Part shown: piece by piece, positions 1-61,317 of the stretch
How the letters are laid out: each line of letters starts with the position of its first letter
Position numbering within the stretch: position 1 is the first letter of the stretch
Virus record (IMG/VR): IMGVR_UViG_2061766007_000892
Strand: one strand, 5' to 3'
Length of the DNA stretch: 61,317 nucleotides
Origin: an uncultured virus (IMG/VR IMGVR_UViG_2061766007_000892)
Taxonomy: Duplodnaviria > Heunggongvirae > Uroviricota > Caudoviricetes
Notes under the pieces: model-generated
What the model saw: only the letters and a program-made list of their open reading frames with translations
What the model was told of the DNA's origin: nothing
Database searches by the model: none
Program-made: the position numbers and the translations under genes

Positions 1-420
1 ATGTCCTTACCATTGAGAGCAAGTATATCAAAAATGCGCCATTCCAGTTTCTTATCTTTTTGCCGCGCTAATGCTTTTGGATCAAGGCAGCGAAGAATGG
101 AACCGACATCTTTATCAATACCGCCGGGAAGATAAACTTCACCAAGTATAACAGTAGTATCAGTAAATGCCTTTACTACATCTTCCCAAAAGAAAACCTT
201 ATTTTGAATTTCGCCATAAGTTCCAGTTTTCTTACTGATGCCGCGAGTTTGGAGAGCATTGCGTTCTGGTGTAATAACTGCGCGAGACCAATTGCCATCA
301 TACTTGCGGCTCCATATGTATTGGCCGCTAGCAATCATTTGTTCCNNNNNNNNNNNNNGGAGACATAGAACTCGCGGGCGCCCAATAACGCATCGGTTCA
401 CTAGTGAAATAATCAATCAT
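1..420 (-). CDS. ATP-dependent DNA ligase, N-terminal part (runs off window)
   Basis: Own translation: MIDYFTSEPMRYW..(gap)..YIWSRKYDGNWSRA...ILGEVYL...WRIFDIL = nucleotidyltransferase motifs I (KxDG), III, IIIa. Confidence 0.75.
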
Positions 421-961
421 AAAAATGCTCCTCTTTCATAATTTCGTCTACACTATTTTCAAGGTCTTCAAGCCCTCTACAATTCTCTATAATCCAATTA
501 AATGCGAAATTATCAAGTTCACATTCACTAATATGATTTAACTGGTCAGACGTCATATTCGGATTTTCCCAGTCTAAACCATTTTCATCATATCTTACTA
601 CGCGGATAGTAATCGTTTCATTGTTCTGAATAGCGGCATAATCGTATACTGTTTCATATTCATTTATAAAACGCCAATCAGGAATTAAAATATAATCAAA
701 GAAACTATGCTCTGGAATTGTATAAGCATCAATAAATTTTCCAATTATTTCAGCCCAATAAGTTGGGTAACGACCGCGCATAACGGTTGTGCCAATCTCT
801 TGTAGCAAACTGCGGCCAGCCTTATCCTTTTCGCCATTCCAATTAAAATACTGGGTTGCGTAATACTTAACTAAGTCAGCAAAATGCATTACGAGAACAC
901 GCTTTCCGGAGTTCTCTAACTTTTCTTTCATAATGTTTGCTACGGTATCTTTACCAGACAT
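413..961 (-). CDS. deoxynucleoside monophosphate kinase (start in N gap)
   Basis: P-loop SGKDT, FADLVK, RSLLQEIGT, IPDWRFINE, HISE motifs of phage dNMP kinases. Confidence 0.8.
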   Translation of the reverse strand: MSGKDTVANIMKEKLENSGKRVLVMHFADLVKYYATQYFNWNGEKDKAGRSLLQEIGTTVMRGRYPTYWAEIIGKFIDAYTIPEHSFFDYILIPDWRFINEYETVYDYAAIQNNETITIRVVRYDENGLDWENPNMTSDQLNHISECELDNFAFNWIIENCRGLEDLENSVDEIMKEEHFYD

Positions 962-994
962 NNNNNNNNNNNNNNNNNNNNNNNNNNNNNNNNN

Positions 995-1175
995 CCAATC
1001 TTAATCTAAAATAAAAGTCTATAAACTCTTTTTCTTCTTCTGTTTGACAAGAGTTTGCGAAATTAGAAACCATTTTTACGCCCTCAAAGGGATTGGGTTG
1101 CTGTAATGCCAAATCAACCCAATTTTTTGCTAAATCTCTAATGTAGCCTGGAACATTAGGAAATAATTCAATCAT
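995..1175 (-). CDS. hypothetical protein (3' end in gap)
   Basis: ORF track 951..1175, overlaps upstream stop. Confidence 0.55.
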
Positions 1176-1504
1176 TGTTTTGTTGCTCTTGAAGTTTNNN
1201 NNNNNNNNNNNNNNNNNNCTTCTTCTTTAGATGTAAGTGTAATTTTTTGTACTGGGACGGGAGCCTGTCGCTCATCGTCATCTGGCATTTCAAAGATGTA
1301 ATATCTTTCTGGCTCTGGCTCTCCGTAGTCTGCTGAATAAGAAACTCGGCTACACAGGCATTTTCCGGTTTTCTTACTATATATTTTTGCCGCAACATGA
1401 GTAGTTCCTATTTCTTCTACCCTTACATCACGACATTCGGGCTTTATTTGGTTTACAAACCCTTTATAATCTTCTCTTGTAACTTCATAAATACTATTAT
1501 CCAT
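1172..1504 (-). CDS. hypothetical protein
   Basis: 110-aa ORF tightly coupled to RNase H. Confidence 0.65.
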   Translation of the reverse strand: MDNSIYEVTREDYKGFVNQIKPECRDVRVEEIGTTHVAAKIYSKKTGKCLCSRVSYSADYGEPEPERYYIFEMPDDDERQAPVPVQKITLTSKEEXXXXXXXXTSRATKQ

Positions 1505-1505
1505 A

Positions 1506-1982
1506 TTAACCTCGCCAATGTATTTTTAGTGTTTCTGCTTCTAATTGTGCGAGTTTATCGCATTGTTCATTCCAGTAATTTCCAGTGTGTCCCTCTACCT
1601 TGCGGAAGTCATACCAAAAATTATCAAAGAATGGAATAATTTCTTGCCATAAATCTTGATTTGCGACGGGTTGATTTTTAGAGTTTTGCCAACCGTTAGT
1701 TCGCCAGCTTACATACCACTCTTGCTTATAACAATTAATAGCATAAGCAGAATCACTATAAATAATTACTTTTTCTCCCTTTTGTCGGATACCCTGGGCA
1801 TATTTTAGTGCTTCAAGAATAGCAAGTAATTCCATTCGCTGATTTGTTGTCATAGCAACACTTCCGGATTTATGATAAAAATCATTTCCTTCGCGCAACG
1901 CATAAAAGGCCCAGCCTCCAAAAGTTGAGCGTTGTCCCATCTTTTTAAGTGAACCATCAGTATAAATTTCGAGTGGTATCAG
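1506..1982 (-). CDS. rnhA: ribonuclease HI (start in gap)
   Basis: IYTDGS upstream of ORF-track start, TNQRMEL, YSDSAY, V-NQDLW, KVEGHTGNYWNEQCDKLA. Confidence 0.9.
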   Translation of the reverse strand: MIPLEIYTDGSLKKMGQRSTFGGWAFYALREGNDFYHKSGSVAMTTNQRMELLAILEALKYAQGIRQKGEKVIIYSDSAYAINCYKQEWYVSWRTNGWQNSKNQPVANQDLWQEIIPFFDNFWYDFRKVEGHTGNYWNEQCDKLAQLEAETLKIHWRG

Positions 1983-2449
1983 NNNNNNNNNNNNNNNNNN
2001 NNNNNNNNNNNNNNNNNNNNNNNNNNNNNNNNNNNNNNNNNNNNNNNNNNNNNNNNNNNNNNNNNNNNNNNNNNNNNNNNNNNNNNNNNNNNNNNNNNNN
2101 NNNNNNNNNNNNNNNNNNNNNNNNNNNNNNNNNNNNNNNNNNNNNNNNNNNNNNNNNNNNNNNNNNNNNNNNNNNNNNNNNNNNNNNNNNNNNNNNNNNN
2201 NNNNNNNNNNNNNNNNNNNNNNNNNNNNNNNNNNNNNNNNNNNNNNNNNNNNNNNNNNNNNNNNNNNNNNNNNNNNNNNNNNNNNNNNNNNNNNNNNNNN
2301 NNNNNNNNNNNNNNNNNNNNNNNNNNNNNNNNNNNNNNNNNNNNNNNNNNNNNNNNNNNNNNNNNNNNNNNNNNNNNNNNNNNNNNNNNNNNNNNNNNNN
2401 NNNNNNNNNNNNNNNNNNNNNNNNNNNNNNNNNNNNNNNNNNNNNNNNN

Positions 2450-2925
2450 CCCTATTTTCTAAGAAATCATTTTTACGAATACGCTCTGCATATAGTTCTT
2501 TAATATAATCATATTCGGCTTCAAATTCACCGTTGCTATCCTGGGTTTGTTCTAATAGTTGAATGTATTTATGATTTAATTTATCTATATGGCGGTATTC
2601 ATCGCGGGTATGTTTTNNNNNNNNNNNNNNNNNNNNNGCGGATGCGGTCTTTTTCGTTTGTCATTACTTCTTGATTGATATTTTTTATATCGGTTTTAAG
2701 GTTATTTACCGATTGAACTAATCCATCAATTTTATTTACTTTTTCAATTAGACCATCAATTTTAGTACATGCATCGCCGGTGATTAATTTTCCAATCCAT
2801 TTAACTAAAGCAGACCAAGGATTTATTTTTATGGGAGCTATTTGAATAAATAAAGAGCCAAAAACAATTATTTGCCAGATATTTTTTCCTATCCACTCCC
2901 ATACTTGTTGGGCTTGTGTTCCCAT
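2450..2925 (-). CDS. holin-like membrane protein (gap-broken)
   Basis: N-terminal TM followed by IQIAPIKINPWSAL; frame continues after gap (HTRDEYRHI...NGEFEAEY). Confidence 0.5.
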
Positions 2926-3013
2926 TGGTCTTCCCCCTCCATGAAAAGAATAAATGAGATTTCATTTCTCATGAGATATGTGGTGGGTATAATATAAAAA
3001 TTAATTAAAATGC

Positions 3014-4823
3014 TCAATTATCACTTAAAATATTGTTTAATAAGCTTATGAAATTAGTTAAGAATTCTATTTCGATATGAACTGATTTTAATGCTTCTTG
3101 AGAAATTTCTTCCCAAGATGCTAATGTCATATTATTTAATTGTCCAGGCGGATATTTCTTGTCTGGGTTAATAAAACCAGTTATATTTACTTGTGCCCCA
3201 TAATTTTCATTTGTTGTTTCAGTAACTAGTCCATAAATTTGTACTAACTTATTATAAGTTAAACGTAAAACATAAGATAAAGGATATACTCCAGTATTTA
3301 AAGTAAATAAATGAATAACATTTATATTTCCAGAAGAAGAAAGTGGTATATTATATTTCATTTGATCTGCGACTTCATTTGCTATTGAGCGTTGATCATC
3401 AAATAATAAAATAGTAGCAAATGTANNNNNNNNNNNNNNNNNNNNNTTTTTGTGAAGATAATATCAATCCTTCTCCTACATTAATTGCTGCGGTAATTAA
3501 CCAATCTGCATCTTCTATGCTTATTAAACCATGGTTTTGTAATGCAGAAATTTTTCTAATTTGAGCATCAATATTAGCTCCTAATGATCCTCCATGAAAA
3601 ACTGTTTTACCCTTTATTTTATCTTGTACGCCCATATTTGTGTATCCTTTGGTTGATTCTTCTATAATAAAACATTTGGATATTTTTTCATAGTTTATAT
3701 TTACGTCTTGTATAATATTATCAATTTCATTTATAGCTTTCTCCCAATCTTTTTCTCTTTTATCATAATATTCTTCTGTATTATCCTTTTTTAGACCATT
3801 GATTAATTCTTGTATTTTATTTTGTATTTTAGATATATCAGTAATTAAAGTTTTTTGATTTATATTTGGTTCAATTTTTAACCACCCAATTATATTATCA
3901 GATTTGGCTCCCGTATCTCCANNNNNNNNNNNNNNNNNNNNNNNNNNNNNNNNNNNNNNNNNNNNNNNNNNNNNNNNNNNNNNNNNNNNNNNNNNNNNNN
4001 NNNNNNNNNNNNNNNNNNNNNNNNNNNNNNNNNNNNNNNNNNNNNNNNNNNNNNNNNNNNNNNNNNNNNNNNNNNNNNNNNNNNNNNNNNNNNNNNNNNN
4101 NNNNNNNNNNNNNNNNNNNNNNNNNNNNNNNNNNNNNNNNNNNNNNNNNNNNNNNNNNNNNNNNNNNNNNNNNNNNNNNNNNNNNNNNNNNNNNNNNNNN
4201 NNNNNNNNNNNNNNNNNNNNNNNNNATTCATTACCATATTTTTCTAAAACGAAATCAACAATTTCTTTTCCCACGCTGCTATTATTACCGTTAAGAAAAC
4301 TAGCCACTGCTTCAAGTCGTTGGCTTATATATTCCCATTGGCTTAGTATTTTTCTTATAGCAGAAGAATATTCTTTACCTTGTTTACTTATACCAGTTTT
4401 TATTATTGCATTTTTATTTTCTTTCAATCTATTTAATTCATTTTGCAGCATAGTAAGATCTTTTTGTCCATTATTTAATAGTGTTTGAAATTCTTGTATA
4501 AAATTTTTCCAATCTTCTGCAGATGAAGGAGGAGTAATACCAGTAGTTTTATTAAACCAATTAATAAATTCAGTTTCTTTTTTAGCTTCATTTTGACTTA
4601 CTAGATCTAAAAAGCGTAAAGCTTCTTCTATGGATAAAATTTTTTCATCAATTCTATAATTATTTATTGCATTACTATTATTTGGAATTATTCCTAAATA
4701 ATCTTGCATTATTTTAGCAAAATAGCTCCCTTGCATAGAATGCCATAAACTTTCAGAAATTACATAAGGGCCAGGAAAATGTGGATAATTCATATCCGCT
4801 ATTTTTTCTAATCCTTTATTCAT
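3014..4823 (-). CDS. large hypothetical protein, probably one gene split by gaps
   Basis: ORFs 3399..4874 and 3014..3361 separated by an N gap; RBS GGGGTG before MNKGLE. Confidence 0.5.
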
Positions 4824-4909
4824 TTTCTCACCCCACATATAAAAAATTCGCCCGCAAACGCGGGCGTTCTTCATAATATAAGTATTAAATTTACATTAAA
4901 TCTATTCCA

Positions 4910-5153
4910 TTATCTCTCAAAGAAATACTTTAATAGAATACTTTCATCGGTAGGTAACTGACAAAAAATCTCATATTCATCCCCATGAGCATCAGCTAAT
5001 CTAGCCAATCCAAGATATTCTGNNNNNNNNNNNNNNNNNNNNNNNNNACTCTTCACTGCCGTCATTCTTCAGTAGAAAAACATCACCAGTACAACTGCGT
5101 ACCGCCGTCTTAAATGCCTCTAAATCCTTAATATTCTTTAAAAACTTACTCAT
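4910..5153 (-). CDS. small hypothetical protein (gap-broken)
   Basis: Own translation MSKFLKNIKDLEAFKTAVRSCTGDVFLLKNDG...ILLKYFFER*. Confidence 0.55.
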
Positions 5154-5449
5154 TCTATTACATCCCTCACAATTCTATCATAATGTACTGGATCAATTCT
5201 CTTGTAATCGGCCCACTTTACTAAGTTCTCGACAGTTTCTGGCTTATTAAAATCATATTCTTCGCGCCAGCCACTCCAATCATAAAACTTATCAAAACTA
5301 CGGAAAAGAAAATGTCCTTCAACAAGGTCGTACCAAATTTTTCCCTTAAAACGCATTTTTAGAATGCGTGCGAAGTAATAACAATTTCCTTCTAGCCAAT
5401 CACAATCTGATTGAAAACGACGATTAATAAATTCTTCTATCTTATCCAT
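5150..5449 (-). CDS. hypothetical protein
   Basis: 99-aa ORF with GGAGG RBS. Confidence 0.7.
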   Translation of the reverse strand: MDKIEEFINRRFQSDCDWLEGNCYYFARILKMRFKGKIWYDLVEGHFLFRSFDKFYDWSGWREEYDFNKPETVENLVKWADYKRIDPVHYDRIVRDVIE

Positions 5450-5473
5450 TCCGAATACCTCCTAGAATAATTG

Positions 5474-5544
5474 CTAGACGCCCTATAAATAAAATAAAAT
5501 GGAGCCAAAATATAATTGCTGTTGTTTTAGCGCAATGGCGTCTA
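5474..5544 (-). ncRNA. Y-RNA-like scaffold copy 1
   Basis: TAGACGCC...ACAGCAATT...GGCGTCTAG; termini pair. Confidence 0.6.
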
Positions 5545-5548
5545 AAAT

Positions 5549-5610
5549 TGGCAGGCGTGGCTGGATTTGAACCANNNNNNNNNNTGCCTTTACCACTTGG
5601 CTACACGCCT
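5549..5610 (-). tRNA. tRNA, anticodon in N gap (Gln-like)
   Basis: AGGCGTG/CACGCCT-G-CCA, D arm GCCAAGTGGTAAAGGC, T loop TTCAAAT. Confidence 0.8.
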
Positions 5611-5614
5611 ATAT

Positions 5615-5688
5615 TGGAGCGCCATATGGGACTTGAACCCACAACCTCAGCTTGGAAGGCTAATATGTTACCGTTACACCAATGGCGC
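5615..5688 (-). tRNA. tRNA-Gly(TCC)
   Basis: Full cloverleaf, loop CTTCCAA, CCA end. Confidence 0.95.
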
Positions 5689-5895
5689 ATAAGCCACTTT
5701 AACCGCTGTGGCCGCGTGCTCCCCAGGTACGCTTAAATCAGAGGCGTGGGCAAGTCTATGTAGTAACCCCGTGTTTAATGAGCTTTCTGCACGCTACTCT
5801 GACCAGCTCATTTGCATTATTGTCCCCTCTAACATCTCAATGCTATATCGTCACCCAACTATCACCTGCTAAGAGCAGGGGCGATACTCCCATGA

Positions 5896-6052
5896 TGTGG
5901 TGTGCTTTTACGCTAAACTTCATATTTCTATTATCCATCCGCACATCATACTTATAGGGCATTATAACAAATGTAGCCTATAATACATTTCGCACAGATG
6001 GAGAAATTAAAGACTCATTATCAGATGGCTGCTTCCAAGCCTACTGTCCACA
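5896..6052 (-). ncRNA. mimic of 23S rRNA uL11-binding (GTPase-associated centre) domain with an inserted helix
   Basis: TGTGG-ACA-GTAGGCTTGGAAGCAGCCATC-TGATAATGAG-[insert]-AGCGTAAAAGC-ACA-CCACA versus 23S H43/H44 consensus GGCUUAGAAGCAGCCAUC...AGCGUAAUAGCUCA. Confidence 0.7.
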
Positions 6053-6059
6053 TTTTAAA

Positions 6060-6151
6060 TGGTGGAGGTTTCTTATCGGTATTAATGCATTCTTGTTTCT
6101 CTATATTGTTACCGTAGCACGTGATACTAATAACATAGATTCCCGACCTCC
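6060..6151 (-). ncRNA. 92-nt RNA with acceptor-like stem and ACCA end, non-cloverleaf body
   Basis: GGAGGT...ACCTCC-ACCA, abuts tRNA-Ser CCA. Confidence 0.45.
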
Positions 6152-6240
6152 TGGCGCCGTAGGTTGGATTCGAACCAACGGTAGCTTTCGCTACACTCCC
6201 TTAGCAGGGGAGCGCACTAGACCAACTATGCGACTACGGC
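6152..6240 (-). tRNA. tRNA-Ser(GCT)
   Basis: Cloverleaf with long variable arm, loop CTGCTAA. Confidence 0.95.
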
Positions 6241-6250
6241 ATATCATGTC

Positions 6251-6325
6251 TGGTGGGTGTGGCGGGGATCGAACCCACGAATCACGGATTAAAAGTCCGT
6301 TACCTTACCGCTTGGTTACACACCC
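6251..6325 (-). tRNA. tRNA-Lys(TTT)
   Basis: Cloverleaf, loop CTTTTAA, ACCA. Confidence 0.95.
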
Positions 6326-6735
6326 TAATTATCATGTTCTATATGCCACTCTCTATGGCAGTTTGCACAAAGAAGAATACATTTTTGAGTTTCAGCTTTA
6401 TAACGTTCCCACGCAGGAAGACTACCGCTGCTTAATAAACTACTTGGATCTTTGGTTTTGGTAGAAGAGTTTAAATGATGCCATTCTAATACTTCGCCAT
6501 ATTTATTATATCCGCATTTTTGACAGCCAATAATTTTCTTTTCTTCATTAGCTTTTTTGCGAAATAATTGTTTAACTAAAGTATTACGTGCTACGCGATT
6601 TTCATTAATTGTATGTCCGTTTGAGCTATCAAAAGGTGGAACACATTCATAACAAAATAAACGATTTTGTCCGCCTTGTCGGCCACGGGTATCTTGTAAT
6701 TTAAATTCTTTATTACAGAAGAAACAAGTTGGCAT
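6325..6735 (-). CDS. HNH homing endonuclease between tRNAs
   Basis: CQKCG...LEWHH...CILLCANCHREWH. Confidence 0.8.
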   Translation of the reverse strand: MPTCFFCNKEFKLQDTRGRQGGQNRLFCYECVPPFDSSNGHTINENRVARNTLVKQLFRKKANEEKKIIGCQKCGYNKYGEVLEWHHLNSSTKTKDPSSLLSSGSLPAWERYKAETQKCILLCANCHREWHIEHDN

Positions 6736-6758
6736 AATATCACCTTTAAATTAAAATA

Positions 6759-6832
6759 TGGCTGGGGACGATAGAATTGAACTATCACACTTCGGGTCAG
6801 AGCCGAATACCCTACCATTAGGTTAGTCCCCA
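6759..6832 (-). tRNA. tRNA-Gln(CTG)
   Basis: Cloverleaf, loop CTCTGAC, GCCA. Confidence 0.93.
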
Positions 6833-7255
6833 TTCTTCTAATATGACACCATGCTCTTTAAACCACTGAATAAGAGGCCATCGTTCAGAACAAATATTAT
6901 CATATTTTTCATAGACTAATAATGCAAAATCTACATTATCAAATTGTTCTCCAACCTTTATAGCTTCACTTAATGTTTGAAGGTGCTCCATCAGCATATT
7001 GAAATCTATTTTATCTAGTTGATTTTTATATTCACGCAGGAAATTACAATCATTTGGATGCTTAGGAGAACATTTGCCATCACATAGCCCATTACAACTC
7101 TTTCCAGGTTTTAGGGGTGGAATATCTAACCAAATAATTCCATTTTGGCTTCTTCCCTTTTGAAGCCATTTTGGATTCCAAATGGCAGTAGAAAGCCCAA
7201 TAAGATTAGGCGGAAAATTGCGAATTTGAGCAAAATAAGAAATATAAATCTTCAT
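6818..7255 (-). CDS. hypothetical protein (DUF488-like)
   Basis: True start likely MKIYISYF (RBS GAAAGG); last codons overlap tRNA-Gln 5' end. Confidence 0.6.
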   Translation of the reverse strand: MKIYISYFAQIRNFPPNLIGLSTAIWNPKWLQKGRSQNGIIWLDIPPLKPGKSCNGLCDGKCSPKHPNDCNFLREYKNQLDKIDFNMLMEHLQTLSEAIKVGEQFDNVDFALLVYEKYDNICSERWPLIQWFKEHGVILEEWGLT

Positions 7256-7268
7256 AAAAACCTTTCGT

Positions 7269-7386
7269 CTAGGCACATTATTTTCTATTGCCCTACCTGC
7301 TGGGCGATACGCCAGATTCTGGTTGGCATAATCGGACTTGAACCGATGACTCATAGATTACCTATGTAAATTGCTGTGTGCGCCTA
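7269..7386 (-). ncRNA. Y-RNA-like copy 2 with circularly permuted tRNA domain
   Basis: TAGGCGCAC-ACAGCAATT; T arm ATCGG-TTCAAGT-CCGAT; TATGCCA-ACCA-GAATC-TGGCGTA; D arm GCCC-AGCAGGTA-GGGC; TCTAT/ATAGA; TGTGCCTAG. Confidence 0.85.
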
Positions 7387-7390
7387 TTTA

Positions 7391-7810
7391 TTATAATTTT
7401 AATTCTGGTTTCTTATTAAATTCGGCTTGCGGCCGCGAGGTAGAAGGGNNNNNNNNNNNNNNNNNNNNNNNNNNNNNNNNNNNNNNNNNNNNNNGGTCTA
7501 CTAAAACCATATCATTTATCATATCTTCTACTTCTTCTTGATACTTTATATGATTATCAAAGCGATTTCGGAGCTGATTAAGAAGTTTTTCACCTTCATT
7601 GTAGTTTGTGCCCGTGTAAGATGCGAGAACTTTATTTTNNNNNNNNNNNNNNNNNNNNNNNNNATAAGGTTCAATTACTTTAATATTATAGCGATTATAT
7701 TGTAAATCCCAAGTTAAAAACCAAGGAAAATCTTGAAACTTATGTTGACATTTTTTCTCAGTAGGCTTGGGTGGTTCTTGAACTGGCTCCTTTTTAATGA
7801 AAAATCTCAT
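7391..7810 (-). CDS. hypothetical protein
   Basis: ORF with AGGAG RBS, gaps inside. Confidence 0.6.
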   Translation of the reverse strand: MRFFIKKEPVQEPPKPTEKKCQHKFQDFPWFLTWDLQYNRYNIKVIEPYXXXXXXXXXNKVLASYTGTNYNEGEKLLNQLRNRFDNHIKYQEEVEDMINDMVLVDXXXXXXXXXXXXXXXXPSTSRPQAEFNKKPELKL

Positions 7811-7829
7811 AATAAACTCCTTTTAAAAG

Positions 7830-7903
7830 TGGGCCGACGGAGGGAGTTGAACCCACAACCTATCGCTTACAAGGCGATTGCGCTGCCATTGCGCCACGCC
7901 GGC
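7830..7903 (-). tRNA. tRNA-Thr(TGT)
   Basis: Cloverleaf, loop CTTGTAA. Confidence 0.93.
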
Positions 7904-7910
7904 ATAAATT

Positions 7911-7980
7911 CAAGGCACTAATAATTTACTTTAATATACTGTCCAATTCTATATCTGTAANNNNNNNNNNNNNNNNNCTT
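7911..7980 (-). ncRNA. probable Y-RNA-like copy 8 (conserved motif masked by N gap)
   Basis: 3' end GTGCCTTG, 5' AAG then gap; same position just 5' of a tRNA as other copies. Confidence 0.4.
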
Positions 7981-7996
7981 ACTTGTAACAATAATA

Positions 7997-8089
7997 CTAA
8001 GCCGTTAATTGTGATGGGCTCGAACCATCTCTCATTTTGTTTTCAATCAAAATAATTTAACCACTTAAAAAGATTGCTGTGACGGCTTA
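7997..8089 (-). ncRNA. Y-RNA-like copy 3 with acceptor-less tRNA body
   Basis: TAAGCCGTC-ACAGCAATC; D-like TTTAAGTGGTTAAA; ATTTTG-ATTGAAAA-CAAAAT; T arm GATGG-TTCGAGC-CCATC; AACGGCTTAG. Confidence 0.75.
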
Positions 8090-8128
8090 AAATTTTAAGA
8101 TTTCTTAGAAATAAATTTCATTTCAATT

Positions 8129-8323
8129 TTAGTANNNNNNNNNNNNNNNNNNNNNNNNNNNNNNNTCCACAGGCAGTTGGCACATAATACTAGAACCTTC
8201 AATAGTGAAACAATCACTATATTCTTCTTTACCGTTTTGCTCAAGAGTATTCATAATCCAATGATGAATAGACTTAACAAATTCTGCTTTAGTGGCCTGC
8301 GCGGACAACTCTTTCTTATTCAT
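8129..8323 (-). CDS. hypothetical protein
   Basis: ORF track, gap near 3' end. Confidence 0.5.
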   Translation of the reverse strand: MNKKELSAQATKAEFVKSIHHWIMNTLEQNGKEEYSDCFTIEGSSIMCQLPVXXXXXXXXXXXY

Positions 8324-8535
8324 ATTATTTNNNNNNNNNNNNNNNNNNNNNNNNNNNNNNNNNNNNNNNNNNNNNNNNNNNNATAATCTTCTTTTTCATA
8401 TTCATCTAACCATTTATTAAATTCTTCTTGGAATTTTAGAACCTCATATCCATTATCATTACCATGCATATTTACCTCCAAAACCAGAAAGGAGGAGATT
8501 TTACGGTTGGGATAATCTCCAAACCCAGTTAATTA

Positions 8536-8612
8536 TGGTCGGAGTGGAGGGATTTGAACCCCCGACCTGATGGTCCCAAACCACCCGCTCTACCAAACTG
8601 AGCCACACTCCG
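8536..8612 (-). tRNA. tRNA-Pro(TGG)
   Basis: Cloverleaf, loop TTTGGGA, ACCA. Confidence 0.95.
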
Positions 8613-8617
8613 AAATA

Positions 8618-8737
8618 CTAGACTCATTTTACGGCGTGCTATCCATTACACTATCTTCCCATATGGTGGGAAGAATTGGATTTGAACCAATATTACCGGC
8701 TCCTACAGCGCAAATAAATAATTGCTGATTGAGTCTA
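8618..8737 (-). ncRNA. Y-RNA-like copy 4 with circularly permuted tRNA domain
   Basis: TAGACTCAA-TCAGCAATT; T arm ATTGG-TTCAAAT-CCAAT; TCTTCCC-ACCA-TAT-GGGAAGA; D arm GTGT-AATGGATA-GCAC; TGAGTCTAG. Confidence 0.85.
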
Positions 8738-8760
8738 ATTTTATAAAATGATAAGTAAAT

Positions 8761-8897
8761 AAATACTCTTTACCAGTCCTTTGCGGGTCATGACTTCGCT
8801 TATTCGTAGCACCTTTTATCCTACGAACCCTTGACGGGGGCGACTAGTTCTCCATCCTTTGGTTTGCAACCCTCCGGTGGTACTGCATTGAGTATTT
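8761..8897 (-). ncRNA. candidate structured RNA
   Basis: Closing stem AAATACTC/GAGTATTT, internal TTCGTAG/CTACGAA and CCC-CCGTCAA-GGG hairpins. Confidence 0.4.
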
Positions 8898-8951
8898 TTA
8901 AAACGCTTGCCGGGTTGCGCTTAGACTATCGTCTAGAGGCGTGGCAAGAAA

Positions 8952-8986
8952 TGGCAGTCCGTACGGGAATCGAACCCGTGCCTGCG
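8952..8986 (-). tRNA. tRNA 3' half (rest in gap; Asp/Glu-like)
   Basis: ACGGG-TTCGATT-CCCGT-ACGGACT-G-CCA. Confidence 0.75.
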
Positions 8987-9061
8987 NNNNNNNNNNNNNN
9001 NNNNNNNNNNNNNNNNNNNNNNNNNNNNNNNNNNNNNNNNNNNNNNNNNNNNNNNNNNNNN

Positions 9062-9550
9062 ATTATAGAAAACACCATCAGTAGCTTCACCAGTTAGTAG
9101 TTCTTCCGCGATAGTCTGATATAGAGTGCTAATGATACCATGACAATCATTTAGATTATCTGCGGCGAACTGAACAACGCAATTCTTGAACACCACATAA
9201 GTAGTTCCAATCCACATATAACCTTCATCAGCAGGACACATAGAATAAGCATATGCTGGGTTGCCCTTAAAAGCAGTATCAAATAGTTCTACTTTGCTAG
9301 TAAATGCCTTATTAGAAGGGATACCATCAACCGCGACCTTTAGCTTAATATTACCAAAATCAACTTCAGAAGGTAGAATCTTCTGGAGTGCGGCAACCTT
9401 ATCACCGTTATTACATGCTAGAACAATAGAAGGATTAGAACCACCAAAGTTACAGTTACAAGCAATCTGCGGGTCGCCATCAAATAGCGCCTCAAACTTA
9501 CGAATTACAATAGTCCAAGGAGGCAGAATCTTTAGTCTTACATCATTCAT
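9062..9550 (-). CDS. hypothetical protein (stop in gap)
   Basis: MNDVRLKILPPW... with GGAG RBS. Confidence 0.65.
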
Positions 9551-9563
9551 TTTGTTTTTCTCC

Positions 9564-9968
9564 TTAATATGAGTCATAAAATACTAAATAAACGTCAGGA
9601 TTATTTTTCATAAACGCGGCAATAATTGCCAAGTTTATAATATCACGTTGGAGGATGGGAAGTGCTTCGTCATAATCCCAAATGGAATCACCATCTTCTT
9701 CCCAAGTTTCTTTATTCATAAAAGAAACAATAATTTTGATTAATTCAAATACTTGTTGAGAAGTCTCAATGATGTGTTCCCAATTACTGTCATCGCAAAG
9801 AGGAAAAGTCTCAACCACTTTATCTCTTAGGCCCCAGTTTTTACGCCAGTAAAGTATTTCAGTGTCATTATCTCCGAAATTAAATGGATATATAATTTCA
9901 GAAGGTAGCATTGCGCGAGTAATTACGCGACGACGAGACTTTACTTCAACTCCGTTATCTAATCCCAT
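9564..9968 (-). CDS. hypothetical protein
   Basis: Start MGLDNG after AAGGAG; contains YWRKNWGL motif common in phage proteins. Confidence 0.7.
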   Translation of the reverse strand: MGLDNGVEVKSRRRVITRAMLPSEIIYPFNFGDNDTEILYWRKNWGLRDKVVETFPLCDDSNWEHIIETSQQVFELIKIIVSFMNKETWEEDGDSIWDYDEALPILQRDIINLAIIAAFMKNNPDVYLVFYDSY

Positions 9969-9991
9969 TGTTATTTCTCCTTTATGAAGGA

Positions 9992-10055
9992 TGGCGGCCC
10001 CGGTGGGGATCGAACCCACGACCTTGTGATTAACAGTCACCTGCTACGACCAGCC
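9992..10055 (-). tRNA. tRNA-Asn(GTT), 5' end in gap
   Basis: GTGA-CTGTTAA-TCAC, T loop TTCGATC, GCCA. Confidence 0.9.
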
Positions 10056-10129
10056 NNNNNNNNNNNNNNNNNNNNNNNNNNNNNNNNGGGCAAGAGTGAG
10101 GTCATATCAAAGAACACATACTAGGATAA

Positions 10130-10729
10130 ATACCCTATTTAATAAAACCGTTGCGACCTTCGCCGTACTTGTATTATCCTTCTAACATATTCAGCTACGT
10201 TGAAGATGAAGGCTGAGCCAAAGGTAGCGACCCTTTAACTTCTTCACCCTGTCTTTCGACTACCAACGGAGAGATTGTCTACTCTCAAATTTCACTCAAA
10301 CCATTCAGCAAATTCTTCAATAATAAATCAAATATTTTCTATTTGTTCTAATACCAAGAACTTGTTGTCACTTTAAGCTACTTTTACCGCAAACCTCACT
10401 TATAGCCTATTTCTAGGTTTCAACGACAATAGCACCTTATTGGTCTTTCCTAGGTTTGATACAGTCACCAGCTAAACCCTAACTAGGATTCAGTCTACGC
10501 TTTTAACGCTTGACTTCTATTATGATGCCGTGAGGAATCGTGCTTTTGTTAGCGGATAACCAAGCGCCTACCCTTAACATTCGGAGTTTCTCCTTATCGC
10601 TAATCATTACTGATTTTGCGGCCACGATTTGGTAGTATCCCGCCAAACCGTATGGCTGTTGTTCAGGTAGCCCAAGCAGAGTGGTTAACTCTTCTTCACT
10701 TGGTTCAACCATTTTATTAAATAGGGTAT
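10130..10729 (-). ncRNA. large ornate ncRNA candidate (ROOL/GOLLD-like, ~600 nt)
   Basis: Terminal helix ATACCCTATTTAATAAAA/TTTTATTAAATAGGGTAT, many internal hairpins, own promoter, inside tRNA array. Confidence 0.65.
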
Positions 10730-10756
10730 CTACTTCCTTTCCTTATTTCTGTAATT

Positions 10757-10785
10757 ATTATAACATAATTTTCAGAAAAAGTCAA
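10757..10785 (-). promoter_or_regulatory. sigma-A promoter driving the large ncRNA
   Basis: TTGACT-17 nt-TATAAT with extended TG. Confidence 0.85.
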
Positions 10786-10794
10786 ATATTAAAG

Positions 10795-11357
10795 TGTTCT
10801 ACTTTCTGAATGGCCCATTGTAATTTCTATCCATTCCTTTGCGACGTCTTATGGGATTTCAATATACAGGTATAACCTGCGTATTCTCATACGGGAACGT
10901 TTGGCTTTTCAACGAGTGTACAGCAAGGAAAAGCGCTCTTTAATATTTGTGATTATCGTGTATCCCACCTAGGTTTGGTCGCCGTTTCCATCTGCGGCAC
11001 TAGGACTATATACTGCTTTCGCTCCCGATAATCGTGTAAAGATTAGTTTCAACTACGCCACCAGGCGGGCTTGAAAGAAGCAATCAAATGCCCTGATTAT
11101 TTGGTTAGTTGATTAATAGCATCGCTACGAAAAGGCTCTTTACTTGATGCCATATTAAACATCCTAGGATTTGTTTTACGCGCATCCGTTGAGTATTAAG
11201 TCCAATAACAGTGTCAGGACTCCTAGAATGTGATAGTTACGGCGGTCACTACATACGGTTNNNNNNNNNNNNNNNNNATATTTTAAAGTCGCGTTTTCCC
11301 AGCGTAGCTAACAAACGAATGTTAACGCGACTTGTCACTTTTCTTACGGGAAGTGAC
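10795..11357 (-). ncRNA. ORF-free structured RNA region
   Basis: Stems ACATTCTAGGA/TCCTAGGATGT, GATTATCG/CGATAATC, GTCGCG/CGCGAC, GTCACTT/AAGTGAC. Confidence 0.45.
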
Positions 11358-11434
11358 TGGTGGGGAAGGAGAGAGTCGAACTCTCAAAACCTGCGTTCTA
11401 AGCGCAGTACCTATGCCAATTCGGTTACAACCCC
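11358..11434 (-). tRNA. tRNA-Leu(TAG), short variable arm, two U-U pairs in acceptor stem
   Basis: GGGGTTG/CTTCCCC-A-CCA; CTGCG-CTTAGAA-CGCAG. Confidence 0.85.
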
Positions 11435-11439
11435 AAATT

Positions 11440-11506
11440 CTAGGCGGATTTTTAGCTACATAATTTAAAAGATTACTGCTTAAATAATAATTGCTGTGGC
11501 CGCCTT
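11440..11506 (-). ncRNA. Y-RNA-like copy 5 with Lys(UUU) anticodon stem-loop
   Basis: AAGGCGGCC-ACAGCAATT...GTAAT-CTTTTAA-ATTAT...TCCGCCTAG; starts right after a promoter. Confidence 0.7.
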
Positions 11507-11514
11507 ACATAATT

Positions 11515-11543
11515 ATTATAGCAGATTTTCTGCTAAAAGTCAA
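11515..11543 (-). promoter_or_regulatory. sigma-A promoter
   Basis: TTGACT-17-TATAAT. Confidence 0.85.
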
Positions 11544-11740
11544 ATATTTTTCTTTTGAATTACATCAACGATTGGAACCCATTCTCCGCACCCTTCACAT
11601 AACCAAGGTTCTTTAGATTCAATAATTACTTCATCATCTTCTACTAGGCCAAATAGTTTTAANNNNNNNNNNNNNNNNNNNNNNNNNNNNNNNNNNNNNN
11701 NNNNNNNNNNNNNNNNNNNNNNNNNNNNNNNNNNNNNNNN

Positions 11741-12324
11741 TGATTAATCAAATTATAAGCTCGCGCATAATTCGCTCCACGAGCAGTTAATCCTAATTTT
11801 AATAATGCTTGCCGCACATTAGGGGTAGATTTTAATGCTTCTATCATTTCTTCATCAGAAATTATTTCTGTTTGTTTATGAGAAGCAGACATATTTTTAC
11901 CTCTAAAATTATTTGTAAGTGCGTGACAATTACAACACAGTATTTGTAAATTATCTAATGCATTGTTTAAATGGTCTCCATCAATATGGTGAATTTCTAA
12001 TGGAATTGGTTGATTATCCCATTTTTCTAAACCACATTTTTCACATTTTCTTCCCCTTAGATTAATTAAAGCATCAATCGCATTTGCTGGTTTGATATTT
12101 TTCCCATATTGGAAACGAGAATAATCAAAATTATTCTTATTCCATCCTTGGCCTAAAAAATGAGAAGTATCAAAATTTTTTAATTCTAACATTTCTTTTA
12201 TAATTCTAGGCCCACTTCCACCATCTGGTTTATAACCAATCTTTTCAGTTAATTCGCGAATACTTCGGCTTTCTTTAACTAACTGTTCTAATTGCTCGTC
12301 AGTAAATTTTTCCCATTTTTTCAT
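11741..12324 (-). CDS. HNH endonuclease (3' end in gap)
   Basis: CEKCG...LEIHHIDGDHLNNALDNLQILCCNCH. Confidence 0.9.
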
Positions 12325-12406
12325 ATTTACCGCCTCCTTCTATTAATAGGTGCGGTTTCGGCAGACGTATTATTTTATTTTCTTTCAGTCTGCTATTTTT
12401 TTTAAT

Positions 12407-12483
12407 TGGTCGCGCACCTCAGATTTGAACTGAGATTGAACGCATTTTGAGTGCGCTTCCGTTGCCAATTAGGATAGTGCGCG
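12407..12483 (-). tRNA. tRNA-Leu(CAA), short variable arm
   Basis: GCGCA-CTCAAAA-TGCGT; CGCGCAC/GTGCGCG-ACCA. Confidence 0.88.
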
Positions 12484-12484
12484 A

Positions 12485-12610
12485 TGGTGCCGGCGAGTGG
12501 ATTCGAACCACCACTGAACAGATTTTAATGGTGGGCGATACGAGTGCTGCCCTCGCATAATGTCACTGGACATCGCTCGTCTGTTGCCTCTGCCGTTGGG
12601 CTACGCCGGC
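12485..12610 (-). tRNA. tRNA-Leu(TAA) interrupted by a 50-nt insert between C32 and U33
   Basis: Removing 12529-12578 gives a perfect 76-nt cloverleaf with ACAGA-CTTAAAA-TCTGT. Confidence 0.88.
12529..12578 (-). ncRNA. nested mini-tRNA (acceptor + T arm + ACCA) acting as intron
   Basis: GAGCGAT/ATCGCCC-ACCA; T arm GCGAG-GGCAGCA-CTCGT; small GTC-CAGT-GAC hairpin. Confidence 0.8.
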
Positions 12611-13031
12611 ATAAATGGCGATTTTTATCGTTGTTCGCCACAACCGTAGGCCATATGTCCTACTTCTAGGTGGACCAGGGTATTTCTACCAGCCCAATGT
12701 AAGTTTTCTTTTCTGGTTTGCGGTTACACTTACAACCCACAACAAGCTCCATTATCTACTCCATACCAGAAGAATAGTAATTTCATCGCTTATGCCGCGC
12801 ATCTTGTGCAGGGCTGCCGAATACGCTTTCACGTATTCTAAAACTCCTTGTACACTTGGTACATGAGATAGCGGTGCCGGCATTCTATTGGCCGCAATTT
12901 GTCTGCTTATACCGGCTAGTTNNNNNNNNNNNNNNNNNNNNNNNNNTCCAAGAAGAAGAAAATACAGTACGAGAAATCTTACGCACAATTATCATCCTTT
13001 CCTTGTTTCTATAACTATTATATCATAATTT

Positions 13032-13436
13032 TTATTCTTCGTCAAATAATTCTTTTAGTTGATTTTCACCATCTTGAATTTTACGTTTATCCGCGGGAGA
13101 CCAGTTTTTAGATGGATTATAATTTCCATAGGCATTACGATGTTTGCCCTTGTTATTAGTCTTATTCCGTCTTTGATAATAAAATTCTGGTTTAGTTTTT
13201 GAATAGTAATGAATGGGCTTAAAAGATTTTAGAAACTCTTTACTATACTTCGCACGCAAAACTCTATAATTGCGCTTCGCATGACGCCAATCACTCTTAC
13301 GATTTTCAGCCATTGCGTTGTCATCATTATAGTAATATTCAGGATCATAATATTCTTGTTCTGCTAAATTAAAGAGAGATTCATAAGGAAGTTCATCGGC
13401 TTGAATTTCGCAAACAAAATCATCAAGATAATCCAT
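13032..13436 (-). CDS. hypothetical protein (paralog of 15482..15769)
   Basis: Shared KTNNK...PSKNWS..D..KI motif. Confidence 0.7.
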   Translation of the reverse strand: MDYLDDFVCEIQADELPYESLFNLAEQEYYDPEYYYNDDNAMAENRKSDWRHAKRNYRVLRAKYSKEFLKSFKPIHYYSKTKPEFYYQRRNKTNNKGKHRNAYGNYNPSKNWSPADKRKIQDGENQLKELFDEE

Positions 13437-13502
13437 AAATAATTTTCTCCTTTTCCCTTTACTATAATAATTATACTATAATTTTTATAGAAAGTCAATA
13501 TT

Positions 13503-14375
13503 TTAGCTTAACATTTTCTTTAATGCTGCTAGACTATTTTTACCAAAATTACCATCAACAGTAATTTTTGCTGCTTTTTGGAACTCCCTTACGCCTTTAT
13601 CAGTATTCTTTCCAAAAACGCCATCAGCGGTCCCGCATTTAAAACCCAGACTATTTAATTTTTCTTGTAATTCTTTTACATCATCACCGCGCATCATGGC
13701 AGATTTATAATATAAGTTTCTACTACCAATATTAGAATAAAACACAACTTCAGTTTTTATATTTGTATCTATGTTTGTAGAAGGTGTAGTTGAGTTGTCA
13801 TTAGTGTTATCACTATCATATATTAAGGTGTAATCAATCATAGAGGCTGGGAAATATGCCCAATATTTCCATTTTCTATCTTTTAGCTTTGTTTTAACTA
13901 CGCCATATGCAAACCCTCTTGCTTCAATGACTTCACCATGACCAATATATAAACCTACATGTCCGCTCATAAATACAGGAATACCTGGAATATCAGGTAT
14001 AGATCCGATTGTTCCATTCTTACAGCCTTGCTTCTTTAGCCAAGAAAGAAAACTATCTGCGCTTTTGTCTGGCATACCATTTGATTGATAAGAGTTTTTA
14101 AAATCACCTTTTCCGGCAATATAATCAAGAATGCCTTGTCCACCATTCGTCCAGAAAAAGGCCTTTAATAGGCCAATACAATCTTGACAAACTTTCTTTG
14201 CGGCAATATCACGACGATATTGAGACATTCTGCTAGAACCATAATGATCAGGATATTGATTTTTTTTCCGTTTTAGTAAATCTTCTGAGCATTTATATCC
14301 ACATGTGCCGTACCAATAAGGCATACCAATCATAGATTTACAAAATTTTACTAACTGTTCATTTGTAAAAATCAT
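13503..14375 (-). CDS. endolysin-like NlpC/P60-type peptidase with C-terminal peptidoglycan-binding domain
   Basis: YWYG, DCIGL, GHVGLYIG..EARG; GDDVKELQEKL..G..DGVFGKNT. Confidence 0.85.
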   Translation of the reverse strand: MIFTNEQLVKFCKSMIGMPYWYGTCGYKCSEDLLKRKKNQYPDHYGSSRMSQYRRDIAAKKVCQDCIGLLKAFFWTNGGQGILDYIAGKGDFKNSYQSNGMPDKSADSFLSWLKKQGCKNGTIGSIPDIPGIPVFMSGHVGLYIGHGEVIEARGFAYGVVKTKLKDRKWKYWAYFPASMIDYTLIYDSDNTNDNSTTPSTNIDTNIKTEVVFYSNIGSRNLYYKSAMMRGDDVKELQEKLNSLGFKCGTADGVFGKNTDKGVREFQKAAKITVDGNFGKNSLAALKKMLS

Positions 14376-14395
14376 ATAAATCCCTCCTATATAAT

Positions 14396-14421
14396 AAAAC
14401 CAAGCAATTATGCTTGGTTTT
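14396..14421. terminator. intrinsic terminator-like hairpin
   Basis: AAAACCAAGCA-ATTA-TGCTTGGTTTT. Confidence 0.6.
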
Positions 14422-14458
14422 AATATTATATTTTAGTAATAATTAAATTTTGATATAT

Positions 14459-15406
14459 TTATTCAACCGGAACATTTATATACTCTNNNNNNNNNNNNNN
14501 NNNNNNNNNNNNNNNNNNNNNNNNNNNNNNNNNNNNNNNNNNNNNNNNTTTTGGGTGAGTTTCTTTTAACTGCTGGAAACGATTAGGACATTTTTCTCTG
14601 TGGCATCCAAAACCACAAAAGATACATCCAGTTCTATTGATTCCTGTTGTAGTCCAATTACCCTTCTTATCTTTAATAATGTCACCGTATAGAGAGCAAT
14701 ATGGTACATCATATTTTACAAGATATTCAAAAATATCGTTGTCAGTCCAGAAAGATAATGGTTTACAAGTTGGTTTTTTACTATCAAATAAATTACAACC
14801 ACTACGCATCCATTCATTACGACGAGCAATAGATTCACACGCTAATGTACCCAATAATGGATAGCGTCCCGTTTCTTTTGAGTAATGATGGTTTGGTTGC
14901 TTTTTCATTACATCACAACAATAATCACTTACTTTAAATGGAGCATTTACAAGGAAATTCCATTTTCCGTCACCAAAACCAAAAATTTTACTATCATATT
15001 CTCCACTAAGGAACTTAGCACGAGCAGAATTAGGATTGCGTTTTGCGGTTGCTACATAGCCTGCGACTTTTTTACTTATTATTGGATACCCAAACTCTTC
15101 AATAACTTGTCTAAAAGTTTTCTTGGGACGAATAATTTCTATATTTTCATGTGATTTAACAAATTGTTTAACTTCTGGATACTCCAAACCTGTGTCCACA
15201 AATACCGCAGGAATATCCGGATATACTTTGCGGGCAAGATTTAGAAGTACTGTGCTGTCTTTTCCGCCGCTAAAGGCAACGAATAATTTTTCGTCATAAC
15301 GCATACCAAATTCAGTAATACGTGTCATTGTTACGCCAATCTTTTTATCAAGTGGCCATTGTTGCATTTCTTTTAAATCTGTGGCTGTAAACTTATTTTC
15401 TGCCAT
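14459..15406 (-). CDS. PAPS-reductase family (PP-loop) protein
   Basis: FSGGKDSTVL, DTGLEYPE, CCDVMKK, RTGCIFCGFG. Confidence 0.88.
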   Translation of the reverse strand: MAENKFTATDLKEMQQWPLDKKIGVTMTRITEFGMRYDEKLFVAFSGGKDSTVLLNLARKVYPDIPAVFVDTGLEYPEVKQFVKSHENIEIIRPKKTFRQVIEEFGYPIISKKVAGYVATAKRNPNSARAKFLSGEYDSKIFGFGDGKWNFLVNAPFKVSDYCCDVMKKQPNHHYSKETGRYPLLGTLACESIARRNEWMRSGCNLFDSKKPTCKPLSFWTDNDIFEYLVKYDVPYCSLYGDIIKDKKGNWTTTGINRTGCIFCGFGCHREKCPNRFQQLKETHPKXXXXXXXXXXXXXXXXXXXXXEYINVPVE

Positions 15407-15481
15407 AATTATACACCTCGCTTTATTTAAATAGGCCTGGGCCTACCTTTAATTTATATTATAGCAGAAATTAAAAAAAAG

Positions 15482-15769
15482 TCAAGTTTCTAACTCCTCA
15501 ACTTGACTTTCCATACTATTGATTTTCTTTTGATCTGAAATAGACCAGTTTTTGGATGGCTCCCATCCACGAGGCCCATTGTGTTTTTTATTATTAGTTT
15601 TAGCACTACACATAGGGCAGGAACAATGAATTTTATTATCAGCATATTGATGGAGATTGTTGTACATAGGCCACCATTTACCCGCGGAAACATCTCTATC
15701 AATATGATATTTGCGAAGTGCCTTAATCCAACTTTTCGCGCGAGTATACGCTCTATCGTGAATTGCCAT
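15482..15769 (-). CDS. hypothetical protein
   Basis: HCSCPMC plus motif shared with 13032..13436. Confidence 0.7.
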   Translation of the reverse strand: MAIHDRAYTRAKSWIKALRKYHIDRDVSAGKWWPMYNNLHQYADNKIHCSCPMCSAKTNNKKHNGPRGWEPSKNWSISDQKKINSMESQVEELET

Positions 15770-15894
15770 AATGCAACAACTCCTTATTTAAATAAAAAGC
15801 TAACGATTTTGATAGAGCAGACCGTTCGCAACTCATACTGCTTAAAAAGACCATTTTGAAGTAATTTTCTGTGATGAGGTCCATAACCTCATCA

Positions 15895-15969
15895 TGGCAC
15901 TCGGTTCGGGACTTGAACCCGAATCACAGCCTTGAAAGGGCTGTGTGCTCACCTTTGCACTAACCGAGC
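15895..15969 (-). tRNA. tRNA-Glu(TTC)
   Basis: CAGCC-CTTTCAA-GGCTG, GCCA. Confidence 0.93.
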
Positions 15970-15974
15970 ATATC

Positions 15975-16770
15975 GCGGCTTTAAGCCAGCCGCACGGCTG
16001 ATCCGATTATGGCGATTACTCCGAGAAGTTCATCTACGGACACTTCCTCCCGAATCAATAAAAGGGCTAACAAGTGTATGCATCCACTGTTGTAACGGCT
16101 GAGCCCTGCTACCAACCGTGTGCTAGGCGACTATTTACGCTTCATATCGTTGCACAATTCCGCTGCTCCTCTTCACCCAAGAGCAGTATATGGTTCCCCT
16201 CTTAGCCTGAACCCTTCATGATTGGGGCCAGTTTCCAGCACCACCACGTGGAGGTTTGGGATATGATGCCATTGCCGCGCGTTTTTATAACCCAGACGCG
16301 AGACCACTCTACTGGGATCGCTCCTAACGACTTATATACTACATAAAAATCCGCGGAGTGGGTTAATTTGCAATGTGCCAGGCTTCCCACAATACCTGAT
16401 AGGATAGCAATCCATTTAGCCCGTTTGCCAGTTGGCGATTGGTTACGCTGCTCTCACAGCACATAGCAGTATTGGCTATGACAGGTCTTACTTTCGCTAA
16501 GGATGCGGGGCAATGACCTAAGGTCCCCATGCTCTCAAGGTAGCTATCCTTGAGAGGGAGCTATCTCCCGTCGAAGACCATATACGGGACCACTACCATC
16601 TTAGTCAGCGGCAACCATTGCCGCTGGGGGAATTGAACCCCACTGCCACGTATACTTTTCACTCCGTGATACTAATTTGGTTTTGCCTATTTATATTCCG
16701 CCGTTGAGACCATTTAGGTTAGTATCAATCACTCTTGCGGCCAGGATATTTTACAACGCCCGTTCGTTGG
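15975..16770 (-). ncRNA. ~800-nt GC-richer structured non-coding block
   Basis: No credible ORF; GGGCTAA/TTAGCCC brackets ~360 nt; CTCTCAAGG/CCTTGAGAG and GGGAG/CTCCC hairpins. Confidence 0.5.
16581..16654 (-). ncRNA. third permuted tRNA-like domain (no Y-like scaffold)
   Basis: TATACG..GGGG-TTCAATT-CCCC-CAGCGGCA-ATGGT-TGCCGCTG-ACTA-AGATGG-TAGT..CGTATA. Confidence 0.6.
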
Positions 16771-16846
16771 TGGTTGCGGAGAAGAGATTTGCACTCTTGA
16801 TCTATTGGGTATGAGCCAATTACCTTAACTACTTGGCCACTCCGCA
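16771..16846 (-). tRNA. tRNA-Met(CAT), initiator-like acceptor
   Basis: TGCGGAG/CTCCGCA-ACCA; loop CTCATAC; T loop TGCAAAT. Confidence 0.85.
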
Positions 16847-16881
16847 TTATTGTGAGGTTTATTCCCTCACCTTGTATAATA

Positions 16882-16910
16882 ATTATATCAAAATTTTTAA
16901 TGAAAGTCAA
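16882..16910 (-). promoter_or_regulatory. sigma-A promoter
   Basis: TTGACT-17-TATAAT. Confidence 0.8.
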
Positions 16911-17128
16911 GTATTTTCATTTATGATTTCTAGAAGTTCTTCATCAGAAAGGACATCAAAACATTCATATATCTTTGCTTCAATTACATTGTCCTTTCCA
17001 AAATAATCATAAAGACGGTCTACATGATTGCCAATGGTGCCTTGAATAGATACAAGACCACGTTCATGCTTGCGCTCGTCAGTATCTTCGTCCCAATAAT
17101 CAATTTCATATCTTACCATATTATACAA
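16907..17128 (-). CDS. hypothetical protein
   Basis: 73-aa ORF coupled to RNA ligase. Confidence 0.6.
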   Translation of the reverse strand: MYNMVRYEIDYWDEDTDERKHERGLVSIQGTIGNHVDRLYDYFGKDNVIEAKIYECFDVLSDEELLEIINENT

Positions 17129-17750
17129 GCTCCTTCATATCTTCCCACTTGATTTTAACAATTACACGCTCACCACAGCGATTGCGCAATTCAATCATAG
17201 GACGACAAACGATGCCTTCCATTTCACGCTCTTCTTCTGCGATTACAGAATTGGGGTGGGTTTTTACATACTCTTCCGCGGCATATAGACTGCCAGTGCC
17301 AACAATAGGAACGGCTTTAATTCCAAACATCTTGGCAGTTTCCTCTACCCATTCGCGCGCCTGATAGTTATCACCAATAAGCACATCAAAGAGGATAAAA
17401 TCTACGCCATTGGAAATATACTTTCCGCCACCCTTCTGAATCTTGCGGCCATAACCTTCACCGAAAAGAATAACTTCTTTCTCACCGAAAGCCTGCTCAA
17501 AAATCTGAGCGTTAGTTTCACCGCCAAACAACTCGTTCAAACGAGTAACAAGTTCTGCGGGAATAGCGGCATTATCGGTGCGGCCGCCAAAGGTTACAGT
17601 ATGGCCATCCCAACATACACGGATATTGGTGCCATCAACCTTTTCAGTCCAAATCCAGTTATTATCGCTGAGATATTCTACAGTCGGGTCACGGAAAATA
17701 CCGGGANNNNNNNNNNNNNNNNNNNNNNNNNNNNNNNNNNNNNNNNNNAT
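17121..17750 (-). CDS. ATP-dependent RNA ligase (Rnl2-like adenylyltransferase domain)
   Basis: Frame extends upstream of ORF-track start: WTEKVDGTNIR (motif I), LFGEGYG (III), FILFDV (IIIa), EGIVCRP (IV), VKIK (V); start next to gap after GAAAGGA. Confidence 0.85.
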   Translation of the reverse strand, partial: XXXXXXXXXXXXXXXPGIFRDPTVEYLSDNNWIWTEKVDGTNIRVCWDGHTVTFGGRTDNAAIPAELVTRLNELFGGETNAQIFEQAFGEKEVILFGEGYGRKIQKGGGKYISNGVDFILFDVLIGDNYQAREWVEETAKMFGIKAVPIVGTGSLYAAEEYVKTHPNSVIAEEEREMEGIVCRPMIELRNRCGERVIVKIKWEDMKELV

Positions 17751-17778
17751 ATTTTATTCCTTTCTACTTACTATAATA

Positions 17779-17807
17779 ATTATATCAAAAATTATATGGT
17801 AAGTCAA
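17779..17807 (-). promoter_or_regulatory. sigma-A promoter for RNA ligase
   Basis: TTGACT-17-TATAAT. Confidence 0.8.
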
Positions 17808-17815
17808 ATATTTTA

Positions 17816-17974
17816 TCAATCTCCATAAGTACAATGATAACCAGAAAAATATGGGCATATTTTACAATGAAATTCAAACCAAGTATCTGCTTGCTCTCTT
17901 GACCACTCACCGCTTATTTCTTTTCGCCACATATCTTCATATCCATAACCGCAGTCTTCCCATACTTTTACCAT
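17816..17974 (-). CDS. small hypothetical protein
   Basis: MVKVWEDCG..., AGGAG RBS. Confidence 0.5.
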   Translation of the reverse strand: MVKVWEDCGYGYEDMWRKEISGEWSREQADTWFEFHCKICPYFSGYHCTYGD

Positions 17975-17975
17975 A

Positions 17976-18317
17976 CTAAATCTCCTTATATCCATAATGA
18001 GTAAGAAGTTGCCGCATATTTTCACGGCCGACTGGATTCATTGTATGAAGATGGAAACCTACAAGAGGAATATGATTTTCTACGATATACTTACAAATAT
18101 CATAACCAGATGGAGCAAGAGTGTCATCCATTTCATTACCTTCACCCAAATCGTGGTCAAGGTCTATAATTACATTGTTTATATCAGCCACACCCAACAT
18201 ATCAATGGTTTGCTGATAATCGCGGCAAATATAAGGAAGCCAATCATGACCAGCAAGATTTCGCTGATACCAAGTATCATCGTCACGAATATCATCTACA
18301 TAAATATAATAATTCAT
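17976..18317 (-). CDS. cyclic-phosphate-processing receiver-like (cREC) domain protein
   Basis: YVDDIR, IDLDHDLG, SGYDICKYI, HTMNPVGRENM. Confidence 0.75.
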   Translation of the reverse strand: MNYYIYVDDIRDDDTWYQRNLAGHDWLPYICRDYQQTIDMLGVADINNVIIDLDHDLGEGNEMDDTLAPSGYDICKYIVENHIPLVGFHLHTMNPVGRENMRQLLTHYGYKEI

Positions 18318-18520
18318 ATATCTATTCCAAACCAACTTTCTTCGCGCAGATAAGGACAGTTTTCAATATCACATTTTGGGACTTCAGGATTCATACGGCG
18401 CTTCTTCATGTCTGTTTCTTTACTTTTATAAAGTCTACATAGCCACCCATATTCGCAGCTATGATAGGAGAATAGACACTCACTTTTTTCTTTAGGTAAA
18501 CTCTCAACTATAATTCTCAT
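18314..18520 (-). CDS. hypothetical protein
   Basis: ORF with AGGAG RBS. Confidence 0.6.
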   Translation of the reverse strand: MRIIVESLPKEKSECLFSYHSCEYGWLCRLYKSKETDMKKRRMNPEVPKCDIENCPYLREESWFGIDI

Positions 18521-18531
18521 ATTTACTCCTT

Positions 18532-18789
18532 TTAAAATGCTATAATAAATTCTTNNNNNNNNNNNNNNNNNNNNNNNNNNNNNNNNNNNNNNNNNAATTC
18601 TTGATTGTCAGGAATATAAATGTGAACATAATCTCCTTCTCCATCAAAATCAATTCTTATGGCATCTAGCATTTCAATGCCATCTTTTTCTGGATTAGTA
18701 GAACCTGCTGCGATACAACATTCAATACAAGTGGGAATGCCTTCTAACACTGGTACCATACGTCCAATATCACCAAAGTACTTTGCCAT
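18532..18789 (-). CDS. hypothetical protein
   Basis: ORF with own promoter and RBS. Confidence 0.55.
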   Translation of the reverse strand: MAKYFGDIGRMVPVLEGIPTCIECCIAAGSTNPEKDGIEMLDAIRIDFDGEGDYVHIYIPDNQEXXXXXXXXXXXXXXXEFIIAF

Positions 18790-18866
18790 AATTTTATTTC
18801 CTTTCCTTTTCTATAAATATTATACTACAAATTTCATTTTTAGTCAAGAAAAAAGAAGATGAATTT

Positions 18867-19778
18867 TCATTCATCTTCTTCTTTCACTAAATATTCATCA
18901 CTAAATAACATTTCAAGAGTAATATTATCACGTTCCCAATATGGAATGCGAACGAGAGGAATGTTGTGAGAGAGGGCGTATTGATTTTTTTCTTTATCTG
19001 TATAAAGTTGTTGTTTGTATTTCTCTTCAGTGTTCCAACCACTTGTAAAATAATAGTGTTGTTCTCCGTCAAACTCAATTAAGCGAATTATATTATTATC
19101 TTTGTTTAATATAGCAAAATCATATTTATAATTTTTGTTATTTATATTTACTGAATANNNNNNNNNNNNNNNNNNNNNNNNTAAATTAATGTTCATATTG
19201 CCTATAGATCTAATACAACCACAAGATTTAGTATTTCCATTTATAAGATGGCTTCCTTCTATATCACATTCATTGCCGCAATCACACTTACAATGCCACA
19301 TAGAATGACCTCTAGAATCATTTTCAATACGATATAATACTATTAATTTATTAAAACGTTTTCCTTCTAATTCTAATGGCGTAATATTATATTTTTTAAT
19401 ATGCTTTGTTAATAAACATCCACAAGATTTAACTTGTCCTCGTTGTAAATCAATTCCTCTCACACTCGTAGTATTACCACATTCACATTGACAAATCCAA
19501 TAATTATTTTTTCTAATATTATCTTTTTCTAAAACTGTAAGCTTATTAAATTTTTGGCCCGTTAAATCTTTAATATTACTTTGGGATGCTCGCTCTTTTT
19601 GATAGCATCCACAAGATTTAGTTCGGCCATTTCTTAAATGTTCACCTTTTATAATACATGTGTTTCCACATTCGCAAATACAGGGCCAATACCAACTTTT
19701 ATTTCGTTTTTCTGGAACCGCATTTTCTAGAACAGTTAATCTATTCCATTTGGTTCCACGCATATCAATTCCTTTCAT
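18867..19778 (-). CDS. homing-type endonuclease: three G.KFN.LTV/W.C.C.CG/SCGC repeats plus Vsr/DUF559-like nuclease
   Basis: Repeats followed by YDFA...IEFDGEQH...LVRIPYW. Confidence 0.8.
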   Translation of the reverse strand: MKGIDMRGTKWNRLTVLENAVPEKRNKSWYWPCICECGNTCIIKGEHLRNGRTKSCGCYQKERASQSNIKDLTGQKFNKLTVLEKDNIRKNNYWICQCECGNTTSVRGIDLQRGQVKSCGCLLTKHIKKYNITPLELEGKRFNKLIVLYRIENDSRGHSMWHCKCDCGNECDIEGSHLINGNTKSCGCIRSIGNMNINLXXXXXXXXYSVNINNKNYKYDFAILNKDNNIIRLIEFDGEQHYYFTSGWNTEEKYKQQLYTDKEKNQYALSHNIPLVRIPYWERDNITLEMLFSDEYLVKEEDE

Positions 19779-19813
19779 TTTATCACCCTAAAAAGTGAGA
19801 TGAATTAATCATC

Positions 19814-21331
19814 TCACTTAATATTCTTATATCTCTCACTATTTAATTTATCCATCATAAGTGAGTATCCCGATTTTCCAGACATGACCATTTCAAAGAT
19901 TACTGGAGAACACCCAGATACATTTGTAACGTCAGGACCCACATCTAGAATAGTGGAATTTTTAGCATTTACGTTCCAGAAAATTAAGGAAGGCATTTTA
20001 TAACCATTCTGTGCGAACTTTTCTCGCATTTTATCCATAAACGTAAAAGTATTACCATTATGAGAATAATAGCCCTGTGCTGCATCCACTTGCATATCTG
20101 AAATTACCACAATACTTTCTGGCATATCTGTCTGAGTAAGATGGTAATTACGTGCAGTTCTCAAGACTAATTCAAATACGTCTTGAAAATTGGTATTCTC
20201 GCAAAGATTCGTCTTTACGATACGATCAACCTTATCGCAGAAATCTACTCCATGAGTCTCAATAAACTTCGCCGTGCGGCTGAAGCTGATATAAGAATTC
20301 GCGAAAGGCCCTTTATTACGCTCTGCGGCATAAAGAGCAAGAGAAACTGCGACATCAATGGGAGCAACGCTACCAGCGCCTGAACACATACTTCCGCTTG
20401 TATCGGCGACAACAAGGGCATTTAGGGACATGCCATGGAAGTAATCAGTTAGATTCTCCCAATACTTGTTAATCATCAGACGGTCGGTGTTGTCAAGGGC
20501 GACATTACTGCCACGGCCATACCAGCTATAGTCTGAGCCCATAAGCTTAATGGCCTTAGCAACCACATCATAAGGATATAGTGCGGCTGCATTAACCTTG
20601 GTAGAGGTATTCTTAGCAAACGCTTCATACTTCGCCTTGATTAGATCACGGCGAGCAAAGGCGTTCTTATAAATCAGGCCAGCACGAGAAGGAATCTTGT
20701 CAAATTCAATCTCATTCCACCGATTTGCAGACATAAGACGCTCTAGCACACGAATACGCTCACGAAGGTTAGAAAGCAGTACACGGTACTGACGAGAAGT
20801 TAGGCCCATGGTGTGGGCAGTTAGACGTCCATAACGCTTAGTCTTGGCAGAAGAAGCGTTCTCGGAAGCCGCCCACTTACCGGCAAGGGAAATAGCACCC
20901 TTGGTCTTGTAATCAAGGGCAAGCTGCTTGCCAAGAGCATAGAGAGCCTCATGCTCGCAGGAAGTCCCTACGAGAGCGTATAGGTCATCCCAGCGGCCAT
21001 ACTCGGCAATCTGGTCAAGATTGCGCAGTACGGCATTGCGGTCATAATCCGCAAGCCAATGCAGACAAGTGCGGAAAAAACGACGCTCGCCCTGTCCGCC
21101 GCGAATGTCACGAATATAGAATAGGCACTTTAGGGCATACATAGGACTCTCCTGATATGCCTCCTTGAATAGAAGCACGCAGTCGCTCTCGGTGCGCTGA
21201 CGATAAGCCGCACCGAAAGAGAATAGGTCGTATAGCTTAGAGCTAGTCGTGGTGCGCGCGACAGCACCATTCTCGGTGGTCTTGTAGGTGTTCTGAGAAG
21301 CCATAGCATTGTAAAGACGATTCATAGACAT
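19814..21331 (-). CDS. TROVE-like/vWA protein (DUF2828, Ro60-related)
   Basis: TENGA, RDIRGGQGER, EYGRWDDL, LAGKW, MIDAS DTSGSM, ISDMQ, FWNVN, VSGCSP. Confidence 0.85.
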   Translation of the reverse strand: MSMNRLYNAMASQNTYKTTENGAVARTTTSSKLYDLFSFGAAYRQRTESDCVLLFKEAYQESPMYALKCLFYIRDIRGGQGERRFFRTCLHWLADYDRNAVLRNLDQIAEYGRWDDLYALVGTSCEHEALYALGKQLALDYKTKGAISLAGKWAASENASSAKTKRYGRLTAHTMGLTSRQYRVLLSNLRERIRVLERLMSANRWNEIEFDKIPSRAGLIYKNAFARRDLIKAKYEAFAKNTSTKVNAAALYPYDVVAKAIKLMGSDYSWYGRGSNVALDNTDRLMINKYWENLTDYFHGMSLNALVVADTSGSMCSGAGSVAPIDVAVSLALYAAERNKGPFANSYISFSRTAKFIETHGVDFCDKVDRIVKTNLCENTNFQDVFELVLRTARNYHLTQTDMPESIVVISDMQVDAAQGYYSHNGNTFTFMDKMREKFAQNGYKMPSLIFWNVNAKNSTILDVGPDVTNVSGCSPVIFEMVMSGKSGYSLMMDKLNSERYKNIK

Positions 21332-21395
21332 AATTTATTTTCTCCTTTTCATTTGGTCAGCCCTGGACTAGGGCTCGTTTCTTTCTTACAATATT

Positions 21396-21424
21396 ATTAT
21401 AGCAGAATTTTGAGTAAAAGTCAA
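21396..21424 (-). promoter_or_regulatory. sigma-A promoter for TROVE-like gene
   Basis: TTGACT-17-TATAAT. Confidence 0.8.
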
Positions 21425-21425
21425 A

Positions 21426-21623
21426 TTATTTGTGATAGAATTTCCACATTCGTTTCTTTAAATGATTTAATTCACGCGAGGTAGCCAAATTTACAATTTC
21501 TGATTTCACTATTGTATCTGATGATATGATAGGAGCAGAATTTATCATTTCTTTCAACTCTTCATTAGTAATATCAGGAAGTTCTTCTGTCTTTTTCTTT
21601 CCAAAAATAAACGGTAGTCCCAT
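21426..21623 (-). CDS. hypothetical protein
   Basis: 65-aa ORF with RBS. Confidence 0.55.
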   Translation of the reverse strand: MGLPFIFGKKKTEELPDITNEELKEMINSAPIISSDTIVKSEIVNLATSRELNHLKKRMWKFYHK

Positions 21624-21632
21624 ATTTTCTCC

Positions 21633-22176
21633 TTATAGCATAGCAATACATTCGTTTGCTTTTGCTTCAATATCTGAAATAATTTCATCAAAGGATACTG
21701 GCGCATTGTTATGTGCGTCAAGTGCTACATTATACATAAAAGGAATGTCTTGATAAAACTTATTTTTTGAATGAGTATGGCCATGAAGATTTATTAGATG
21801 TTGCTTCAAAGGTGCCATATTTTCAAGATAGGAAGTCATAGTTGGATAGTGGGAAAGATAGAAATTAAAACCATTTATCTTTTGAACCGCGGCCCAACTA
21901 GTATGAAAATCACCACTTAAAGGAATCATATTAGTATTCTTATATAATTCACAACGGCTATCAGTGCAATGATTTCCGCGAATATAATAAATTTTTCCTT
22001 GGAGTTGATTTAATAATTTTATACCGCCTTCATTATTGTTTAACATTAAATCTCCTAATAGATAAATAGTGTCGGTATTTTTAATAGATTTATTCCAATT
22101 TTGTATGATAATNNNNNNNNNNNNNNNNNNNNNNNNNNNNNNNNNNNNNNNNNNNNNNNNNNNNCCAAATTGTCAT
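21633..22176 (-). CDS. calcineurin-like metallophosphoesterase (gap in N-terminus)
   Basis: MTIW..(gap)..QNWNKSI..IYLLGDL, RGNH, LSHYP, LHGHTH. Confidence 0.8.
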
Positions 22177-22807
22177 CAGGTTCTATCTCCTTCCAATGAT
22201 AGTTATATGCTTTTTCTGTTATTCCATTTAAGCATCTTCTAATATTACCATTAGTTTTTTTATTAAAATATTTGTCAATATCACGCATTCTTTTAAAAAT
22301 TAAATTTTTCTCCACTAATAAAATCCAATTAGTATGCTTTGTTCTCGTTTTACTCTTTTTTAATTTAGAATAATCTATATTTTTAGAAGTTAATGCTGTA
22401 TAAACTACTTGGTCATAGATTTTAAAATATGTACATGTATCTTTTATTGAGTTATTATGAGAAAGAAAATAATCAACAATTATATCATAATCATATTTTT
22501 GATGGCCAAAGCCTCCCAATGAGGCATTATACCCATTCTTATAACTATCATAATATTCAATCCAATATTTTTCTCTTTCATTTAATAGTTCATTAGGACA
22601 TTCTTCTATTAAAGTAATAATAAAATTATCTTTACCATATAATCTTATAGCATTATGTAATGGTAAATGATAGTCTTTATGAAATTGTGTAGTTGCTGCT
22701 CTTACATGATCGTCCCAACGAGTACTAATTGCTCTAATTGTTTGACCAATATAAACAGTTCCATTTATTTTATTTTCAACTTTGTAAATTCTACCCATAA
22801 TAATCAC
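22165..22807 (-). CDS. GIY-YIG homing endonuclease (stop in gap)
   Basis: GRIYKVEN..VYIGQT..RW..H, LNEREKYWI, GYN. Confidence 0.88.
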
Positions 22808-23001
22808 TCCATAACTGCAAAAAGTTCTTTTGCTATTTCTTTTAGGGTGAGATTTAATAATTCTTCATTTTTATGAGTAATACCTTTTTGCCCTTTTACC
22901 CATTTAGTTAATGTAGAAGCATCTACATTCATTCGTTTTGAGATATAAGCTATTGATACTCCTCGTTCAGAAAAATAAATAAGTTTTTCTTTTACTGTCA
23001 T
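22804..23001 (-). CDS. XRE-type helix-turn-helix protein
   Basis: SIAYISKRMNVDASTLTKWVKG. Confidence 0.7.
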   Translation of the reverse strand: MTVKEKLIYFSERGVSIAYISKRMNVDASTLTKWVKGQKGITHKNEELLNLTLKEIAKELFAVME

Positions 23002-23079
23002 ATTCTCACTCCTTTCATATTATAAGTGATTATTCTGCCAGAAAAAACAGATTTTTTCTCCCAGAAAAAAAGATTTTTG

Positions 23080-23265
23080 CTAATTTTCTTTTCCTTTCGG
23101 CTCAATATAGGTATCCCAAATATATTGTAAAACTTTTTGTTGTGCTCCTTTACAACCATATTTCATACGATAAATAACATCTATTGGAGCCTTTCCAAAG
23201 AAAACACGATAAGCATAATCATATACATCTTTCATCGCGTCATATAGATTATCATCCCAAATCAA
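23080..23265 (-). CDS. hypothetical protein
   Basis: ORF track. Confidence 0.5.
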   Translation of the reverse strand: MIWDDNLYDAMKDVYDYAYRVFFGKAPIDVIYRMKYGCKGAQQKVLQYIWDTYIEPKGKEN

Positions 23266-23814
23266 TTAAAAAGCCTCCCATCCCACGACTTCACAAACAC
23301 CACCAAGTTCCTTGCACCTATCATACCACTTTGCGCCGGCCTCACGAATTGCCTTTGCCTTGCACTGATTACAAAAGCAATCACAAGTGGTGCCCAATCC
23401 AGTAGGATAAAAAGTGTATGAGAAGCCGCCGCCAGATGCTCCATGATAACCTTCTGGATTAGAATGAACTTCTGAATCATGCTTGCGTTGCCAATCATAG
23501 GAGCGGTTTCGTTCTTCTTCAGTCAGTGGAAAACCATAGCTTCGTTCACGAATCGCACGTTCCATTTTTAGCTTCATTTCCATGAGTTCATTGTCTTTCC
23601 ACTTTTCATCATAGATTTCATTGAAGCGCTTCTGTAGACGATTATTATCATTTTCCAATGACAAAAGTGTTTTCCTTAAATCTTCAATTTTAGCTTCAAT
23701 AGCATTTATATCGCGCGAATGAAAAAAATTACGAATAATATTATCTACTTCTGACTCTGGAATATGAATATCTTCTGCTTTAATTTCAAGAGAACCATCG
23801 TTATGTGTTATCAT
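23266..23814 (-). CDS. hypothetical protein
   Basis: Start MITHND after AAGGAG; GASGGGFSYTFYPTGLG motif. Confidence 0.65.
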   Translation of the reverse strand: MITHNDGSLEIKAEDIHIPESEVDNIIRNFFHSRDINAIEAKIEDLRKTLLSLENDNNRLQKRFNEIYDEKWKDNELMEMKLKMERAIRERSYGFPLTEEERNRSYDWQRKHDSEVHSNPEGYHGASGGGFSYTFYPTGLGTTCDCFCNQCKAKAIREAGAKWYDRCKELGGVCEVVGWEAF

Positions 23815-23951
23815 TTTCTTTCTCCTTTTCCAATACCGCAACCAAATCAGGAAAAAGTTCTTCAAATTTTTCACCATCTGATTCAGTCATTGTTAGTCGT
23901 ATTCCATAATTTTCCATCACAAATCTTATAAAATCGTGTGCTAGTTGTTTA

Positions 23952-24413
23952 TTATTCATGTTCCTCCATGATTTTTGCTGTATTGAGCAATATCTGTGTC
24001 AATTGATTACTAATACCAAAGCGTTTGGCATTAATTTCTATGCTTTTTAAAAGATTTCCATTATTATGACGTTCACTTGAAGCCTTCCAGTCAGCCATCA
24101 GTTCTACTAAATCAATCAAGTTCATATCATTAATGCCATTAGGGAAATGCTCTGGATGATGGCGATAAGTAGCATAATGATGTTCTAATGCTGGTTTTAA
24201 ATCTTCTAATGCTTGTTTATACTCATTAGAACCATATTCTAATGTAGCTAATTGTTCAGTATGTTCTGCGAACAATTCTACTTCTGGGCTTTCAAGTTTT
24301 GCCGCGTCATGCTCTACTCCACGGGTTGTCAATTTATCAGTAAAAAAGCGGATATACTTACGCACCTTTTCTATGTGCTTTTGAGTTTCCACTCTGCATT
24401 TATCAAGTGTCAT
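23952..24413 (-). CDS. HD-like (DUF5662-type) protein
   Basis: HI..V, HDAAK, HHY...HHPEHF, ELMADW. Confidence 0.7.
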   Translation of the reverse strand: MTLDKCRVETQKHIEKVRKYIRFFTDKLTTRGVEHDAAKLESPEVELFAEHTEQLATLEYGSNEYKQALEDLKPALEHHYATYRHHPEHFPNGINDMNLIDLVELMADWKASSERHNNGNLLKSIEINAKRFGISNQLTQILLNTAKIMEEHE

Positions 24414-24468
24414 ATTTCTTCCTCCTTGTAATTATATTATACTATAATTTCCACTAGAAGTCAAATAG

Positions 24469-24494
24469 AAAAAACGCACGGTTTCCCGTGCGTT
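24469..24494 (-). terminator. intrinsic terminator
   Basis: AACGCACGG-GAAA-CCGTGCGTT followed by T run. Confidence 0.75.
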
Positions 24495-24507
24495 ATAAGT
24501 ATTTATA

Positions 24508-25482
24508 TTAATTCGTAGTTTCAGTAGTTTCGCCCATATTTAAGATGGGAATAGTGGAACTGCCGCCAACAAATTGTGGAAGTTCTCCATTCCAACGCTG
24601 GACTTGACGATAATTTACAAGTTCTTCAGTTAGAGACTTATTAATTTTTTCATTGGCTTCTGCTTCTGCGGCAGCCTTAACTTGTGTAGAATATGCGTCT
24701 GCATCTGCTTGCACCTTAGCTACTTCTGCCGCGGCTTCTGCTTCAATCTTCTTACGCTTTGCAGCCTGTTCTGCTTCCATAGTAGCTTGTTCCTGCTGGG
24801 TCTGAGCACGCTGCTTTTCTTGTGTAGCAACTTGCTTGGCTTCTACGGCATTAGTAAAAGCGTCTGTAAAATCAATATTTTCAATAGATACAGAAATGAT
24901 ATTAATGCCTTGTGGTTCCAAATCTCCCTTTAATGAATCATAAATTTCATTTGATAGTCGTTGTCTATGAGAAATTAGACCTTCTGCTGTATATTTAGCA
25001 AAGGTAGCCTTTAGTACTTCTTGTGCACGAGGAGCGATTAAAATACTATCGTACTTTGTGCCGACTTCCTTATAAAGGCGCATAGCAGTGGTCTTATCAA
25101 TAGAATAATTAATAGAACCTGTTACTTGTACTTCCTGAATATCCGCAGAAAATGCTTCCATTTGGAACTGAGCACGTTGTTCACGATTATCCATTTCAAT
25201 TACTCGTACAAAGGGTGACTTAAAATGTAATCCCGCTTCATAAGTATAGTCTTGAACTTGATTAAATTTAGTTACAATTCCAGTATAACCTGTATGGACT
25301 GTTGCTATACAAGACGAGGCCACACATAAAACTGCAAGTATTACACTAATAATGCGTAGCAATGTTCGTTGTGAAGCGTGACTTACTTTGTCACCGTTTC
25401 TCTTTGCTCTGTCCTTGAATACTGTTGAAGCTACGACAAAACCAACTACAAGAACAACTAAACCAAAAAAAATACCTACCAT
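24508..25482 (-). CDS. SPFH/prohibitin family membrane protein
   Basis: Two TM helices, GLHFKSPF, AVEAKQVA, coiled coil, WNGELP. Confidence 0.9.
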   Translation of the reverse strand: MVGIFFGLVVLVVGFVVASTVFKDRAKRNGDKVSHASQRTLLRIISVILAVLCVASSCIATVHTGYTGIVTKFNQVQDYTYEAGLHFKSPFVRVIEMDNREQRAQFQMEAFSADIQEVQVTGSINYSIDKTTAMRLYKEVGTKYDSILIAPRAQEVLKATFAKYTAEGLISHRQRLSNEIYDSLKGDLEPQGINIISVSIENIDFTDAFTNAVEAKQVATQEKQRAQTQQEQATMEAEQAAKRKKIEAEAAAEVAKVQADADAYSTQVKAAAEAEANEKINKSLTEELVNYRQVQRWNGELPQFVGGSSTIPILNMGETTETTN

Positions 25483-25511
25483 TTTTCTTTTCTCCTTTAA
25501 CTCATTTTTAT

Positions 25512-25587
25512 TGGAGCGTCCTAGCGGTGCTGCCCCGCTTAACAATGGTTTTGCAGACCACGCCGTTTGCTGATTCGGTAAGGACGC
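25512..25587 (-). tRNA. tRNA-Cys(GCA), atypical T loop GGCAGCA
   Basis: GTGGT-CTGCAAA-ACCAT; AGCGG-GGCAGCA-CCGCT; U73-CCA. Confidence 0.88.
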
Positions 25588-25765
25588 TTATTATCTACTA
25601 AAATCCTCCAAAAAAGTCATAAAAGACATCATCCACGCGCAACCATAAACTACCCAAAATTGCCAAGTATTAATTTTAAAACCGTTACTAAACATTACTA
25701 CTGTAAGAATGGTTCCAAAAGTAAGACGGCCAAATTTATACTTATTCATTATATTCTCCTTATAT

Positions 25766-25840
25766 TGGTGGAGCCTCGCGGTACTGCCCTTTGTTTTCTC
25801 GGCCCTTGCTTTCCGAGCGTGTTCTTTACACTATGGCCCC
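25766..25840 (-). tRNA. aberrant tRNA-Ala-like RNA (G3-U70, 10-nt anticodon loop, broken T stem)
   Basis: GGGGCCA/AGGCTCC-ACCA; CTCGG-AAAGCAAGGG-CCGAG; T loop GGCAGTA. Confidence 0.6.
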
Positions 25841-25844
25841 ATGT

Positions 25845-25928
25845 TGGTCGATCCCCTGGGACTCGAACCCAGGACACACGGCTNNNNNNNNNNNNNNNNN
25901 NNNNNNNNNNNNNNNNNNNNNNNGATCG
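25845..25928 (-). tRNA. tRNA, anticodon in gap
   Basis: CGATC.../CTGGG-TTCGAGT-CCCAG-GGGATCG-ACCA. Confidence 0.8.
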
Positions 25929-25929
25929 G

Positions 25930-26372
25930 TATAAATCTCGCGGTTTCTTCTCCTATCGGCATCTTCCGGGCCTCAATCCATCCGAGCCTCCACTTGATTT
26001 CGCCGCGAGGGACATTGTAAAGGAGTAAACATTCGCGTTATGTATACTCCAAGAAACATTTGTGTATCATTTGCTCTTATTGGTAGATACTCTCCATCCG
26101 AGACCTCACCGCCTATTATTCACGCACGGACTCGTGGCCACCACTAACGAGGACGACTTCCGCTAGACTTCGCAGATTTTCTGCTACTAATTTAACGATA
26201 AATCTAGTTACCGAGCGAATCTTGTGTGTATTCCGGACTACCTTGACGGGGCAAGAGAACTCCCGGCATTTATATACTGTAAATACATAGTATAAGCTCT
26301 ACTATTCTCATACTATTAGCTGCAACAGGCCCTTTTCCCTTTCGCGATTAAGGAGGATTACAGGGTGAACCT
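25930..26372 (-). ncRNA. ORF-free structured spacer RNA(s)
   Basis: CTCGCGG/CCGCGAG, CTAGA/TCTAG, CTCGT/ACGAG stems. Confidence 0.4.
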
Positions 26373-26375
26373 TAT

Positions 26376-26453
26376 TGGTCGTTCTGGCTGGATTTGAACC
26401 AGCGACTTCCATCTTATCAGGATGGCACTCTATACCAACTGAGTTACAGAACG
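26376..26453 (-). tRNA. tRNA-Ile(GAT)
   Basis: Loop CTGATAA, ACCA. Confidence 0.93.
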
Positions 26454-26454
26454 A

Positions 26455-26528
26455 TGGGGCCAAATATTAGAATTGAACTAATAATGGAAGTTTACGAAAC
26501 TTCTGTTTTACCATTAAACTAATTTGGC
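26455..26528 (-). tRNA. tRNA-Thr(CGT)
   Basis: GAAGT-TTCGTAA-ACTTC. Confidence 0.9.
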
Positions 26529-26529
26529 A

Positions 26530-27343
26530 TGGCAGGAGTTGAAGGATTTGAACCTTCACCAACGGTTTCCATCTAAAATGCTTTAAAGTAAATTCCATTC
26601 CTTATCTGTATATTTTTTTATTTCTCCTGTTTTACGAGGAAGATTATATTTATCACACCATTTACGAACGGCATTATCACTAACACCAAATTGTTTTCCA
26701 ATTTGAGTAAATGGAATTTCTCTAATTAATTGTTTCAACACAAAACGTTCCGGAATATTTTTACTTTTTTCTTTATTTCTACAAGATAAACATTTTATTG
26801 CTCCATAAGAAATTTCACATCCGCAATCTTCACAGTAATATTTACCTGTATGACTAGAATTATATAATTCTTCATCTGCTAATCGTTCATATCCACTTAA
26901 AATATTGGAAATTAAATAAGTATCATCATCAAATTTTATTGTTTTAATTAAAGACGTTTCATCTACTGGTATTAAATATACTTTATCTTTCCATACTGTA
27001 GCGAAATAATCAATTTCTTCGTTGGTATATTTATGTTTAGCTTTTGTAGAACTTCTTACATTTTGTGTAGTGCAAGGAAAAGAAAAAGATGAATTAGAAT
27101 TACTAATAGATTTTTTAATTTGTATACGAAGTAGTTCTCTTCCTGTATCTACAATTAAATCGTACTTTGATGCATTATATGAAGGAATAGAAATATCAAA
27201 TCCATATCGTAGTAATTCTTCTTGTACTTTTAATTCAATAATTTGCCCTTTAATTAAATTCTCATTAAGCATGTTTCACCATTATGGAATTAAATTAAAG
27301 TTTTCAGATGGAGACCAGTATGCTGCCATTACACCAAACTCCT
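26530..27343 (-). tRNA. tRNA-Trp(CCA) split by a 740-nt intron (26569-27308) after the anticodon
   Basis: 5' exon AGGAGTT-TG-GTGTAATGGCAGCAT-ACTGGT-CTCCA; 3' exon AAACCGT-TGGT-GAAGG-TTCAAAT-CCTTC-AACTCCT-GCCA. Confidence 0.88.
26583..27272 (-). CDS. intron-encoded PD-(D/E)XK homing endonuclease (I-Ssp6803I-like) with C-terminal Zn ribbon/HTH
   Basis: KGQIIELKV, YDLIVD..RIQIKK, Y...IDYFA; CEDCG..CLSC; IGKQFGVSDNAVRKWC. Confidence 0.85.
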   Translation of the reverse strand: MLNENLIKGQIIELKVQEELLRYGFDISIPSYNASKYDLIVDTGRELLRIQIKKSISNSNSSFSFPCTTQNVRSSTKAKHKYTNEEIDYFATVWKDKVYLIPVDETSLIKTIKFDDDTYLISNILSGYERLADEELYNSSHTGKYYCEDCGCEISYGAIKCLSCRNKEKSKNIPERFVLKQLIREIPFTQIGKQFGVSDNAVRKWCDKYNLPRKTGEIKKYTDKEWNLL

Positions 27344-27347
27344 AAAT

Positions 27348-27411
27348 CTAGACACAATCTAATTTCAACTATATTGCGCTAAAAGTAGAAAAAGTTGCTG
27401 TGTGTGTCTAG
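27348..27411 (-). ncRNA. Y-RNA-like copy 6
   Basis: CTAGACACAC-ACAGCAACT...TGTGTCTAG. Confidence 0.7.
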
Positions 27412-27413
27412 TG

Positions 27414-27488
27414 TGGCGTGCGATAGAGGATTTGAACCCCTATGCCGTAGTCCGTAGCCACGTATCCTCTCCGTTAGATGAATCGCAC
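27414..27488 (-). tRNA. tRNA-Arg(ACG)
   Basis: Loop CTACGGA, GCCA. Confidence 0.9.
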
Positions 27489-27593
27489 ACGCGTCCTATT
27501 TTTGTTAGCTTTACTTGTGGAAATAGGAAACACACAAGGCACTGTACAGTTCATGACGCTGCTTTGGGCTTGGTGCCGTGCTTTCGTACCGCC

Positions 27594-27670
27594 TGGTGCT
27601 CCACCTGGGATTCGAACCCAGACTCCCCTGATTAAGAGTCAGATGCATTAGCCAATTGTGCTAGTGGAAC
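27594..27670 (-). tRNA. tRNA-Lys(CTT)
   Basis: Loop CTCTTAA, ACCA. Confidence 0.92.
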
Positions 27671-27671
27671 A

Positions 27672-27747
27672 TGGTGGACCTACCCGGACTCGAACCGGGC
27701 ACCTCATCCTTGCAAGGGATGCGTTCTACCAGATGAACTATAAGCCC
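27672..27747 (-). tRNA. tRNA-Ala(TGC)
   Basis: G3-U70, loop CTTGCAA. Confidence 0.95.
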
Positions 27748-27752
27748 ACAAG

Positions 27753-27827
27753 TGGCATCGGTACTAGGAATTGAACCCAGATAATGACATTAGAAGTGTC
27801 ATGTTCTCTCCGTTGAACTATACCGAC
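27753..27827 (-). tRNA. tRNA-Arg(TCT)
   Basis: Loop CTTCTAA. Confidence 0.93.
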
Positions 27828-27872
27828 AGATAATACCAAATACTAAAAGCTTGATTAAGTATCAACTTTTTT

Positions 27873-27978
27873 CTAGGCACTCGTTTTGCTTAATAGCGAC
27901 GGCCTTTAGTATTTGGCGGTTCAATTTTCTATATATCATCCAATACTTGTATAAAAGAAAATTGCTGGTGTGTGCCTA
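27873..27978 (-). ncRNA. Y-RNA-like copy 7
   Basis: TAGGCACAC-ACCAGCAATT...GAGTGCCTAG. Confidence 0.7.
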
Positions 27979-27993
27979 ACCGCAATGCGGAAT

Positions 27994-28071
27994 TGGTGGC
28001 TTGAGATGGAGTCGAACCATCACCCTCTGGTTTTTCAGACCAGCACTACAGACCGCATAAGTTATCAAGCC
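27994..28071 (-). tRNA. tRNA-Phe(GAA)
   Basis: CTGGT-CTGAAAA-ACCAG. Confidence 0.92.
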
Positions 28072-28074
28072 ATA

Positions 28075-28150
28075 TGGTGCGAAGTGACGGACTTGAACCG
28101 CCGACCCTTTGCTTGTAAGGCAAATGCTCTCCCAGCTGAGCTAACCTCGC
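28075..28150 (-). tRNA. tRNA-Val(TAC)
   Basis: Loop CTTACAA, canonical cloverleaf. Confidence 0.95.
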
Positions 28151-28398
28151 ATAAATCTGGTGTCCATATAAGTATGTCGGTAACGCGCCGCCAGAAGCAC
28201 GGCTACATTCTCTATCAGTTAAATACTTACGTCATGTATTACTCTCTTGCGTTATTATGCTTTATTTCATCCTCAATTGGCACATCGTTTCGCCAAATTA
28301 AGGCGTAATACTACCGCCACCCTTCCGCACCTTGTAGCCACAGCCATATCGGGTGGATNNNNNNNNNNNNNATATCAGAATTTATGTAAGAAGTCAAA

Positions 28399-28475
28399 TG
28401 GTATCCCACCCGAGATTTGAACTCGGAGAAACTAGAACCTTAATCTAGCGTGTATGCCAATTCCACCAGTGGGAC
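28399..28475 (-). tRNA. tRNA-Leu(AAG), short variable arm
   Basis: CTAGA-TTAAGGT-TCTAG; ACCA. Confidence 0.88.
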
Positions 28476-28479
28476 ATAT

Positions 28480-28572
28480 TGGCGCCCGCGGAAGGATTTG
28501 AACCCTCGCGCCGGTTTCCCGACCTCTCGGTTTTCAAGACCGATCTCTTCAGCCAAACTTGAGTACGCGGGC
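28480..28572 (-). tRNA. tRNA-Ser(TGA)
   Basis: Long variable arm, loop CTTGAAA, GCCA. Confidence 0.95.
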
Positions 28573-28600
28573 ACATGCCCGTTTTCACGGGCAATTACTA

Positions 28601-28903
28601 TCAATGAAAAATATTGAAAATATCATTGAATAGAGTTGGGATGTCACTAACATCCTTGGTAGAGTAATGATAGCTACCATACTTAGAACAGAAAGCCTCC
28701 AGCTCCTTCTTATAGGCAGACTGAGCTTCGTTCATAGCCTTACGCGCGGCTTCAACCTTGTCCGCGGCAGCCTTGCGTTCAGCCGCGATGCGCTTCTTTT
28801 CATACTCTTCCTTTTCCTGTTTGGCGATTAGTTCACGCTCAGCAGCTAGACAATCATTAGCATTGTCATAAAACTTCTTAGTTACATCACTGTAGTACTT
28901 CAT
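28601..28903 (-). CDS. coiled-coil hypothetical protein
   Basis: Start MKYYSD after GGAGAGG. Confidence 0.7.
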   Translation of the reverse strand: MKYYSDVTKKFYDNANDCLAAERELIAKQEKEEYEKKRIAAERKAAADKVEAARKAMNEAQSAYKKELEAFCSKYGSYHYSTKDVSDIPTLFNDIFNIFH

Positions 28904-28970
28904 ATAAGTTCCTCTCCTTATAAATTTTATTACATCAGGTAGGAGTTCCTTTCCTCCTCCTGATATAATA

Positions 28971-28999
28971 ATTATAGCATAGTTTTCATTTAGAGTCAA
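28971..28999 (-). promoter_or_regulatory. sigma-A promoter heading the tRNA array
   Basis: TTGACT-17-TATAAT. Confidence 0.8.
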
Positions 29000-29002
29000 A
29001 TA

Positions 29003-29407
29003 TTAGATTTCTTTCCAACCAGCTGGATAGTTTGCTGGTGACCATATGTTATTAGCAATAACACTTTCATAAACTTTACCTTCAAACATTACCCTGTCAC
29101 CAATTTGATAAGCATTTGTACTATCTGGTTGTTCCCATTCTGGAATTACTTCTGGATCTGGAATTAAAACTTTTGCCCAAAGACTTGGAGCCGCGATTGG
29201 GCTCCAAGTTGGTTGAGCAATATGGTCTTGTAGACATCTATAAAGTACATTTTGTAAACGAACTTTATCGCCTACTTTATATTCAGCGCTGTCATTCCAG
29301 CGTGGAAATAATTGAACCGCTTCTAAAGCATCTTCATCATCAAGGCTTAAAGCGGCCTTTTCAATGAAAGGGCGGAGTTTAACCGCTAAATCAACTAAAG
29401 TTCCCAT
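29003..29407 (-). CDS. CBM5/12 (ChtBD3-like) carbohydrate-binding repeat protein
   Basis: W..Y.VGDKV..LYRCLQDH..W.P..APSLW; EWEQPDSTNAYQIGDRV. Confidence 0.8.
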   Translation of the reverse strand: MGTLVDLAVKLRPFIEKAALSLDDEDALEAVQLFPRWNDSAEYKVGDKVRLQNVLYRCLQDHIAQPTWSPIAAPSLWAKVLIPDPEVIPEWEQPDSTNAYQIGDRVMFEGKVYESVIANNIWSPANYPAGWKEI

Positions 29408-29671
29408 TTACTCCACCCCCAATAAGATTTTTGCCGCCTGAAGTTCTTCTTGTAGTGCTTCAATATCTTGTTGATTTTGAGAAAGAATAGCAAAATATTC
29501 ATCTTTGTCGTATTCAATAAGTGTATATTGATAGCAATGTTCTATTGTATCTTCTATTTCACGCTCAATTTCTTGGATATTTGTCGCTAGAAAAACTTTT
29601 GTTGCGGTTATATCAATTTTGGGTGGTTCTATTGTGGAATAGGTAGAATCATAGATTTTCATTATAACCAC
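29408..29671 (-). CDS. hypothetical (tail-associated) protein
   Basis: YQYTLIEYDKDEY motif, context. Confidence 0.6.
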   Translation of the reverse strand: MVIMKIYDSTYSTIEPPKIDITATKVFLATNIQEIEREIEDTIEHCYQYTLIEYDKDEYFAILSQNQQDIEALQEELQAAKILLGVE

Positions 29672-29674
29672 CTC

Positions 29675-31561
29675 TTATAAAGAATTATACCAAGTATTGT
29701 AATTATGATTATCAATCATTGTATTTGTTGTTGGAATAAACATTACACGTGCAGAATCATGGCGAGAATGGAAATTGGTAGTTGTTTCTAAACTATAGTA
29801 GAAAAGACCACTATTTGTTGTAGATGAGGAGAAACCGCCAATCATTCCAACGGTTTGTTCATTTTGATTACTATTTTGATATGTATAATCACCAATTGGT
29901 AAATTACTATTAGCATTAGAAGATACTTCAATTGGAAGATAAATCCAATCAAAATCATTATCATATCCAAAAGCGTTTATCCAACCATCAGCATTCGTTA
30001 TTTTAAAGCTAATATCAGTACCATTATAATTGGCAGTATGATTTATAATTGTTAGTCCATCAATCATTTTCCACATATTACCATATGGATTTTCTATACC
30101 GCGATATGAAATAGAGCATTTGCCTTCTTCAGAATAAGTTGTTTCTACGCCATTTCGTATGGTAAGGGAAGAAAGCGCTTGTCCAGAACTATTTAATAAG
30201 GATAAAGTAGAGCCAGTATTAAAACCTAAATTTATATTAGCAACATTAGACGCTTCTGTAAGTCCTTTATTAAACGCATTTTGTATATTTGGACTACCAT
30301 ATTCTACCATCATTAGCATTTGATTCATGGAAACAAATTTTAAATCAGTCATTTTCCAACCTATACCGTTATTTTCCGCCATTTTCTTTGCGTTTGCCGC
30401 GGTAAACTCTTGAGTTGTGCCACTAATTGGCTTTGCATTTATGGTAGAGACTAAACAGTCATGTTCAAAGTCAATATTTTGTGCGTCGTTATATACAAAG
30501 GTATTTGAAGAATAGCGATAAGCACTACCTTCAAAAGCTGGTAATAAAACATATCTTAAAGCGTTGCCATTTTCATCATGAAAAATTGGATGTAACATAA
30601 ATCCAGCATATTTTTTATCAGATAAATAAAGGTGTTCTTTATTTACCTTAATACCATTAGTAGTATTCGTTGTAGATAATGGCACGCGCAAATAATAGAA
30701 AGATGGCTGATAAACCATAATACGTTGATCAGCTACGGTCTCGGCTGTATCTTCTGAAGTAAGGAAACGAGTAATATTGCCTTGTGCATCAACAATACAA
30801 CGTTTGCGGCCGCCAAACATCGTGAATTTATTAAATGCTGTACCAGCAGTTAATCCTTTCGCGCCTTGTAAGCGAGAAAAAGTCTTATTGGCATAGTCAA
30901 TTTCTAAGCCAACTATATCATCATTTTTATAAGTACCCGAAATTATTTGAGTAAGAATTACATCAGCTTCTGTAATAGAGCTAGGAATAATATTACCATT
31001 TTCATCAATAGTCACAATAGATCCCTCATCTTTTGCTGAAATATTACCAGAAATATTGCCAGAACCAGAACCTCCACCAGATGGAATATTGTTAATTTTA
31101 TTTTCTAATTCTGTTTTTTGATTTTGTAAGGCTTGTGTAATAGCCTTTTGAGTCATACTACCGTCTTCATTTGAACCAGTAGTAAAGTAATTTTTCATTA
31201 CTTCGTAAGCCTGCAGGATACCCTTTTTTCGCGCGCGAACTTTTTTGATTTTTGCTGAAGAAGTATTATCATCTATTACATCTACTTCTGAAACTCCATC
31301 TGTTTCAATAGAAGATACGGCTTCTTGAACTTTAGATTCAATTGCCGTATCAATATCATTTTCTAATAAATCAAAAGCTTCTGCGGCTTCTTGCGCGCGA
31401 GTATTAGCTTCCTCTGCGGCATCAAGTGCTTCTTGTGCTTGGTCTATTTTTGCCGCGACCTCATTTGCTTTTGCCATTGCTTCATTTGCTTGGCGAGTTA
31501 ATTTTTCTGTTTCTCCTGTGAAGGATTTCTTTTTGGCTATAATAATATCTAAAATATCCAT
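29675..31561 (-). CDS. tail fibre/receptor-binding protein with CLec/FGE-like C-terminus
   Basis: Coiled coil, then GSMTQKAIT, LHPIF..PAFEGS, YRGIENPYGNMW. Confidence 0.7.
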   Translation of the reverse strand: MDILDIIIAKKKSFTGETEKLTRQANEAMAKANEVAAKIDQAQEALDAAEEANTRAQEAAEAFDLLENDIDTAIESKVQEAVSSIETDGVSEVDVIDDNTSSAKIKKVRARKKGILQAYEVMKNYFTTGSNEDGSMTQKAITQALQNQKTELENKINNIPSGGGSGSGNISGNISAKDEGSIVTIDENGNIIPSSITEADVILTQIISGTYKNDDIVGLEIDYANKTFSRLQGAKGLTAGTAFNKFTMFGGRKRCIVDAQGNITRFLTSEDTAETVADQRIMVYQPSFYYLRVPLSTTNTTNGIKVNKEHLYLSDKKYAGFMLHPIFHDENGNALRYVLLPAFEGSAYRYSSNTFVYNDAQNIDFEHDCLVSTINAKPISGTTQEFTAANAKKMAENNGIGWKMTDLKFVSMNQMLMMVEYGSPNIQNAFNKGLTEASNVANINLGFNTGSTLSLLNSSGQALSSLTIRNGVETTYSEEGKCSISYRGIENPYGNMWKMIDGLTIINHTANYNGTDISFKITNADGWINAFGYDNDFDWIYLPIEVSSNANSNLPIGDYTYQNSNQNEQTVGMIGGFSSSTTNSGLFYYSLETTTNFHSRHDSARVMFIPTTNTMIDNHNYNTWYNSL

Positions 31562-31574
31562 AGATGAATCCTCC

Positions 31575-31769
31575 TTATACTAAATTCCATTCCTTATTGC
31601 TGCCAGCAATATAAACATCTAATCCTCCGCTTTCGCCGCTTACAACAATACAGACAGAACCAAGAGTAATGTATTTTGGATCTATATTATCCATATCTTG
31701 TATTGTGTCACAATAATGCTCATAAGTAATCACATTGTCTTGTGAGCCATGCTTGGTCATAATATTCAT
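31575..31769 (-). CDS. small hypothetical protein
   Basis: MNIMTKHG..., overlaps upstream stop. Confidence 0.55.
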   Translation of the reverse strand: MNIMTKHGSQDNVITYEHYCDTIQDMDNIDPKYITLGSVCIVVSGESGGLDVYIAGSNKEWNLV

Positions 31770-32207
31770 TCTATAACCCCCTTTATTCGCCTTCCCCAAG
31801 AAAAGCGTTTATTATAATATCCTTCTAATAAGGTAGATATTACCACTTTGTGTTTGCCAGAAGAACAATGAATAAATTCTCCATTACCAATATAAATACC
31901 GGCGTGGTCGCATAAATCTTTATCATTACGAGTATTAAAATATACGGCATCACCAGGCCGCAAGTCTTCTATTTTTTCTATTTTTTGGTATTCTTCATTA
32001 TAACCTTGTTGTTTTGCTGTTCGGGGAAGTTCAATATCGTAAATAGTTTTATAACAATAAAAAACAAAACCAGAACAATCAAAAGCATTTGGTCCTTCGG
32101 CACCATACNNNNNNNNNNNNNNNNATATTAACTATTTCTTCAGCATTTCCTATTGTTACAAAGAATAATAGAATTGCCGCGAGAAAAGCGATAAGTGCTT
32201 TTTTCAT
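31766..32207 (-). CDS. secreted NlpC/P60 (C40) peptidase
   Basis: Signal peptide MKKALIAFLAAILL; YGAEGPNAFDCSGF; LPRTA; PGDAVYF; HAGIYIGNGEFIH. Confidence 0.85.
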
Positions 32208-32265
32208 TTATATCACCTCAAATAGAGAAGTGAGAATGCTATATAATTGTTCTGGTTTTTAGTGC

Positions 32266-33021
32266 TTATTCAGTAATTAGTTGCCAACCGGCTGGATAGG
32301 CTTCTGGTGANNNNNNNNNNNNNNNNNNNNNNNNNNNNNNNNNNNNNNNNNNNNGGTCGCCCGTCATATAAGGATTAGTTGAATCCGGCTGTGTCCATTC
32401 GGCAATGGTTGGTTCTTGTTGTGCTTCAGAATCAGAAATCCAAGGGGCATTCACTGTGCCAGGCTCCCAAACATTATTATCTGCGGTTGAAGTCCAAATT
32501 TCTCCGTTGTGGCGAACACGAGCTCCTGTAGCATAACCGTTTGTAGAATCTGGTTGAATCCAATCATAGATAATGGTTGGGTCTGGATTTAATAGAATTG
32601 CGAATAAGCTTGGCGCAGCATCTGGCGTCCAAGTGTCTTGAGAAGTATGGGCAGTAAGAACTTTATATAAGCCTTGACGATAACGAAGGCGATCATTTAC
32701 TGCGTAATTTACACCAGATTTCCATTCTTTGAAGAGAATTGGATATTCTGCGGCGGTTTCATCAGAAAGTGTGGCTGCGACCGCGTTTAAAGAAGTACGA
32801 AGTTCTTCAACTTCAGAAGTTGTATTTACGCCAAGTTCTTCGTAAATTTCTTCGGCTTCAGTACGAGAATAGATAACGCCCTTTTCTACATATAAATCAA
32901 AATATTCCAAGGCTTCTTGGATGCTATCAGTTGGAGTATAACCTTCTGTTGGTTGGTCTCCGCCAAATGCGACTAATAGACCAGCGCGATTATTAGAATA
33001 AGTTTCTTTCATGAATCCCAT
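32266..33021 (-). CDS. CBM5/12 repeat protein (paralog of 29003..29407)
   Basis: Three W.QPDSTN.Y / Y..D...Y repeats. Confidence 0.75.
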   Translation of the reverse strand: MGFMKETYSNNRAGLLVAFGGDQPTEGYTPTDSIQEALEYFDLYVEKGVIYSRTEAEEIYEELGVNTTSEVEELRTSLNAVAATLSDETAAEYPILFKEWKSGVNYAVNDRLRYRQGLYKVLTAHTSQDTWTPDAAPSLFAILLNPDPTIIYDWIQPDSTNGYATGARVRHNGEIWTSTADNNVWEPGTVNAPWISDSEAQQEPTIAEWTQPDSTNPYMTGDXXXXXXXXXXXXXXXSPEAYPAGWQLITE

Positions 33022-33041
33022 AGTAGATTCCTCCTTTCATA

Positions 33042-34103
33042 TTAAATTGGTTTTAACCAAATCATCCCTTCTGTGGGTGATGATGGGGTGTCGGTTGAGT
33101 AGACTATTCCTAAATCTACGCGTGTAACCGCACCAGTTTTTCCTTCAATACTAGTTACACCAGTACTAGAAGTTAAATATGTATTGGTGTCTAAAGTCCA
33201 GGTATTGGCTGCGGTTTTCTTTAAGAAACCAGAAGTTCCAGAAAGAGCTTCTATTGCTTTTAAATCATCTGCTCCAGTTACGCCTGTTAAGGGTACGGCG
33301 CTCGCATTCGCGGCGGTACCGGTATAAGTTGTAGAAGAAATATAGGATGATGTACCGCTACCAAGGTATACTTGTTTTGCTTGTAAATCTGCTGTTCCTG
33401 TAGTACCACCAAAAATAAATTTTGTTGGTATTGCGCGACTATCTTTTGCACGATAGCCAATGAATATTGTTGTACTACTTGTTGCACCACCAAAATTAAT
33501 TTCATTGGAATTTTCTGGATACAGCCATATGTCTGATATGCCAGATTTAGTTGCGGTCGCGGCGTTACCAGTACATGAACCCGATGAACCACTTACGTTG
33601 CCCGTGACATCGCCAGTTAAATTACCATAAATTTGGTCAATATACGCACCTTTCCAATACCAACCTGATGTACCAATATAATTATGTCCTGAGCCTGCTC
33701 CACCAGAAGCACTTGGCAAAATACCATAATTTGTATTACTAGTTCCAAATTTATACCATCCATTAGTAGTACCATCAGCAGGCATTATTGTATTATAACT
33801 ATCAGAAATTAAGGACCAAGTGCCTAAATTAGTTCTTGCACTTGCGGCCGTAGTGGCTCCAGTACCACCGTGGTCTACACCTAGTGTTCCAGTCATTGAT
33901 GTTAGAGCTGTAGTGTTATTATCTGAAGCCCAATAAACGCTTGTACCATTAGATTTCAAAACCTGTCCATTACTTCCTACTCCATATGTAGTCCCATTAC
34001 TTGAAGTAGGGATTTTAAGAATTTGAAATTGATTGGTCGTTGAGTATAAAGTATCAGTTGCCCGTAGGCTTCCGCTAACGACTGTATCTTTTAATTGTGC
34101 GAT
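33042..34103 (-). CDS. tail fibre protein, probable ATC start
   Basis: Frame extends 48 codons above the ORF-track start to ATC GCA CAA TTA AAA, 7 nt after GGAGGAG; GGTGATTAASARTNLG motif. Confidence 0.7.
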   Translation of the reverse strand: MAQLKDTVVSGSLRATDTLYSTTNQFQILKIPTSSNGTTYGVGSNGQVLKSNGTSVYWASDNNTTALTSMTGTLGVDHGGTGATTAASARTNLGTWSLISDSYNTIMPADGTTNGWYKFGTSNTNYGILPSASGGAGSGHNYIGTSGWYWKGAYIDQIYGNLTGDVTGNVSGSSGSCTGNAATATKSGISDIWLYPENSNEINFGGATSSTTIFIGYRAKDSRAIPTKFIFGGTTGTADLQAKQVYLGSGTSSYISSTTYTGTAANASAVPLTGVTGADDLKAIEALSGTSGFLKKTAANTWTLDTNTYLTSSTGVTSIEGKTGAVTRVDLGIVYSTDTPSSPTEGMIWLKPI

Positions 34104-34187
34104 AAGTCATCTCCTCCTTGAGGCTTCTTATCGCCTCATTATGTTTCTATGATTTCATTAGTTTCAATAAGAGCATTTTTTATTAAT

Positions 34188-36356
34188 TTAGTGTTTGTTT
34201 CTTNNNNNNNNNNNNNNNNNNNNNNNNNNNNNNNNNNNTAAAGGGCAGATACAACTATCTAAGCGGCAATAAACTGGTTGTTCTACATAATAGTACACTT
34301 CAATTCTGTCTACCGTTTTATTACTTGGTGTAATATATACTTTATGTTGCCATCCCTTATTGCCGCCAGTAAAAACAAATGTGTTTTCAAAAGAATCATC
34401 TGTATAAACCAATCTTAAACCGCCTGCAACATTATTCCCATTATAAATAACAGCATCANNNNNNNNNNNNTATAGGATGTATTTGCTTCAAAATAACCTT
34501 TTAAAAATCCACTTGTTGAATTTTCTAAATTTTGATAGAAAATATGCGCACGAATATCCATTGCGGGTGACCCATTATGGGTGGTAATATTACCATTACC
34601 CTCTGTATATCCGGTTTTAGCAAATGGCATAATTAATTCACTTCTAAATAAATTTGAAGTATTTTCTTTATATTCAAAAGTATGTAAATTTTGTAAATTA
34701 TCCACTCTCATACCCATATTATACAACAATTTTATATCATTGTCAAGTAATGCGGTGGTATATATTCTCATATCTGATAAATTGCCTTGCCAAGCGGTGG
34801 ATGTGTCAATGCCAAATAAGCCGGTATGAAAATTAGTTTTTATAAATTGGCCAGTACCAGTTCTATCACTTTGCGCTACATAAGCTCCATTTTGATAATA
34901 TTTTAATAAACCATCTTTAAATGTCCAAGCNNNNNNNNNNNNNNNNNNNNNNNNNTCACCAGTAGTCCAACTATTAGTAGAAGAACTACTAGTAGTAGCG
35001 TGTGTCCAAGTTATAAATGGTCTAAAATCTATACCACCATAGGAATTTAAATATGTACGTAAAATTCCTCTATAAAGGTCACGTGCAGTGGCTGTTGTAT
35101 AAGTACGTTTTACCCAGCAGGCATAAGTTAGCTCTGGTATTAACACATTATCAGGAAAAAATTTCTCTATTGTAGCAGTTGTTGTGCCATTAAGTGCGGT
35201 GGAAGCGGTATAACGAGGGGTATCACTTGTAGTAGCAAGAACTGATGAAGCAGTAGCATTATGGTTATAACCACTACTATCTGAAATAATCGTCCTATCA
35301 ATTGCTAATTCACTATCTGCTGGGCACCATGGAGTTGCTGTATCACCTTTTTCCAATTTAAAATCATATAATGTAATTGGTCCTTGTCCAGAGACGAGTG
35401 AGCGAGCCGCATCATCTAAAAAATTTACATAAACAGTTTCTCCATTAGCCCCAGTTGCAGCAGTTTGAGTGCCCGTCCAATTCATAGTAAATGTTAAAGA
35501 ACATAGGCCATTATGATCTATATATAATAGTCCCATATCAGTATTACTTTGAGCAAATAATGGAAATCTATAATAAGAACCATCTAATAATCCTGATACT
35601 TTACAACTAATAGTATAAGTTGTTCCTGATACAAGTTGTTCTGTCATAAATAAACGAAAATAAGTATCAGCATTTTGTGCGGCCGGAATTGTGATTTTAT
35701 AATCACCTAACCAAGTAGTTCTTCCACCATCAGCAGTAGAGGTTGGAGCTGCTTGTCCGGGCACTACATATTTAGCTAATAAATTTGGATTTCCAAATAA
35801 TCCGCCGTTTAGTTTATAATGCACCACCAACCCCTGCGCAATTTCCTTTACTTCTGCGGCGGAAAGACAGTGGTCGTAGATGCGGACGTCATTTAAAAAA
35901 ATAGATGTTCCTACTCCTAAACGTAATCTTCCAATAGTATCATTAGTTACTGCTTCGCTAGAAGTTGTTTGTAATACTCCATCATAATAGCAGCAACTTT
36001 TTCCATCTTTTACAATGAAAGCATAGTGATGCCAAGAGCCTATTTCAGCATTATATACATTTAAAGATGGATTATATTCAAGTTTAAATCTAGTAGAATC
36101 AGCAACATAAATACCGTGTATTTGAGAATTATCACTATTATCAATACCTATTATTAATTGCCAATTTGTTGTTGAATTAGTTTTAGCCCAAAAGCAATAG
36201 CTACTATTATTAAAAGATAAATTATTTAAATTAGTTAATGTAATTGTTGCAGGACTATAACACTTTCCAATCTTTCCATCATTATTAACTGTTGCACCAT
36301 TATTAGTAATCGTAACATCACTACATCCTAAATTTCTCAAATCCCCATCAAGAGGG
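34188..36356 (-). CDS. LamG/concanavalin-like tail protein (gap-broken)
   Basis: WHHYAF..YYDG..LNDVRIYDHCLS twice; KLEKGDTATPW. Confidence 0.75.
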
Positions 36357-36386
36357 NNNNNNNNNNNNNNNNNNNNNNACTCCCCC

Positions 36387-37460
36387 TTAAATAAATATAA
36401 AATCAAGACTTTCATCTGTGCTATTCCATTGGAGTTCTACGTTGTCTTGTACACGATAAATATCAGCGCGAATAGTGCCAGTAGAAGGTTGAACCGCTAT
36501 ATTATCATTATAATAAGTTATGCTTGTTCTATTATTAGTTATTGCTGTTGTAGAAGAAACATTTGTACAAGATTCAGTAGATAAAATTTTTCTCCAATAT
36601 GCTGTAGAGGAGGCTTGTTGAGTTGTTTGTGTATCAGTATTTTCCCAGGGCACATTAACAAACATTCTACCATCTTTATCCATTTCAATTGCATAGTATT
36701 TTCCGCTAGTAGTTGTAATGGCATTTACTGTAACAGCGGTAGCATTATTGCCAGTAGTAGGACCAGTACTTGCGGCTGTATGCGTATACCAAGGCTTTAC
36801 AAGTCCTACAGCAGTATTTGTTGCGATTGTAGCGGGAATTGTTACCGTTCTATCTGTTCCACTAACTTGGCCCGAAGTCGCTTGTGAAATTTGTTGAATA
36901 GTAAATGTACTACCAAATCCTGGTGTTTGATTTGCAGTTGGTTTTCCAGTAAAAGATGTATAGGTTTGATGCGCAGTTAATACTTTAACACCACCAGAAT
37001 ACAAACATCCATCAGTTCCAACATAAGCTGTATCATGTGAATAAGTTGGTGGATTAGCACTTTGTTCTGTAGCACCAATTAAATAAATTTTACTTGATGT
37101 ATCAGTTGAACCAGTAGTATTTTTAGTGTTAGTATCAGACCAAGGAACATTTACAAACATCCTGCCATCTTTATCCATTTCAACCGCGTAATATTTTCCC
37201 GCGTCGGTAGTAATTCCATTAACTGTAACTGCCGTGGCATTACTACCCGCAGTAGGCCCGCTACTTGCTACAGAATGATAATACCACGGTTTTACGATAC
37301 CAGCAACGGCGTTGGTGGCAATACTAATATTAACAGTGTCATCAGCTGGCGTTAAATAAAGTTCATTAGCATTGATTTGGTTATTAGCTAATGCCGTATT
37401 ATATTGTGATTGAGTTAAATAATTTATTTTTAAAGGAGATACATCTGTTGTAGTTGCCAT
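36387..37460 (-). CDS. tail fibre protein with internal duplication
   Basis: GxVKPWY...KYYAxEMDKDGRMFVNVPW repeated. Confidence 0.7.
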   Translation of the reverse strand: MATTTDVSPLKINYLTQSQYNTALANNQINANELYLTPADDTVNISIATNAVAGIVKPWYYHSVASSGPTAGSNATAVTVNGITTDAGKYYAVEMDKDGRMFVNVPWSDTNTKNTTGSTDTSSKIYLIGATEQSANPPTYSHDTAYVGTDGCLYSGGVKVLTAHQTYTSFTGKPTANQTPGFGSTFTIQQISQATSGQVSGTDRTVTIPATIATNTAVGLVKPWYTHTAASTGPTTGNNATAVTVNAITTTSGKYYAIEMDKDGRMFVNVPWENTDTQTTQQASSTAYWRKILSTESCTNVSSTTAITNNRTSITYYNDNIAVQPSTGTIRADIYRVQDNVELQWNSTDESLDFIFI

Positions 37461-37475
37461 ATTATTTACCTCCTT

Positions 37476-38234
37476 TTATGATAATGCGGCATTATTATAT
37501 GCGGTTTGATAAATGCGACTATAAACATTTGTATCTCCTTCATATATATGCCAAGTAAAAGTAAGAATAGTATTTGTTGGGTCTATATAATTCATTGCAT
37601 CTACTGGAAAATAAGTAGCATGAGCACGAACAGAGATACTACCTACTTGCAAATTAAGATAATCTTTGGTTGCATCAACATAAGATATTACTGGGTAGCT
37701 AGTAGTATAAATACCATAAGTGCTAGTAGTAGTTGAATAAGTTCCATCAGTCTTTTTATATAATAAAACTGCCTGACCGGTTACATAGCTACCACCATAA
37801 CTTTTTGAAGTACTTAATTTTCCAGTATTAGATATAGTATAATATTTTCCATAATGATAATCTCTACATGTACCAGTTTTTATTCCATGAACTAAACCAT
37901 TCATTACACTATCAGATTGTGTATATGCATATTCAATTTCCCCTTCTCCTATACAAACATAATTATGTAAATCTCTATCAATTATTATTCCATCATAATC
38001 TTCTCCAATTCTAAAAACATTAATTGTAGTAGAAGGAGAAGTGGAATAAGTGGTGGCTGGCAAAGTTAAGGTTTGAGCTGTAGTAGAAACAGTTAAAGAA
38101 CTATAATTAGTATTTGACAAAGGGAAACTAAATGTTTTTTCTGCAATTAATTTACTATTTCCCATATATCCTAATTGATTACCAGGCTGTAATCCCGCCA
38201 TATCCACTTTATTTGTTCCTAAATATATTGCCAT
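37476..38234 (-). CDS. tail-associated hypothetical protein
   Basis: MAIYLG N-terminus, context. Confidence 0.6.
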   Translation of the reverse strand: MAIYLGTNKVDMAGLQPGNQLGYMGNSKLIAEKTFSFPLSNTNYSSLTVSTTAQTLTLPATTYSTSPSTTINVFRIGEDYDGIIIDRDLHNYVCIGEGEIEYAYTQSDSVMNGLVHGIKTGTCRDYHYGKYYTISNTGKLSTSKSYGGSYVTGQAVLLYKKTDGTYSTTTSTYGIYTTSYPVISYVDATKDYLNLQVGSISVRAHATYFPVDAMNYIDPTNTILTFTWHIYEGDTNVYSRIYQTAYNNAALS

Positions 38235-38238
38235 CTAA

Positions 38239-41200
38239 TCACCACCTTACTATTTGTGCAGAAACAGTGCTTACTGTTCCTAAAGTATATGTTATTGCAT
38301 TATTTGTTACACTCATTCCCGTTACAACATTACCACTACCACTTGATGTTGCAGTTACTGCTGCTGGCATATTTGCCCAAGTAGGGGCCCCAGAACCATT
38401 TGATTTTAAATATTGCCCTGATGTTCCAGCACCAGTAGGTGCGTAGAAAGATGGAGAAGTAGTAGAGCTTCCATTTAATGTAATAGAGGGTATAGTTGGA
38501 AAATTAGTCCAACTTGGTGCGCCAGAACCGTTAGATTTTAAATATTGTCCAGAACTTCCTGCTCCGGTAGGAGCGTAGAAACTTGCGGTTGAACCCCCGG
38601 CTGAGGTGCCATTTAATGTAACTTTAGTACCACCTGCATAAGTACTCGCTTCTGTTACAACACCGGCACTAGAAACATAAACGGGCTTAGTTGTACTACC
38701 AACATCTGCAGAAGGAGCATCACTATTTAATGTTACTAATAAACCGGATTGATTTGGTAATGTATGCGTATAATCAGTTGTAGTAGATTTACCTACTATA
38801 ATGTGTGATTTAGTCGCTGCGGAATAAATGTTGATTTTTCCTTCAGAGTGGGCAGTTGTACTAGTTACATTGGCTGAATTACCTAAACTCAATACATCAT
38901 AAGCATTACCATTTGCTGAAGTAGAAGACGCAGTAGTTAATGTAATAGTACCATTTGTTAAAACTTTGGTACTAGGATTATATGATAAAGTTGTAGCATA
39001 GTTTGTTTCATAAGTGTTACCACTAGTTGGTGAAGCAGTAGTTGTCATTAACAATTTATATGCCGCACTTGTTGTTGATGAATTTTGTTTTACTTTTTCA
39101 TCTGTATTGTCGCTACTTGGTAATGAAACTGTGATTGAAGATATACCAGTTACATGTCCTGCTTCATCTAGAGTAATTTTAGGTATATTAAAAGTAGAGC
39201 CGCGAGAACCAGTTTGATTTGAAGTAGGGCCATTATTTGTAATACTAGAAGGTACTAAGTGAGCAATTTTTAATTCATCACTTCCAGCAGTATCACTATT
39301 TGTGCCAGCAAGAACAACCCATTTATTTGCCGCAGTTAGTTTTAAATTTTCACTATAATTACTGGCAACCACAGCAGTTGTATTTCCAGTTAAAGCAGAA
39401 GTTGTTGATGTATTGTTAGCAGGCGTAATTTTTCCATACCCAGCATCTCGGCTGTTTGTATAACATCCACTTGGAACTGTACCACTTAATTTAGTAGCAT
39501 CTAATGTAGAAGAAGCTGTTAATGGAGTAACTGCACTCCCATAGCTAGAAATATGTCCTTGTGCATCTATTTTTATTGGATAGATCGCTTGTGTTGTTTG
39601 TGCAGTTACAGAATTAGAGTGATTTAATGTGGTACCACTCTTTGATAACCCTGTCCCAGCAGTATCTATTTTTCCACTTACATCGGGAATATCAGTAGTT
39701 AGAGCAACTGTGCCAGTTTTATTTGGAAAAGTTATAGTTTGATTTGTGGTAGGATCTCCTGCTTCTAAACCAACATAATATGTAGTAGTTCCATATAATC
39801 TAATAACACCTTTTTTCCCACCTGTAGATGAAGTAGCAGTTGCATTACCTAAATCTAATCTCGCAAGACCTCCAGTAGTATTATCTGCTGATACATACGC
39901 TTTGACAGAAGCATGTTTACTTAGCCCCCCAGTAGTGGTAGAAGAACTTGTGCTACCCGTTAAATAATAAGTAGTTGCTGCAGTAACAGCAGTATTAGTA
40001 ACACTTACATCTGTATTGCTAACTGTATTGTTAATAGTAATAGTTTTAGTGCTTGTATTATCTTCTAAAGAAATACCCGTTCCTGCTGCTAAAGTAAATT
40101 CAGAGGTTGAAGTACCAGTACCACTTCCACCCGCAGTTAAAGTAGATGTAAATTTGTGGGAACTTAATGTTCCACTTAAACTATAAGTCGTATTAGTATC
40201 AGTATAACAGCTAGCAGGAATTGTTCCTGTTAGCTTAGTAGCATTTAAATCTGAGGCGGCTGTTAATGGTGTAATAGTATTACTTCCTAAAGTAATAACT
40301 CCATTTGCTATTTTAGCATCAGTAATACCATAACCGCTAAGTGTGGTTGCAGTATTAGCTTTATTATTCCAAGTATACTTCTCGCCTGTGGTAACTAAAG
40401 ATAAAGTTGTACCTCCACTGGCGGCACTTTCTGAAGAATAAGTGGTATCATAATAATTTCCAATTAAATGCCATTGAGTTCCATCATAAACAAAATCACA
40501 AACGCCCGCAAGTAAGGCTTTATTTACACCAGTAGTAATTCGTGCTCCTCTATGAAAAATATTTTTAGCCCCTTTTGAATTAACATTTAATGTTGGATTA
40601 TCAGCCGTATTAGCATAAGTAAAATTAACTGTTACTTTAGCACCTGATTCTAAAGTAAAAGTGCCACTTGAAATAGAAACAGTTTTTGCCGCAGTTCCAG
40701 CTGCAATGCTACAAGTGCCAAAACGAGTAATGGTAGCTCCAGTAATACCGTCTTGCTTAATTGTTTGATGAGTTGTTAAAACTTCATTTCCGCTACTATA
40801 TAATTTAGTAGCATATAAATATCCATCATAATTCAATCTTGTTGTTAATGTAGGATCTGTCGCCGCAGTATAAAAAGCCGCGGTTGATTGTTTAGAACTA
40901 TATGCTCCAACTGCGTAAGTAACTTGATTAGTCCCACTTGTTCCTGTTAAATTCCATAGGCCATCTGTTGCGCTTGCGGTAATCGTAAAGCTTTCAGGAT
41001 ATGCAGGTAAAGTCTTTTTAGTAGCAGTAATAACACCATTTTCATCTTGACTAATTGTATCTATAAAAGTCGTAGAAGTTGTAGTTAATGCTGTAGGGTC
41101 TGATTTGGCGGTTTGTTTTACTTTATAAGAACTTTCGTCGCCAAGTAAATTCCATTTACTATTGCCCCACACATATTCTTGAGAGCCATATAACACAACA

Positions 41201-41943
41201 TCACCTGCGGCCGCAGTTACATTTGAACCACTAATAGCAACTGTAGCAGTCGTATTTGCAGTTCCAGTAGATATATTTGTCGTTGTGACACCCAGAAAAT
41301 GCATCGCGTTTGAAAGACCGAGCGATGTGCGTAAAGTATCGGCAGTAATTACTCCTGTATTGCCTGCAACACTTGTTACTGGATAGGGTGGTGTTTGCCA
41401 CGTACCATCTTTTCGTAAAAATTGATTATTATGAGTAGCGTCGGTGCTTAAGGCTGCTTTAACTACTGTCGCATTAACAACATTGCTTACTTTTCTGCGA
41501 TGATAAGTAGTAGTTGTGGTGCCTCCTCCGGCATATTGAGCAACTAAATAGTCATTTAATTGAGCTGGAGATGTCCCTTCACCTAATCCATTGATTGCTG
41601 TGCTTAAATTAAGCCCTATTGCAATAGTGCCAGACGTAGTAATAGGACTGCCACTAATGGTAATACCGCCAGAGCCAGATGCGGCAACTGAAGTTAAATA
41701 TGTATTAGTATCTAAACTCCAAGTATTCGCACCAGTTTTTTTCAAAAATCCCGAAGTCCCAGTTAAATTTTCTATTGCTTGTAAATCAGTAGTGCCATCT
41801 ATATCCGAGAGTGCTATTGTTTCTTCTGGCACCATATATAAATAATTAGGATTAATACCAGTATAACCGCCTACGGTACCATTGTCTAATAATGTTTGAT
41901 ATTGACTATCAGTTAGGGTGATAATTTTTTCCAAATTTGCCAC
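38239..41943 (-). CDS. long Thr/Ser-rich tail fibre protein
   Basis: GTG start after GAGGTG; TTLSGYGITDA, D..GHIT, GQYLKSNGSGAP repeats. Confidence 0.8.
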   Translation of the reverse strand: MANLEKIITLTDSQYQTLLDNGTVGGYTGINPNYLYMVPEETIALSDIDGTTDLQAIENLTGTSGFLKKTGANTWSLDTNTYLTSVAASGSGGITISGSPITTSGTIAIGLNLSTAINGLGEGTSPAQLNDYLVAQYAGGGTTTTTYHRRKVSNVVNATVVKAALSTDATHNNQFLRKDGTWQTPPYPVTSVAGNTGVITADTLRTSLGLSNAMHFLGVTTTNISTGTANTTATVAISGSNVTAAAGDVVLYGSQEYVWGNSKWNLLGDESSYKVKQTAKSDPTALTTTSTTFIDTISQDENGVITATKKTLPAYPESFTITASATDGLWNLTGTSGTNQVTYAVGAYSSKQSTAAFYTAATDPTLTTRLNYDGYLYATKLYSSGNEVLTTHQTIKQDGITGATITRFGTCSIAAGTAAKTVSISSGTFTLESGAKVTVNFTYANTADNPTLNVNSKGAKNIFHRGARITTGVNKALLAGVCDFVYDGTQWHLIGNYYDTTYSSESAASGGTTLSLVTTGEKYTWNNKANTATTLSGYGITDAKIANGVITLGSNTITPLTAASDLNATKLTGTIPASCYTDTNTTYSLSGTLSSHKFTSTLTAGGSGTGTSTSEFTLAAGTGISLEDNTSTKTITINNTVSNTDVSVTNTAVTAATTYYLTGSTSSSTTTGGLSKHASVKAYVSADNTTGGLARLDLGNATATSSTGGKKGVIRLYGTTTYYVGLEAGDPTTNQTITFPNKTGTVALTTDIPDVSGKIDTAGTGLSKSGTTLNHSNSVTAQTTQAIYPIKIDAQGHISSYGSAVTPLTASSTLDATKLSGTVPSGCYTNSRDAGYGKITPANNTSTTSALTGNTTAVVASNYSENLKLTAANKWVVLAGTNSDTAGSDELKIAHLVPSSITNNGPTSNQTGSRGSTFNIPKITLDEAGHVTGISSITVSLPSSDNTDEKVKQNSSTTSAAYKLLMTTTASPTSGNTYETNYATTLSYNPSTKVLTNGTITLTTASSTSANGNAYDVLSLGNSANVTSTTAHSEGKINIYSAATKSHIIVGKSTTTDYTHTLPNQSGLLVTLNSDAPSADVGSTTKPVYVSSAGVVTEASTYAGGTKVTLNGTSAGGSTASFYAPTGAGSSGQYLKSNGSGAPSWTNFPTIPSITLNGSSTTSPSFYAPTGAGTSGQYLKSNGSGAPTWANMPAAVTATSSGSGNVVTGMSVTNNAITYTLGTVSTVSAQIVRW

Positions 41944-41954
41944 AATTCTCACCT

Positions 41955-44356
41955 CTGTACATAATTATTTGCGGTGTTGAACAAGTTGGCAAAATTTGTT
42001 TGTTCAACCCAATNNNNNNNNNNNNNNNNNNNNNNNNNNNNNNNNNNNNNNNNNTTTTTAAATAAATAACTGGTCCTCCGCCCGCGGAAGTACATGTAAC
42101 ATTTATATTATGCGTTGCAGTAATATTGGATAAACGATAAACATAATTTACTATAGTGTTATTTTGTTTATCTACACCTTCATAGTATTCTAATGACGAT
42201 GTTTTATCTACATTATTATCCGTTAAAGTAACTGTCGCACTATTATCATTTGGTATAATTGTAATATGATAAGAATCTCCTTCAAGAACAACTAATTGTC
42301 CATCAGGATATAACTTTGCATTATTTCCTGCACTAGTCACAAAGTAATAATCTACATCACCAAATATAAAAATTAAACTATGTTTTTGTTGTATGTTTGT
42401 AAGAGTGTATGTATATTCTCCACCCGCACTTGTTGCTTCTATACTTAAAATTTTCCATTGTAAAGAATCATTGCCACTATCACTAGCCTGGTCTTTAGCA
42501 TATTTAATATCAATATAATGTTCACCCATAGGGATTTCGTAAGTAAGAGTTTTTACTGTTGTAGTTGAATCAGCTGCTGCTGCGCACATATAATAATAAT
42601 TATTTGGGTCATCTGGACTAGCACTGCTACTAGCATAAGTATTACCAGTAGTAGTAACAGTAGTATCTATTTTTCCAAACATTCCGTAGTCAGCCTGTGA
42701 TTCGCCTTGGTTTATATATTGAATTGTAACTAAAACATTTGATTCTAAATCAAAATGTACTCTTGCTACTGATGCTGAAGAACTTACTCCAGTATTAGTT
42801 GATACATAATATCCAGTACTACTATTTAAATTAAATCCATATGATGCTCCACTGACTTGTGTTGTTACAGTATAAGTATTACTTGGTATTCCGCCAACTA
42901 ATTGATTTGTTATGTCAACACCGTTATCTAAAGCTAATGTTAATTGTGGGTCACTAGGGGTAATAGTAATTGTTTCGGTTGTACCTGCCTCTANNNNNNN
43001 NNNNNNNNNNNNNNNNNNTGAAGAAATCGTAAGTGAATAATAAGTTTTTTGCGGGTCTTCCTCTGGAGGAATAAAAGCCCCCGCTTGCTCTATTACAATA
43101 GTATGGTCAGCATTTACATTGGTCAAAGTATAGGTATAATAATCTTCTGGCGGTGTCGTATATTCAACAGACCAAGTAATACCTAACATGCGGCCGCCAT
43201 AATATCCAACTTCAAATCGTAATTGAGCATCTTGCAATTCTTCTACAGTCCAAGTTCCAGGATTTGTTACTGTAACCAAACTATTGGAAGTAGATGTAAA
43301 ATCCTGAATTGTGCCTTTTGCGGTAGAACCAGAATAACATTGAAAGCGCGCAACGTGAGAAGTATCAATACTAGCATTTTCACGCGCGCCATATACTTTT
43401 ACAGTTACGTCTGTAATAATAGCATTTGCAGGCATAGAACTAAAATCAAATGTGTAATTTATCCATGCAGTTTGACCTTCTGGCTTTGCGTATGTATTAG
43501 ATGTGTTGGAAGTTGAATATGGAGATTCAGCACTATGTCCTATTGCATATTCTAACCAACTTGTGCTTGATGTGCTTGAAGATTGATAAAAATTTACTCC
43601 ACTTGAACTAAATCCAGTTGTGAAGGTTTCTTCTGGTACAGCGGTTTTTGTTCCACTTTCGTTGCCTTGATGTTTCTGTAAAGATGAAGTAACATCATTA
43701 TTATTATCTGTTACTTTTATATCTTCTATACTTAAACTGCCTGTCATAATGGTAAAAACTTGATCTTCACCATTCATAACATTTTCGGCTAATGGAGAAA
43801 CTGATACACCATCCACTTCGCTTACAGCAGTAAGAGTATATTGTGTTCCAGAAACAGAATAATTTATTGTTAATGTAGCGCCATAGAAGTATAAATATGC
43901 GGCGCGAGTTGTACTACTCGTTCCACGAGTTCCGGTATAACGAACTTGAATATTATCAAGCTCTGCTCTAGTCCAAGAACCAGGAGTTAATGTATAAGCC
44001 GTTGCAGTAGTAGTTCTTGCACTTGTACTACTTCCTTTAGCAGTTGTATTACTATAAAGTTGAAGAACTGCGGTTGAAATATAATTTGTACTACTTACTC
44101 TGGCTTTAGCAGAACATGTAATTGAATCAATTGTAGCATTATTTGGTACATCAGAAACATCAAATGTATATGAAATATAAGTAGTAGCACGTGAGCCAGT
44201 ATTACAAGTTATATAAGCATAACTTGTAGAACTTGCGTCAGTATAACCATTTGTTACCGGATAGCTACTACTTATACTTGAATAAGAAGAATTAGCACTA
44301 CTATAACCCGAAGGGGTAAGAGTAACGCTGTCTTGAATATTAATAACTTGTGACAT
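41955..44356 (-). CDS. Ser/Thr-rich virion protein with repeated Ig-like modules
   Basis: Repeated YTYTLTN...H modules; 3' end near gap. Confidence 0.65.
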
Positions 44357-44368
44357 TCTTACCCCTCC

Positions 44369-45962
44369 TTATTGTTGTATATAAATATCACCGTTACTTC
44401 CTAATGAAGATGATGGAGCAGAACTACCAGTATAATAATTATTTATTACTAAATCACCAGTAATTAGTCTTCCGTCAACATAAGCAGTATCACCACTTAC
44501 TATACTGTGCGTTGTGGCTGTTGCATCACTAGTAAATGTTCCAGTAATTGTAGCAACACAGTCATCATCTAATTCATCGCCAACTTTAACGGTTACTCCA
44601 GATTTTATATTTGCGGCAGTAAGTCCAGAAATTTGGACAGCTTTAACAGTCATATTACCAGTTAAATAAGTACCGCTTGTTATAATCTCATCTGTTGTTG
44701 AAGGTGAAATGATTCGTGCGCCCTGTGTGGCGACTGTTGCAGTTAAAGAAACTGAACTATTACCCGCAGTACCTGCGCTTATATAGCCAGCAGTAGTAAC
44801 ATTTGGAGTAACACTTATTGTTTTTGTAAGAGTTAAAGTATTAGTACCAGTAGAGACACTTGCGGTTGTACCACTAATCGTTGATGGCGCTGTGACGCTA
44901 CCATTCGGCGTGGCGCTAATTGTATAATATCCACCCGCAGAATTATACCCCGGAGGAATATTAATGTACTGATTTGATGTGCTTCTACCAATTGTCGCCT
45001 TGGACGTATACCCAGAAGTCGCACTTGAAGACGCAGAAGTCGGCAATGTCATGTTTTCAACCGCATTAACCTTATAATATGCTCCTGCACTATTATATCC
45101 AGTCGGAATATTTATATACTGATCCGAAGTGCTACGAGATATAGTTGCTTTAGATGTATATCCAGAAGTTGCTGATGATGCCGCAGAAGTTGGTAATGTC
45201 ATTGTGGTTACTGATTTTGTTGCTTGGCTAGCGTAATAACCCGCCGGTATNNNNNNNNNNNNNNNNNNNNNNNNNNNNNNNNNNACGCCGTGTAATTGCA
45301 GACCCTACATAAGAGGAAGAAACAGCTCCAATTTTTATTGCGCCCAATGTATAGACATTTGCTGCGACTGCTGTTTGTTCCGATTCTGTTGGTGCAATAG
45401 TAGCGCCTTCTTGTGTAGTTAATTGAAGAGTTTTACTGGCTGTTTGAGCGCCTGCGTACCATCCAGCTTTGTCTGCGGCAATAGTGGACGTACCGGTTAC
45501 AATTCCTTGAGTTGTATCTATTGTTACAGTAGGGGCTAATAAGTCTCTTCGGGCCATTGTATAAGTAGCTGCTGCACTATAATATCCTGCAGGAGCTGTT
45601 ATTACATTAGAAGAAGCAGTTAAATCTATCGAAGTTCTTCTCGTAATGCCTGTACCGACATAGGTGCTGCTAATTGCATTTATTTGAACGCTCGATAATC
45701 CTTCATAACCAGAATCTGCGGTAATTGTTTGACTAGATTCTGTAGGTGAAATATTGGTCTTGGCCTGTAATAATGATGCAGAGGATGGAACTGTTACATC
45801 TACGCTAGCGTATTGCGCGACATCTATGCCCGAGCCGTTTGCGGTGATCTGCTTTGTGCCTTGAGGGCGCACATACGCCTTAAGCTGCCCGTTGTCGTCA
45901 TACGCCTTTATGCCCGCGACGTTCGTCCACTCTTTGCCAAATATCTCTAATGTATCAGACAT
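44369..45962 (-). CDS. repeat-rich tail protein (probably one gene across gap 45251-45284)
   Basis: TLPTSA.SSATSGYTSKATI.RSTS.QYINIP.GYN repeats; PTESEQT repeats. Confidence 0.6.
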
Positions 45963-45973
45963 ATGTCATCACC

Positions 45974-46225
45974 TCACTTACCTATAATGATGTCAAGGGC
46001 CTGCTGCGCGTCAATGGGTTCATCGTCAACAGGATCGTCGGGCCGCTCGTATTCTTCCCATGTCAAATTCTCACGCAGATGATAGTCCGTTGTCTCTGTG
46101 CGCTGCGGTTTACTCTGAATAACGCTCATGATCTGGTCATACTCCTGCTCGGTGATTTCCGTGCCGCCCCCGCCCGTGCCGATTGCGGTAATATAACCGT
46201 TTTTAATGGCTTTGTAATATCTCAT
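45974..46225 (-). CDS. small hypothetical protein (GC-rich patch)
   Basis: GGAGG RBS, 83 aa. Confidence 0.65.
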   Translation of the reverse strand: MRYYKAIKNGYITAIGTGGGGTEITEQEYDQIMSVIQSKPQRTETTDYHLRENLTWEEYERPDDPVDDEPIDAQQALDIIIGK

Positions 46226-46237
46226 GTCGCCCTCCTG

Positions 46238-48761
46238 TTAGGTAGTCGGTGCCCAGACGGCGATCCATTTGTAAGACCGGCCTGAACGAAAATAGCGTGA
46301 TGCACTGTTGGAATACGGGTGGAATCCCGTCTCGGTAACCCAATATCTTGGAAAAGAGCTTGAGGAATCGGATGTGTCGGATGATGGATATGTACAATAT
46401 ATTCTACCCGCGCCATAACTTGAACTTGATGAGTAAACCCATTGGGAAATAGAATAACNNNNNNNNNNNNNNNNNNNNNNAGGAAACGGATACCCAGATA
46501 TCAGATATGCGTCATCATAGCACCAAAATGTACAGCTATCTGCAATCAATGTATCTTTGCTTGATATGTCAGATAATATAACATGTATCGGCATTCCGCT
46601 GTGCGTTTTTTGAAAACTAATTGTTGCTCTCGCAATATCCGCGGTCGGTGTCCATGTCCCACTTTCATATTCCAGCCCACCGCCGCCACCGCTGACATTG
46701 ACCGTCACGGGGCTGTAGGCCGTGCCTGTTGGGGCGGTATAGGTGCCGTTGGTGGTGACGGAGAGAGGCTCGACATTGATATTTGTGCCGGGTTCGTTGG
46801 ACAGAACGAGATAGCCATCCTGATCCTGTGTCACAGCAACGTTGAATGAACCGTCGCTGACATTGACATCCACTGTGGCATAATTTGTAACATCAATATT
46901 TGTGCCATTTGAAGTTATTGATTTATTTCCACTGACCAATTCACTTGCTGATACTGTTACTGCAGTACCATTTTTTGTCCCACCAGTTATATAACCTGTT
47001 GTATTTGTAACAGAAGGTGTAATATTAATAGAATGGTTACTTACTGTTCCTTTAGAGGCTGTAGGAGTTCCTGCGCTNNNNNNNNNNNNNNNNNNNNNNN
47101 NNNNNNNNNNNNNNNNNCGTAACCGTCGCGCCAGATACTGTTAAATTAGATGAACTTCTTTGCGCTATGCCACTACCAATATAAGTACTGGAAATTCCTT
47201 CAACAGTTACAACACCCAGTCCAGTATATCCAGAATCCGCTGATATAGATTGTTCAGATTCGGTTGGTATCACAGTTTTATCTTGGTTATTGATTGTATC
47301 GCCCGCTGGTGGCTCATAAGTTCCAGTTACTCCAAAAATAGAAATATTCTTTTTAATATTTCCTGCGACTAAGTTAGAATCGCCCAAAATAGTCTGTTTT
47401 CCTGTTAAATAGGTTCCTGCGGCAATTATTTGACTAGTTGTGGTTGGAGTATAGCTGGTTGCGCCTTTAGTTGTAACATTAGCAGTTAATGAAACTGAAG
47501 CATTGCCTGCAGTTCCACTTGAAATATATCCTGCGGTTGTAACATTTGGTGTAACGGAAATTGTTTTAGTCAGCGTAATAGTATTTGTTCCATTACTTAC
47601 TGTCGCAGAAGAGCCAGAAATAGATGTCGGTGAAGTTACAGCGCCACTTGGCATTGCATTAATAGTTACTGTGCCTAAACCACTATAACCTGAATCCGCG
47701 GTTACAATTTGTTCAGAAGTTGTAGGCGATATTGTCTTGTCTTGATTGTTTATATCGCTACCAATTTGTACATTAACATTTTTATAATTTGTGACATCTT
47801 TAGTGCCATTTGAAGTAATGGAAAGTGTTCCACTTACTAATTCACTCGCAGTTACAGATACAGCAGTACCAGTTTTAGTAGAACCTGTAATATATCCAGT
47901 AATATTTGTAACACTTGGAGTAATAGATATAGAGTGATTAGTAACCGCGCCTTTTGAAGCAGTAGGAGTACCAGCAGTACCACTACTCACACTTTTAGAA
48001 GCAGAAACTGAATAATATCCGGAAGGCACAGTAATTGTGCTTCCTGAAATTGATAAATCGGTAGAATCTCTTAAATCTATTTCAGAACCTATATATGTAG
48101 AAGAAATAGGTTGTATTGTAACATTACCTAATCCAGTATAACCATTATCTGCTGATATTATTTGTTGAGATTCTGTAGGAGTAATTGTTTTATTTTGATT
48201 ATTTACTACAGAGCTTGCAGAAATATTTACATTTACACTAGCATAGTTAGTAACATCTTTTATACCATTTGATGTAATTGATAATGTGTCACTAACCAAT
48301 TCACTTGCACTAACAGATACTGGATTTCCAGTAATTGTACTACCAGTAATATAACCTGTAGTATTAGTTACAGTTGGAGTGATGTTTATTGTATTATTGC
48401 TCACGCTTCCTTTCGTAGCGGCAGGGGTTCCTGCCGTGCCACTGGGCATTTTAGAAATTTTATAATAAGATGCATTATTATTATAACCAGTACCTATGTT
48501 AATATATCTATCTGACGTACTCGGATCTATTGTCGTTATAAAAGTATAGCCAGATGTTGCCGAATTAGCTGTAGTTTGTGGTAACGTTAAAGATGGCATT
48601 GCAGTAATTGTTATGTTTTGAGTTAAGAGTTTATTAGATGTAGATAAAATAGTTGCGGTGATAGCTGGATTAATAGTATAACTGCCGCTATAAGTATCAT
48701 ACCCACCTGAATACACTAATTTAACTGGAGCTACGCGATTCCCATGGAAATAAATTGGCAT
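46238..48761 (-). CDS. repeat-rich tail protein (probably one gene across gap 47078-47117)
   Basis: NNQ.KTI.PTESQQ..AD.GY.GLG.V and ITSNG..DVTNY repeats. Confidence 0.65.
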
Positions 48762-48762
48762 A

Positions 48763-49059
48763 TTACGCACCTCCAGATTCTGTTAAATCTACAAGTTCAA
48801 CAGTGCTATCTGTGAAAACAGCGTTAGCTGGGACATTAGTGAGCACTGTATATCCTGTAATTGTATTAGCGTCAATAAACGGTAAATCCGAAACTTTAGT
48901 GTCTCCATCACCCACTTTTAAACGAGAAAAAGGGTGAGTACCATCAGCTGAATATATGATGATCTCACCCTCTTTTGGCTTAAAGTTTGTAGCTTTATTC
49001 CAATTAGCTTCAGTATCATTTTTCAACTGAATTCTCGTTTTTACGGTATTTACTGCCAT
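48763..49059 (-). CDS. Mtd/hyaluronidase N-terminal-like tail protein
   Basis: RIQLKNDTEANW...GEI...KVGDG..V.DLPF. Confidence 0.7.
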   Translation of the reverse strand: MAVNTVKTRIQLKNDTEANWNKATNFKPKEGEIIIYSADGTHPFSRLKVGDGDTKVSDLPFIDANTITGYTVLTNVPANAVFTDSTVELVDLTESGGA

Positions 49060-49082
49060 AAAATCACCTACTTGGCATCATT

Positions 49083-49923
49083 TCAGCCAATTATTTTGTT
49101 TATTGTTTTTGGACCGCATATTCCATCTGCGGTTAACCCATGATCTTTTTGAAAGGTTTTTAGTGCTTTCTCTGTATTATCGTCAAAAAATCCGTCTTTT
49201 CTGCCGCATAAATAACCAAAACTACTTAATAACAGTTGTAATTCTGCGACTGCTTTATTATTATCATTTTTTCTTAAAGTATTTCCTTTTAGGTAAAAAA
49301 TACTACGCTTTAGTGGCGGNNNNNNNNNNNNNNNNNNNNNNNNNNNNNNNNNAATCTTTTTCTCCATATAAAATATTTAAATCTACACGAGTAGGAATAC
49401 CATCTACATGTCCCATACTTGTATATTGCCAAATATCACAAGGATATTTCGGCGCATAATTTTCATCTACTTCTCCGGTATTTTTACCATATCGTGGTAT
49501 CCACATAAAATCAAAATAATCTTTTATGTCTCTTATATAAGAGTAGCGACTTTGACCTATATATAATCCAACTTTTTTCGCTCCTAAAAATCTTAATGTA
49601 TCTAAAATGGTCTGACAAACCACTTTTGTGGTTTTAGAAGTTTGTGCTTCATATTCTATATCAGGGCAGAAAAATAAGGGGTCTAATCCTTCTTGGGTTG
49701 CGCATTCATAGAAAAATTTAGCTTCTTTCTCCGCTTCTTCCACTGTTCCCGCTTTAAAATAATGATACACACCAAAAGGCAGGCCGCAATTCATAGCATT
49801 AAAAATATATTTATTATCTTGTTTATTTCCTACACTAGAACGGAAAATAACAAAATCTAATTCTTTTCTTGCCCTTCCCCAATCTATATTTCCTTGATAG
49901 GTACTAATATCAGCTATTTTCAT
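49083..49923 (-). CDS. GH25 muramidase with peptidoglycan-binding domain (gap-broken)
   Basis: DISTYQGNIDW, GVYHYF, DIE, IWQYTS.G.VDGI..VDLN; C-terminal FQKDHGLTADGICG. Confidence 0.85.
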
Positions 49924-49942
49924 CTTATTTCCTCCTAAAAAG

Positions 49943-49969
49943 AAAAAGGCGGGTTTAAAAACCCGCCTT
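49943..49969 (-). terminator. intrinsic terminator
   Basis: AAGGCGGGT-TTTAA-ACCCGCCTT followed by T run. Confidence 0.75.
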
Positions 49970-50666
49970 ATAATTCTTGAATAAATTCTTTTACTTTATC
50001 TTCTATTTTATTAAAATCTGTATAAGGAATTATTAAAAATGGTAAATGCTCTTTTAAACATATATTTTGTTTTTCTTTATCATATTGTTGTGTTTGCTCC
50101 ATTTGCTCTTTAGTATTCCAAGTGTTAATATTAGTACGATATGTATAATGTTGGCTGCCATTNNNNNNNNNNNNNNNNNNNNNNNNNNNNNNNNNNNNNN
50201 NNNNNNNNNNNNNNNNNNNNNNNNNNNNNNNNNNNNNNNNNNNNNNNNNNNNNNNNNNNNNNNNNNNNNNNNNNNNNNNNNNNNNNNNNNNNNNNNNNNN
50301 NNNNNNCCCACAACTTTGTATACTACCATCAGTTAAATGATTAGCTTGAACTATCACTTCACTTCCACAGGAACATTTACAAATCCAACGAACACGCCCT
50401 GTTTTACTACGCTCCCCTTCTTCTATAACAGTTAATTTTCCAAACTGTTGTCCTACCAAGTTAAGTTTAGAGCCTATTTGGCAACCGCAACTAATAGTTG
50501 GTTTATTTTTAGCTGTAAGATGAGAGCCTCGTACCAAAGTCTCATTTCCACATTTACATAAACATTTCCAATATACATGTTTATCATTTGGTTTAGAACC
50601 GTATTTTTCTATAACTGTTAAATAACCAAATTGTTTATTTAATAAATCAACTGCTTTTCTTCCCAT
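49968..50666 (-). CDS. homing-type endonuclease (paralog of 18867..19778)
   Basis: FG.LTV/W.C.C.CG/SCG repeats, NGSQHY, LIIPY. Confidence 0.75.
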   Translation of the reverse strand: MGRKAVDLLNKQFGYLTVIEKYGSKPNDKHVYWKCLCKCGNETLVRGSHLTAKNKPTISCGCQIGSKLNLVGQQFGKLTVIEEGERSKTGRVRWICKCSCGSEVIVQANHLTDGSIQSCGXXXXXXXXXXXXXXXXXXXXXXXXXXXXXXXXXXXXXXXXXXXXXXXXNGSQHYTYRTNINTWNTKEQMEQTQQYDKEKQNICLKEHLPFLIIPYTDFNKIEDKVKEFIQEL

Positions 50667-50675
50667 AATTACTCC

Positions 50676-51540
50676 TTATTTATAAAAGATAAAATATCGC
50701 TTACATTCATTTTTAATATATTTTATTTCTTGTTTCGCTCGTTTCGCTGCAGCGGAAGCTGGGTCATTAGTGTAATTATATTTGCCATCTGTCCACCACC
50801 AACAAATAAAGTGACCTCCCTTGGTGAAAAGGCCAGGACGCATACTGCATACTACATAAGCCCCATTTTTAATAGCTGCTTCTGCTGTAGCATATGAGGT
50901 TGTTTCTACATATTTACTTGCTCCATATTTTTGGGCGCAATACTTAAAAAATCCCCAAGAAGTGCCTGCGTTTTGTGTGCGGTATCCTTGTTTAACTGCG
51001 AGTGCCGCCAAAGTTTTTGGTGTAACAGAACTATCCCACCAAGTAGCAACAATATCAGCCATACTGGTAGGGCCGCATCCAGAACTCTTAATCGTTTGTT
51101 TTTTATTATATGTATTATTTCTAGTGTATACAACGGAGCCCCATCTACTATCATACTGCTTAAAATTTTTAGGTTGAATATTCTTTTTCCCTGGAGTATT
51201 AGATGTAGAAGTGGAAATAGTTTTGGTTCCGGTAAAGGCTTCTAACCATGTAGAAGGACCAACTATTCCATCTACTACTTGTCCCATAGTTGATTGGTAT
51301 GCTCTAGTAGATGACTTTGTTTTTGCTCCAAAAACTCCATCTGCAGAAATACCTAAAAATAATTGCCACATTTTAACATATTTATTTTTATCACCTTGAT
51401 GTAAGGTTGGTAAACTCTTTGCTAATAAACCCCAATCGGTTTCTGTCATTTCTCCATTAGGAACCTGTCCAAGTTTTTCCTTCCATTTATTTAGAGCCGC
51501 GGCAGTTTCTGAACCAAAAACACCATCCGCAGTAACACCT
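50676..51540 (-). CDS. peptidoglycan-binding + C39-like peptidase lysin
   Basis: ADGVFG repeats; QYDSRW..SGCGPTSMA..GHFI..NDP. Confidence 0.8.
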
Positions 51541-51732
51541 AAATAAGNNNNNNNNNNNNNNNNNNNNNNNNNNATTTTTTAGTATCTGCATTGCTACTGT
51601 CCTCCATTAAAACCAGTTGTCCTTTATCATTTTTAATCCAAATTTCGTCTTGACAATCAAAAATCTCATGAATATTTGCTTCTGTAGCAACTCCAAAATT
51701 AAATAGTGCCATAGTTAAAACCCTCCTTTTTC

Positions 51733-53355
51733 TCAGTCTACTAAGATTGAAGCAGAACCACAATCTAAAATTAAATATTTTTGACTTCCTGTTGTTGTTG
51801 TATTACTACCTTCGGTAACATCATATATACTACCAGTTTTAGCAATTTTTGCTAAAGTAACTTCTGTATGGCCAGAAAGCTCGCCATCGGTTTGAGTGAT
51901 ACCAGTTAAAACACTATAAACATCACCATTCGCGGCAGTAGCAGATTGAGAAGAATCTAAATCAGTTACTAGTCCACTTGCATAAGCTTTAACCGCGGCA
52001 ACCGTTGGCAACTTAGCATCATCAGCTGTTCCAGAAGCAGGAATTGAAGTACTAACATTTTTATATGCTGCAGCATCTAATCCATGCACTTTTACTTGAG
52101 AAGCTGTACCACCAGTTGGCGTAACTGAAAATTCACCATTTACAGAACCTTCAGCGAATGTATAAGTAGTATCTGTCACTGTTTCTGTAGCAGTAGCTAC
52201 ACCAGTAATATGACCAAATTTATCAGTAGTAATTGTTTGGATATATGTGCGGCCACCTGCTGTACCCTTAGTGCTTGCGGTAGCTCCAGAAGGAACTGCG
52301 TGACTAATTGTTTGATTAGAACTAATCGCACCGCCTCCAGTTAATCCATCAGTACCAGTGACCGTAGTGGTTTTTAAAGCATAAGAACCTTCATCACCTA
52401 ATTCGCGCCAATTGGTGCCATCATAAACGTATTCTGAATTACCATAAGTAACAACGTCACCAGCATTATAAGTTCCTGTTGGAGCTGTCTGTGTTGGGGC
52501 AGCTTGAACTTCGCCTTGATAATGCATTGCTCCACTTAATCCAGCAACGGCATCATGCACAAATGCAGTAGTAGCAATTTGTGTAGTATTTGTTCCGGCT
52601 GCGGCTGTGGGAGCTGTAGGAGTACCCGTCAAATTTGGAGAATTTAATGGTGCTTTTGCCGCTAAATCTGTGGTTAAATTAGTGACTTGAGATTCAGCAA
52701 TCGCAATATCACTAAAAGTAGCGGTAACTTTACCATCTACTTCATCAAAAGCTGTAATAGTTTTAGCTGAACCTGGAGTACCGGTGAGAGTGTCAGTTAA
52801 TCCACTAATAGCGTTTGTTACAGTACTTTGAGTAGCAACTTTATTTGTAGAAGCATTATAAGTACCGTCAAACTCTAAAGCGTCTTGAACACTTGATAAA
52901 TCAATAGTACTTACAGTTGTAAAAGTATTATCATTTGCTCCTTTTGCTTTCGCTTGTAAGAAATACTTACCTGCATCTTCACCTGTGCCTGCTTGAATCC
53001 TATATTGAGTATCAGTATCTTGAATTTGTCCAGCAATATAACTATCTATATTTTCAATTTCTTCTGCTGAGTATGTTGGTTTTGTAGCGGCTTTTGCCCA
53101 ACTATAAACATCACCAGCTACTGCTTGAATCCAAGGTAAAACAGAAAAAGTATGTCCCGTAACTCCATCACCAATTTTAATACCTATAGCTGGTGGATTA
53201 TTTGATAATGTATTGCCATCTGGATTTGCGGTAGCCCCAGTAGGTATTTCAGCAATACAAACTTCGCCTTTCATTGGAACAAATGTGCTAGACATCCAAT
53301 GAGCTAAAGTATCATATTTTAATTGAATTCTAGTTTGAATTGTATTATTAGGCAT
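51733..53355 (-). CDS. tail fibre protein
   Basis: Mtd-N-like start; KAPLNSPNLTGTPTAPTAAAGTNTTQIATTAFV collar repeat. Confidence 0.8.
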   Translation of the reverse strand: MPNNTIQTRIQLKYDTLAHWMSSTFVPMKGEVCIAEIPTGATANPDGNTLSNNPPAIGIKIGDGVTGHTFSVLPWIQAVAGDVYSWAKAATKPTYSAEEIENIDSYIAGQIQDTDTQYRIQAGTGEDAGKYFLQAKAKGANDNTFTTVSTIDLSSVQDALEFDGTYNASTNKVATQSTVTNAISGLTDTLTGTPGSAKTITAFDEVDGKVTATFSDIAIAESQVTNLTTDLAAKAPLNSPNLTGTPTAPTAAAGTNTTQIATTAFVHDAVAGLSGAMHYQGEVQAAPTQTAPTGTYNAGDVVTYGNSEYVYDGTNWRELGDEGSYALKTTTVTGTDGLTGGGAISSNQTISHAVPSGATASTKGTAGGRTYIQTITTDKFGHITGVATATETVTDTTYTFAEGSVNGEFSVTPTGGTASQVKVHGLDAAAYKNVSTSIPASGTADDAKLPTVAAVKAYASGLVTDLDSSQSATAANGDVYSVLTGITQTDGELSGHTEVTLAKIAKTGSIYDVTEGSNTTTTGSQKYLILDCGSASILVD

Positions 53356-53368
53356 CGCTTACACCTCC

Positions 53369-54303
53369 TTATGCTGTACCGCCATTAAGAATAAATTCAT
53401 CACCATTTGGAACATATAATTTTGTGGTTGAAACACGATTAAGTGACATAATACCAGTGATAGAATCAACAGAAACACTATTATCAGCATTGCTAGAGTA
53501 TACGCCACCTAAAACTGAAGTAGTTGCGATATTTAATTTTCCAATTTCACTCGCGGCGATACCACTATCAACTAGGCTACCGTCCGCGGCAACACTTACT
53601 AAATTGCCTGCGGCTTGAACTGTTGGCTTTTGGACATAATTTGTTAAATCAACTGATGTGTCACCAATTTGAGTAAGTGTTCCATCAATTAGAATATACT
53701 CTTTATATTTATCTGCCCCAGTAACGGTATCATCTTTTATCATGTATATAGTATTAGATTCAATACCAACTGAAGGCAAAGTCGTAACTATGCGACGCTT
53801 TAAATGATCTGCATTAGCAATTGCACTTGCTACTGTAGTATCAACATAATTTTTAGTAGAAGCTTCACTATTGGCTAGTGGGTCGCGAGCAAGAGTAACT
53901 AAAACGCCATCTAAAGTGCCCTGCATAGGATTATAAGTAGCCTTNNNNNNNNNNNNNNNNNATTCTTTACTTCTAATTCTACTTTAGTTGGCCATTTTGT
54001 TAAATCTGTTTCATTAACTTGAACTTCTTCAAGGCTGTTTTCATCATAATACCAATAACTTTTACCATAATCTGCAACTGTGATTTTATTATCAACTAAT
54101 GTAGTTAATACGCCATCTACATCATTATGTGCATTAATATAGTCTAATTCATTAAAATTAGTAACCCCATCACCGACTTTAACTAAACCAGTATCTATTT
54201 CAATACCGACTTCACCACGAGCCAATTTAGGATTTTTAGTTGCCCATGTTGCGGCGGAATCATTACGGATAATAAGGGTTGCTCTTACATTATTTTGTGC
54301 CAT
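53369..54303 (-). CDS. tail fibre-associated protein (gap-broken)
   Basis: RNDSAATW..NP.LARGE.GIE.DT..KVGDG; ASTKNYVD. Confidence 0.7.
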
Positions 54304-54648
54304 TATGCTTCACCCCCATTTATAGTAGTATTAGCAATAAGCATTGCATTAACTGGAATATATTCATTATCCCAATAATAAAGTATCTTTTCATCTAAAT
54401 CAAAATATAGATATTCTTCTGAACCCGTAACTGGAAAATTTGTAAACAAATCAAAAATAATTTGTTTGTTATTAAGATATGCACCAAAATGCTCTTTGAA
54501 CTCAGTTTCTGTGCCATAATAGCNNNNNNNNNNNNNNNNNNNNNNNNNNNNNNNNNNNNNNNNNNNNNNNNNNNNNNNNNNNNNNNNNNNNNNNNNNNNN
54601 NNNNGAGAATCATATTCAAGAAGTAAATCTCTTGTACGCCATCTTTCT

Positions 54649-55008
54649 TTACACATTTTGAGCCACTTCCCGAATTTCACAAACAGGAAGAGAGAAGGCC
54701 GCGTAATATGAATTTATTTCNNNNNNNNNNNNNNNNNNNNNNNNNNNNNNNNNNNNNNNNNNNATATCCCATAAATATTTTTTACTCTCTAATCCTACTG
54801 TATCAGCATGTTCAAAAGGAATTGTTAATATTTCTTCTGTAGCAGGAATTTCTTTTTCAAATACAGTAGTATGAGTCATGGGATCATAAATAGAAAATAC
54901 CGCTATATCTCCTTCCCCCACCGTTCCTAATGTAGGAATAGTAAAAGAACCGGTGTCACCGCGAGGAATGATTAAACGACGTTGGATTAGCCTAATCATC
55001 TTCATCAC
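54649..55008 (-). CDS. baseplate-like hypothetical protein
   Basis: I.RGDTGSF...HADT..L...Y.WD. Confidence 0.55.
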   Translation of the reverse strand: MMKMIRLIQRRLIIPRGDTGSFTIPTLGTVGEGDIAVFSIYDPMTHTTVFEKEIPATEEILTIPFEHADTVGLESKKYLWDXXXXXXXXXXXXXXXEINSYYAAFSLPVCEIREVAQNV

Positions 55009-55567
55009 CTTCGTGTATTTCTTTTATTTTTTTACAATATTGTGTATATAAATCTGGTTGACGATCTATAATATAAACAATATCATATCCCATACTTTCT
55101 AAATTAATGTATGTTTCTTGTGCATTAGCTAGTTCTTTATCCACATCTTTTATAAAATACATAATTTCAATTGCACAACTAATTTCATTCAATTCATATA
55201 ATTGTTTATAACTTGATTCTAATAATGTTTTAGTTTCTTTTTCCCATTCAACCCATTTTTTCATTAAATCTTTTACTGCTGAACGTTTATTATTAACATC
55301 CACTTCTTTTTTGGTAAATTTATACCAATTATTAGGAATTATATCGGGTTGTTCTATTGAATTTTCACGTATCNNNNNNNNNNNNNNNAAGAAATTTTGT
55401 AAATAACGATAATTACAAGTTTCCTCATAATAATGATATTCATGACACTTTTGATAACCCTTTAGATTTAAAAAACCATAAAGAGAAGCCATTTGATTAT
55501 GAATTAATAATCCTTTTGCCATATGGGTTGAGATATTAGAAAAAATTTCTTCAATTGTCATCTTCAC
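54992..55567 (-). CDS. ferritin-like four-helix protein
   Basis: HM..G..IH, CHEYHYYEE, WVEWEKETK, DV.KEL. Confidence 0.55.
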   Translation of the reverse strand: MKMTIEEIFSNISTHMAKGLLIHNQMASLYGFLNLKGYQKCHEYHYYEETCNYRYLQNFXXXXXXIRENSIEQPDIIPNNWYKFTKKEVDVNNKRSAVKDLMKKWVEWEKETKTLLESSYKQLYELNEISCAIEIMYFIKDVDKELANAQETYINLESMGYDIVYIIDRQPDLYTQYCKKIKEIHEGDEDD

Positions 55568-55778
55568 GCGCCTCCAACATAGTTAAAATTTTATCAATCT
55601 TGGCATCTTGCTGTTGAAGATGACCGTTAATTTGCTCTAATAACGTATTTAATTTATTATTAAAATGTTCTTCAAGCTTTTGTCGTTCTTCTTGTGAATT
55701 ATTGGAACGTAAATTACGTAAACTAATAGCTAAATCCATTAAGTTTACATAATCTATATAACTATAATTAATCATCAA
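55551..55778 (-). CDS. hypothetical protein
   Basis: ORF track. Confidence 0.55.
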   Translation of the reverse strand: MMINYSYIDYVNLMDLAISLRNLRSNNSQEERQKLEEHFNNKLNTLLEQINGHLQQQDAKIDKILTMLEAREDDN

Positions 55779-56180
55779 CGAATTTTAGTTACTACAATAT
55801 TAATATGAGCATCTGTTAATGCTGTCGCACCATTAACAATCTGAAGAACAGTTGGACTAGAAATACAATTACAAGAACAATTATTTTCAGATACTTGAAC
55901 AAAAGTTTTAAAACCAAAACTATCTGCTGTTGCCGCAATACCGGTAAAAGAGCTAATAGCTTGTGGTTGTGCTACACCATTAATATAAAGCTGCACACTG
56001 ACTAATGTCGCAGCCGCAGGNNNNNNNNNNNNNNNNNNNTAAATATACACCGCGCTTATTAAGCTGAATAGATGCTGGTGCCGATAAAGTTTCGCCGCAC
56101 CCTTTATCTAAAGTAACATTGTTAAAAGGAAAAGCCGCATTTGCTGCGACATCTAAATCAGAACTATAAGCCTGTAACAT
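55775..56180 (-). CDS. BclA-C/C1q-like beta protein (gap-broken)
   Basis: AFPFNNV..KGC..IQLNKRGVY...QLYINGVAQP...NIVVTK. Confidence 0.55.
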
Positions 56181-56196
56181 AAATCATTCCTCCATA

Positions 56197-56508
56197 TTAT
56201 TGCTCTTTATATAAAGCTAACATTCCCTTAACCGCAGCAGCATGTTCAATATGCTTGCGGTGTAATATTTCATAAAGCGTTGTCATTACTTCTGGCGGTT
56301 CACCATTCTTTTTACGATATTCATCAATAATTGCAACAACTTGGCCATGTAGTAAATTCATATGTGCCATTTTTTCATTTGCAATACGATAAAAAACTTC
56401 CGCTAATTGTGGTCGTTCTTCTTTATAGGTGAGTGCGCATTTAATATATTCTTCTGCGCAATCAATCTCTTTTTCGATTTTATCTGATAATTTTTCTATA
56501 ATTTTCAT
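56197..56508 (-). CDS. helical hypothetical protein
   Basis: EI.CAEEY...E.AH...LH. Confidence 0.65.
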   Translation of the reverse strand: MKIIEKLSDKIEKEIDCAEEYIKCALTYKEERPQLAEVFYRIANEKMAHMNLLHGQVVAIIDEYRKKNGEPPEVMTTLYEILHRKHIEHAAAVKGMLALYKEQ

Positions 56509-56532
56509 ATTTACTCCCCTTTTAAAGAAAAT

Positions 56533-56563
56533 AAAATGGGACGTACATTAAAGTACGTCCCAT
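56533..56563 (-). terminator. intrinsic terminator
   Basis: ATGGGACGTAC/GTACGTCCCAT hairpin with T tail. Confidence 0.7.
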
Positions 56564-56593
56564 ATATATTATTGGCGTACTCAATACGCTCTA

Positions 56594-57217
56594 TTACATG
56601 TTACAACCACCACAAAATGGGCTATTGCCAGCATTGTAGGTCCAACCATTAGGATAGCGAACAACATTACCTAGCTGATTTTGTAATTCTAATTGATTAA
56701 TACGGTTTTGCATATCATCCATACGATTACCCATAATTAAATCAGCAATTTTTTGGCCAACAGCAGTTACGTTGGCATTAATAGCGGCAGTATTCATAGC
56801 GGCATTATAATTAATGCCATCAATCGCGCGAAGAATACCACAGCAGCATTCATTCTCTTTTGCTAATAAGTTAGCTTGACCAACGGCCAGGCCAGCTACA
56901 TCACGCTGAAGCTCAGCATATTTATCACCCACATATCCAACAACATCATGATATACTTGATTTGCTGTAGCAACTGATTGAGCTGTACCGGAAGTTACGG
57001 CTGCTAAAATATCACGAGTTTGTGCTTGCAGGTTTTGATTGTCAAAGCCACGATTTACATCAGCTTGAATAGCATTGCCATTATTATTGCCCCAGCCACC
57101 GCCGAAGCCGCCACCCATTAGAGCAAGAATAGCAAAAAGCCAAATCATTCCGCCCCAACCATTTTCTCCGCCGTTTAGTAGAGCGACATCCGCCGCAGAT
57201 AGTCCACCATTCTCCAT
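56594..57217 (-). CDS. Gly/Asn-rich membrane protein with CCC motif
   Basis: GWGG..WLFAILAL.GGGFGG; ENECCC; conserved type in Firmicute phages. Confidence 0.7.
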   Translation of the reverse strand: MENGGLSAADVALLNGGENGWGGMIWLFAILALMGGGFGGGWGNNNGNAIQADVNRGFDNQNLQAQTRDILAAVTSGTAQSVATANQVYHDVVGYVGDKYAELQRDVAGLAVGQANLLAKENECCCGILRAIDGINYNAAMNTAAINANVTAVGQKIADLIMGNRMDDMQNRINQLELQNQLGNVVRYPNGWTYNAGNSPFCGGCNM

Positions 57218-57286
57218 AGTAGTTACCTCCTAAATGTTTTTTATATATAAAAAAACATTCATGTAGGAACATGAATGTTTTATAAA

Positions 57287-57583
57287 CTATCTTTGCAATT
57301 CTTGTATTAAATCATTTAGATTTTTGCCTTTTTGCTGAGCAAGTATTTGGGCAGCTTGTTGTAAATTGCCATTTCCCATTTTAATTAAACTAGAAATTTT
57401 TTGAAGATTAGGATTTTGTTGTAACAAATTCATTAACATAGTTTCTTTATTGGGACTATTTTGAACTTGTCGCATCATTTCTTTAACTTGTTGTGTCCAA
57501 GGATCTGTCTGAAACGGATTGTTGTTGTTGTTTTGTATGCTGTTTCTTTGGTTGTTTACTAAATCCAGAATTGAGTTGCTCAT
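57287..57583 (-). CDS. Gln/Asn-rich hypothetical protein
   Basis: ORF track. Confidence 0.65.
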   Translation of the reverse strand: MSNSILDLVNNQRNSIQNNNNNPFQTDPWTQQVKEMMRQVQNSPNKETMLMNLLQQNPNLQKISSLIKMGNGNLQQAAQILAQQKGKNLNDLIQELQR

Positions 57584-57893
57584 ACATATCCTCCAAATGT
57601 TTAACTCTTTCTTCTAAACTAGAAGTTGTTTGTTGTTCAGTCTTGTGAATAGAAACATCCAGTGGAGTGGGAGTAAGATAACCAGCACCATCTGTTTGAA
57701 CTAGCCAAATAATATTTGGATTAGTAGCATCAGCAAGGAACATATTACTATTTGGACCCATTTGAAATGCTCTTGCCCCAGCTTCTCCATTTACTTTAAC
57801 AATTTCATAATGAGGAAGAAAATTTGGTCTTCCATAATTAAAATTATTATTGTTATTATTGCTATTTAAAGCACTTCCCCATGTATTATTCAT
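57483..57893 (-). CDS. hypothetical protein
   Basis: VNGEAGARAF.MGPNS...W..QTDGAG; overlaps next gene. Confidence 0.6.
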   Translation of the reverse strand: MNNTWGSALNSNNNNNNFNYGRPNFLPHYEIVKVNGEAGARAFQMGPNSNMFLADATNPNIIWLVQTDGAGYLTPTPLDVSIHKTEQQTTSSLEERVKHLEDMYEQLNSGFSKQPKKQHTKQQQQSVSDRSLDTTS

Positions 57894-57996
57894 AAGCTCC
57901 TCCTTAAAGTACATTCCTCTAAATACAAAGTATGAGAGTTATCTATACCTTAATGTTTTTTATTTCTTTTAAAATAAAAAAGAGTAAGGCAAAACC

Positions 57997-58200
57997 TTAC
58001 TCTTCTTCACTATACTTGCGGCCGCAAGAAGGGCAATAACTACATACCCTCATGTTATTTGCCGCATCTAAAAAGAATAGTTCCTTTTCCTTCTTTCTCT
58101 TTTTGTCCCAGCAAAAACCACAACCAAATTCTTCTTCTTCAATCTTTACTGGGGTCGGTTCTTGTGAAGCCTTATAAGATTCTTCATTGTAAAATTTCAT
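57997..58200 (-). CDS. small zinc-finger protein
   Basis: CGFC...YCPSCGR. Confidence 0.65.
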   Translation of the reverse strand: MKFYNEESYKASQEPTPVKIEEEEFGCGFCWDKKRKKEKELFFLDAANNMRVCSYCPSCGRKYSEEE

Positions 58201-58297
58201 ATTGTTCCTCTTTAATATTTATTCGCGGAGACTAAAGCAATTAAAATAATACCTACCATTGTTCCTAAAAAGAATGAGCCTAATAGCCACCATGCGC

Positions 58298-58543
58298 TTA
58301 CCATACAATCACTCCAGCCCCGTTTCTAAGGCGATCAAATTCCTTTTTAGAAATCCAACGAATAATATCAAAAGTGCGCTTAGAATAGGTATTATTAATA
58401 TTGACTTCCTCCGCGTCTAAAACGCCAATCTTTACTTTCATAGCAATTAAAGGCGTTTCATTTTCATCATACATATTGACTACCATCGTATCAAGAATAA
58501 TCCAGTTGTCAATATCATAAAAATTAGGATGCAAGTTCGTCAT
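58298..58543 (-). CDS. hypothetical protein
   Basis: ORF with promoter and RBS. Confidence 0.6.
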   Translation of the reverse strand: MTNLHPNFYDIDNWIILDTMVVNMYDENETPLIAMKVKIGVLDAEEVNINNTYSKRTFDIIRWISKKEFDRLRNGAGVIVW

Positions 58544-58591
58544 TCTCCTTTCCCCTTTCTGATAATATTATATCAGAATTTAAAATAAAAG

Positions 58592-59131
58592 TCAAGTACT
58601 TAGTCCGTAGTCAATAATGCGTAAACCAAAAGTTGAATTATAACCAATATTTGATGGATTATTTATAATATCTTCCTCATTTAAATTTAAATAATTACAT
58701 ACGATAGGAATTTCTCGTAAGAAATCAGTTACTTCTTCTTCGCTAACATTTAATTGTTGTAGCCGCATACCCATAATAATTAGATTTTCAGTATTATTTA
58801 AACTATATACTAAGCCATCATCTAAAAGTGGCGTAAAACGAGGAAAATATAAAATAGGAAAATAATCTTCGCTCCAGTCTGTTCCTACTATTGGAGCCAG
58901 TAATCTGCGAGTGTCTTCTGTTGCTGTATACCAAACAAACCACTCATTATATTGTTGTTCTATTGCTGTTCGTAATTCTGGCTGACTTATCCCCTCTAAA
59001 TTAAGCGAACATGTATCCAAATATTCATCAAAAGAGGGTAATTCAATATTTACAGTAGAACTATGCGGTATTGTTTTTTGAATATACTCACCCGATTCCC
59101 CATAGGGGAGTATAACCCTACTCCCCATCAC
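58592..59131 (-). CDS. kinase-like hypothetical protein
   Basis: NPSNIGY...RIIDYG resembles kinase catalytic/DFG-like loops. Confidence 0.45.
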   Translation of the reverse strand: MMGSRVILPYGESGEYIQKTIPHSSTVNIELPSFDEYLDTCSLNLEGISQPELRTAIEQQYNEWFVWYTATEDTRRLLAPIVGTDWSEDYFPILYFPRFTPLLDDGLVYSLNNTENLIIMGMRLQQLNVSEEEVTDFLREIPIVCNYLNLNEEDIINNPSNIGYNSTFGLRIIDYGLST

Positions 59132-59580
59132 TTTTCCTCTGGCTCGCCAATAAGTGAGGCAATCTTCTTATGACGGCGCTTAGTGTTGATTTCAAGCTTC
59201 TCCCCATAACTATTAATAGCGTCCATAGCCTGGTTTAGCCAGTCATCAATAGTATTAATATAGAGATTTGCGCGCTTAAAAAAGCTGTTTTGAATCTTGT
59301 CCTTCGCGCGAGTAAAAGCAATTAGCTTACCAGTCTCAACAGAAAACTCGTCCTCTGGATTACAAGAAGCAATACCTACAAACTTGTTAGGCATTTTTAG
59401 CTTGGGATAAAGACGAGAACCATTGCCGCCCCATAGAGCATCACAATCTGGCAGAATCTTTAGATTCTTTTCAGCATAATGTAGAAATAGATGAGAAGTA
59501 TGGTCAATAATACATACTACCTTGCGCGCGTCCTCATTAACAATAAACTGGGCCTTATCCTTAGTAATGTTAATCTTCAT
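59128..59580 (-). CDS. hypothetical protein
   Basis: GIASCNPEDEFSVETGK..A..RA phage motif. Confidence 0.65.
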   Translation of the reverse strand: MKINITKDKAQFIVNEDARKVVCIIDHTSHLFLHYAEKNLKILPDCDALWGGNGSRLYPKLKMPNKFVGIASCNPEDEFSVETGKLIAFTRAKDKIQNSFFKRANLYINTIDDWLNQAMDAINSYGEKLEINTKRRHKKIASLIGEPEEK

Positions 59581-59696
59581 AATTTATTATCTCCTTTTCT
59601 TTTCTTTACTTATATTNNNNNNNNNNNNNNNNNNNNNNNNNNNNNNNNNNNNNNNNNNNNNNNNNNNNNNNNNNNNNNNNNNNNNNNNNNNNNNNA

Positions 59697-60066
59697 CCCG
59701 CGCCAATACCGTATGGCATATTAATTGTTATATTATCTAAATGTAATCCTTTAATTTCACGCTTAATTGCGTCACAACATTCGCTAAAGGCGGCGTAGTC
59801 TGTATTACAATTATATACACTCCAATTNNNNNNNNNNNNNNNNNNNNTGTCCATTTACCATCATTTTCTGCGCGCATTAATATTGTACCAAGTAATTCAT
59901 CAGATATAAAATCATGACATAAACTTTGATATTGCTGAAAAGCAAACGGATATAATTCTTTAAAAGTTTTAGCGACGCCTCGTCCCATACTGCCTCTACA
60001 ATTTACTTGATGACATATAATACCAGTTGGCGCCGAAAATAAATCCCCTTCTACTATTTTAATCAT
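59697..60066 (-). CDS. macro-domain (ADP-ribose-processing, DarG/Poa1p-like) protein
   Basis: EGDLF...ICHQVNC.GSMG.GVA; MPYGIGAG after gap. Confidence 0.85.
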
Positions 60067-60823
60067 AAAACTCCTCAACAATTTCAACTTTAGGATGTTT
60101 TACATTTCTCCAAATTGAATTAGTTGTATAAATCTTTTTTAAATCTGGAGCATCTAATAATCCATACTCTAATACAGTTGGTTCTACATGTGAAGCATAT
60201 ATATAAATATTTTTTGCTCCATGCTCTTTAAGTTGTGTATACATCATTCTTGTGGTGCTGCCTCTAGAAATAATATCATCTACAATTAAAACATCTCTTC
60301 CCGCGAGTAAATGCTTATTACCTAAAATTTGTAGATATTCAATTTTTTGTGTCTCATAATTACGAATTTTACAACCAAAAACATAAGGTACATTAAACAT
60401 ATTATAATATCTTTTAAATCCACCTTCATCACAATAGGCTAATAAAAGATTTTTATTTTCATTTAAAATTCTTTCTATCAATGCGCATGGAGATTTAACA
60501 GTAAGATTATTTAATAATGCTGGCGACACAGACGAGTGTACATCAAAAGTTTCTATTTCATCTATATTTAAACTATTAAGTAAATTACAAAAATACTTTA
60601 AAGTAAACACATCTTCTTCAGTCTTTACTTTGTCTTGCCTGCTATTGGGCAAATAAGGAACTATTAATTTAATATAGCATTTATATGTCTTTAAATGACT
60701 AACTAAATAAAAAATAGAAAGAATTTCTTCATTTTTATCAAATAGCCATGTAATAATAGCGTGCTTAGATTGTGGAACAGGAATATTAACCCGTGTTGTT
60801 CCATCATTATATGATTTAAAATC
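60059..60823 (-). CDS. ribose-phosphate pyrophosphokinase-like protein (Adps/PRS family); start in gap
   Basis: YNDG, VPYLPNSRQD, FDVHS, DEGG..RY, KIR, LIVDDIISRGST, YASH. Confidence 0.8.
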   Translation of the reverse strand, partial: DFKSYNDGTTRVNIPVPQSKHAIITWLFDKNEEILSIFYLVSHLKTYKCYIKLIVPYLPNSRQDKVKTEEDVFTLKYFCNLLNSLNIDEIETFDVHSSVSPALLNNLTVKSPCALIERILNENKNLLLAYCDEGGFKRYYNMFNVPYVFGCKIRNYETQKIEYLQILGNKHLLAGRDVLIVDDIISRGSTTRMMYTQLKEHGAKNIYIYASHVEPTVLEYGLLDAPDLKKIYTTNSIWRNVKHPKVEIVEEFYD

Positions 60824-61317
60824 NNNNNNNNNNNNNNNNNNNNNNNNNNNNNNNNNNNNNNNNNNNNNNNNNNNNNNNNNNNNNNNNNNNNNNNNNNNNN
60901 NNNNNNNNNNNNNNNNNNNNNNNNNNNNNNNNNNNGCTTCACGAGTATTATTAAAAGTTCTAATGACATTATTAGTTTGTATATCAATTTGTTCTACTTT
61001 CAATTTTCTTTTAGTTTTAGAAAGCCGCCTTTGTAAAACTTCTTCTTGATTTTCAATAGCACGAATATAAATATATCCATTTAATTNNNNNNNNNNNNNN
61101 NNNNNNNNNNNNNNNNNNNNNNNNNNNNNNNNNNNNNNNNNNNNNNNNNNNNNNNNNNNNNNNTTATATTGATTAATTTGTTTTTCTCCGTGAGAACTTA
61201 ATAGCCGGCCTCTTATTTTACCTTCTTCTGGTGTATAATCAGTACGATCTTTTAAATATCCTATAATAATTGAATTACTTTTACCGGTTTCTTTTACTAT
61301 TTGTCCTACACTTTTTC

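What the first reader, a model, noticed from the sequence alone, without database searches (positions are those of the whole stretch)
12485..12610. tRNA inside a tRNA: tRNA-Leu(UAA) anticodon loop interrupted by a 50-nt mini-tRNA ending in ACCA
Seen: deleting 12529-12578 restores an exact 76-nt tRNA-Leu with loop CU-UAA-AA. The insert (GAGCGAT-GTCCAGTGAC-ATTAT-GCGAG-GGCAGCA-CTCGT-ATCGCCC-ACCA) is itself an acceptor stem, T arm, discriminator and CCA. Its T loop GGCAGCA is identical to that of this phage's tRNA-Cys. The insert boundaries coincide exactly with a mature tRNA 5' end and CCA end. Established: RNase P recognises the acceptor/T-arm/CCA minihelix and leaves a 3'-OH upstream, 3' endonucleolytic processing can leave a 5'-P downstream, and Rnl-type ligases join 3'-OH to 5'-P. 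Inference: this is an intron excised by ordinary tRNA end-processing enzymes and sealed by the phage ligase (17121-17750), with no ribozyme or EndA. It could make tRNA-Leu(UAA) supply depend on the ligase, or hide the anticodon from nucleases.
Basis: partly seen in the sequence, partly recalled or inferred. Interest (0 to 1): 0.92.

Follow-up and report, generated by a model that had tools for sequence, protein, structure and literature searches.

The report
Mini-tRNA intron inside phage tRNA-Leu
A rumen phage's only leucine tRNA for the UUA codon is split in its anticodon loop by a 50-base miniature tRNA, one member of a conserved family whose ends always match a tRNA's own 5' and CCA ends, which suggests a new way of cutting introns out of tRNAs.

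Summary
On the minus strand, 12610..12485 is a tRNA with anticodon UAA, split after C32 by a 50-nt insert (12578..12529). The insert has a 7-bp acceptor-like stem, a 3-bp hairpin, a 5-bp T-like arm and ACCA.

It is not a one-off or an assembly artefact. I found 26 distinct nested copies (20 distinct inserts) in viral and metagenome contigs.
- Hosts: 24 tRNA-Leu(UAA) and 2 CUA suppressor tRNAs.
- Insertion points: three (32|33, 34|35, 35|36).
- In 26 of 26, the start that best pairs with the 7 nt before ACCA is the start whose removal restores a 7-nt anticodon loop.
- The three helices covary (13 of 15 pairs; 94.6% of cells paired, against 64% when shuffled).
- Related phages carry longer NCCA-ended inserts in Ile, Lys, Gln and Asn tRNAs. 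One of these is itself a predicted CUA suppressor tRNA.

Enzymology is inferred only: RNase P at the 5' cut, an unknown cut after CCA, then ligase sealing. The phage RNA ligase sits in a heal-and-seal repair module and is not specific to intron carriers.

Closest precedent: the unexplained "enigmatic" tRNA introns of Lak megaphages (2019), which this scan also noted earlier on other DNA.

The parts
12485..12610 (-). Interrupted tRNA gene, anticodon UAA (Leu by anticodon). It is 76 nt after removal of the insert, has a short variable loop, discriminator A and an encoded CCA.
   Evidence: Rfam tRNA 40.9 bits. ARAGORN with introns allowed: tRNA-Leu(taa) i(33,50). Spliced in silico: tRNA-Leu(taa), 76 nt.
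12579..12610 (-). 5' exon (32 nt): acceptor 5' strand, D arm, anticodon-stem 5' strand ACAGA, and C32.
   Evidence: Read; pairs checked.
12529..12578 (-). 50-nt intervening mini-tRNA lacking an anticodon arm.
   Evidence: covariation of its three helices; model R1.
12572..12578 (-). Mini-tRNA acceptor-like stem, 5' strand (GAGCGAT).
   Evidence: Pairs with 12533-12539 at 6 of 7 positions. All 7 pairs of this helix show changes on both sides across 20 inserts.
12562..12571 (-). Small hairpin GUC-CAGU-GAC, a candidate stand-in for the D arm.
   Evidence: CCAGTG is invariant in 20 of 20 inserts, including L002 and L006, which were found by protein homology rather than by a DNA pattern. 2 of its 3 pairs covary.
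12540..12556 (-). T-like arm GCGAG-GGCAGCA-CUCGU, directly abutting the acceptor 3' strand (12-bp stacked minihelix geometry).
   Evidence: unique in the window. 4 of 5 pairs covary. The same arm is the T arm of full-length odd tRNAs in other phages.
12533..12539 (-). Mini-tRNA acceptor-like stem, 3' strand (AUCGCCC).
12529..12532 (-). Discriminator A plus CCA. The last A is the last intron base.
   Evidence: ACCA is invariant in 20 of 20 inserts, but the search patterns required it, except for L002, L006 and L008.
12485..12528 (-). 3' exon (44 nt): UUAAAA, anticodon-stem 3' strand UCUGU, variable loop, T arm, acceptor 3' strand, ACCA.
12407..12483 (-). Next gene downstream: uninterrupted tRNA-Leu(CAA), 1 nt after the interrupted gene.
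12649..12791 (-). Structured RNAs just upstream: drum RNA (12696-12791) and a DUF3800-XI-like motif (12649-12696, below the gathering score).
   Evidence: drum 54.1 bits; 34.1 bits against a gathering score of 37.8.
17121..17705 (-). RNA ligase, readable part; the start of the gene is masked (N at 17707-17748). Candidate sealing enzyme.
   Evidence: PF09414 at 62.9 bits against a cut-off of 27; PHROG 548 'RNA ligase'; EKVDGTN motif read from the sequence.
17976..18335 (-). cRec (cyclic-phosphate-processing receiver) domain protein next to the ligase.
   Evidence: PF20274 at 64.5 bits. Predicted role taken from PMC7824862 passages.
19814..21331 (-). TROVE-like RNA-binding protein (DUF2828 + DUF7788) of the same module.
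   Evidence: PHROG 850 'RNA-binding protein'.
21633..22046 (-). Phosphoesterase-like protein of the same module.
   Evidence: PHROG 547 'phosphoesterase', E 5.5e-23.

Best explanation
The 50 nt are a genuine intervening sequence of a new, mobile family. Each member is a miniature tRNA (7-bp acceptor stem stacked on a 5-bp T arm, a small hairpin in place of the D arm, no anticodon arm, 3' ACCA) nested in the anticodon loop of a phage tRNA.

Shown: what must be removed is set by the intron's own tRNA-like ends, not by the host tRNA.

Inferred mechanism:
1. The host's RNase P treats the mini-tRNA as a pre-tRNA and cuts at its first nucleotide. This leaves a 3'-OH on C32 of the 5' exon.
2. A second endonucleolytic cut falls exactly after the mini-tRNA's CCA. 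The enzyme is unknown; candidates are an RNase Z/BN-type activity that cuts after CCA, another host RNase, or a phage enzyme.
3. The two exons stay held together by the tRNA body. An RNA ligase, most likely the phage Rnl-type enzyme at 17121-17750, seals them and restores the loop CUUAAAA.
4. The released 50-mer has the ends of a mature tRNA.

Because excision depends only on the intron, it can sit at any loop position, which explains the three insertion points seen. The likely consequence is that supply of the phage's only UUA-reading (or, in relatives, amber-suppressing) tRNA depends on processing and ligation. Whether this is regulation, protection of the anticodon loop, or pure selfishness is open.
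For: - Real tRNA around a 50-nt insert.
- 26 distinct nested contexts and 20 distinct inserts from viral and metagenome contigs. Every true family member found is nested in a tRNA anticodon loop; none is free-standing.
- Boundary test: over 21 possible starts, the start that pairs best with the 7 nt before ACCA is unique in 26 of 26 contexts. It equals the start whose removal gives a 5-bp anticodon stem and a 7-nt loop.
- After removal ARAGORN of 26 as tRNAs (24 Leu-UAA, 2 CUA); before removal it of 26.
- Three insertion points: 32|33 (12 contexts), 34|35 (10) and 35|36 (4).
- Covariation: 94.6% of cells paired against 64.4 +/- 2.0 in shuffles (0 of 500 reach it). 13 of 15 pairs change on both sides. 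Slid controls give 30.5-41.8% paired.
- The T-stem 3' strand abuts the acceptor 3' strand in the alignment, as in a tRNA minihelix.
- Intron and host tRNA are uncoupled. The window's insert is 82% identical to L100's, yet sits at another site in a tRNA only 64% identical. The window's tRNA is 80% identical to L101's, which carries a 66%-identical insert at another site.
- Empty-site allele: L004 has an uninterrupted Leu(UAA) in the same upstream context. L005 has a similar tRNA body with an insert.
- The rule extends to other inserts: tRNA-Ile(UAU) with 74- and 77-nt inserts, Lys(UUU) with 105 and 70 nt, Gln(UUG) with 43 nt, Asn(GUU) with 50 nt. Each runs from a 7-bp stem start to NCCA, and each yields a called tRNA on exact removal. 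The 77-nt insert of L006 is itself called a tRNA(CUA).
- In two records rated 100% complete, the interrupted genes are the only genes for their anticodons. G001 has 19 uninterrupted plus 2 interrupted tRNAs. G002 has 13 plus 3.
- No EndA (0 of 5) and no RtcB (0 of 5) in intron-bearing records. PF09414 ligase is over the cut-off in all 5 intron-bearing records rated at least 50% complete (of 8 in all), and in the window.
- Recalled, established: bacterial RNase P accepts acceptor/T-arm minihelices with 3' RCCA and leaves 3'-OH upstream and 5'-P downstream. Rnl-type ligases join 3'-OH to 5'-P.
Against: - No RNA evidence. Four metatranscriptome contig sets give zero cover on 12494-12607, although the neighbouring ROOL RNA is deeply covered.
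- The 3' cut is a gap in the model. As recalled, encoded CCA blocks the Bacillus-type RNase Z, and CCA-bearing precursors are usually finished by exonucleases. An exact endonucleolytic cut after CCA is known only for some RNase Z/BN enzymes.
- The ligase sits with cRec and phosphoesterase genes in the window, and beside an AAA_33 kinase in G005, G006 and G007. This points to cyclic-phosphate/5'-OH repair, not to RNase P-type ends.
- The ligase is also present in 8 of 15 comparison records without a strong R1 match. It was not found in G003 and G008 (43% and 10% complete) and is below the cut-off in G004.
- One relative (L005) ends in ACA/CAA instead of CCA.
- At the 34|35 sites and the two CUA-suppressor 35|36 sites, U(-1) could pair with discriminator A and might shift an RNase P cut (inference).
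- CCAGTGA, GGGCAGCAC and ACCA were required by the patterns that found most copies, so their invariance is partly circular. L002, L006 and L008 were not pattern-selected and keep CAGTG, RGCARCA and ACCA.
- Single-sequence thermodynamics does not favour the nested fold.
Confidence: 0.55

Rival explanations
1. It is a true intron, but it is cut out by a dedicated, still unknown phage or host endonuclease that leaves 2',3'-cyclic phosphate and 5'-OH ends. The mini-tRNA shape is only the recognition handle. The ends are then healed by the cRec/phosphoesterase and kinase enzymes and sealed by the Rnl-type ligase, a heal-and-seal pathway like T4 tRNA repair.
For: - The ligase lies in a module with cRec, a phosphoesterase and a TROVE-like protein.
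- cRec is present in 4 of 5 and an AAA_33 kinase in 5 of 5 intron-bearing records. The kinase lies within about 2.5 kb of the ligase in G005, G006 and G007.
- Iyer et al. 2021 (PMC7824862, passages) predict that cRec clears cyclic ends for ATP-dependent RNA ligases.
- This model removes the difficulty of an exact cut after CCA by ordinary 3' processing.
Against: - No candidate nuclease was identified. EndA is absent.
- It does not explain why both boundaries coincide exactly with the two ends that tRNA end-processing enzymes measure, or why a full-size functional-looking tRNA (L006) can take the intron's place.
- The repair module is equally explained by defence against anticodon nucleases.
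Confidence: 0.2
2. It is not spliced. A mobile mini-tRNA has inserted into and killed the tRNA gene. RNase P merely releases the mini-tRNA and tRNA halves, which may act as decoys or have no function.
For: - The insert behaves as mobile: the same insert lineage sits at different sites and in different tRNA bodies.
- There is no RNA evidence of splicing.
- One copy (L005) has lost CCA.
Against: - 26 of 26 host tRNAs keep a complete cloverleaf and an exact 7-nt loop after removal, across lineages whose tRNA bodies are only 53-80% identical to the window's.
- There are no target-site duplications or deletions at any of the three insertion points.
- The interrupted genes are the only genes for those anticodons in two complete genomes.
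- 6 of 10 Leu(UAA) genes in the related loci are interrupted.
Confidence: 0.12
3. Assembly chimera or chance resemblance.
For: None found. The best DNA holder may be the source sample.
Against: - Homologous nested inserts occur in contigs from many separate metagenome and viral records, and they covary.
- All 5 non-tRNA pattern hits have at most 4 of 7 acceptor pairs or no tRNA context.
Confidence: 0.01

Closest known systems
'Enigmatic' tRNA introns of Lak megaphages. Devoto et al. 2019, Nat Microbiol, PMC6784885 (I read the 'intron' passages and part of Table S6). Echoed for jumbo phages in PMC13037316 (one passage).
   Same: Both are phage tRNA genes interrupted in the anticodon loop by short non-ribozyme inserts that 'may encode a tRNA'. 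Presence and absence vary between close relatives. No mechanism has been given.
   Different: - Lak inserts are 79-141 nt and were predicted at or near 37/38.
- By my reading of Table S6, they begin with an extra hairpin before the tRNA-like part and do not end in CCA.
- Here the insert is only the tRNA-like unit (43-105 nt; 47-52 nt in this family). It starts at its acceptor stem, ends in NCCA, lacks an anticodon arm, and sits at 32|33, 34|35 or 35|36.
Archaeal/eukaryal protein-spliced tRNA introns (bulge-helix-bulge motif, EndA/TSEN, RtcB or Trl1 ligase); recalled.
   Same: A small protein-dependent intron in the anticodon loop. The exons are held by the tRNA body and joined by an RNA ligase. 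Non-canonical positions are known in archaea.
   Different: - There is no bulge-helix-bulge here. The two splice sites face each other at the base of the intron's own acceptor helix with a 4-nt ACCA overhang.
- EndA is absent from 5 of 5 records and RtcB from 5 of 5.
- The hosts are bacterial phages.
Group I self-splicing introns in bacterial and phage tRNA anticodon loops, classically tRNA-Leu(UAA) between U34 and A35 (recalled). One is present in a related record, L085/L129.
   Same: The same host gene (tRNA-Leu(UAA)) and, for 10 contexts, the same 34|35 position. Mobile.
   Different: The insert is 50 nt with no catalytic core. There is no Rfam group I or small-ribozyme match on the region even at E up to 10.
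T4 tRNA repair: PrrC anticodon nuclease countered by Pnkp and Rnl1 (recalled). Phage RNA-repair modules with cRec and TROVE (PMC7824862, passages).
   Same: A phage RNA ligase seals a break in a tRNA anticodon loop. The window carries a ligase-cRec-TROVE-phosphoesterase module.
   Different: Repair restores damage done by host nucleases. Here the break would be programmed in the gene, and two cuts release a defined RNA.
tRNA-like structures used as processing signals for RNase P and RNase Z: mascRNA from MALAT1, mitochondrial tRNA punctuation, bacterial Y-RNA tRNA-like modules (recalled; PMC4201824 seen in a search listing only).
   Same: A tRNA mimic embedded in a longer RNA recruits tRNA end-processing enzymes to make precise cuts.
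   Different: Those cases release products without rejoining the flanks. Here the flanks would be religated into a working tRNA.

Membership tests
tRNA (Rfam RF00005): the outer gene | Score over the family's gathering score with all four arms. | tested here: met
   40.9 bits against 29, model positions 1-71, insertion in the anticodon loop. ARAGORN calls Leu(taa) after removal.
tRNA (complete): the insert | Cloverleaf with an anticodon arm. | tested here: not met
   The insert is 50 nt with only a 3-bp/4-nt hairpin between the acceptor and T arms. ARAGORN finds nothing in the unspliced sequences. It works like the top half of a tRNA; it is not a tRNA.
Minimal bacterial RNase P substrate (acceptor/T-arm minihelix with 3' RCCA; definition recalled) | 7-bp acceptor helix continuous with a 5-bp T stem, a 7-nt T loop, and single-stranded RCCA at the 3' end. 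| tested here: met
   Alignment and covariation: helices 1-7/42-48 and 25-29/37-41 abut, the loop is 7 nt, and ACCA is present in 20 of 20 inserts.
Minimal bacterial RNase P substrate | Actual cleavage at the first acceptor nucleotide. | not testable with these tools
   Needs an in vitro or in vivo assay.
Group I intron | Catalytic core (P3-P9), Rfam RF00028. | tested here: not met
   No match on 12380-12720 at E up to 10. The family's gathering score was reached in a related locus, L085, which serves as a positive control.
Small self-cleaving ribozymes (hammerhead, twister, pistol, hatchet and others in Rfam) | Match to any family model. | tested here: not met
   No such family among the 7 matches at E up to 10.
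BHB/EndA-spliced intron | Splicing endonuclease (PF01974) available. | tested here: not met
   0 of 5 intron-bearing phage records, 2 of them complete. The controls matched in 4 archaea. The bacterial host was not examined.
BHB/EndA-spliced intron | Two 3-nt bulges separated by a 4-bp helix at the splice sites. | tested here: not met
   By inspection of the covarying structure, the splice sites lie at the base of a 7-bp intron helix, and the position varies among 32|33, 34|35 and 35|36. No formal motif search was run.
Lak-type phage tRNA introns (Devoto 2019) | Insert in the anticodon loop of a phage tRNA that contains a tRNA-like fold and varies in presence between relatives. | tested here: met
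Lak-type phage tRNA introns (Devoto 2019) | 5' hairpin extension before the tRNA-like part, no terminal CCA, 79-141 nt (my reading of Table S6). | tested here: not met
   Here the insert begins at the acceptor stem, ends in ACCA and is 47-52 nt.
Rnl-type ATP-dependent RNA ligase (PF09414) | Nucleotidyltransferase domain over the cut-off, with the lysine motif. | tested here: met
   62.9 bits against 27. KxDG-type motif EKVDGTN in the translation. The N-terminus is masked.

The most novel reading that the evidence does not exclude
This would be a third way to splice tRNAs, beside self-splicing group I introns and the BHB/EndA pathway. The intron is a protein-free, mobile 'tRNA-mimic' that hands its own excision to the universal tRNA end-processing enzymes: RNase P at its 5' end and a CCA-measuring endonuclease at its 3' end. 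An RNA ligase then reseals the anticodon loop. Because recognition lies wholly in the intron, it can land at any loop position and in any tRNA, and even a working suppressor tRNA can ride as the intron. It may spread at the RNA level by reversal of the same ligation. Phages may use it to gate their A/U-anticodon and amber-suppressor tRNAs.
Probability: 0.4. Interest if true: 0.92.

Novelty: new variant of a known kind. Interest (0 to 1): 0.85.

Why it matters
Bacteria and their phages were thought to have only self-splicing tRNA introns. The Lak megaphage introns of 2019 broke that picture, but they remain unexplained.

This family is the simplest form seen so far. The intron is nothing but a tRNA top half with CCA, and 26 of 26 copies at three loop positions obey one exact cutting rule. 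That turns an 'enigmatic' observation into a testable mechanism: RNase P plus a cut after CCA plus a ligase.

If confirmed, it would have four consequences:
- It would add a new splicing pathway.
- It would give phage RNA ligases a role beyond repair.
- It would suggest a switch for suppressor tRNAs in stop-codon-recoded phages.
- It would explain tRNA genes that standard tRNA finders miss. ARAGORN at default settings found 0 of 26.

Tried and rejected
- INPHARED phages, blastn 'distant' with 12380-12820: no match.
- Exact 30-mer of the 3' exon in viral contigs: 0 hits.
- 18-mer across the 3' junction: 2 hits, both chance matches in unrelated sequence.
- Genome contigs pattern scan: 2 hits, both GC-rich non-tRNA sequence, so there is no prophage or host lead.
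- Pattern hits L088, L094, L095, L119 and L120 were dropped as chance: at most 4 of 7 acceptor pairs or no tRNA context.
- RNA evidence: 4 metatranscriptome contig sets were laid. ROOL (10135-10727) and the region upstream of the tRNA are covered, but there is no cover on 12494-12607 and no joint at the intron. This says nothing either way.
- Weak R1 model hits in G009 and G011 lie in apparent coding sequence. Those in G021, G022, G023 and at G006:4947 match only the T arm of full-length odd tRNAs.
- Ligase co-occurrence is not discriminating, and nested inserts of other types were not censused in the comparison records.
- Single-sequence folding of the insert and of the whole precursor is not informative.
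- Group I model on the interrupted tRNA-Trp region: no hit.
- Literature searches found no paper proposing RNase P/CCA-defined splicing of phage tRNA introns. Borges et al. preprint: its 'intron' passages concern protein-gene introns only.
- The whole-genome tool had no genome for this window.

Full report
**What is there**

All genes in this part of the window lie on the minus strand. Read on that strand, 12610..12485 is a tRNA gene. It has:
- a 32-nt 5' exon ending ...ACAGA-C;
- a 50-nt insert (12578..12529);
- a 44-nt 3' exon beginning UUAAAA-UCUGU and ending ACCA.

Rfam's tRNA model scores it at 40.9 bits (gathering score 29) with the insert as a loop insertion. ARAGORN at default settings misses it (20 other tRNAs). 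With introns allowed, ARAGORN calls tRNA-Leu(taa) with a 50-nt intron at position 33.

The insert has four parts:
- a 7-bp stem, GAGCGAU/AUCGCCC, with one A.C mismatch;
- a hairpin, GUC-CAGU-GAC;
- a 5-nt linker followed by an arm, GCGAG-GGCAGCA-CUCGU, that abuts the 3' strand of the first stem;
- ACCA at the 3' end.

One supporting remark does not hold. No tRNA-Cys is found in the window, and the other four GGCAGCA sites are not T loops. About 2.6 kb of the window is masked for me, so a masked tRNA cannot be excluded.

**It is a family, not an accident**

The window has no match among deposited phages. A neighbouring PAPS-reductase-like gene brought in 76 related IMG/VR loci. Two of these carry inserts similar to the window's, inside quite different tRNA bodies.

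The insert's T-like arm also turned up as the T arm of full-length, unusual tRNAs in five other phage contigs (anticodon GUC, D loops rich in AGCAG). It also occurs in a CUA tRNA. The insert is therefore derived from a tRNA.

Pattern scans added further copies:
- viral contigs: 6 nested copies among 8 hits;
- metagenome contigs: 23 nested copies among 24 hits;
- one genome per prokaryote species: only 2 chance hits.

Together with the window and three copies found without any DNA pattern (L002, L006, L008), this gives 26 distinct contexts and 20 distinct inserts. Every true member is nested in an anticodon loop. The 5 remaining hits are GC-rich non-tRNA sequence and were dropped.

**The cutting rule**

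For each context I asked which of 21 possible start positions pairs best with the 7 nt before ACCA, ignoring the exons.
- In 26 of 26 the best start is unique.
- In 26 of 26 it is the start whose removal, together with everything up to the last A of CCA, leaves a 5-bp anticodon stem and a 7-nt loop.
- After removal ARAGORN of 26 as tRNAs (24 Leu-UAA, 2 with CUA, i.e. amber suppressors). Before removal it calls none.

The insertion point is not fixed. It is C32|U33 in 12 contexts (including the window), U34|A35 in 10, and position 35|36 in 4. So the thing to be removed is defined by the insert's own tRNA-like ends, not by a place in the host tRNA.

**Structure**

On the 20 distinct inserts, the three proposed helices are paired in 94.6% of cells. 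Shuffles give 64.4 +/- 2.0% (0 of 500 reach the observed value), and slid controls give 30.5-41.8%. Compensatory changes occur in 13 of 15 pairs.

The loops CAGUG and RGCARCA and the ACCA end are invariant. This is partly because the search patterns demanded them. However, L002, L006 and L008 were found by protein homology and keep them too.

Energy-based folding of the single sequence is uninformative.

**Mobility and function**

Insert and host tRNA evolve separately.
- The window's insert is 82% identical to L100's, but that one sits at 34|35 in a long-arm tRNA only 64% identical.
- The window's tRNA is 80% identical to L101's, which carries a 66%-identical insert at 34|35.

L004 has an uninterrupted Leu(UAA) in the same upstream context, while the similar tRNA of L005 is interrupted. 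Among the related loci, 6 of 10 Leu(UAA) genes are interrupted.

The same rule (stem start ... NCCA) holds for other inserts:
- tRNA-Ile(UAU): 74 and 77 nt;
- tRNA-Lys(UUU): 105 and 70 nt;
- tRNA-Gln(UUG): 43 nt, with a canonical T loop;
- tRNA-Asn(GUU): 50 nt.

The 77-nt insert in L006 is itself predicted as a complete tRNA(CUA).

In two records rated complete, the interrupted genes are the only genes for their anticodons. These points argue that the host tRNAs are meant to work.

**Mechanism**

Shown: the anatomy and the rule above.

Established (recalled):
- Bacterial RNase P cuts at the first nucleotide of an acceptor/T-arm minihelix with 3' RCCA. It leaves 3'-OH upstream and 5'-P downstream.
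- Rnl-type ligases join exactly such ends.

Inferred: RNase P makes the 5' cut, a second enzyme cuts after CCA, and a ligase seals the loop.

The window encodes a PF09414 RNA ligase (17121-17750, start masked). All 5 intron-bearing records that are at least 50% complete have one. EndA and RtcB are absent from those 5.

Against the simple version:
- An exact endonucleolytic cut after an encoded CCA is not ordinary bacterial 3' processing.
- In the window the ligase sits with cRec, phosphoesterase and TROVE-like genes. In three relatives a kinase lies beside it. Iyer et al. 2021 (passages) read such modules as repair of cyclic-phosphate/5'-OH breaks.
- The ligase also occurs in 8 of 15 comparison records without this intron family.
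- One relative ends in CAA rather than CCA.
- No RNA data bear on it.

My estimates:
- about 0.8 that this is a spliced intron;
- about 0.55 for the full RNase P / post-CCA cut / ligase model;
- about 0.2 for an unknown nuclease with heal-and-seal ligation;
- about 0.12 for an unspliced insertion.

**Comparison with what is known**

The nearest precedent is the set of 'enigmatic' tRNA introns of Lak megaphages. One of these 'may encode a tRNA' (Devoto et al. 2019; passages and Table S6). A 2026 jumbo-phage survey repeats the remark. This scan also noted the Lak type earlier on other DNA (e1-5959538).

By my reading of Table S6, the Lak inserts are longer, start with an extra hairpin and lack CCA. 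The present family is the bare tRNA top half with CCA, at variable non-canonical positions.

It is not a group I intron or a known small ribozyme, and it has no bulge-helix-bulge geometry. Five literature searches found no paper that proposes tRNA end-processing as the splicing machinery.

I therefore class it as a new variant of a known but unexplained kind, with a mechanism that can now be tested directly.

Noticed in passing
window 26530-27343 (minus strand): A second interrupted tRNA. tRNA-Trp(CCA) is split after ...CUCCA by about 740 nt that carry an AT-rich ORF (26583-27272). The ORF has a PD-(D/E)XK endonuclease domain (PF11645) and an HTH. ARAGORN and Rfam do not call this tRNA, and no group I intron model matches. 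The insert does not end in CCA.
   Followed up: partly
window 5552-5610 (minus strand): A free-standing short tRNA-like gene (Rfam tRNA 34.7 bits, 59 nt) right after tRNA-Gly. It has acceptor, D and T arms and GCCA, but apparently no room for an anticodon arm. 10 nt in its middle are masked.
   Followed up: no
L006 2643-2794 (G002) and L002 965-1113 (G001): tRNA-Ile(UAU) genes carrying 77- and 74-nt NCCA-ended inserts. The L006 insert is itself predicted as a tRNA with anticodon CUA (an amber suppressor), i.e. a working-looking tRNA nested in another tRNA.
   Followed up: partly
L079, L080, L081, L083, L085 (around position 340-430 of each) and L133 ~1460-1535: A class of full-length phage tRNAs with a non-canonical T loop GGCAGCA and D loops containing AGCAG(C)A. 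Their anticodons are GUC or CUA, and ARAGORN mostly misses them.
   Followed up: partly
window 10135-10727, 12696-12791, 12649-12696 (minus strand): ROOL RNA (333.8 bits), drum RNA (54.1 bits) and a DUF3800-XI-like motif lie among the tRNA genes. ROOL relatives are very deeply covered in sheep-gut and other gut metatranscriptome contigs.
   Followed up: partly
window 17121-22046 (minus strand): An RNA-repair-type module: RNA ligase, cRec domain protein, an HNH homing endonuclease inserted between them and the next gene (18867-19778), a TROVE-like RNA-binding protein, and a phosphoesterase.
   Followed up: partly
L085 505-692 / L129 1580-1861: A classical group I intron (Rfam 69.8 bits) in tRNA-Leu(UAA) of another large phage. 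The same host gene thus carries two unrelated intron types in different phages.
   Followed up: no
L005 7237-7360: A divergent Leu(UAA) insert with the same acceptor stem as L002 but a different interior. Its 3' end reads ACA/CAA instead of CCA, so it may be a decaying copy or an exception to the rule.
   Followed up: partly
window 11358-11434, 12407-12483, 28399-28475: All three uninterrupted 'Leu' tRNAs of the window (UAG, CAA, AAG) are 77 nt with short variable loops, unlike the long-arm bacterial tRNA-Leu. Their charging identity is therefore uncertain.
   Followed up: no

What the first reader, a model, noticed from the sequence alone, without database searches (positions are those of the whole stretch)
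17121..22176. Heal-and-seal RNA repair cluster embedded in the tRNA array
Seen: an Rnl2-like ligase (all five motifs, own promoter), a receiver-like protein with DD/DHDLG/H.xN motifs, a TROVE/vWA protein and a calcineurin-like phosphoesterase within 5 kb, with an HD-like protein at 23952. Established: cREC-type receiver domains, metallophosphoesterases and HD domains have been proposed to remove 2',3'-cyclic phosphates for ATP-dependent ligases, and T4 Pnk/Rnl1 repairs PrrC-cut tRNA. Inference: this is the protein half of the system, serving both anticodon repair and splicing of the two interrupted tRNAs.
Basis: partly seen in the sequence, partly recalled or inferred. Interest (0 to 1): 0.78.

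Follow-up and report, generated by a model that had tools for sequence, protein, structure and literature searches.

The report
Phage RNA repair cluster, tRNA-like introns
A large gut or rumen phage carries, inside its tRNA gene array, a set of genes for mending broken RNA, and some of its tRNA genes are interrupted by small tRNA-shaped inserts that this RNA ligase may help remove.

Summary
On the minus strand of 17121-25545 lie:
- a stand-alone RNA-ligase adenylyltransferase (PF09414)
- a cREC receiver-type phosphoesterase (PF20274)
- a Ro60/TROVE+vWA protein (DUF2828/DUF7788; fold match to Ro60)
- a calcineurin-type phosphoesterase
- an HD-like DUF5662 protein
- an SPFH/Band-7 protein

Most sit behind their own TTGACT-N17-TATAAT promoters, with homing endonucleases between them. 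The gene order is kept in close relatives. A distant 188-kb phage has kinase, phosphoesterase, DUF2828, RlaP-like, DUF5662, ligase and SPFH together.

This matches the phage RNA-repair systems that Aravind's group predicted by computation, so the cluster is a new member of a known but biochemically untested kind.

- The ligase is only an Rnl2/Rnl5-like catalytic domain.
- The cluster has no 5' kinase. Complete relatives encode a kinase-HD fusion about 59 kb away.

New here: the interrupted tRNAs hold inserts shaped like tRNA minihelices (7-bp stem, T-arm-like hairpin, A-CCA end). Removing exactly that element restores a normal anticodon loop. The outer tRNAs keep all their pairs through compensatory changes. 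This suggests excision by tRNA end-processing enzymes and direct sealing by the ligase. That step is inferred, not shown.

The parts
17121..17790 (-). Stand-alone RNA ligase adenylyltransferase domain (about 216 aa in relatives). The start codon is under the mask 17707-17748.
   Evidence: PF09414 E 7e-17; phrog_548 RNA ligase; aligned to T4 Rnl2 motifs I-V; full length read in relatives; at least 7931 related clusters, with the top 120 almost all 213-224 aa.
17779..17807 (-). Sigma-70-type promoter (TTGACT-N17-TATAAT with TG extension) in front of the ligase.
   Evidence: conserved in L009 and L001.
17816..18025 (-). Small Cys/His-rich protein overlapping the end of cREC. Its likely ATG is at 17974.
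   Evidence: ORF list; the L009 homologue has a weak CCCH zinc-finger hit, E 0.0036; present in 4 relatives.
17976..18335 (-). cREC (cyclic-phosphate-processing receiver domain) protein. Its likely ATG is at 18317.
   Evidence: PF20274 E 1.4e-17; phrog_1479. Only 51-66% identical in most relatives, while the ligase is 91-95% identical.
18819..18847 (-). Promoter in front of the 85-aa and 68-aa ORFs, cREC and the small Cys/His protein.
18867..19778 (-). HNH-type homing endonuclease inserted between DUF2828 and the cREC unit. It is a passenger, not a repair component.
   Evidence: phrog_374 E 9e-56; present or absent, and divergent, among relatives.
19814..21331 (-). Ro60-like protein: TROVE-type helical ring plus a vWA domain with a MIDAS motif (DUF2828 + DUF7788).
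   Evidence: Pfam; phrog_850 'RNA-binding protein' E 2e-117; AlphaFold model; Foldseek hits 9kop, 2i91, 2nvo and 9l5y (a phage Ro60) at E 6e-8 to 5e-5.
21396..21424 (-). Promoter in front of the Ro60-like gene.
21633..22176 (-). Calcineurin-type metallophosphoesterase. Its N-terminus is under the mask 22113-22164.
   Evidence: phrog_547 E 5.5e-23; frame extension; full-length relative with all motifs, Pfam Metallophos E 5.9e-7; weak YfcE similarity.
22055..22807 (-). GIY-YIG homing endonuclease just upstream of the phosphoesterase. It is a passenger; L009 has an HNH endonuclease at the same spot.
   Evidence: PF01541 E 3e-8, phrog_314; L009 comparison.
23952..24413 (-). DUF5662 protein, probably an HD-superfamily phosphohydrolase.
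   Evidence: PF18907 E 7e-31; invariant H35-D36, H78-H79, H85-H86, D101 and D108; top 7 VIA-align rows are HD enzymes, Z 5.0-7.8; it sits between the RlaP-like gene and the ligase in distant phage G005.
24436..24464 (-). Promoter in front of DUF5662 and the genes that run down to the phosphoesterase.
24508..25545 (-). SPFH/Band-7 membrane-scaffold protein at the upstream edge of the cluster.
   Evidence: PF01145 E 4.6e-30; kept next to the cluster in relatives; found near the ligase in G005.
12485..12610 (-). tRNA(UAA) gene interrupted between loop positions 32 and 33 by a 50-nt minihelix-like insert that ends in A-CCA.
   Evidence: ARAGORN with introns; Rfam tRNA 40.9 bits over 123 nt; rule solver.
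25845..25930 (-). 3' half of a tRNA-Ile(UAU)-type gene that is interrupted in relatives. The rest lies under the mask 25884-25923, so the insert cannot be checked in the window.
   Evidence: Sequence read matches the 3' exon of L004:3008-3156; mask length differs from relatives.

Best explanation
This is a phage RNA end-healing and sealing module, transcribed from host-type promoters that look early (the timing is inferred from the consensus only).

Proposed roles:
- The 216-aa adenylyltransferase is the ATP-dependent sealing enzyme. It joins a 3'-OH to a 5'-phosphate.
- cREC, the calcineurin-type phosphoesterase and the HD-like DUF5662 protein are the end-healing phosphoesterases. They would open 2',3'-cyclic phosphates and remove 2'/3'-phosphates.
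- The Ro60-like TROVE/vWA protein and the SPFH protein are RNA-binding and scaffolding parts.
- The 5'-kinase step comes from a kinase-HD fusion encoded elsewhere in the genome.

The likely substrates are tRNAs, both the phage's own large set and the host's, after cleavage in the anticodon loop by host defence nucleases.

Shown here: gene identities, folds, promoters, conserved synteny and co-occurrence.
Inferred: every catalytic activity, the substrates and the order of the steps.
For: Domains and folds:
- Domain hits.
- Ligase motifs aligned to T4 Rnl2.
- Ro60 fold: 12 of the 13 Foldseek hits at E<=0.001.
- HD-like fold and conserved HD dyad.

Synteny in close relatives:
- The order DUF5662 ... 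MPE, DUF2828, cREC, ligase is kept in 5 of the 7 relatives whose locus spans it.
- L002 and L010 lack only the MPE hit.

Synteny in a distant phage: G005 has, within 9 kb, a methyltransferase, AAA_33 kinase, Metallophos_2, DUF2828, an RlaP-like gene, DUF5662, an OB+ligase and SPFH.

Kinase:
- An AAA_33 match over the cut-off, in open frames of 294-327 aa, in 3 of 3 complete close relatives.
- Pfam on two of them shows AAA_33 plus HD.
- The kinase part resembles bacterial Pnkp, E 6.6e-10.

Promoters: 11 TTGACT-N16-18-TATAAT sites against 0.09 expected, four of them in front of cluster units.

Published predictions of the same syntax: PMC7824862 and PMC9503650 (passages read).
Against: - No enzyme of this cluster has been assayed. 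PMC9503650 states that cREC is experimentally uncharacterized.
- The ligase lacks the accessory domains that Rnl2 and Rnl5 need for nick sealing (recalled biochemistry; the architecture is). It may need a partner or act on another substrate.
- The window has no kinase.
- cREC is missing from 2 of 5 complete genomes with the same ligase-DUF2828 pairing.
- MPE is missing from the cluster in L002 and L010.
- Two relatives also have a T4 Rnl1-type ligase about 6 kb from the kinase-HD gene. That ligase could be the true anticodon-repair ligase and leave this one for another task.
- The nearest folds to DUF5662 are cyclic-dinucleotide phosphodiesterases.
Confidence: 0.6

Rival explanations
1. Splicing of tRNA-like introns. 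This can hold alongside the repair reading.

The inserts in the phage tRNAs are tRNA minihelices. The host tRNA end-processing enzymes would cut them out: RNase P at the 5' end of the insert, and an RNase Z-type cut right after its CCA. That leaves a 3'-OH and a 5'-phosphate in the outer anticodon loop. The PF09414 ligase would then seal the loop directly, with no healing step. The ligase would therefore control the supply of several A/U-codon tRNAs.
For: The structural rule:
- 14 of 15 interrupted tRNAs fit it. The insert is a 7-nt strand that pairs at 6 or more of 7 positions with the 7 nt before N-CCA at the insert's end, and removing it leaves a 7-nt loop closed by a 5-bp stem. Shuffled controls gave 35 of 3000.
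- There are 11 different stem sequences with matching partners.
- In four complete genomes, 7 of the 7 non-spurious ARAGORN intron calls fit.
- 10 of the 11 pattern hits in IMG/VR are such tRNA-Leu genes, and all 10 inserts end in ACCA.

The outer tRNAs stay functional:
- The spliced forms are called as normal tRNAs in 14 of 14 cases.
- Among 6 distinct interrupted tRNA-Leu genes (identity down to 57%), 0 of 120 pair cells are broken and 15 of 20 pairs show compensatory double changes.
- Sibling genomes have uninterrupted copies at the same places.

Ligase co-occurrence:
- 5 of 5 complete genomes with such inserts have a PF09414 ligase.
- Rnl1 is present in only 2 of 5.
- RtcB is absent in 0 of 3 searched.
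- The archaeal splicing endonuclease is absent in 0 of 5.

Lak megaphages: they have 'enigmatic' tRNA introns, one of which may encode a tRNA (PMC6784885, passages and one supplement row read). They also hold a homologue of this ligase.
Against: - No RNA evidence. Only contig-level runs were available, and they listed no exon-exon joint.
- No ligase-free control genomes were examined, and RNA ligases are common in large phages (PMC7824862).
- A precise cut directly after CCA is not a standard bacterial reaction. It is recalled for Thermotoga RNase Z only.
- L006 has ACAA in place of ACCA.
- Rnl2-type enzymes prefer duplex nicks, not loops (recalled).
- In more distant cREC-bearing phages, 0 of 12 ARAGORN intron calls fit the rule, so the link is specific to this lineage.
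Confidence: 0.3
2. Signal-degrading counter-defence. cREC, the metallophosphoesterase and the HD-like protein would destroy cyclic-nucleotide or ADP-ribose-derived immune messengers rather than heal RNA ends. The ligase and the Ro60-like protein would then be functionally separate neighbours.
For: - Iyer et al. propose that cRec may process cADPr or 1''-2'' cyclic ADPr phosphate.
- The best structural neighbours of DUF5662 are HD-GYP, PgpH and V-cGAP cyclic-dinucleotide phosphodiesterases.
- NAD-salvage genes lie near the ligase in G006, and a PRPP-synthetase-like gene lies at 60062-61003 in the window.
Against: - DUF5662 and the MPE travel with the kinase, an RlaP-like gene, DUF2828 and the ligase in a distant phage. 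That is the syntax of RNA repair.
- The Z scores of 5.0-7.8 are middling.
Confidence: 0.1
3. Maturation or quality control of the phage's own large structured RNAs. Candidates are ROOL at 10135-10727, drum, and the 800-nt ORF-free block at 15970-16770. The Ro60-like protein would bind them, and the ligase would join or circularise them.
For: - ROOL (334 bits) and drum RNA lie in the same array.
- ROOL is kept in relatives.
- Ro60 proteins bind structured or misfolded RNAs (titles of the matching PDB entries).
- The ROOL bin has by far the highest depth in two RNA libraries.
Against: - No Y-RNA or other partner was found by Rfam.
- The depth comes from contigs and cannot rank expression (note).
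- Nothing links the ligase to these RNAs.
Confidence: 0.07
4. The ligase acts on DNA (nick repair or replication), and its place in the tRNA array is incidental.
For: The nucleotidyltransferase fold is shared with DNA ligases. The protein has no RNA-specific accessory domain.
Against: - It matches only RNA-ligase models (PF09414, TIGR02307, TIGR02306, phrog_548).
- It is constantly linked to DUF2828, and to a kinase and phosphoesterases.
Confidence: 0.03

Closest known systems
Phage and bacterial RNA-repair systems predicted by comparative genomics: Burroughs & Aravind 2016 (NAR 44:8525; not held, recalled and cited through PMC7824862); Iyer et al. 2021 (PMC7824862) and 2022 (PMC9503650), passages read
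   Same: The same syntax: an ATP-dependent ligase, phosphoesterases (cRec, calcineurin-like, HD), a kinase, a ROT/TROVE scaffold and an SPFH/Band-7 scaffold. The genes are encoded by large phages rich in tRNA genes.
   Different: The ligase here is a bare catalytic domain. The kinase is fused to HD and lies far from the cluster. DUF5662 is a regular member. I could not check whether it was listed in the 2016 paper. None of these systems has been tested at the bench.
T4 Pnkp + Rnl1 repair of PrrC-cut tRNA-Lys (recalled textbook case)
   Same: A phage heals and seals anticodon-loop breaks. The pathway needs a kinase, a phosphatase and an ATP-dependent ligase.
   Different: The window's ligase is not Rnl1. 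An Rnl1-type gene exists in only 2 of 5 complete relatives, and outside the cluster. The phosphatases here are cREC, MPE and HD types rather than the HAD type. A Ro60-like protein is present.
T4 Rnl2 (PDB 1s68, 2hvq) and Deinococcus/Naegleria Rnl5 (DRB0094 family)
   Same: The closest solved and curated relatives of the ligase. Motifs I, III, IIIa, IV and V align.
   Different: The window's ligase has no Rnl2 C-terminal domain and no Rnl5 N-terminal OB domain. Its scores are far below the family cut-offs (28.6 against 197; 25.2 against 151). The distant phages G005 and G006 do have the OB+ligase form.
Ro60/Rsr with Y RNA, including Ro60 of Thermus phage phiLo (PDB 9l5y)
   Same: The same two-domain fold, TROVE ring plus vWA with MIDAS.
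   Different: 10-14% sequence identity. It is filed in Pfam as DUF2828/DUF7788, not TROVE. No Y RNA was found nearby.
Clostridium thermocellum Pnkp/Hen1 (recalled)
   Same: Kinase, calcineurin-type phosphoesterase and ligase chemistry. In G005 a methyltransferase, a kinase and an MPE are adjacent.
   Different: Here these are separate genes, not one polypeptide. Whether the G005 methyltransferase is Hen1-like was not tested.
tRNA introns of Lak megaphages (Devoto et al. 2019, PMC6784885)
   Same: Phage tRNA genes with short, conserved inserts in the anticodon loop that are present in some genomes and absent in others. One insert was noted as a possible tRNA. Lak genomes hold a homologue of this ligase.
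   Different: The one Lak intron row that I saw has extra 5' sequence and no CCA. The paper proposes no excision rule or mechanism and does not mention an RNA ligase (0 occurrences).

Membership tests
Rnl2 (T4 Rnl2 family) | Nucleotidyltransferase motifs I, III, IIIa, IV and V with the lysine nucleophile | tested here: met
   The alignment to 1s68/2hvq covers EKVDGTN, FGE, FILFDV, EGVVCRP and VKIKW; PF09414 E 7e-17.
Rnl2 (T4 Rnl2 family) | C-terminal domain of about 90 aa, and a score above the family's curated cut-off | tested here: not met
   216 aa in total; TIGR02307 28.6 bits against a cut-off of 197.15; relatives are 213-224 aa.
Rnl5 (DraRnl/NgrRnl, DRB0094) | N-terminal OB domain fused to the ligase domain | tested here: not met
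   No OB domain; TIGR02306 25.2 bits against a cut-off of 151. The feature is met in G005 and G006: PHA02142 OB + RNA_ligase, TIGR02306 E 4e-31.
cREC (PF20274) | Profile match above the gathering score, with the receiver-type acidic residues | tested here: met
   64.5 bits against a cut-off of 27, profile positions 2-87 of 88. The DD and DLDHD motifs are read.
cREC (PF20274) | Cyclic-phosphate phosphoesterase activity | not testable with these tools
   The activity is predicted only. It is stated to be uncharacterized in PMC9503650.
Ro60/TROVE + vWA | TROVE helical ring followed by a vWA domain with a MIDAS motif | tested here: met
   Foldseek hits over about 510-580 alignment columns to 9kop, 2i91, 2nvo, 9l5y and 1yvp. 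D310, S312 and S314 are invariant.
Ro60/TROVE + vWA | Cognate Y RNA encoded nearby | tested here: inconclusive
   No Y-RNA family at E<=0.5 in 5000-29000. Unassigned structured RNA is present at 15970-16770.
Calcineurin-like metallophosphoesterase | Motifs DxH, GD, GNH(D/E), H and GHxH | tested here: met
   GD, GNH, H and GHTH are visible in the window. DxH is masked there but present in L009:5820-6398, which passes Pfam Metallophos.
HD phosphohydrolase superfamily (for DUF5662) | HD dyad with further His/Asp metal ligands on an all-helical fold | tested here: inconclusive
   HD, HH, HH and D are invariant. The top 7 VIA rows are HD enzymes, but Z is 5.0-7.8. Foldseek found nothing at E<=0.001.
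T4-type Pnkp/Rnl1 tRNA repair | 5'-OH polynucleotide kinase together with an Rnl1-type ligase | tested here: not met
   Neither is in the window. In relatives there is a kinase-HD fusion in 3 of 3 complete close genomes. Rnl1 is in 2 of 5.
Archaeal/eukaryal-type tRNA splicing | Splicing endonuclease (PF01974) and RtcB | tested here: not met
   PF01974 in 0 of 5 complete genomes. RtcB in 0 of 3.
Group I self-splicing tRNA introns | Intron of 200 nt or more that matches the group I model | tested here: not met
   The inserts are 44-77 nt. Rfam gave no group I hit in the window or in 5 loci.

The most novel reading that the evidence does not exclude
The 'enigmatic' short introns of large gut and rumen phage tRNAs are tRNA minihelices, and in some genomes whole suppressor tRNAs, nested in the anticodon loop of another tRNA.

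Proposed pathway:
1. The cell's own tRNA end-processing enzymes (RNase P, plus a cut after CCA) release the nested element.
2. The phage's stand-alone PF09414 ligase rejoins the two halves of the outer tRNA without any healing step.

This would be a third, protein-dependent route of tRNA splicing in the bacterial world. It would let a phage make two RNAs from one gene, and it would make its supply of Leu(UAA), Ile(UAU), Glu(UUC), Asn(GUU) and Lys(UUU) tRNAs depend on its own ligase.
Probability: 0.3. Interest if true: 0.85.

Novelty: new member of a known kind. Interest (0 to 1): 0.58.

Why it matters
The cluster is a compact natural example of an RNA-repair system that so far exists only as a computational prediction. 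It holds cREC, a Ro60-like protein, an HD-like DUF, an SPFH protein and a minimal ligase. Each sits behind its own promoter. The three families I searched (ligase, Ro60-like, DUF5662) each have thousands of homologue clusters in metagenomes. That makes it a good system for first biochemical tests of cREC and of a ligase reduced to its catalytic domain.

The tRNA-shaped inserts follow a strict excision rule, and the outer tRNAs are clearly kept functional. This turns the unexplained phage tRNA introns reported in 2019 into a testable mechanism with a named candidate ligase.

Tried and rejected
- Megablast of the 5-kb region against GenBank phages: no match.
- No whole genome is held for the window.
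- Rfam: no group I intron, no Y RNA and no ribozyme in the window or in 5 related loci.
- PDB sequence search: nothing for DUF2828, and only chance-level rows for DUF5662.
- Sequencing runs:
  - Only contig-level RNA and DNA runs hold relatives, at 5-26% of the words.
  - Laying them gave no listed joint across the 12485-12610 insert, and they cannot show transcript ends. No verdict on splicing or expression.
  - RNA-library contigs do cover the Ro60-like gene and ROOL, but DNA carry-over cannot be excluded.
- The first DNA pattern was too strict and found 1 contig. The relaxed pattern found 11.
- ARAGORN intron calls in 35 more distant cREC-bearing loci: 0 of 12 fit the minihelix rule, so the rule is not general to all phages.
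- RlaP is absent from G001-G003.
- Burroughs & Aravind 2016 could not be read. The RlaP preprint holds none of the terms I searched.
- Literature searches for nested tRNA, tRNA-like introns, or RNase P plus ligase in phages found only Devoto 2019.
- The 73-aa ORF downstream of the ligase was considered as a trans-acting partner and dropped. It is missing in L003 and only 38-50% identical where the ligase is over 90% identical.
- No complex prediction was run.

Full report
**What the window is.**
- All long ORFs are on the minus strand and G+C is 36%.
- The window holds 20 uninterrupted tRNA genes, tail and lysis genes, a ROOL RNA and a drum RNA.
- No genome is held for it, and megablast finds no GenBank phage.
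- IMG/VR holds close relatives whose ligase is 76-95% identical. Among them are complete genomes of 169-184 kb with terminal repeats. The window is therefore part of a phage of about 170-185 kb.
- Many stretches are masked, and the masks do not keep their true length (for example 42 N where relatives have 61-67 nt). Frames across masks cannot be trusted.

**The observation.**
- *Ligase, 17121 to about 17790.* It matches Pfam RNA_ligase (E 7e-17). It aligns to the T4 Rnl2 catalytic domain through motifs I, III, IIIa, IV and V. Its start is masked, and relatives give a 216-aa protein.
- *cREC, 17976-18335.* It is a full-length cREC domain (E 1.4e-17).
- *TROVE/vWA protein, 19814-21331.* It is DUF2828+DUF7788. 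An AlphaFold model (pLDDT 80) matches Ro60/TROVE structures in 12 of the 13 Foldseek hits at E<=0.001, including a phage Ro60. The MIDAS residues are invariant.
- *Phosphoesterase, 21633 to about 22176.* It continues into the mask 22113-22164. A 193-aa relative shows all five metallophosphoesterase motifs.
- *DUF5662, 23952-24413.* It keeps an HD dyad and two His pairs. Its model is closest to HD phosphohydrolases in the top 7 VIA-align rows, but Z is only 5.0-7.8.
- *SPFH/Band-7, 24508-25545.* This gene is an added member at the upstream edge of the cluster.
- *Homing endonucleases.* An HNH and a GIY-YIG endonuclease sit between the repair genes. They differ between relatives.

**Transcription.** The window has 11 TTGACT-N16-18-TATAAT sites, all on the minus strand, against 0.09 expected. 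Four of them precede the cluster's units:
- 24436: DUF5662 down to the phosphoesterase
- 21396: the Ro60-like gene
- 18819: the small ORFs and cREC
- 17779: the ligase

Others precede ROOL and tRNA blocks.

**Conservation.**
- In 5 of the 7 related loci that span the region, the order is DUF5662, MPE, DUF2828, cREC, ligase. L002 and L010 lack only the MPE hit.
- The ligase is 91-95% identical and DUF2828 77-90% identical across the closest relatives. cREC is only 51-66% identical, except in one locus.
- Two distant complete phages, G005 and G006, were found through a tRNA insert and not through these proteins. They pair DUF2828 with an OB+ligase of the DRB0094 type.
- In G005 the neighbourhood reads methyltransferase, AAA_33 kinase, Metallophos_2, DUF2828, RlaP-like, DUF5662, ligase, SPFH. 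That is the syntax of a heal-and-seal system.
- cREC is absent from G005 and G006.

**The missing kinase.**
- An ATP-dependent ligase needs a 5'-phosphate, and no kinase lies in the window.
- The three complete close relatives each have an AAA_33 match in an open frame of 294-327 aa, about 59 kb from the cluster.
- Pfam on two of them shows an AAA_33 kinase fused to an HD domain. The kinase part resembles bacterial Pnkp.
- By position the gene would lie just outside the window.
- Two of five complete genomes also have a T4 Rnl1-type ligase near that kinase.
- RtcB and RlaP are absent from G001-G003.

**Comparison with the literature.**
- Iyer et al. defined cRec, predicted that it opens cyclic phosphates, and reported its operonic linkage to RNA ligases. 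They also list ROT/TROVE proteins, kinases and calcineurin-like enzymes in phage RNA repair, and they state that cREC is uncharacterized (PMC7824862 and PMC9503650, passages read).
- The founding survey, Burroughs & Aravind 2016, is not held. I recall that it names Rot/TROVE and SPFH/Band-7 modules as scaffolds.
- The cluster is therefore a new member of a predicted kind. It has a ligase reduced to its catalytic domain, a form found in at least 7931 database clusters, nearly all of 213-224 aa among the top 120.

**The interrupted tRNAs.**
- ARAGORN with introns, and Rfam, find a tRNA(UAA) with a 50-nt insert at 12485-12610.
- The second interrupted tRNA is mostly masked. Only its 3' half, at 25845-25883, can be read. 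It matches the 3' exon of an interrupted tRNA-Ile(UAU) in relatives.
- Across relatives the inserts follow one rule. The insert begins with a 7-nt strand that pairs with the 7 nt lying before A-CCA at its end. It holds a hairpin with a 7-nt loop directly before that 3' strand. Deleting exactly this element leaves a 7-nt anticodon loop closed by 5 bp.
- 14 of 15 cases fit the rule, against 35 of 3000 shuffles, with 11 different stems.
- 7 of the 7 non-spurious intron calls in four complete genomes fit.
- 10 of the 11 IMG/VR pattern hits are such tRNA-Leu genes.
- The outer tRNAs are Leu(UAA), Ile(UAU), Glu(UUC), Asn(GUU) and Lys(UUU).
- In L002 and L010 the insert is a complete cloverleaf tRNA with a CUA anticodon.
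- Sibling genomes carry uninterrupted copies at the same places.
- The outer genes remain under selection. The spliced forms are normal tRNAs in 14 of 14 cases. Six distinct interrupted tRNA-Leu genes, down to 57% identity, keep all 20 pairs (0 of 120 cells broken), with compensatory changes at 15 pairs.
- The inserts are therefore real introns, removed at the RNA level.

**Mechanistic inference.**
- An acceptor/T-arm minihelix followed by RCCA is the classic minimal substrate of bacterial RNase P (recalled).
- RNase P leaves a 3'-OH on the upstream piece. A hydrolytic cut just after CCA would leave a 5'-phosphate on the downstream piece. Such a cut is recalled for Thermotoga RNase Z.
- Those are the ends that an ATP-dependent ligase joins without healing.
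- Ligase distribution fits this. PF09414 is in 5 of 5 complete genomes with such inserts. Rnl1 is in 2 of 5. RtcB is in 0 of 3. The archaeal splicing endonuclease is in 0 of 5.
- I did not examine ligase-free controls. The available runs are contigs only and show no joint. The cut after CCA is unproven.
- Devoto et al. 2019 reported 'enigmatic' introns in Lak phage tRNAs, one possibly a tRNA, and did not mention a ligase. Lak genomes hold a homologue of this ligase.
- My searches found nothing further in print.

**Verdict.**
- Most likely the cluster is a phage RNA heal-and-seal module of the predicted kind (0.6).
- A direct splicing role of the ligase for tRNA-like introns is the most novel reading that the evidence allows (0.3).

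Noticed in passing
window 10135-10727 (-): A full-length ROOL RNA (334 bits) behind its own TTGACT-N17-TATAAT promoter at 10757-10785. It is kept in relatives. Its bin has by far the highest contig depth in two sheep-gut RNA libraries.
   Followed up: partly
window 12696-12791 (-) and 12649-12696 (-): A drum RNA (54 bits, above the gathering score) and, next to it, a sub-threshold DUF3800-XI RNA match (34.1 bits against 37.8). Both lie just upstream of the interrupted tRNA.
   Followed up: no
window 15970-16770 (-): An 800-nt ORF-free, G+C-rich block between tRNA-Met and tRNA-Glu, with a T-arm-like GGGGTTCAATTCCCC. In relatives it is a mosaic of conserved blocks of 40-120 nt. It matches no Rfam family. 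It could be the RNA partner of the Ro60-like protein.
   Followed up: partly
L002:5224-5375 and L010:3978-4130: The insert in tRNA-Ile(UAU) is itself a complete tRNA with a CUA (amber-reading) anticodon. It is a suppressor tRNA nested inside another tRNA. The window's long ORFs read normally under code 11.
   Followed up: partly
L010:17976-18401: This tRNA-Leu(UAA) has a 349-nt insert in the anticodon loop. That is the size of a group I intron, but Rfam does not call it one at the gathering score.
   Followed up: no
window 12485-12610 compared with L001:14101-14234 and L063:158-293: Homologous minihelix inserts sit at different positions of the same anticodon loop (32/33, 34/35, 35/36). This suggests repeated insertion or sliding.
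   Followed up: partly
window 22055-22807 and L009:5002-5823: Different free-standing homing endonucleases occupy the same slot upstream of the phosphoesterase: GIY-YIG in the window, HNH in L009. Both are preceded by an identical 65-aa HTH protein.
   Followed up: partly
L009:9960-10010: The closest relative's ligase has a 1-nt gap near its 5' end, which shifts the frame. It is either a sequencing error or a broken gene.
   Followed up: no
L081:15-1493 (G006): A protein with major-vault-protein shoulder and repeat domains lies about 3 kb from the Ro60-like gene. This echoes the eukaryotic vault, which combines MVP with a TROVE protein (recalled).
   Followed up: no
L080:2039-2821 (G005): A methyltransferase lies directly upstream of the kinase and phosphoesterase genes. 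It could be a Hen1-like 2'-O-methylase of repaired ends.
   Followed up: no
window 60062-61003 (-) and L081:9806-12887: NAD-related genes lie near the repair genes: a ribose-phosphate pyrophosphokinase-like gene in the window, and NAMPT and NAD synthase in G006.
   Followed up: no
window 14459-15406 (-): A PAPS-reductase-like (PP-loop) gene sits within the tRNA array, behind its own promoter at 15458-15485.
   Followed up: no
window 48766-49059 and 53914-54303 (-): Two proteins carry the N-terminal domain of the major tropism determinant (Mtd_N). This hints at diversity-generating or variable receptor-binding proteins.
   Followed up: no

Follow-up and report, generated by a model that had tools for sequence, protein, structure and literature searches.

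How can a phage tRNA gene that is broken in its anticodon loop by a homing endonuclease gene yield a tRNA, if it does so at all? This question is raised by a tRNA-Trp(CCA) gene in a 61,317-nt stretch of DNA from an uncultured gut phage of the Caudoviricetes (IMG/VR record IMGVR_UViG_2061766007_000892), here called the window. A tRNA cut in the anticodon loop is non-functional unless sealed. The host of the phage is bacterial, judged by the GH25 lysozyme and peptidoglycan-binding domains that the phage encodes. We suggest, with slightly less than even confidence, that the insert is a protein-dependent intron and is spliced.

The split gene and its mobile insert

The gene is located at 27343..26530 on the minus strand and is interrupted exactly between nt 36 and nt 37 by a 740-nt insert. 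Its parts are as follows.

27309..27343, minus strand: tRNA-Trp exon 1 (nt 1-36, anticodon CCA at its end, last bases CUCCA); junction set by the intron-less loci L058, L062 and L108
26569..27308, minus strand: mobile insert ("intron") of 740 nt between tRNA nt 36 and 37
27298..27308, minus strand: insert 5' end, +1 to +11, near-invariant, 5' strand of the proximal helix, with +1 to +7 pairing with -4 to -10 (alignment, pair counts)
27273..27297, minus strand: variable 5' UTR, its first ~17 nt forming the 5' strand of the covarying distal helix, with the start codon ~10 nt further on (duplex energies)
26583..27272, minus strand: homing endonuclease ORF, 229 aa, with PD-(D/E)XK domain (PF11645) at aa 8-107, a Cys4 zinc-ribbon-like motif at ~aa 147-164 and an HTH at aa 175-210
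26584..26613, minus strand: last ORF codons and stop, 3' strand of the distal helix (covariation and folding)
26569..26583, minus strand: insert 3' end, -15 to -1, invariant, its final UGG pairing with the anticodon CCA (alignment, pair counts)
26530..26568, minus strand: tRNA-Trp exon 2 (nt 37-76, including G73 and the encoded CCA; exon joining in silico, G73 check)

The non-coding part of the insert is 50 nt, 36 nt before the ORF and 14 nt after it. ARAGORN, run with its intron option, detected the split gene with both boundaries one base off and labelled it Arg(CCG). This label is wrong. The position of the insert between A36 and A37 is certain, because intron-less alleles with identical or near-identical exons exist and place it there unambiguously. 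Locus L058 is the window's own allele and has the same tRNA-Thr downstream, and L062 and L108 carry the exons of the intron-bearing locus L001. According to these alleles, the loop after exon joining reads CUCCA followed directly by AA. An earlier note, made from the letters of the window, had given the outer coordinates 26530..27343, this joined loop and the 36- and 14-nt flanks, all of which are present as it described them; they are on the minus strand.

The window's exons, joined in silico, are called as tRNA-Trp(cca). The joined exons of the relatives examined are also called as tRNA-Trp, except for L013, which is called as tRNA-Stop(tta); three bases of its anticodon loop have changed from C to U, and its acceptor stem has two mismatches. 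G73 is found in all 16 distinct intron-bearing alleles, and in 14 of them no more than one of the 21 stem pairs is mismatched. The mean number of stem mismatches is 0.75 in intron-bearing and 0.41 in intron-less alleles (one-sided p = 0.051). The exons of L013 and L020 may be decaying.

Related loci with the insert and both junctions number 23, and L025, which has only the 3' part of the element with its 3' junction, was excluded from later counts. Duplicate introns were collapsed from 24 to 19, and removal of the near-duplicates L004, L005 and L008 left 16 distinct copies. This set was used for synonymous variation, alignment, helix pairing, covariation, exon integrity and the comparison of exon with ORF identity. 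The insert is absent from 103 of the 104 tRNA-Trp loci matched by an exon-1 pattern. A search of the protein collection at E<=1e-3 gave 414 homologues of the ORF, which come from human-gut records, runs on bovine and sheep gut, and other metagenomes. Exon identity and ORF identity are uncorrelated (r = 0.06 over 120 pairs). The intron-less alleles that share exons with intron-bearing ones, and the two uncorrelated identities, show that the element is mobile and spreads horizontally among very different phage tRNA-Trp genes. Its presence or absence at this one precise site, together with the horizontal spread, is indirect evidence that the nuclease may cut the intron-less allele where the insert resides. 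The mobility proposed in the earlier note is thereby supported, and the intron-minus alleles that it had wished to see in relatives exist (L058, L062 and L108).

A pattern for ORF-less mini-introns with the same 3' end gave 77 matches in viral_contigs, among them 6 real elements, all full length, and the exact exon-2 pattern gave no matches in the same collection. A protein-profile scan of genome_contigs gave 97 pattern matches, none of which was confirmed, and deposited phage records gave matches of tRNA size only. We also considered excision at the DNA level via terminal inverted repeats; this was rejected, as the two 3-nt overhangs would be identical and not complementary.

The ORF matches PF11645 over aa 8-107 with 65.7 bits against a cut-off of 26.1 (E 5.6e-18), and D38, D42, E46, Q51 and K53 are invariant in 16 homologues. 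The four top Foldseek matches of the predicted model (pLDDT 76) are chains of 2OST (E 1.8e-5, target TM 0.58). The other top matches include SPARDA nucleases and Hjc, and all top matches are DNA enzymes. By sequence only, the link to 2OST is weak (phmmer E 0.027), and a PDB search with a profile of the family alignment gave no matches at E<=0.01. The zinc-ribbon/HTH module of the ORF is also present on HNH and GIY-YIG enzymes of the same phages. Judged by domain match and modelled fold, the ORF is an I-Ssp6803I-type PD-(D/E)XK nuclease, which agrees with the family named in the earlier note, fused to a zinc-ribbon/HTH module.

The helix joining the insert ends

In the window, the ends of the insert and the anticodon stem form a helix of 29 pairs at -31.2 kcal/mol, and none of 1000 shuffles is as low. 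In four copies the helix has 29-34 pairs and -30 to -38 kcal/mol, and in each of them none of 1000 shuffles reaches the observed value. The helix with a single C-A mismatch that had been read from the window alone is thus real, and extends to 29 pairs.

The proximal part hardly varies among the 16 distinct copies. Thirteen of the last 14 insert columns are invariant and the other has the same base in all copies but one, whereas identity at the third codon positions of the ORF is only 65%. Changes in +1 to +11 are wobble-compatible only, except in L017. In every one of the 16 copies the final three bases of the insert are paired with the anticodon, by wobble in L013. Helix 3, consisting of 19 pairs (the anticodon stem and 14 proximal-core pairs), has 96.4% of its cells paired, and wobble-compatible changes within it occur at +2 (U-G/C-G) and +4 (G-U/A-U). 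The G-U pairs fit the transcribed strand only, which points to an RNA rather than a DNA structure. The distal helix covaries; cognate duplexes have a mean of -12.8 kcal/mol as against -8.8 for non-cognate ones (permutation p ~ 5e-5). The earlier note had suggested a check for compensatory changes in the boundary helix; the comparison gives covariation in the distal part and wobble-compatible changes in the proximal part. These comparisons show that the helix of insert ends and anticodon stem is under selection at the RNA level.

The two junctions are 3 bp apart on opposite strands inside a continuous helix, and neither is in a bulge or loop. This gives a 3-nt 3' stagger across the pairs C34-G, C35-G and A36-U. 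From 27:43 to +7:-10 the helix has 17 positions and is symmetric about C35. The two 3-nt bulges and the 4-bp helix between them that define a bulge-helix-bulge are absent, so the earlier reading of one long helix, not a clear bulge-helix-bulge, was right. The likeness to eukaryal pre-tRNA introns that it drew is a loose one; the insert is at position 36/37 and not 37/38, and its junctions are not in a bulge or loop.

Nuclease genes without such a helix are found in tRNA genes of related phages (L011 and L006). In the HNH-bearing split tRNA of L011 no similar long helix was found, and its 3' end has an extra tRNA 3' half.

Splicing or an unspliced insert

In brief, the mechanism that we propose has the following steps. 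The helix would keep the two junctions on opposite strands at a distance of 3 bp, giving a 3-nt 3' stagger. A protein endonuclease of the host or phage, possibly the element's own nuclease, would cut at both junctions, and the nicked anticodon loop would be resealed by an RNA ligase, for which an Rnl-type ligase with end-healing partners is the candidate here. The outcome would be a restored tRNA-Trp, the only one in the tRNA set of the phage. A ribosome terminating at the ORF stop would melt the helix, so that translation of the nuclease and splicing would be mutually exclusive. Slightly less probable, in our view, than protein-dependent splicing as such is that this is a ribozyme-free, protein-spliced mobile intron of a bacterial virus, in which a frozen helix of 17 positions would be cut at both junctions by an undescribed endonuclease and the anticodon loop would be resealed by a repair ligase. 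The candidate repair genes in the window are:

17121..17706, minus strand: ATP-dependent RNA ligase (PF09414) with KxDG motif, N-terminus cut by a masked stretch; candidate sealing enzyme
17976..18335, minus strand: cREC_REC (PF20274, E 1.4e-17), a receiver domain named for cyclic-phosphate processing; candidate end-healing component
19814..22046, minus strand: DUF2828/DUF7788 "RNA-binding protein" (phrog_850) and phosphoesterase (phrog_547); rest of a probable RNA-repair cassette

A phage RNA ligase such as the earlier note invoked is present in the window, namely the KxDG ligase, and would be a candidate only; among five contigs of intron-bearing relatives (53-87% complete) just one has an RNA_ligase match over the Pfam cut-off. 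EndA (PF01974) and RtcB were found in none of these five contigs, and EndA is not among the window's Pfam matches. Four more homing endonuclease genes are located in the window between the tRNA and RNA-repair genes.

Would the phage need this tRNA? No second tRNA-Trp was found among the 20 ARAGORN tRNAs or the Rfam tRNA matches of the window, in which 2,569 bases are masked. The statement of the earlier note that no other tRNA-Trp is visible in the window holds with two caveats, the masked bases and a 59-nt tRNA-like stretch at 5552-5610 that has a Trp-like acceptor stem and only 10 masked bases in place of the anticodon arm. The 85%-complete contig of a relative (G002) encodes 26 intact tRNAs for 18 amino acids and a CUA suppressor, and no tRNA-Trp besides the split one.

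The points counted for splicing are the lack of a ribozyme, the selected helix, the intact exons, the sole tRNA-Trp, and the ligase, cREC_REC and phosphoesterase in the window. Counted against it are the lack of spliced RNA, of EndA and RtcB and of an ORF-less derivative, the ligase in only one of five relatives, the slight stem-mismatch excess, and the helix-less nuclease genes in related phages' tRNA genes. It also counts against splicing that no endonuclease known to us makes cuts staggered by 3 nt in a plain RNA helix.

The strongest alternative, only slightly less probable than splicing, is that the insert is selfish and remains unspliced. The phage tRNA-Trp would then be dispensable and broken, the host tRNA-Trp would suffice, and the helix would serve the nuclease gene. 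In one version, the mRNA would reside inside the tRNA body, as in an engineered "tRNA scaffold", with its ends protected and its translation tuned. In another, the helix would be a processing site that frees the mRNA without re-ligation, as with RNase III and the intervening sequences of bacterial rRNA. RNase III and Mini-III are described as leaving 2-nt 3' overhangs (PMC4357697). With junctions 3 bp apart, a 2-nt stagger cannot fall on both, which argues against the RNase III version.

The contigs of four metatranscriptome runs agree with an unspliced insert, as no spliced product was found in them and both junctions are covered in unspliced form. The inference of the earlier note that the RNA is spliced found no support there. 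The word shares of these runs are small and do not indicate habitat. A single joined form is present, with a different anticodon stem and 15 differing letters, which makes it an intron-less relative and not a spliced product; the RNA-library contigs therefore do not bear on splicing. Also consistent with a selfish insert are the want of a matching endonuclease, EndA or RtcB, the ligase that is not general among carriers, the slight excess of stem mismatches together with the loop and acceptor changes of L013, the absence of ORF-less derivatives, and a tRNA region crowded with other homing endonuclease genes. As the identities of exons and ORF are uncorrelated, recent homing into undamaged genes would also account for the intact exons, and with such horizontal movement they require no selection after insertion. 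Three observations are left unexplained by a selfish insert: the 11 nt and 15 nt next to the junctions are frozen but the distal helix covaries freely, the insert end pairs exactly with the anticodon in 16 of 16 copies, and the split gene is the sole Trp member of a near-complete phage tRNA set.

A special case of protein-dependent splicing, which we consider improbable, is that the element itself supplies the splicing endonuclease in the form of its PD-(D/E)XK nuclease, which would produce on RNA the same 3-nt 3' stagger as is expected on intron-less DNA. On the RNA, the three anticodon pairs lie between the two junctions, whose 3' stagger is 3 nt, and Bonocora and Shub reportedly found in 2001 that I-Ssp6803I cleaves DNA to either side of the anticodon triplet, leaving 3-nt 3' overhangs. 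This geometry partly follows from the insert position, though. We know of no member of the I-Ssp6803I family that cuts RNA, and the top Foldseek matches (2OST, SPARDA nucleases and Hjc) are DNA enzymes. For I-Ssp6803I, targets of 17 bp and 23 bp are quoted (PMC3424549 table, PMC3384342), with which the 17-position helix symmetric about C35 may be compared, but the intron half of the helix has, by eye, no sequence likeness to the DNA half-site. Counted in favor of this proposal are also the strong conservation of the ORF in hundreds of copies and the placement of the archaeal splicing endonuclease itself in the PD-(D/E)XK superfamily (PMC3424549).

Two other candidates were put aside. RNase P acting at both junctions was prompted by the observation that each junction is located 5' of a 7-position helix with a 3-nt tail, the exon-side tail being CCA; the helix continues past both sites and the idea was left as speculation. 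A ROOL RNA is present in the window, and was rejected as a trans-acting partner, being absent from five intron-bearing contigs and from five others, a weak result since the control genomes also gave no match.

We did not find a ribozyme. Rfam intron and self-cleaving families gave no match at E<=10 in 881 nt or 4 kb around the gene, nor at E<=1 in the whole 61-kb window. At these thresholds neither a group I core (P3-P9; Intron_gpI or related models) nor, in the same searches, group II domain V/VI was matched, and the ORF is a PD-(D/E)XK nuclease and not the reverse transcriptase of a group II intron. The fraction of synonymous differences is 0.21-0.44 per 15-codon window along the ORF (mean 0.31), with no long dip. 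A group I intron would have at least ~200 nt of constrained RNA, as against 36 + 14 nt of non-coding RNA and uniform synonymous variation here. It would also have a U before the 5' splice site, where the last exon base is A36 in 16 of 16 copies; the terminal G that it would likewise have is found in every copy. Because only 50 nt are non-coding, synonymous variation is uniform and no model matched, a hidden RNA core is unlikely. This agrees with the earlier note, which had expected an empty search with group I and II models, and synonymous variation gives no sign of a core overlapping the ORF. A cryptic self-splicing or self-cleaving RNA, either with a core overlapping the ORF or of a kind absent from Rfam, is thus highly improbable in spite of the group I-like terminal G and of the related I-Ssp6803I residing in a group I intron of a tRNA gene (Bonocora and Shub 2001, in the reference list of PMC3984707), given the permissive thresholds, the A before the 5' junction, the uniform variation over all 229 codons and a non-coding part in which the middle of the 5' stretch varies freely.

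Comparison with known systems

The element is abundant and offers a testable case in which a nuclease family associated with group I introns is found with no ribozyme and with a selected helix that fixes the junction geometry. If the insert is spliced, it shows a mobile element that has swapped self-splicing for RNA repair enzymes of host or phage, phage RNA-repair cassettes gain a housekeeping role, and an RNA endonuclease activity not yet described is pointed to. If it is not spliced, it shows how a tRNA body can serve nuclease genes as a scaffold for their mRNA, and is a warning against counting split phage tRNAs as functional. To our knowledge, protein-excised introns without a ribozyme have been taken as a trait of archaea and of eukaryal nuclei only.

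Among the closest known systems is the group I intron in tRNA-fMet of Synechocystis PCC 6803 (I-Ssp6803I, PDB 2OST), which shares the PF11645 nuclease, the anticodon-loop site, the ORF on the tRNA strand and the mobility. The insert described here differs in having no group I core, an A instead of a U before the 5' junction, an extra zinc-ribbon/HTH module and a long end helix instead of P1/P10, and in residing in a phage tRNA-Trp gene.

Archaeal bulge-helix-bulge introns, processed by EndA and RtcB, are likewise ribozyme-free, may carry a homing endonuclease and have a 3' part that pairs with the anticodon region, and a protein endonuclease and a ligase would be needed in both cases. Here, however, 3-nt bulges and a central helix of 4 bp are absent, the junctions are separated by 3 bp of a continuous helix at site 36/37, the five relatives' contigs have neither EndA nor RtcB, and the lysis and peptidoglycan domains indicate a bacterial host.

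The intervening sequences of bacterial rRNA that are excised by RNase III also interrupt a structural RNA gene and are looped out by a long stem of their two ends, but they are not re-ligated and have no nuclease gene. Free-standing homing endonucleases of the T4 SegB type and "intron-less homing" likewise make a phage tRNA array the landing ground for nuclease genes, whereas here the gene interrupts a tRNA gene at one fixed nucleotide, and the ends of the insert are conserved and pair as RNA.

In its treatment of phage introns, a 2014 review (PMC3984707) states that every one seen is in a protein-coding gene, even though phages have many tRNA genes. In the limited literature collection that we searched, we came across no account of an endonuclease insert that lacks a ribozyme and resides in a tRNA gene of a phage. 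What is new here is the helix of 29-34 bp formed by the insert ends and the anticodon stem, with an invariant proximal and a covarying distal part.

The split tRNA-Trp gene and its nuclease

The tRNA-Trp(CCA) gene of the virus is split by a 740-nt insert carrying a single ORF. The parts are as follows:

27343..27309, minus strand: exon 1, its last bases being the anticodon CCA
27308..26569, minus strand: insert, 740 nt
27272..26583, minus strand: the insert's only ORF, 229 aa, with 36 nt upstream and 14 nt downstream of it within the insert
26568..26530, minus strand: exon 2, its 3' end being G73 and an encoded CCA

Scans guided by the protein recovered full-length loci, 5 from viral contigs and 19 from metagenome contigs. 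The window and 23 of the loci have an identical pair of junctions around the ORF; locus L025, with the 3' junction only, was excluded from later counts. The 24 inserts comprise 19 distinct ones, of which 16 were used once near-duplicates had been removed.

ARAGORN with default settings reports 20 tRNAs in the window, Trp not among them. With its intron option it recovers the split gene, places both boundaries one base too far left and calls it Arg(CCG); from the window sequence alone, the identity of the tRNA hinges on boundary placement. A degenerate pattern of exon 1, scanned against viral contigs, matched 104 places. By inspection, 103 of these are uninterrupted tRNA-Trp genes, and one, on the contig of locus L001, bears the intron (L089). 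Two intron-less alleles, L062 and L108, have the same exons as L001, and a third, L058, is an insert-free version of the window's allele with the same tRNA-Thr next in order, so the insert position between A36 and A37 is unambiguous. G73 is found in 16/16 distinct intron-bearing alleles, and the joined exons examined are called tRNA-Trp(cca), with the exception of locus L013, called tRNA-Stop(tta). Intron-less alleles, G73 and Trp calls together rule out the Arg(CCG) reading and confirm the observation of the earlier note, a tRNA-Trp interrupted at CCA|A by an ORF-bearing 740-nt insert; the intron-minus alleles it proposed to look for in relatives thus exist.

The earlier note assigned the nuclease to the I-Ssp6803I type, and this stands. 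PDDEXK_5 (PF11645) matches aa 8-107 of the ORF at 65.7 bits (cut-off 26.1), followed C-terminally by weaker HTH and zinc-ribbon matches. The best four PDB matches of a structure model built from 16 homologues (mean pLDDT 76) are chains of 2OST, I-Ssp6803I (E 1.8e-5). The C-terminal part hits a PHROG whose annotation is HNH endonuclease. In related phages it also follows HNH (L011) and GIY-YIG (L006) domains, and is therefore a shared binding module. The 229-aa protein has 414 homologues at E<=1e-3 in the protein collection; of the 120 listed, the majority span 229-231 aa and share 70-98% identity with the query protein.

The helix formed by the insert ends

Folded to minimum energy, the 814-nt precursor has its insert ends paired together, extending the anticodon stem. 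The ends of four copies, folded as duplexes, form 29-34 pairs with energies from -30 to -38 kcal/mol, values matched by 0/1000 shuffles in each copy. In brief, the proximal helix consists of U33-A37, the three anticodon bases paired with the last three of the insert, and +1..+7 paired with -4..-10 (7 pairs), and ends with a small internal loop followed by 3 further pairs. The 16 copies show no variation at 13 of the final 14 insert positions, and 96.4% of cells are paired in the 19-pair helix made up of the anticodon stem and the proximal part. Substitutions in this helix are wobble-compatible, except in L017. Farther out, the variable 5' UTR pairs with the final codons and stop codon of the ORF; the sequence of this distal part is lineage-specific, while its complementarity is kept (cognate duplexes average -12.8 kcal/mol vs -8.8 for non-cognate ones, permutation p about 5e-5). 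Several pairs are G-U on the transcribed strand; the opposite one would have A-C instead, which argues for a structure belonging to the transcript and not to the DNA.

On the 5' side the junction separates the A36-U(-3) and U(+1)-A(-4) pairs, on the 3' side C34-G(-1) and U33-A37. Two cuts here would flank three pairs, leaving 3-nt 3' ends. From 27:43 to +7:-10 the helix spans 17 positions, symmetric around C35. A bulge-helix-bulge motif is excluded, as both bulges and the 4-bp central helix are absent; one long helix had been noted before, and the precursor fold and pair counts bear this out. RNase III and Mini-III, described in PMC4357697 as leaving 2-nt 3' overhangs, do not fit as cutters of both junctions, where the 3' ends would be of 3 nt.

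Mobility, exon condition and neighboring genes

Exons average 66% identity and ORFs 78%, and the two are uncorrelated (r = 0.06, 120 pairs); the ORFs of L011 and L012, for example, share 92% identity and their exons only 74%. The element thus transfers between highly divergent tRNA-Trp genes, as expected of a homing element. Eight of the 19 distinct ORFs (L002, L003-L005, L010, L011, L014, L015) have in-frame TAG codons aligned with conserved glutamines, and CUA-anticodon suppressor tRNAs are found nearby (L001:3153-3241 and L133:16875-16948). TAG seems to be decoded as glutamine in these relatives, and the element would then also reside and be translated in TAG-recoded phages. The window's copy has no in-frame stop.

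With registers fitted, the mean number of stem mismatches over 21 pairs is 0.75 for the 16 intron-bearing alleles and 0.41 for 76 distinct alleles that lack the insert (one-sided p = 0.051). Judged by sequence, the majority of intron-bearing exons equal uninterrupted genes in quality. Two alleles may be decaying: L020 has two acceptor mismatches, and L013 three stem mismatches and an anticodon loop altered at three positions. Since the element moves horizontally, intact exons alone are no proof of selection after insertion.

In L013 (1432-2243) two of the mismatches are in the acceptor stem, the altered loop has the ochre-suppressor-type anticodon UUA, and the changed loop bases are still wobble-paired with the GG that ends the insert; the gene would be either decaying or recruited as a suppressor.

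That no other tRNA-Trp is visible in the window, as stated previously, holds for ARAGORN and Rfam tRNA matches alike. The contig of L005 (168 kb, estimated completeness 85%) has 27 Infernal tRNA matches, all within 4-22 kb; by ARAGORN it has 26 intact tRNAs covering 18 amino acids, and a suppressor with anticodon CUA. None of them is Trp, so that the split gene is its only tRNA-Trp.

Further features of the window are as follows:

5552-5610, minus strand: 59-nt tRNA-like stretch (34.7 bits) with A1-U72, G73 and CCA as in tRNA-Trp, and merely 10 masked bases at the expected anticodon arm and variable region
6325-6735, 11659-12324, 18867-19778 and 22055-22807, minus strand: four homing-endonuclease-like genes, three HNH and one GIY-YIG
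10135-10727, 12696-12791 and 12649-12696, minus strand: ROOL (333.8 bits), drum (54.1 bits) and DUF3800-XI-like (just under gathering score) RNAs of the tRNA array
11358-11434, 12407-12483 and 28399-28475, minus strand: tRNAs with leucine anticodons (UAG, CAA, AAG), only 77 nt
12488-12610, minus strand: second interrupted tRNA, anticodon UAA, broken between nt 32 and nt 33 by an insert of 49 nt that has no ORF
17121-22046, minus strand: probable heal-and-seal cassette of an Rnl-type RNA ligase (PF09414, KxDG motif present), a cREC_REC protein (the name refers to cyclic-phosphate processing), a DUF2828/DUF7788 'RNA-binding protein' and a phosphoesterase
24508-25545: Band_7 protein

The homing-endonuclease-like genes are positioned between tRNA and RNA-repair genes, two of them interrupting the cassette. 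Among five incomplete contigs of intron-bearing relatives, RNA_ligase scored above cut-off in one and below it, in 458-493 aa frames, in four; neither EndA nor RtcB was found in any of the five.

The 49-nt insert is missing from 12/12 homologues in viral contigs and, by eye, looks like a collapsed mini-tRNA (7-pair stem, T-arm-like hairpin, ACCA end). L011:224-1034 is an anticodon-loop-split tRNA whose insert of about 735 nt carries an HNH ORF with the same C-terminal module, and ends in an additional 3' half of a tRNA, made up of T-arm, acceptor strand and GCCA. The ARAGORN call for the split tRNA is His(GUG), but G73 with an alternative junction would suit Asn(GUU). At L006:1600-2300 a GIY-YIG ORF with this module is flanked by the 5' half of a tRNA and by a 3' half with T-arm and acceptor, and seems to extend into the anticodon-stem 3' strand. 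Bacterial tRNA-Leu is expected to have a long variable arm, which the 77-nt tRNAs are too short to contain; L003 and similar relatives have 85-nt versions. ROOL matched 0/10 related contigs, a weak result as control genomes likewise gave no match.

Splicing and comparison with known systems

We give close to an even chance to the element being a protein-dependent intron. This prediction draws on the frozen junction core with its exact pairing to the anticodon, RNA-level selection on the helix, an otherwise near-complete tRNA set without a spare tRNA-Trp, and candidate sealing enzymes encoded in the window. Against it, the junctions suit no known cutting enzyme, the ligase is not general among carriers, two alleles bear signs of decay, ORF-less derivatives are absent among the 6 elements in viral contigs, and sibling nuclease genes occupy other tRNA genes without a comparable helix. 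A spliced product was likewise not seen in the contigs of four metatranscriptome runs, which hold ORF pieces and both junctions unspliced and have no bearing on splicing either way. One 1,587-nt metatranscriptome contig has the flanks joined; it differs from the window's anticodon arm at 15 letters, and is an intron-less relative with the same gene order, not a spliced product.

The other main reading, in which the insert is selfish, is not spliced and has a helix that serves the nuclease mRNA, has a likelihood somewhat below one half. Within protein-dependent splicing, a role of the element's own nuclease as the RNA-cutting enzyme is improbable. A cryptic ribozyme is very improbable, since Rfam searches found no group I, group II or self-cleaving family in 881 nt or 4 kb around the insert (E<=10) or in the whole window (E<=1), as the earlier note expected for group I/II models, the base 5' of the first junction is A where group I introns have U, and the synonymous difference fraction among residue-identical codon pairs (0.31 overall, 0.21-0.44 in every 15-codon window) points to no catalytic-core-sized stretch of the ORF constrained beyond coding.

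Our search of a limited literature collection found no description of such an element, and a review (PMC3984707) places all phage introns known by 2014 within protein-coding genes. The nearest functional analogy is the archaeal protein-spliced intron with a homing endonuclease, whose defining bulge-helix-bulge is absent here. The closest system is the Synechocystis tRNA-fMet group I intron with I-Ssp6803I, alike in nuclease family and type of site, whereas the element described here has no ribozyme. Bonocora and Shub are said to have found in 2001 that the DNA cuts of I-Ssp6803I fall on either side of the anticodon triplet, a geometry that the RNA junctions of this element match.
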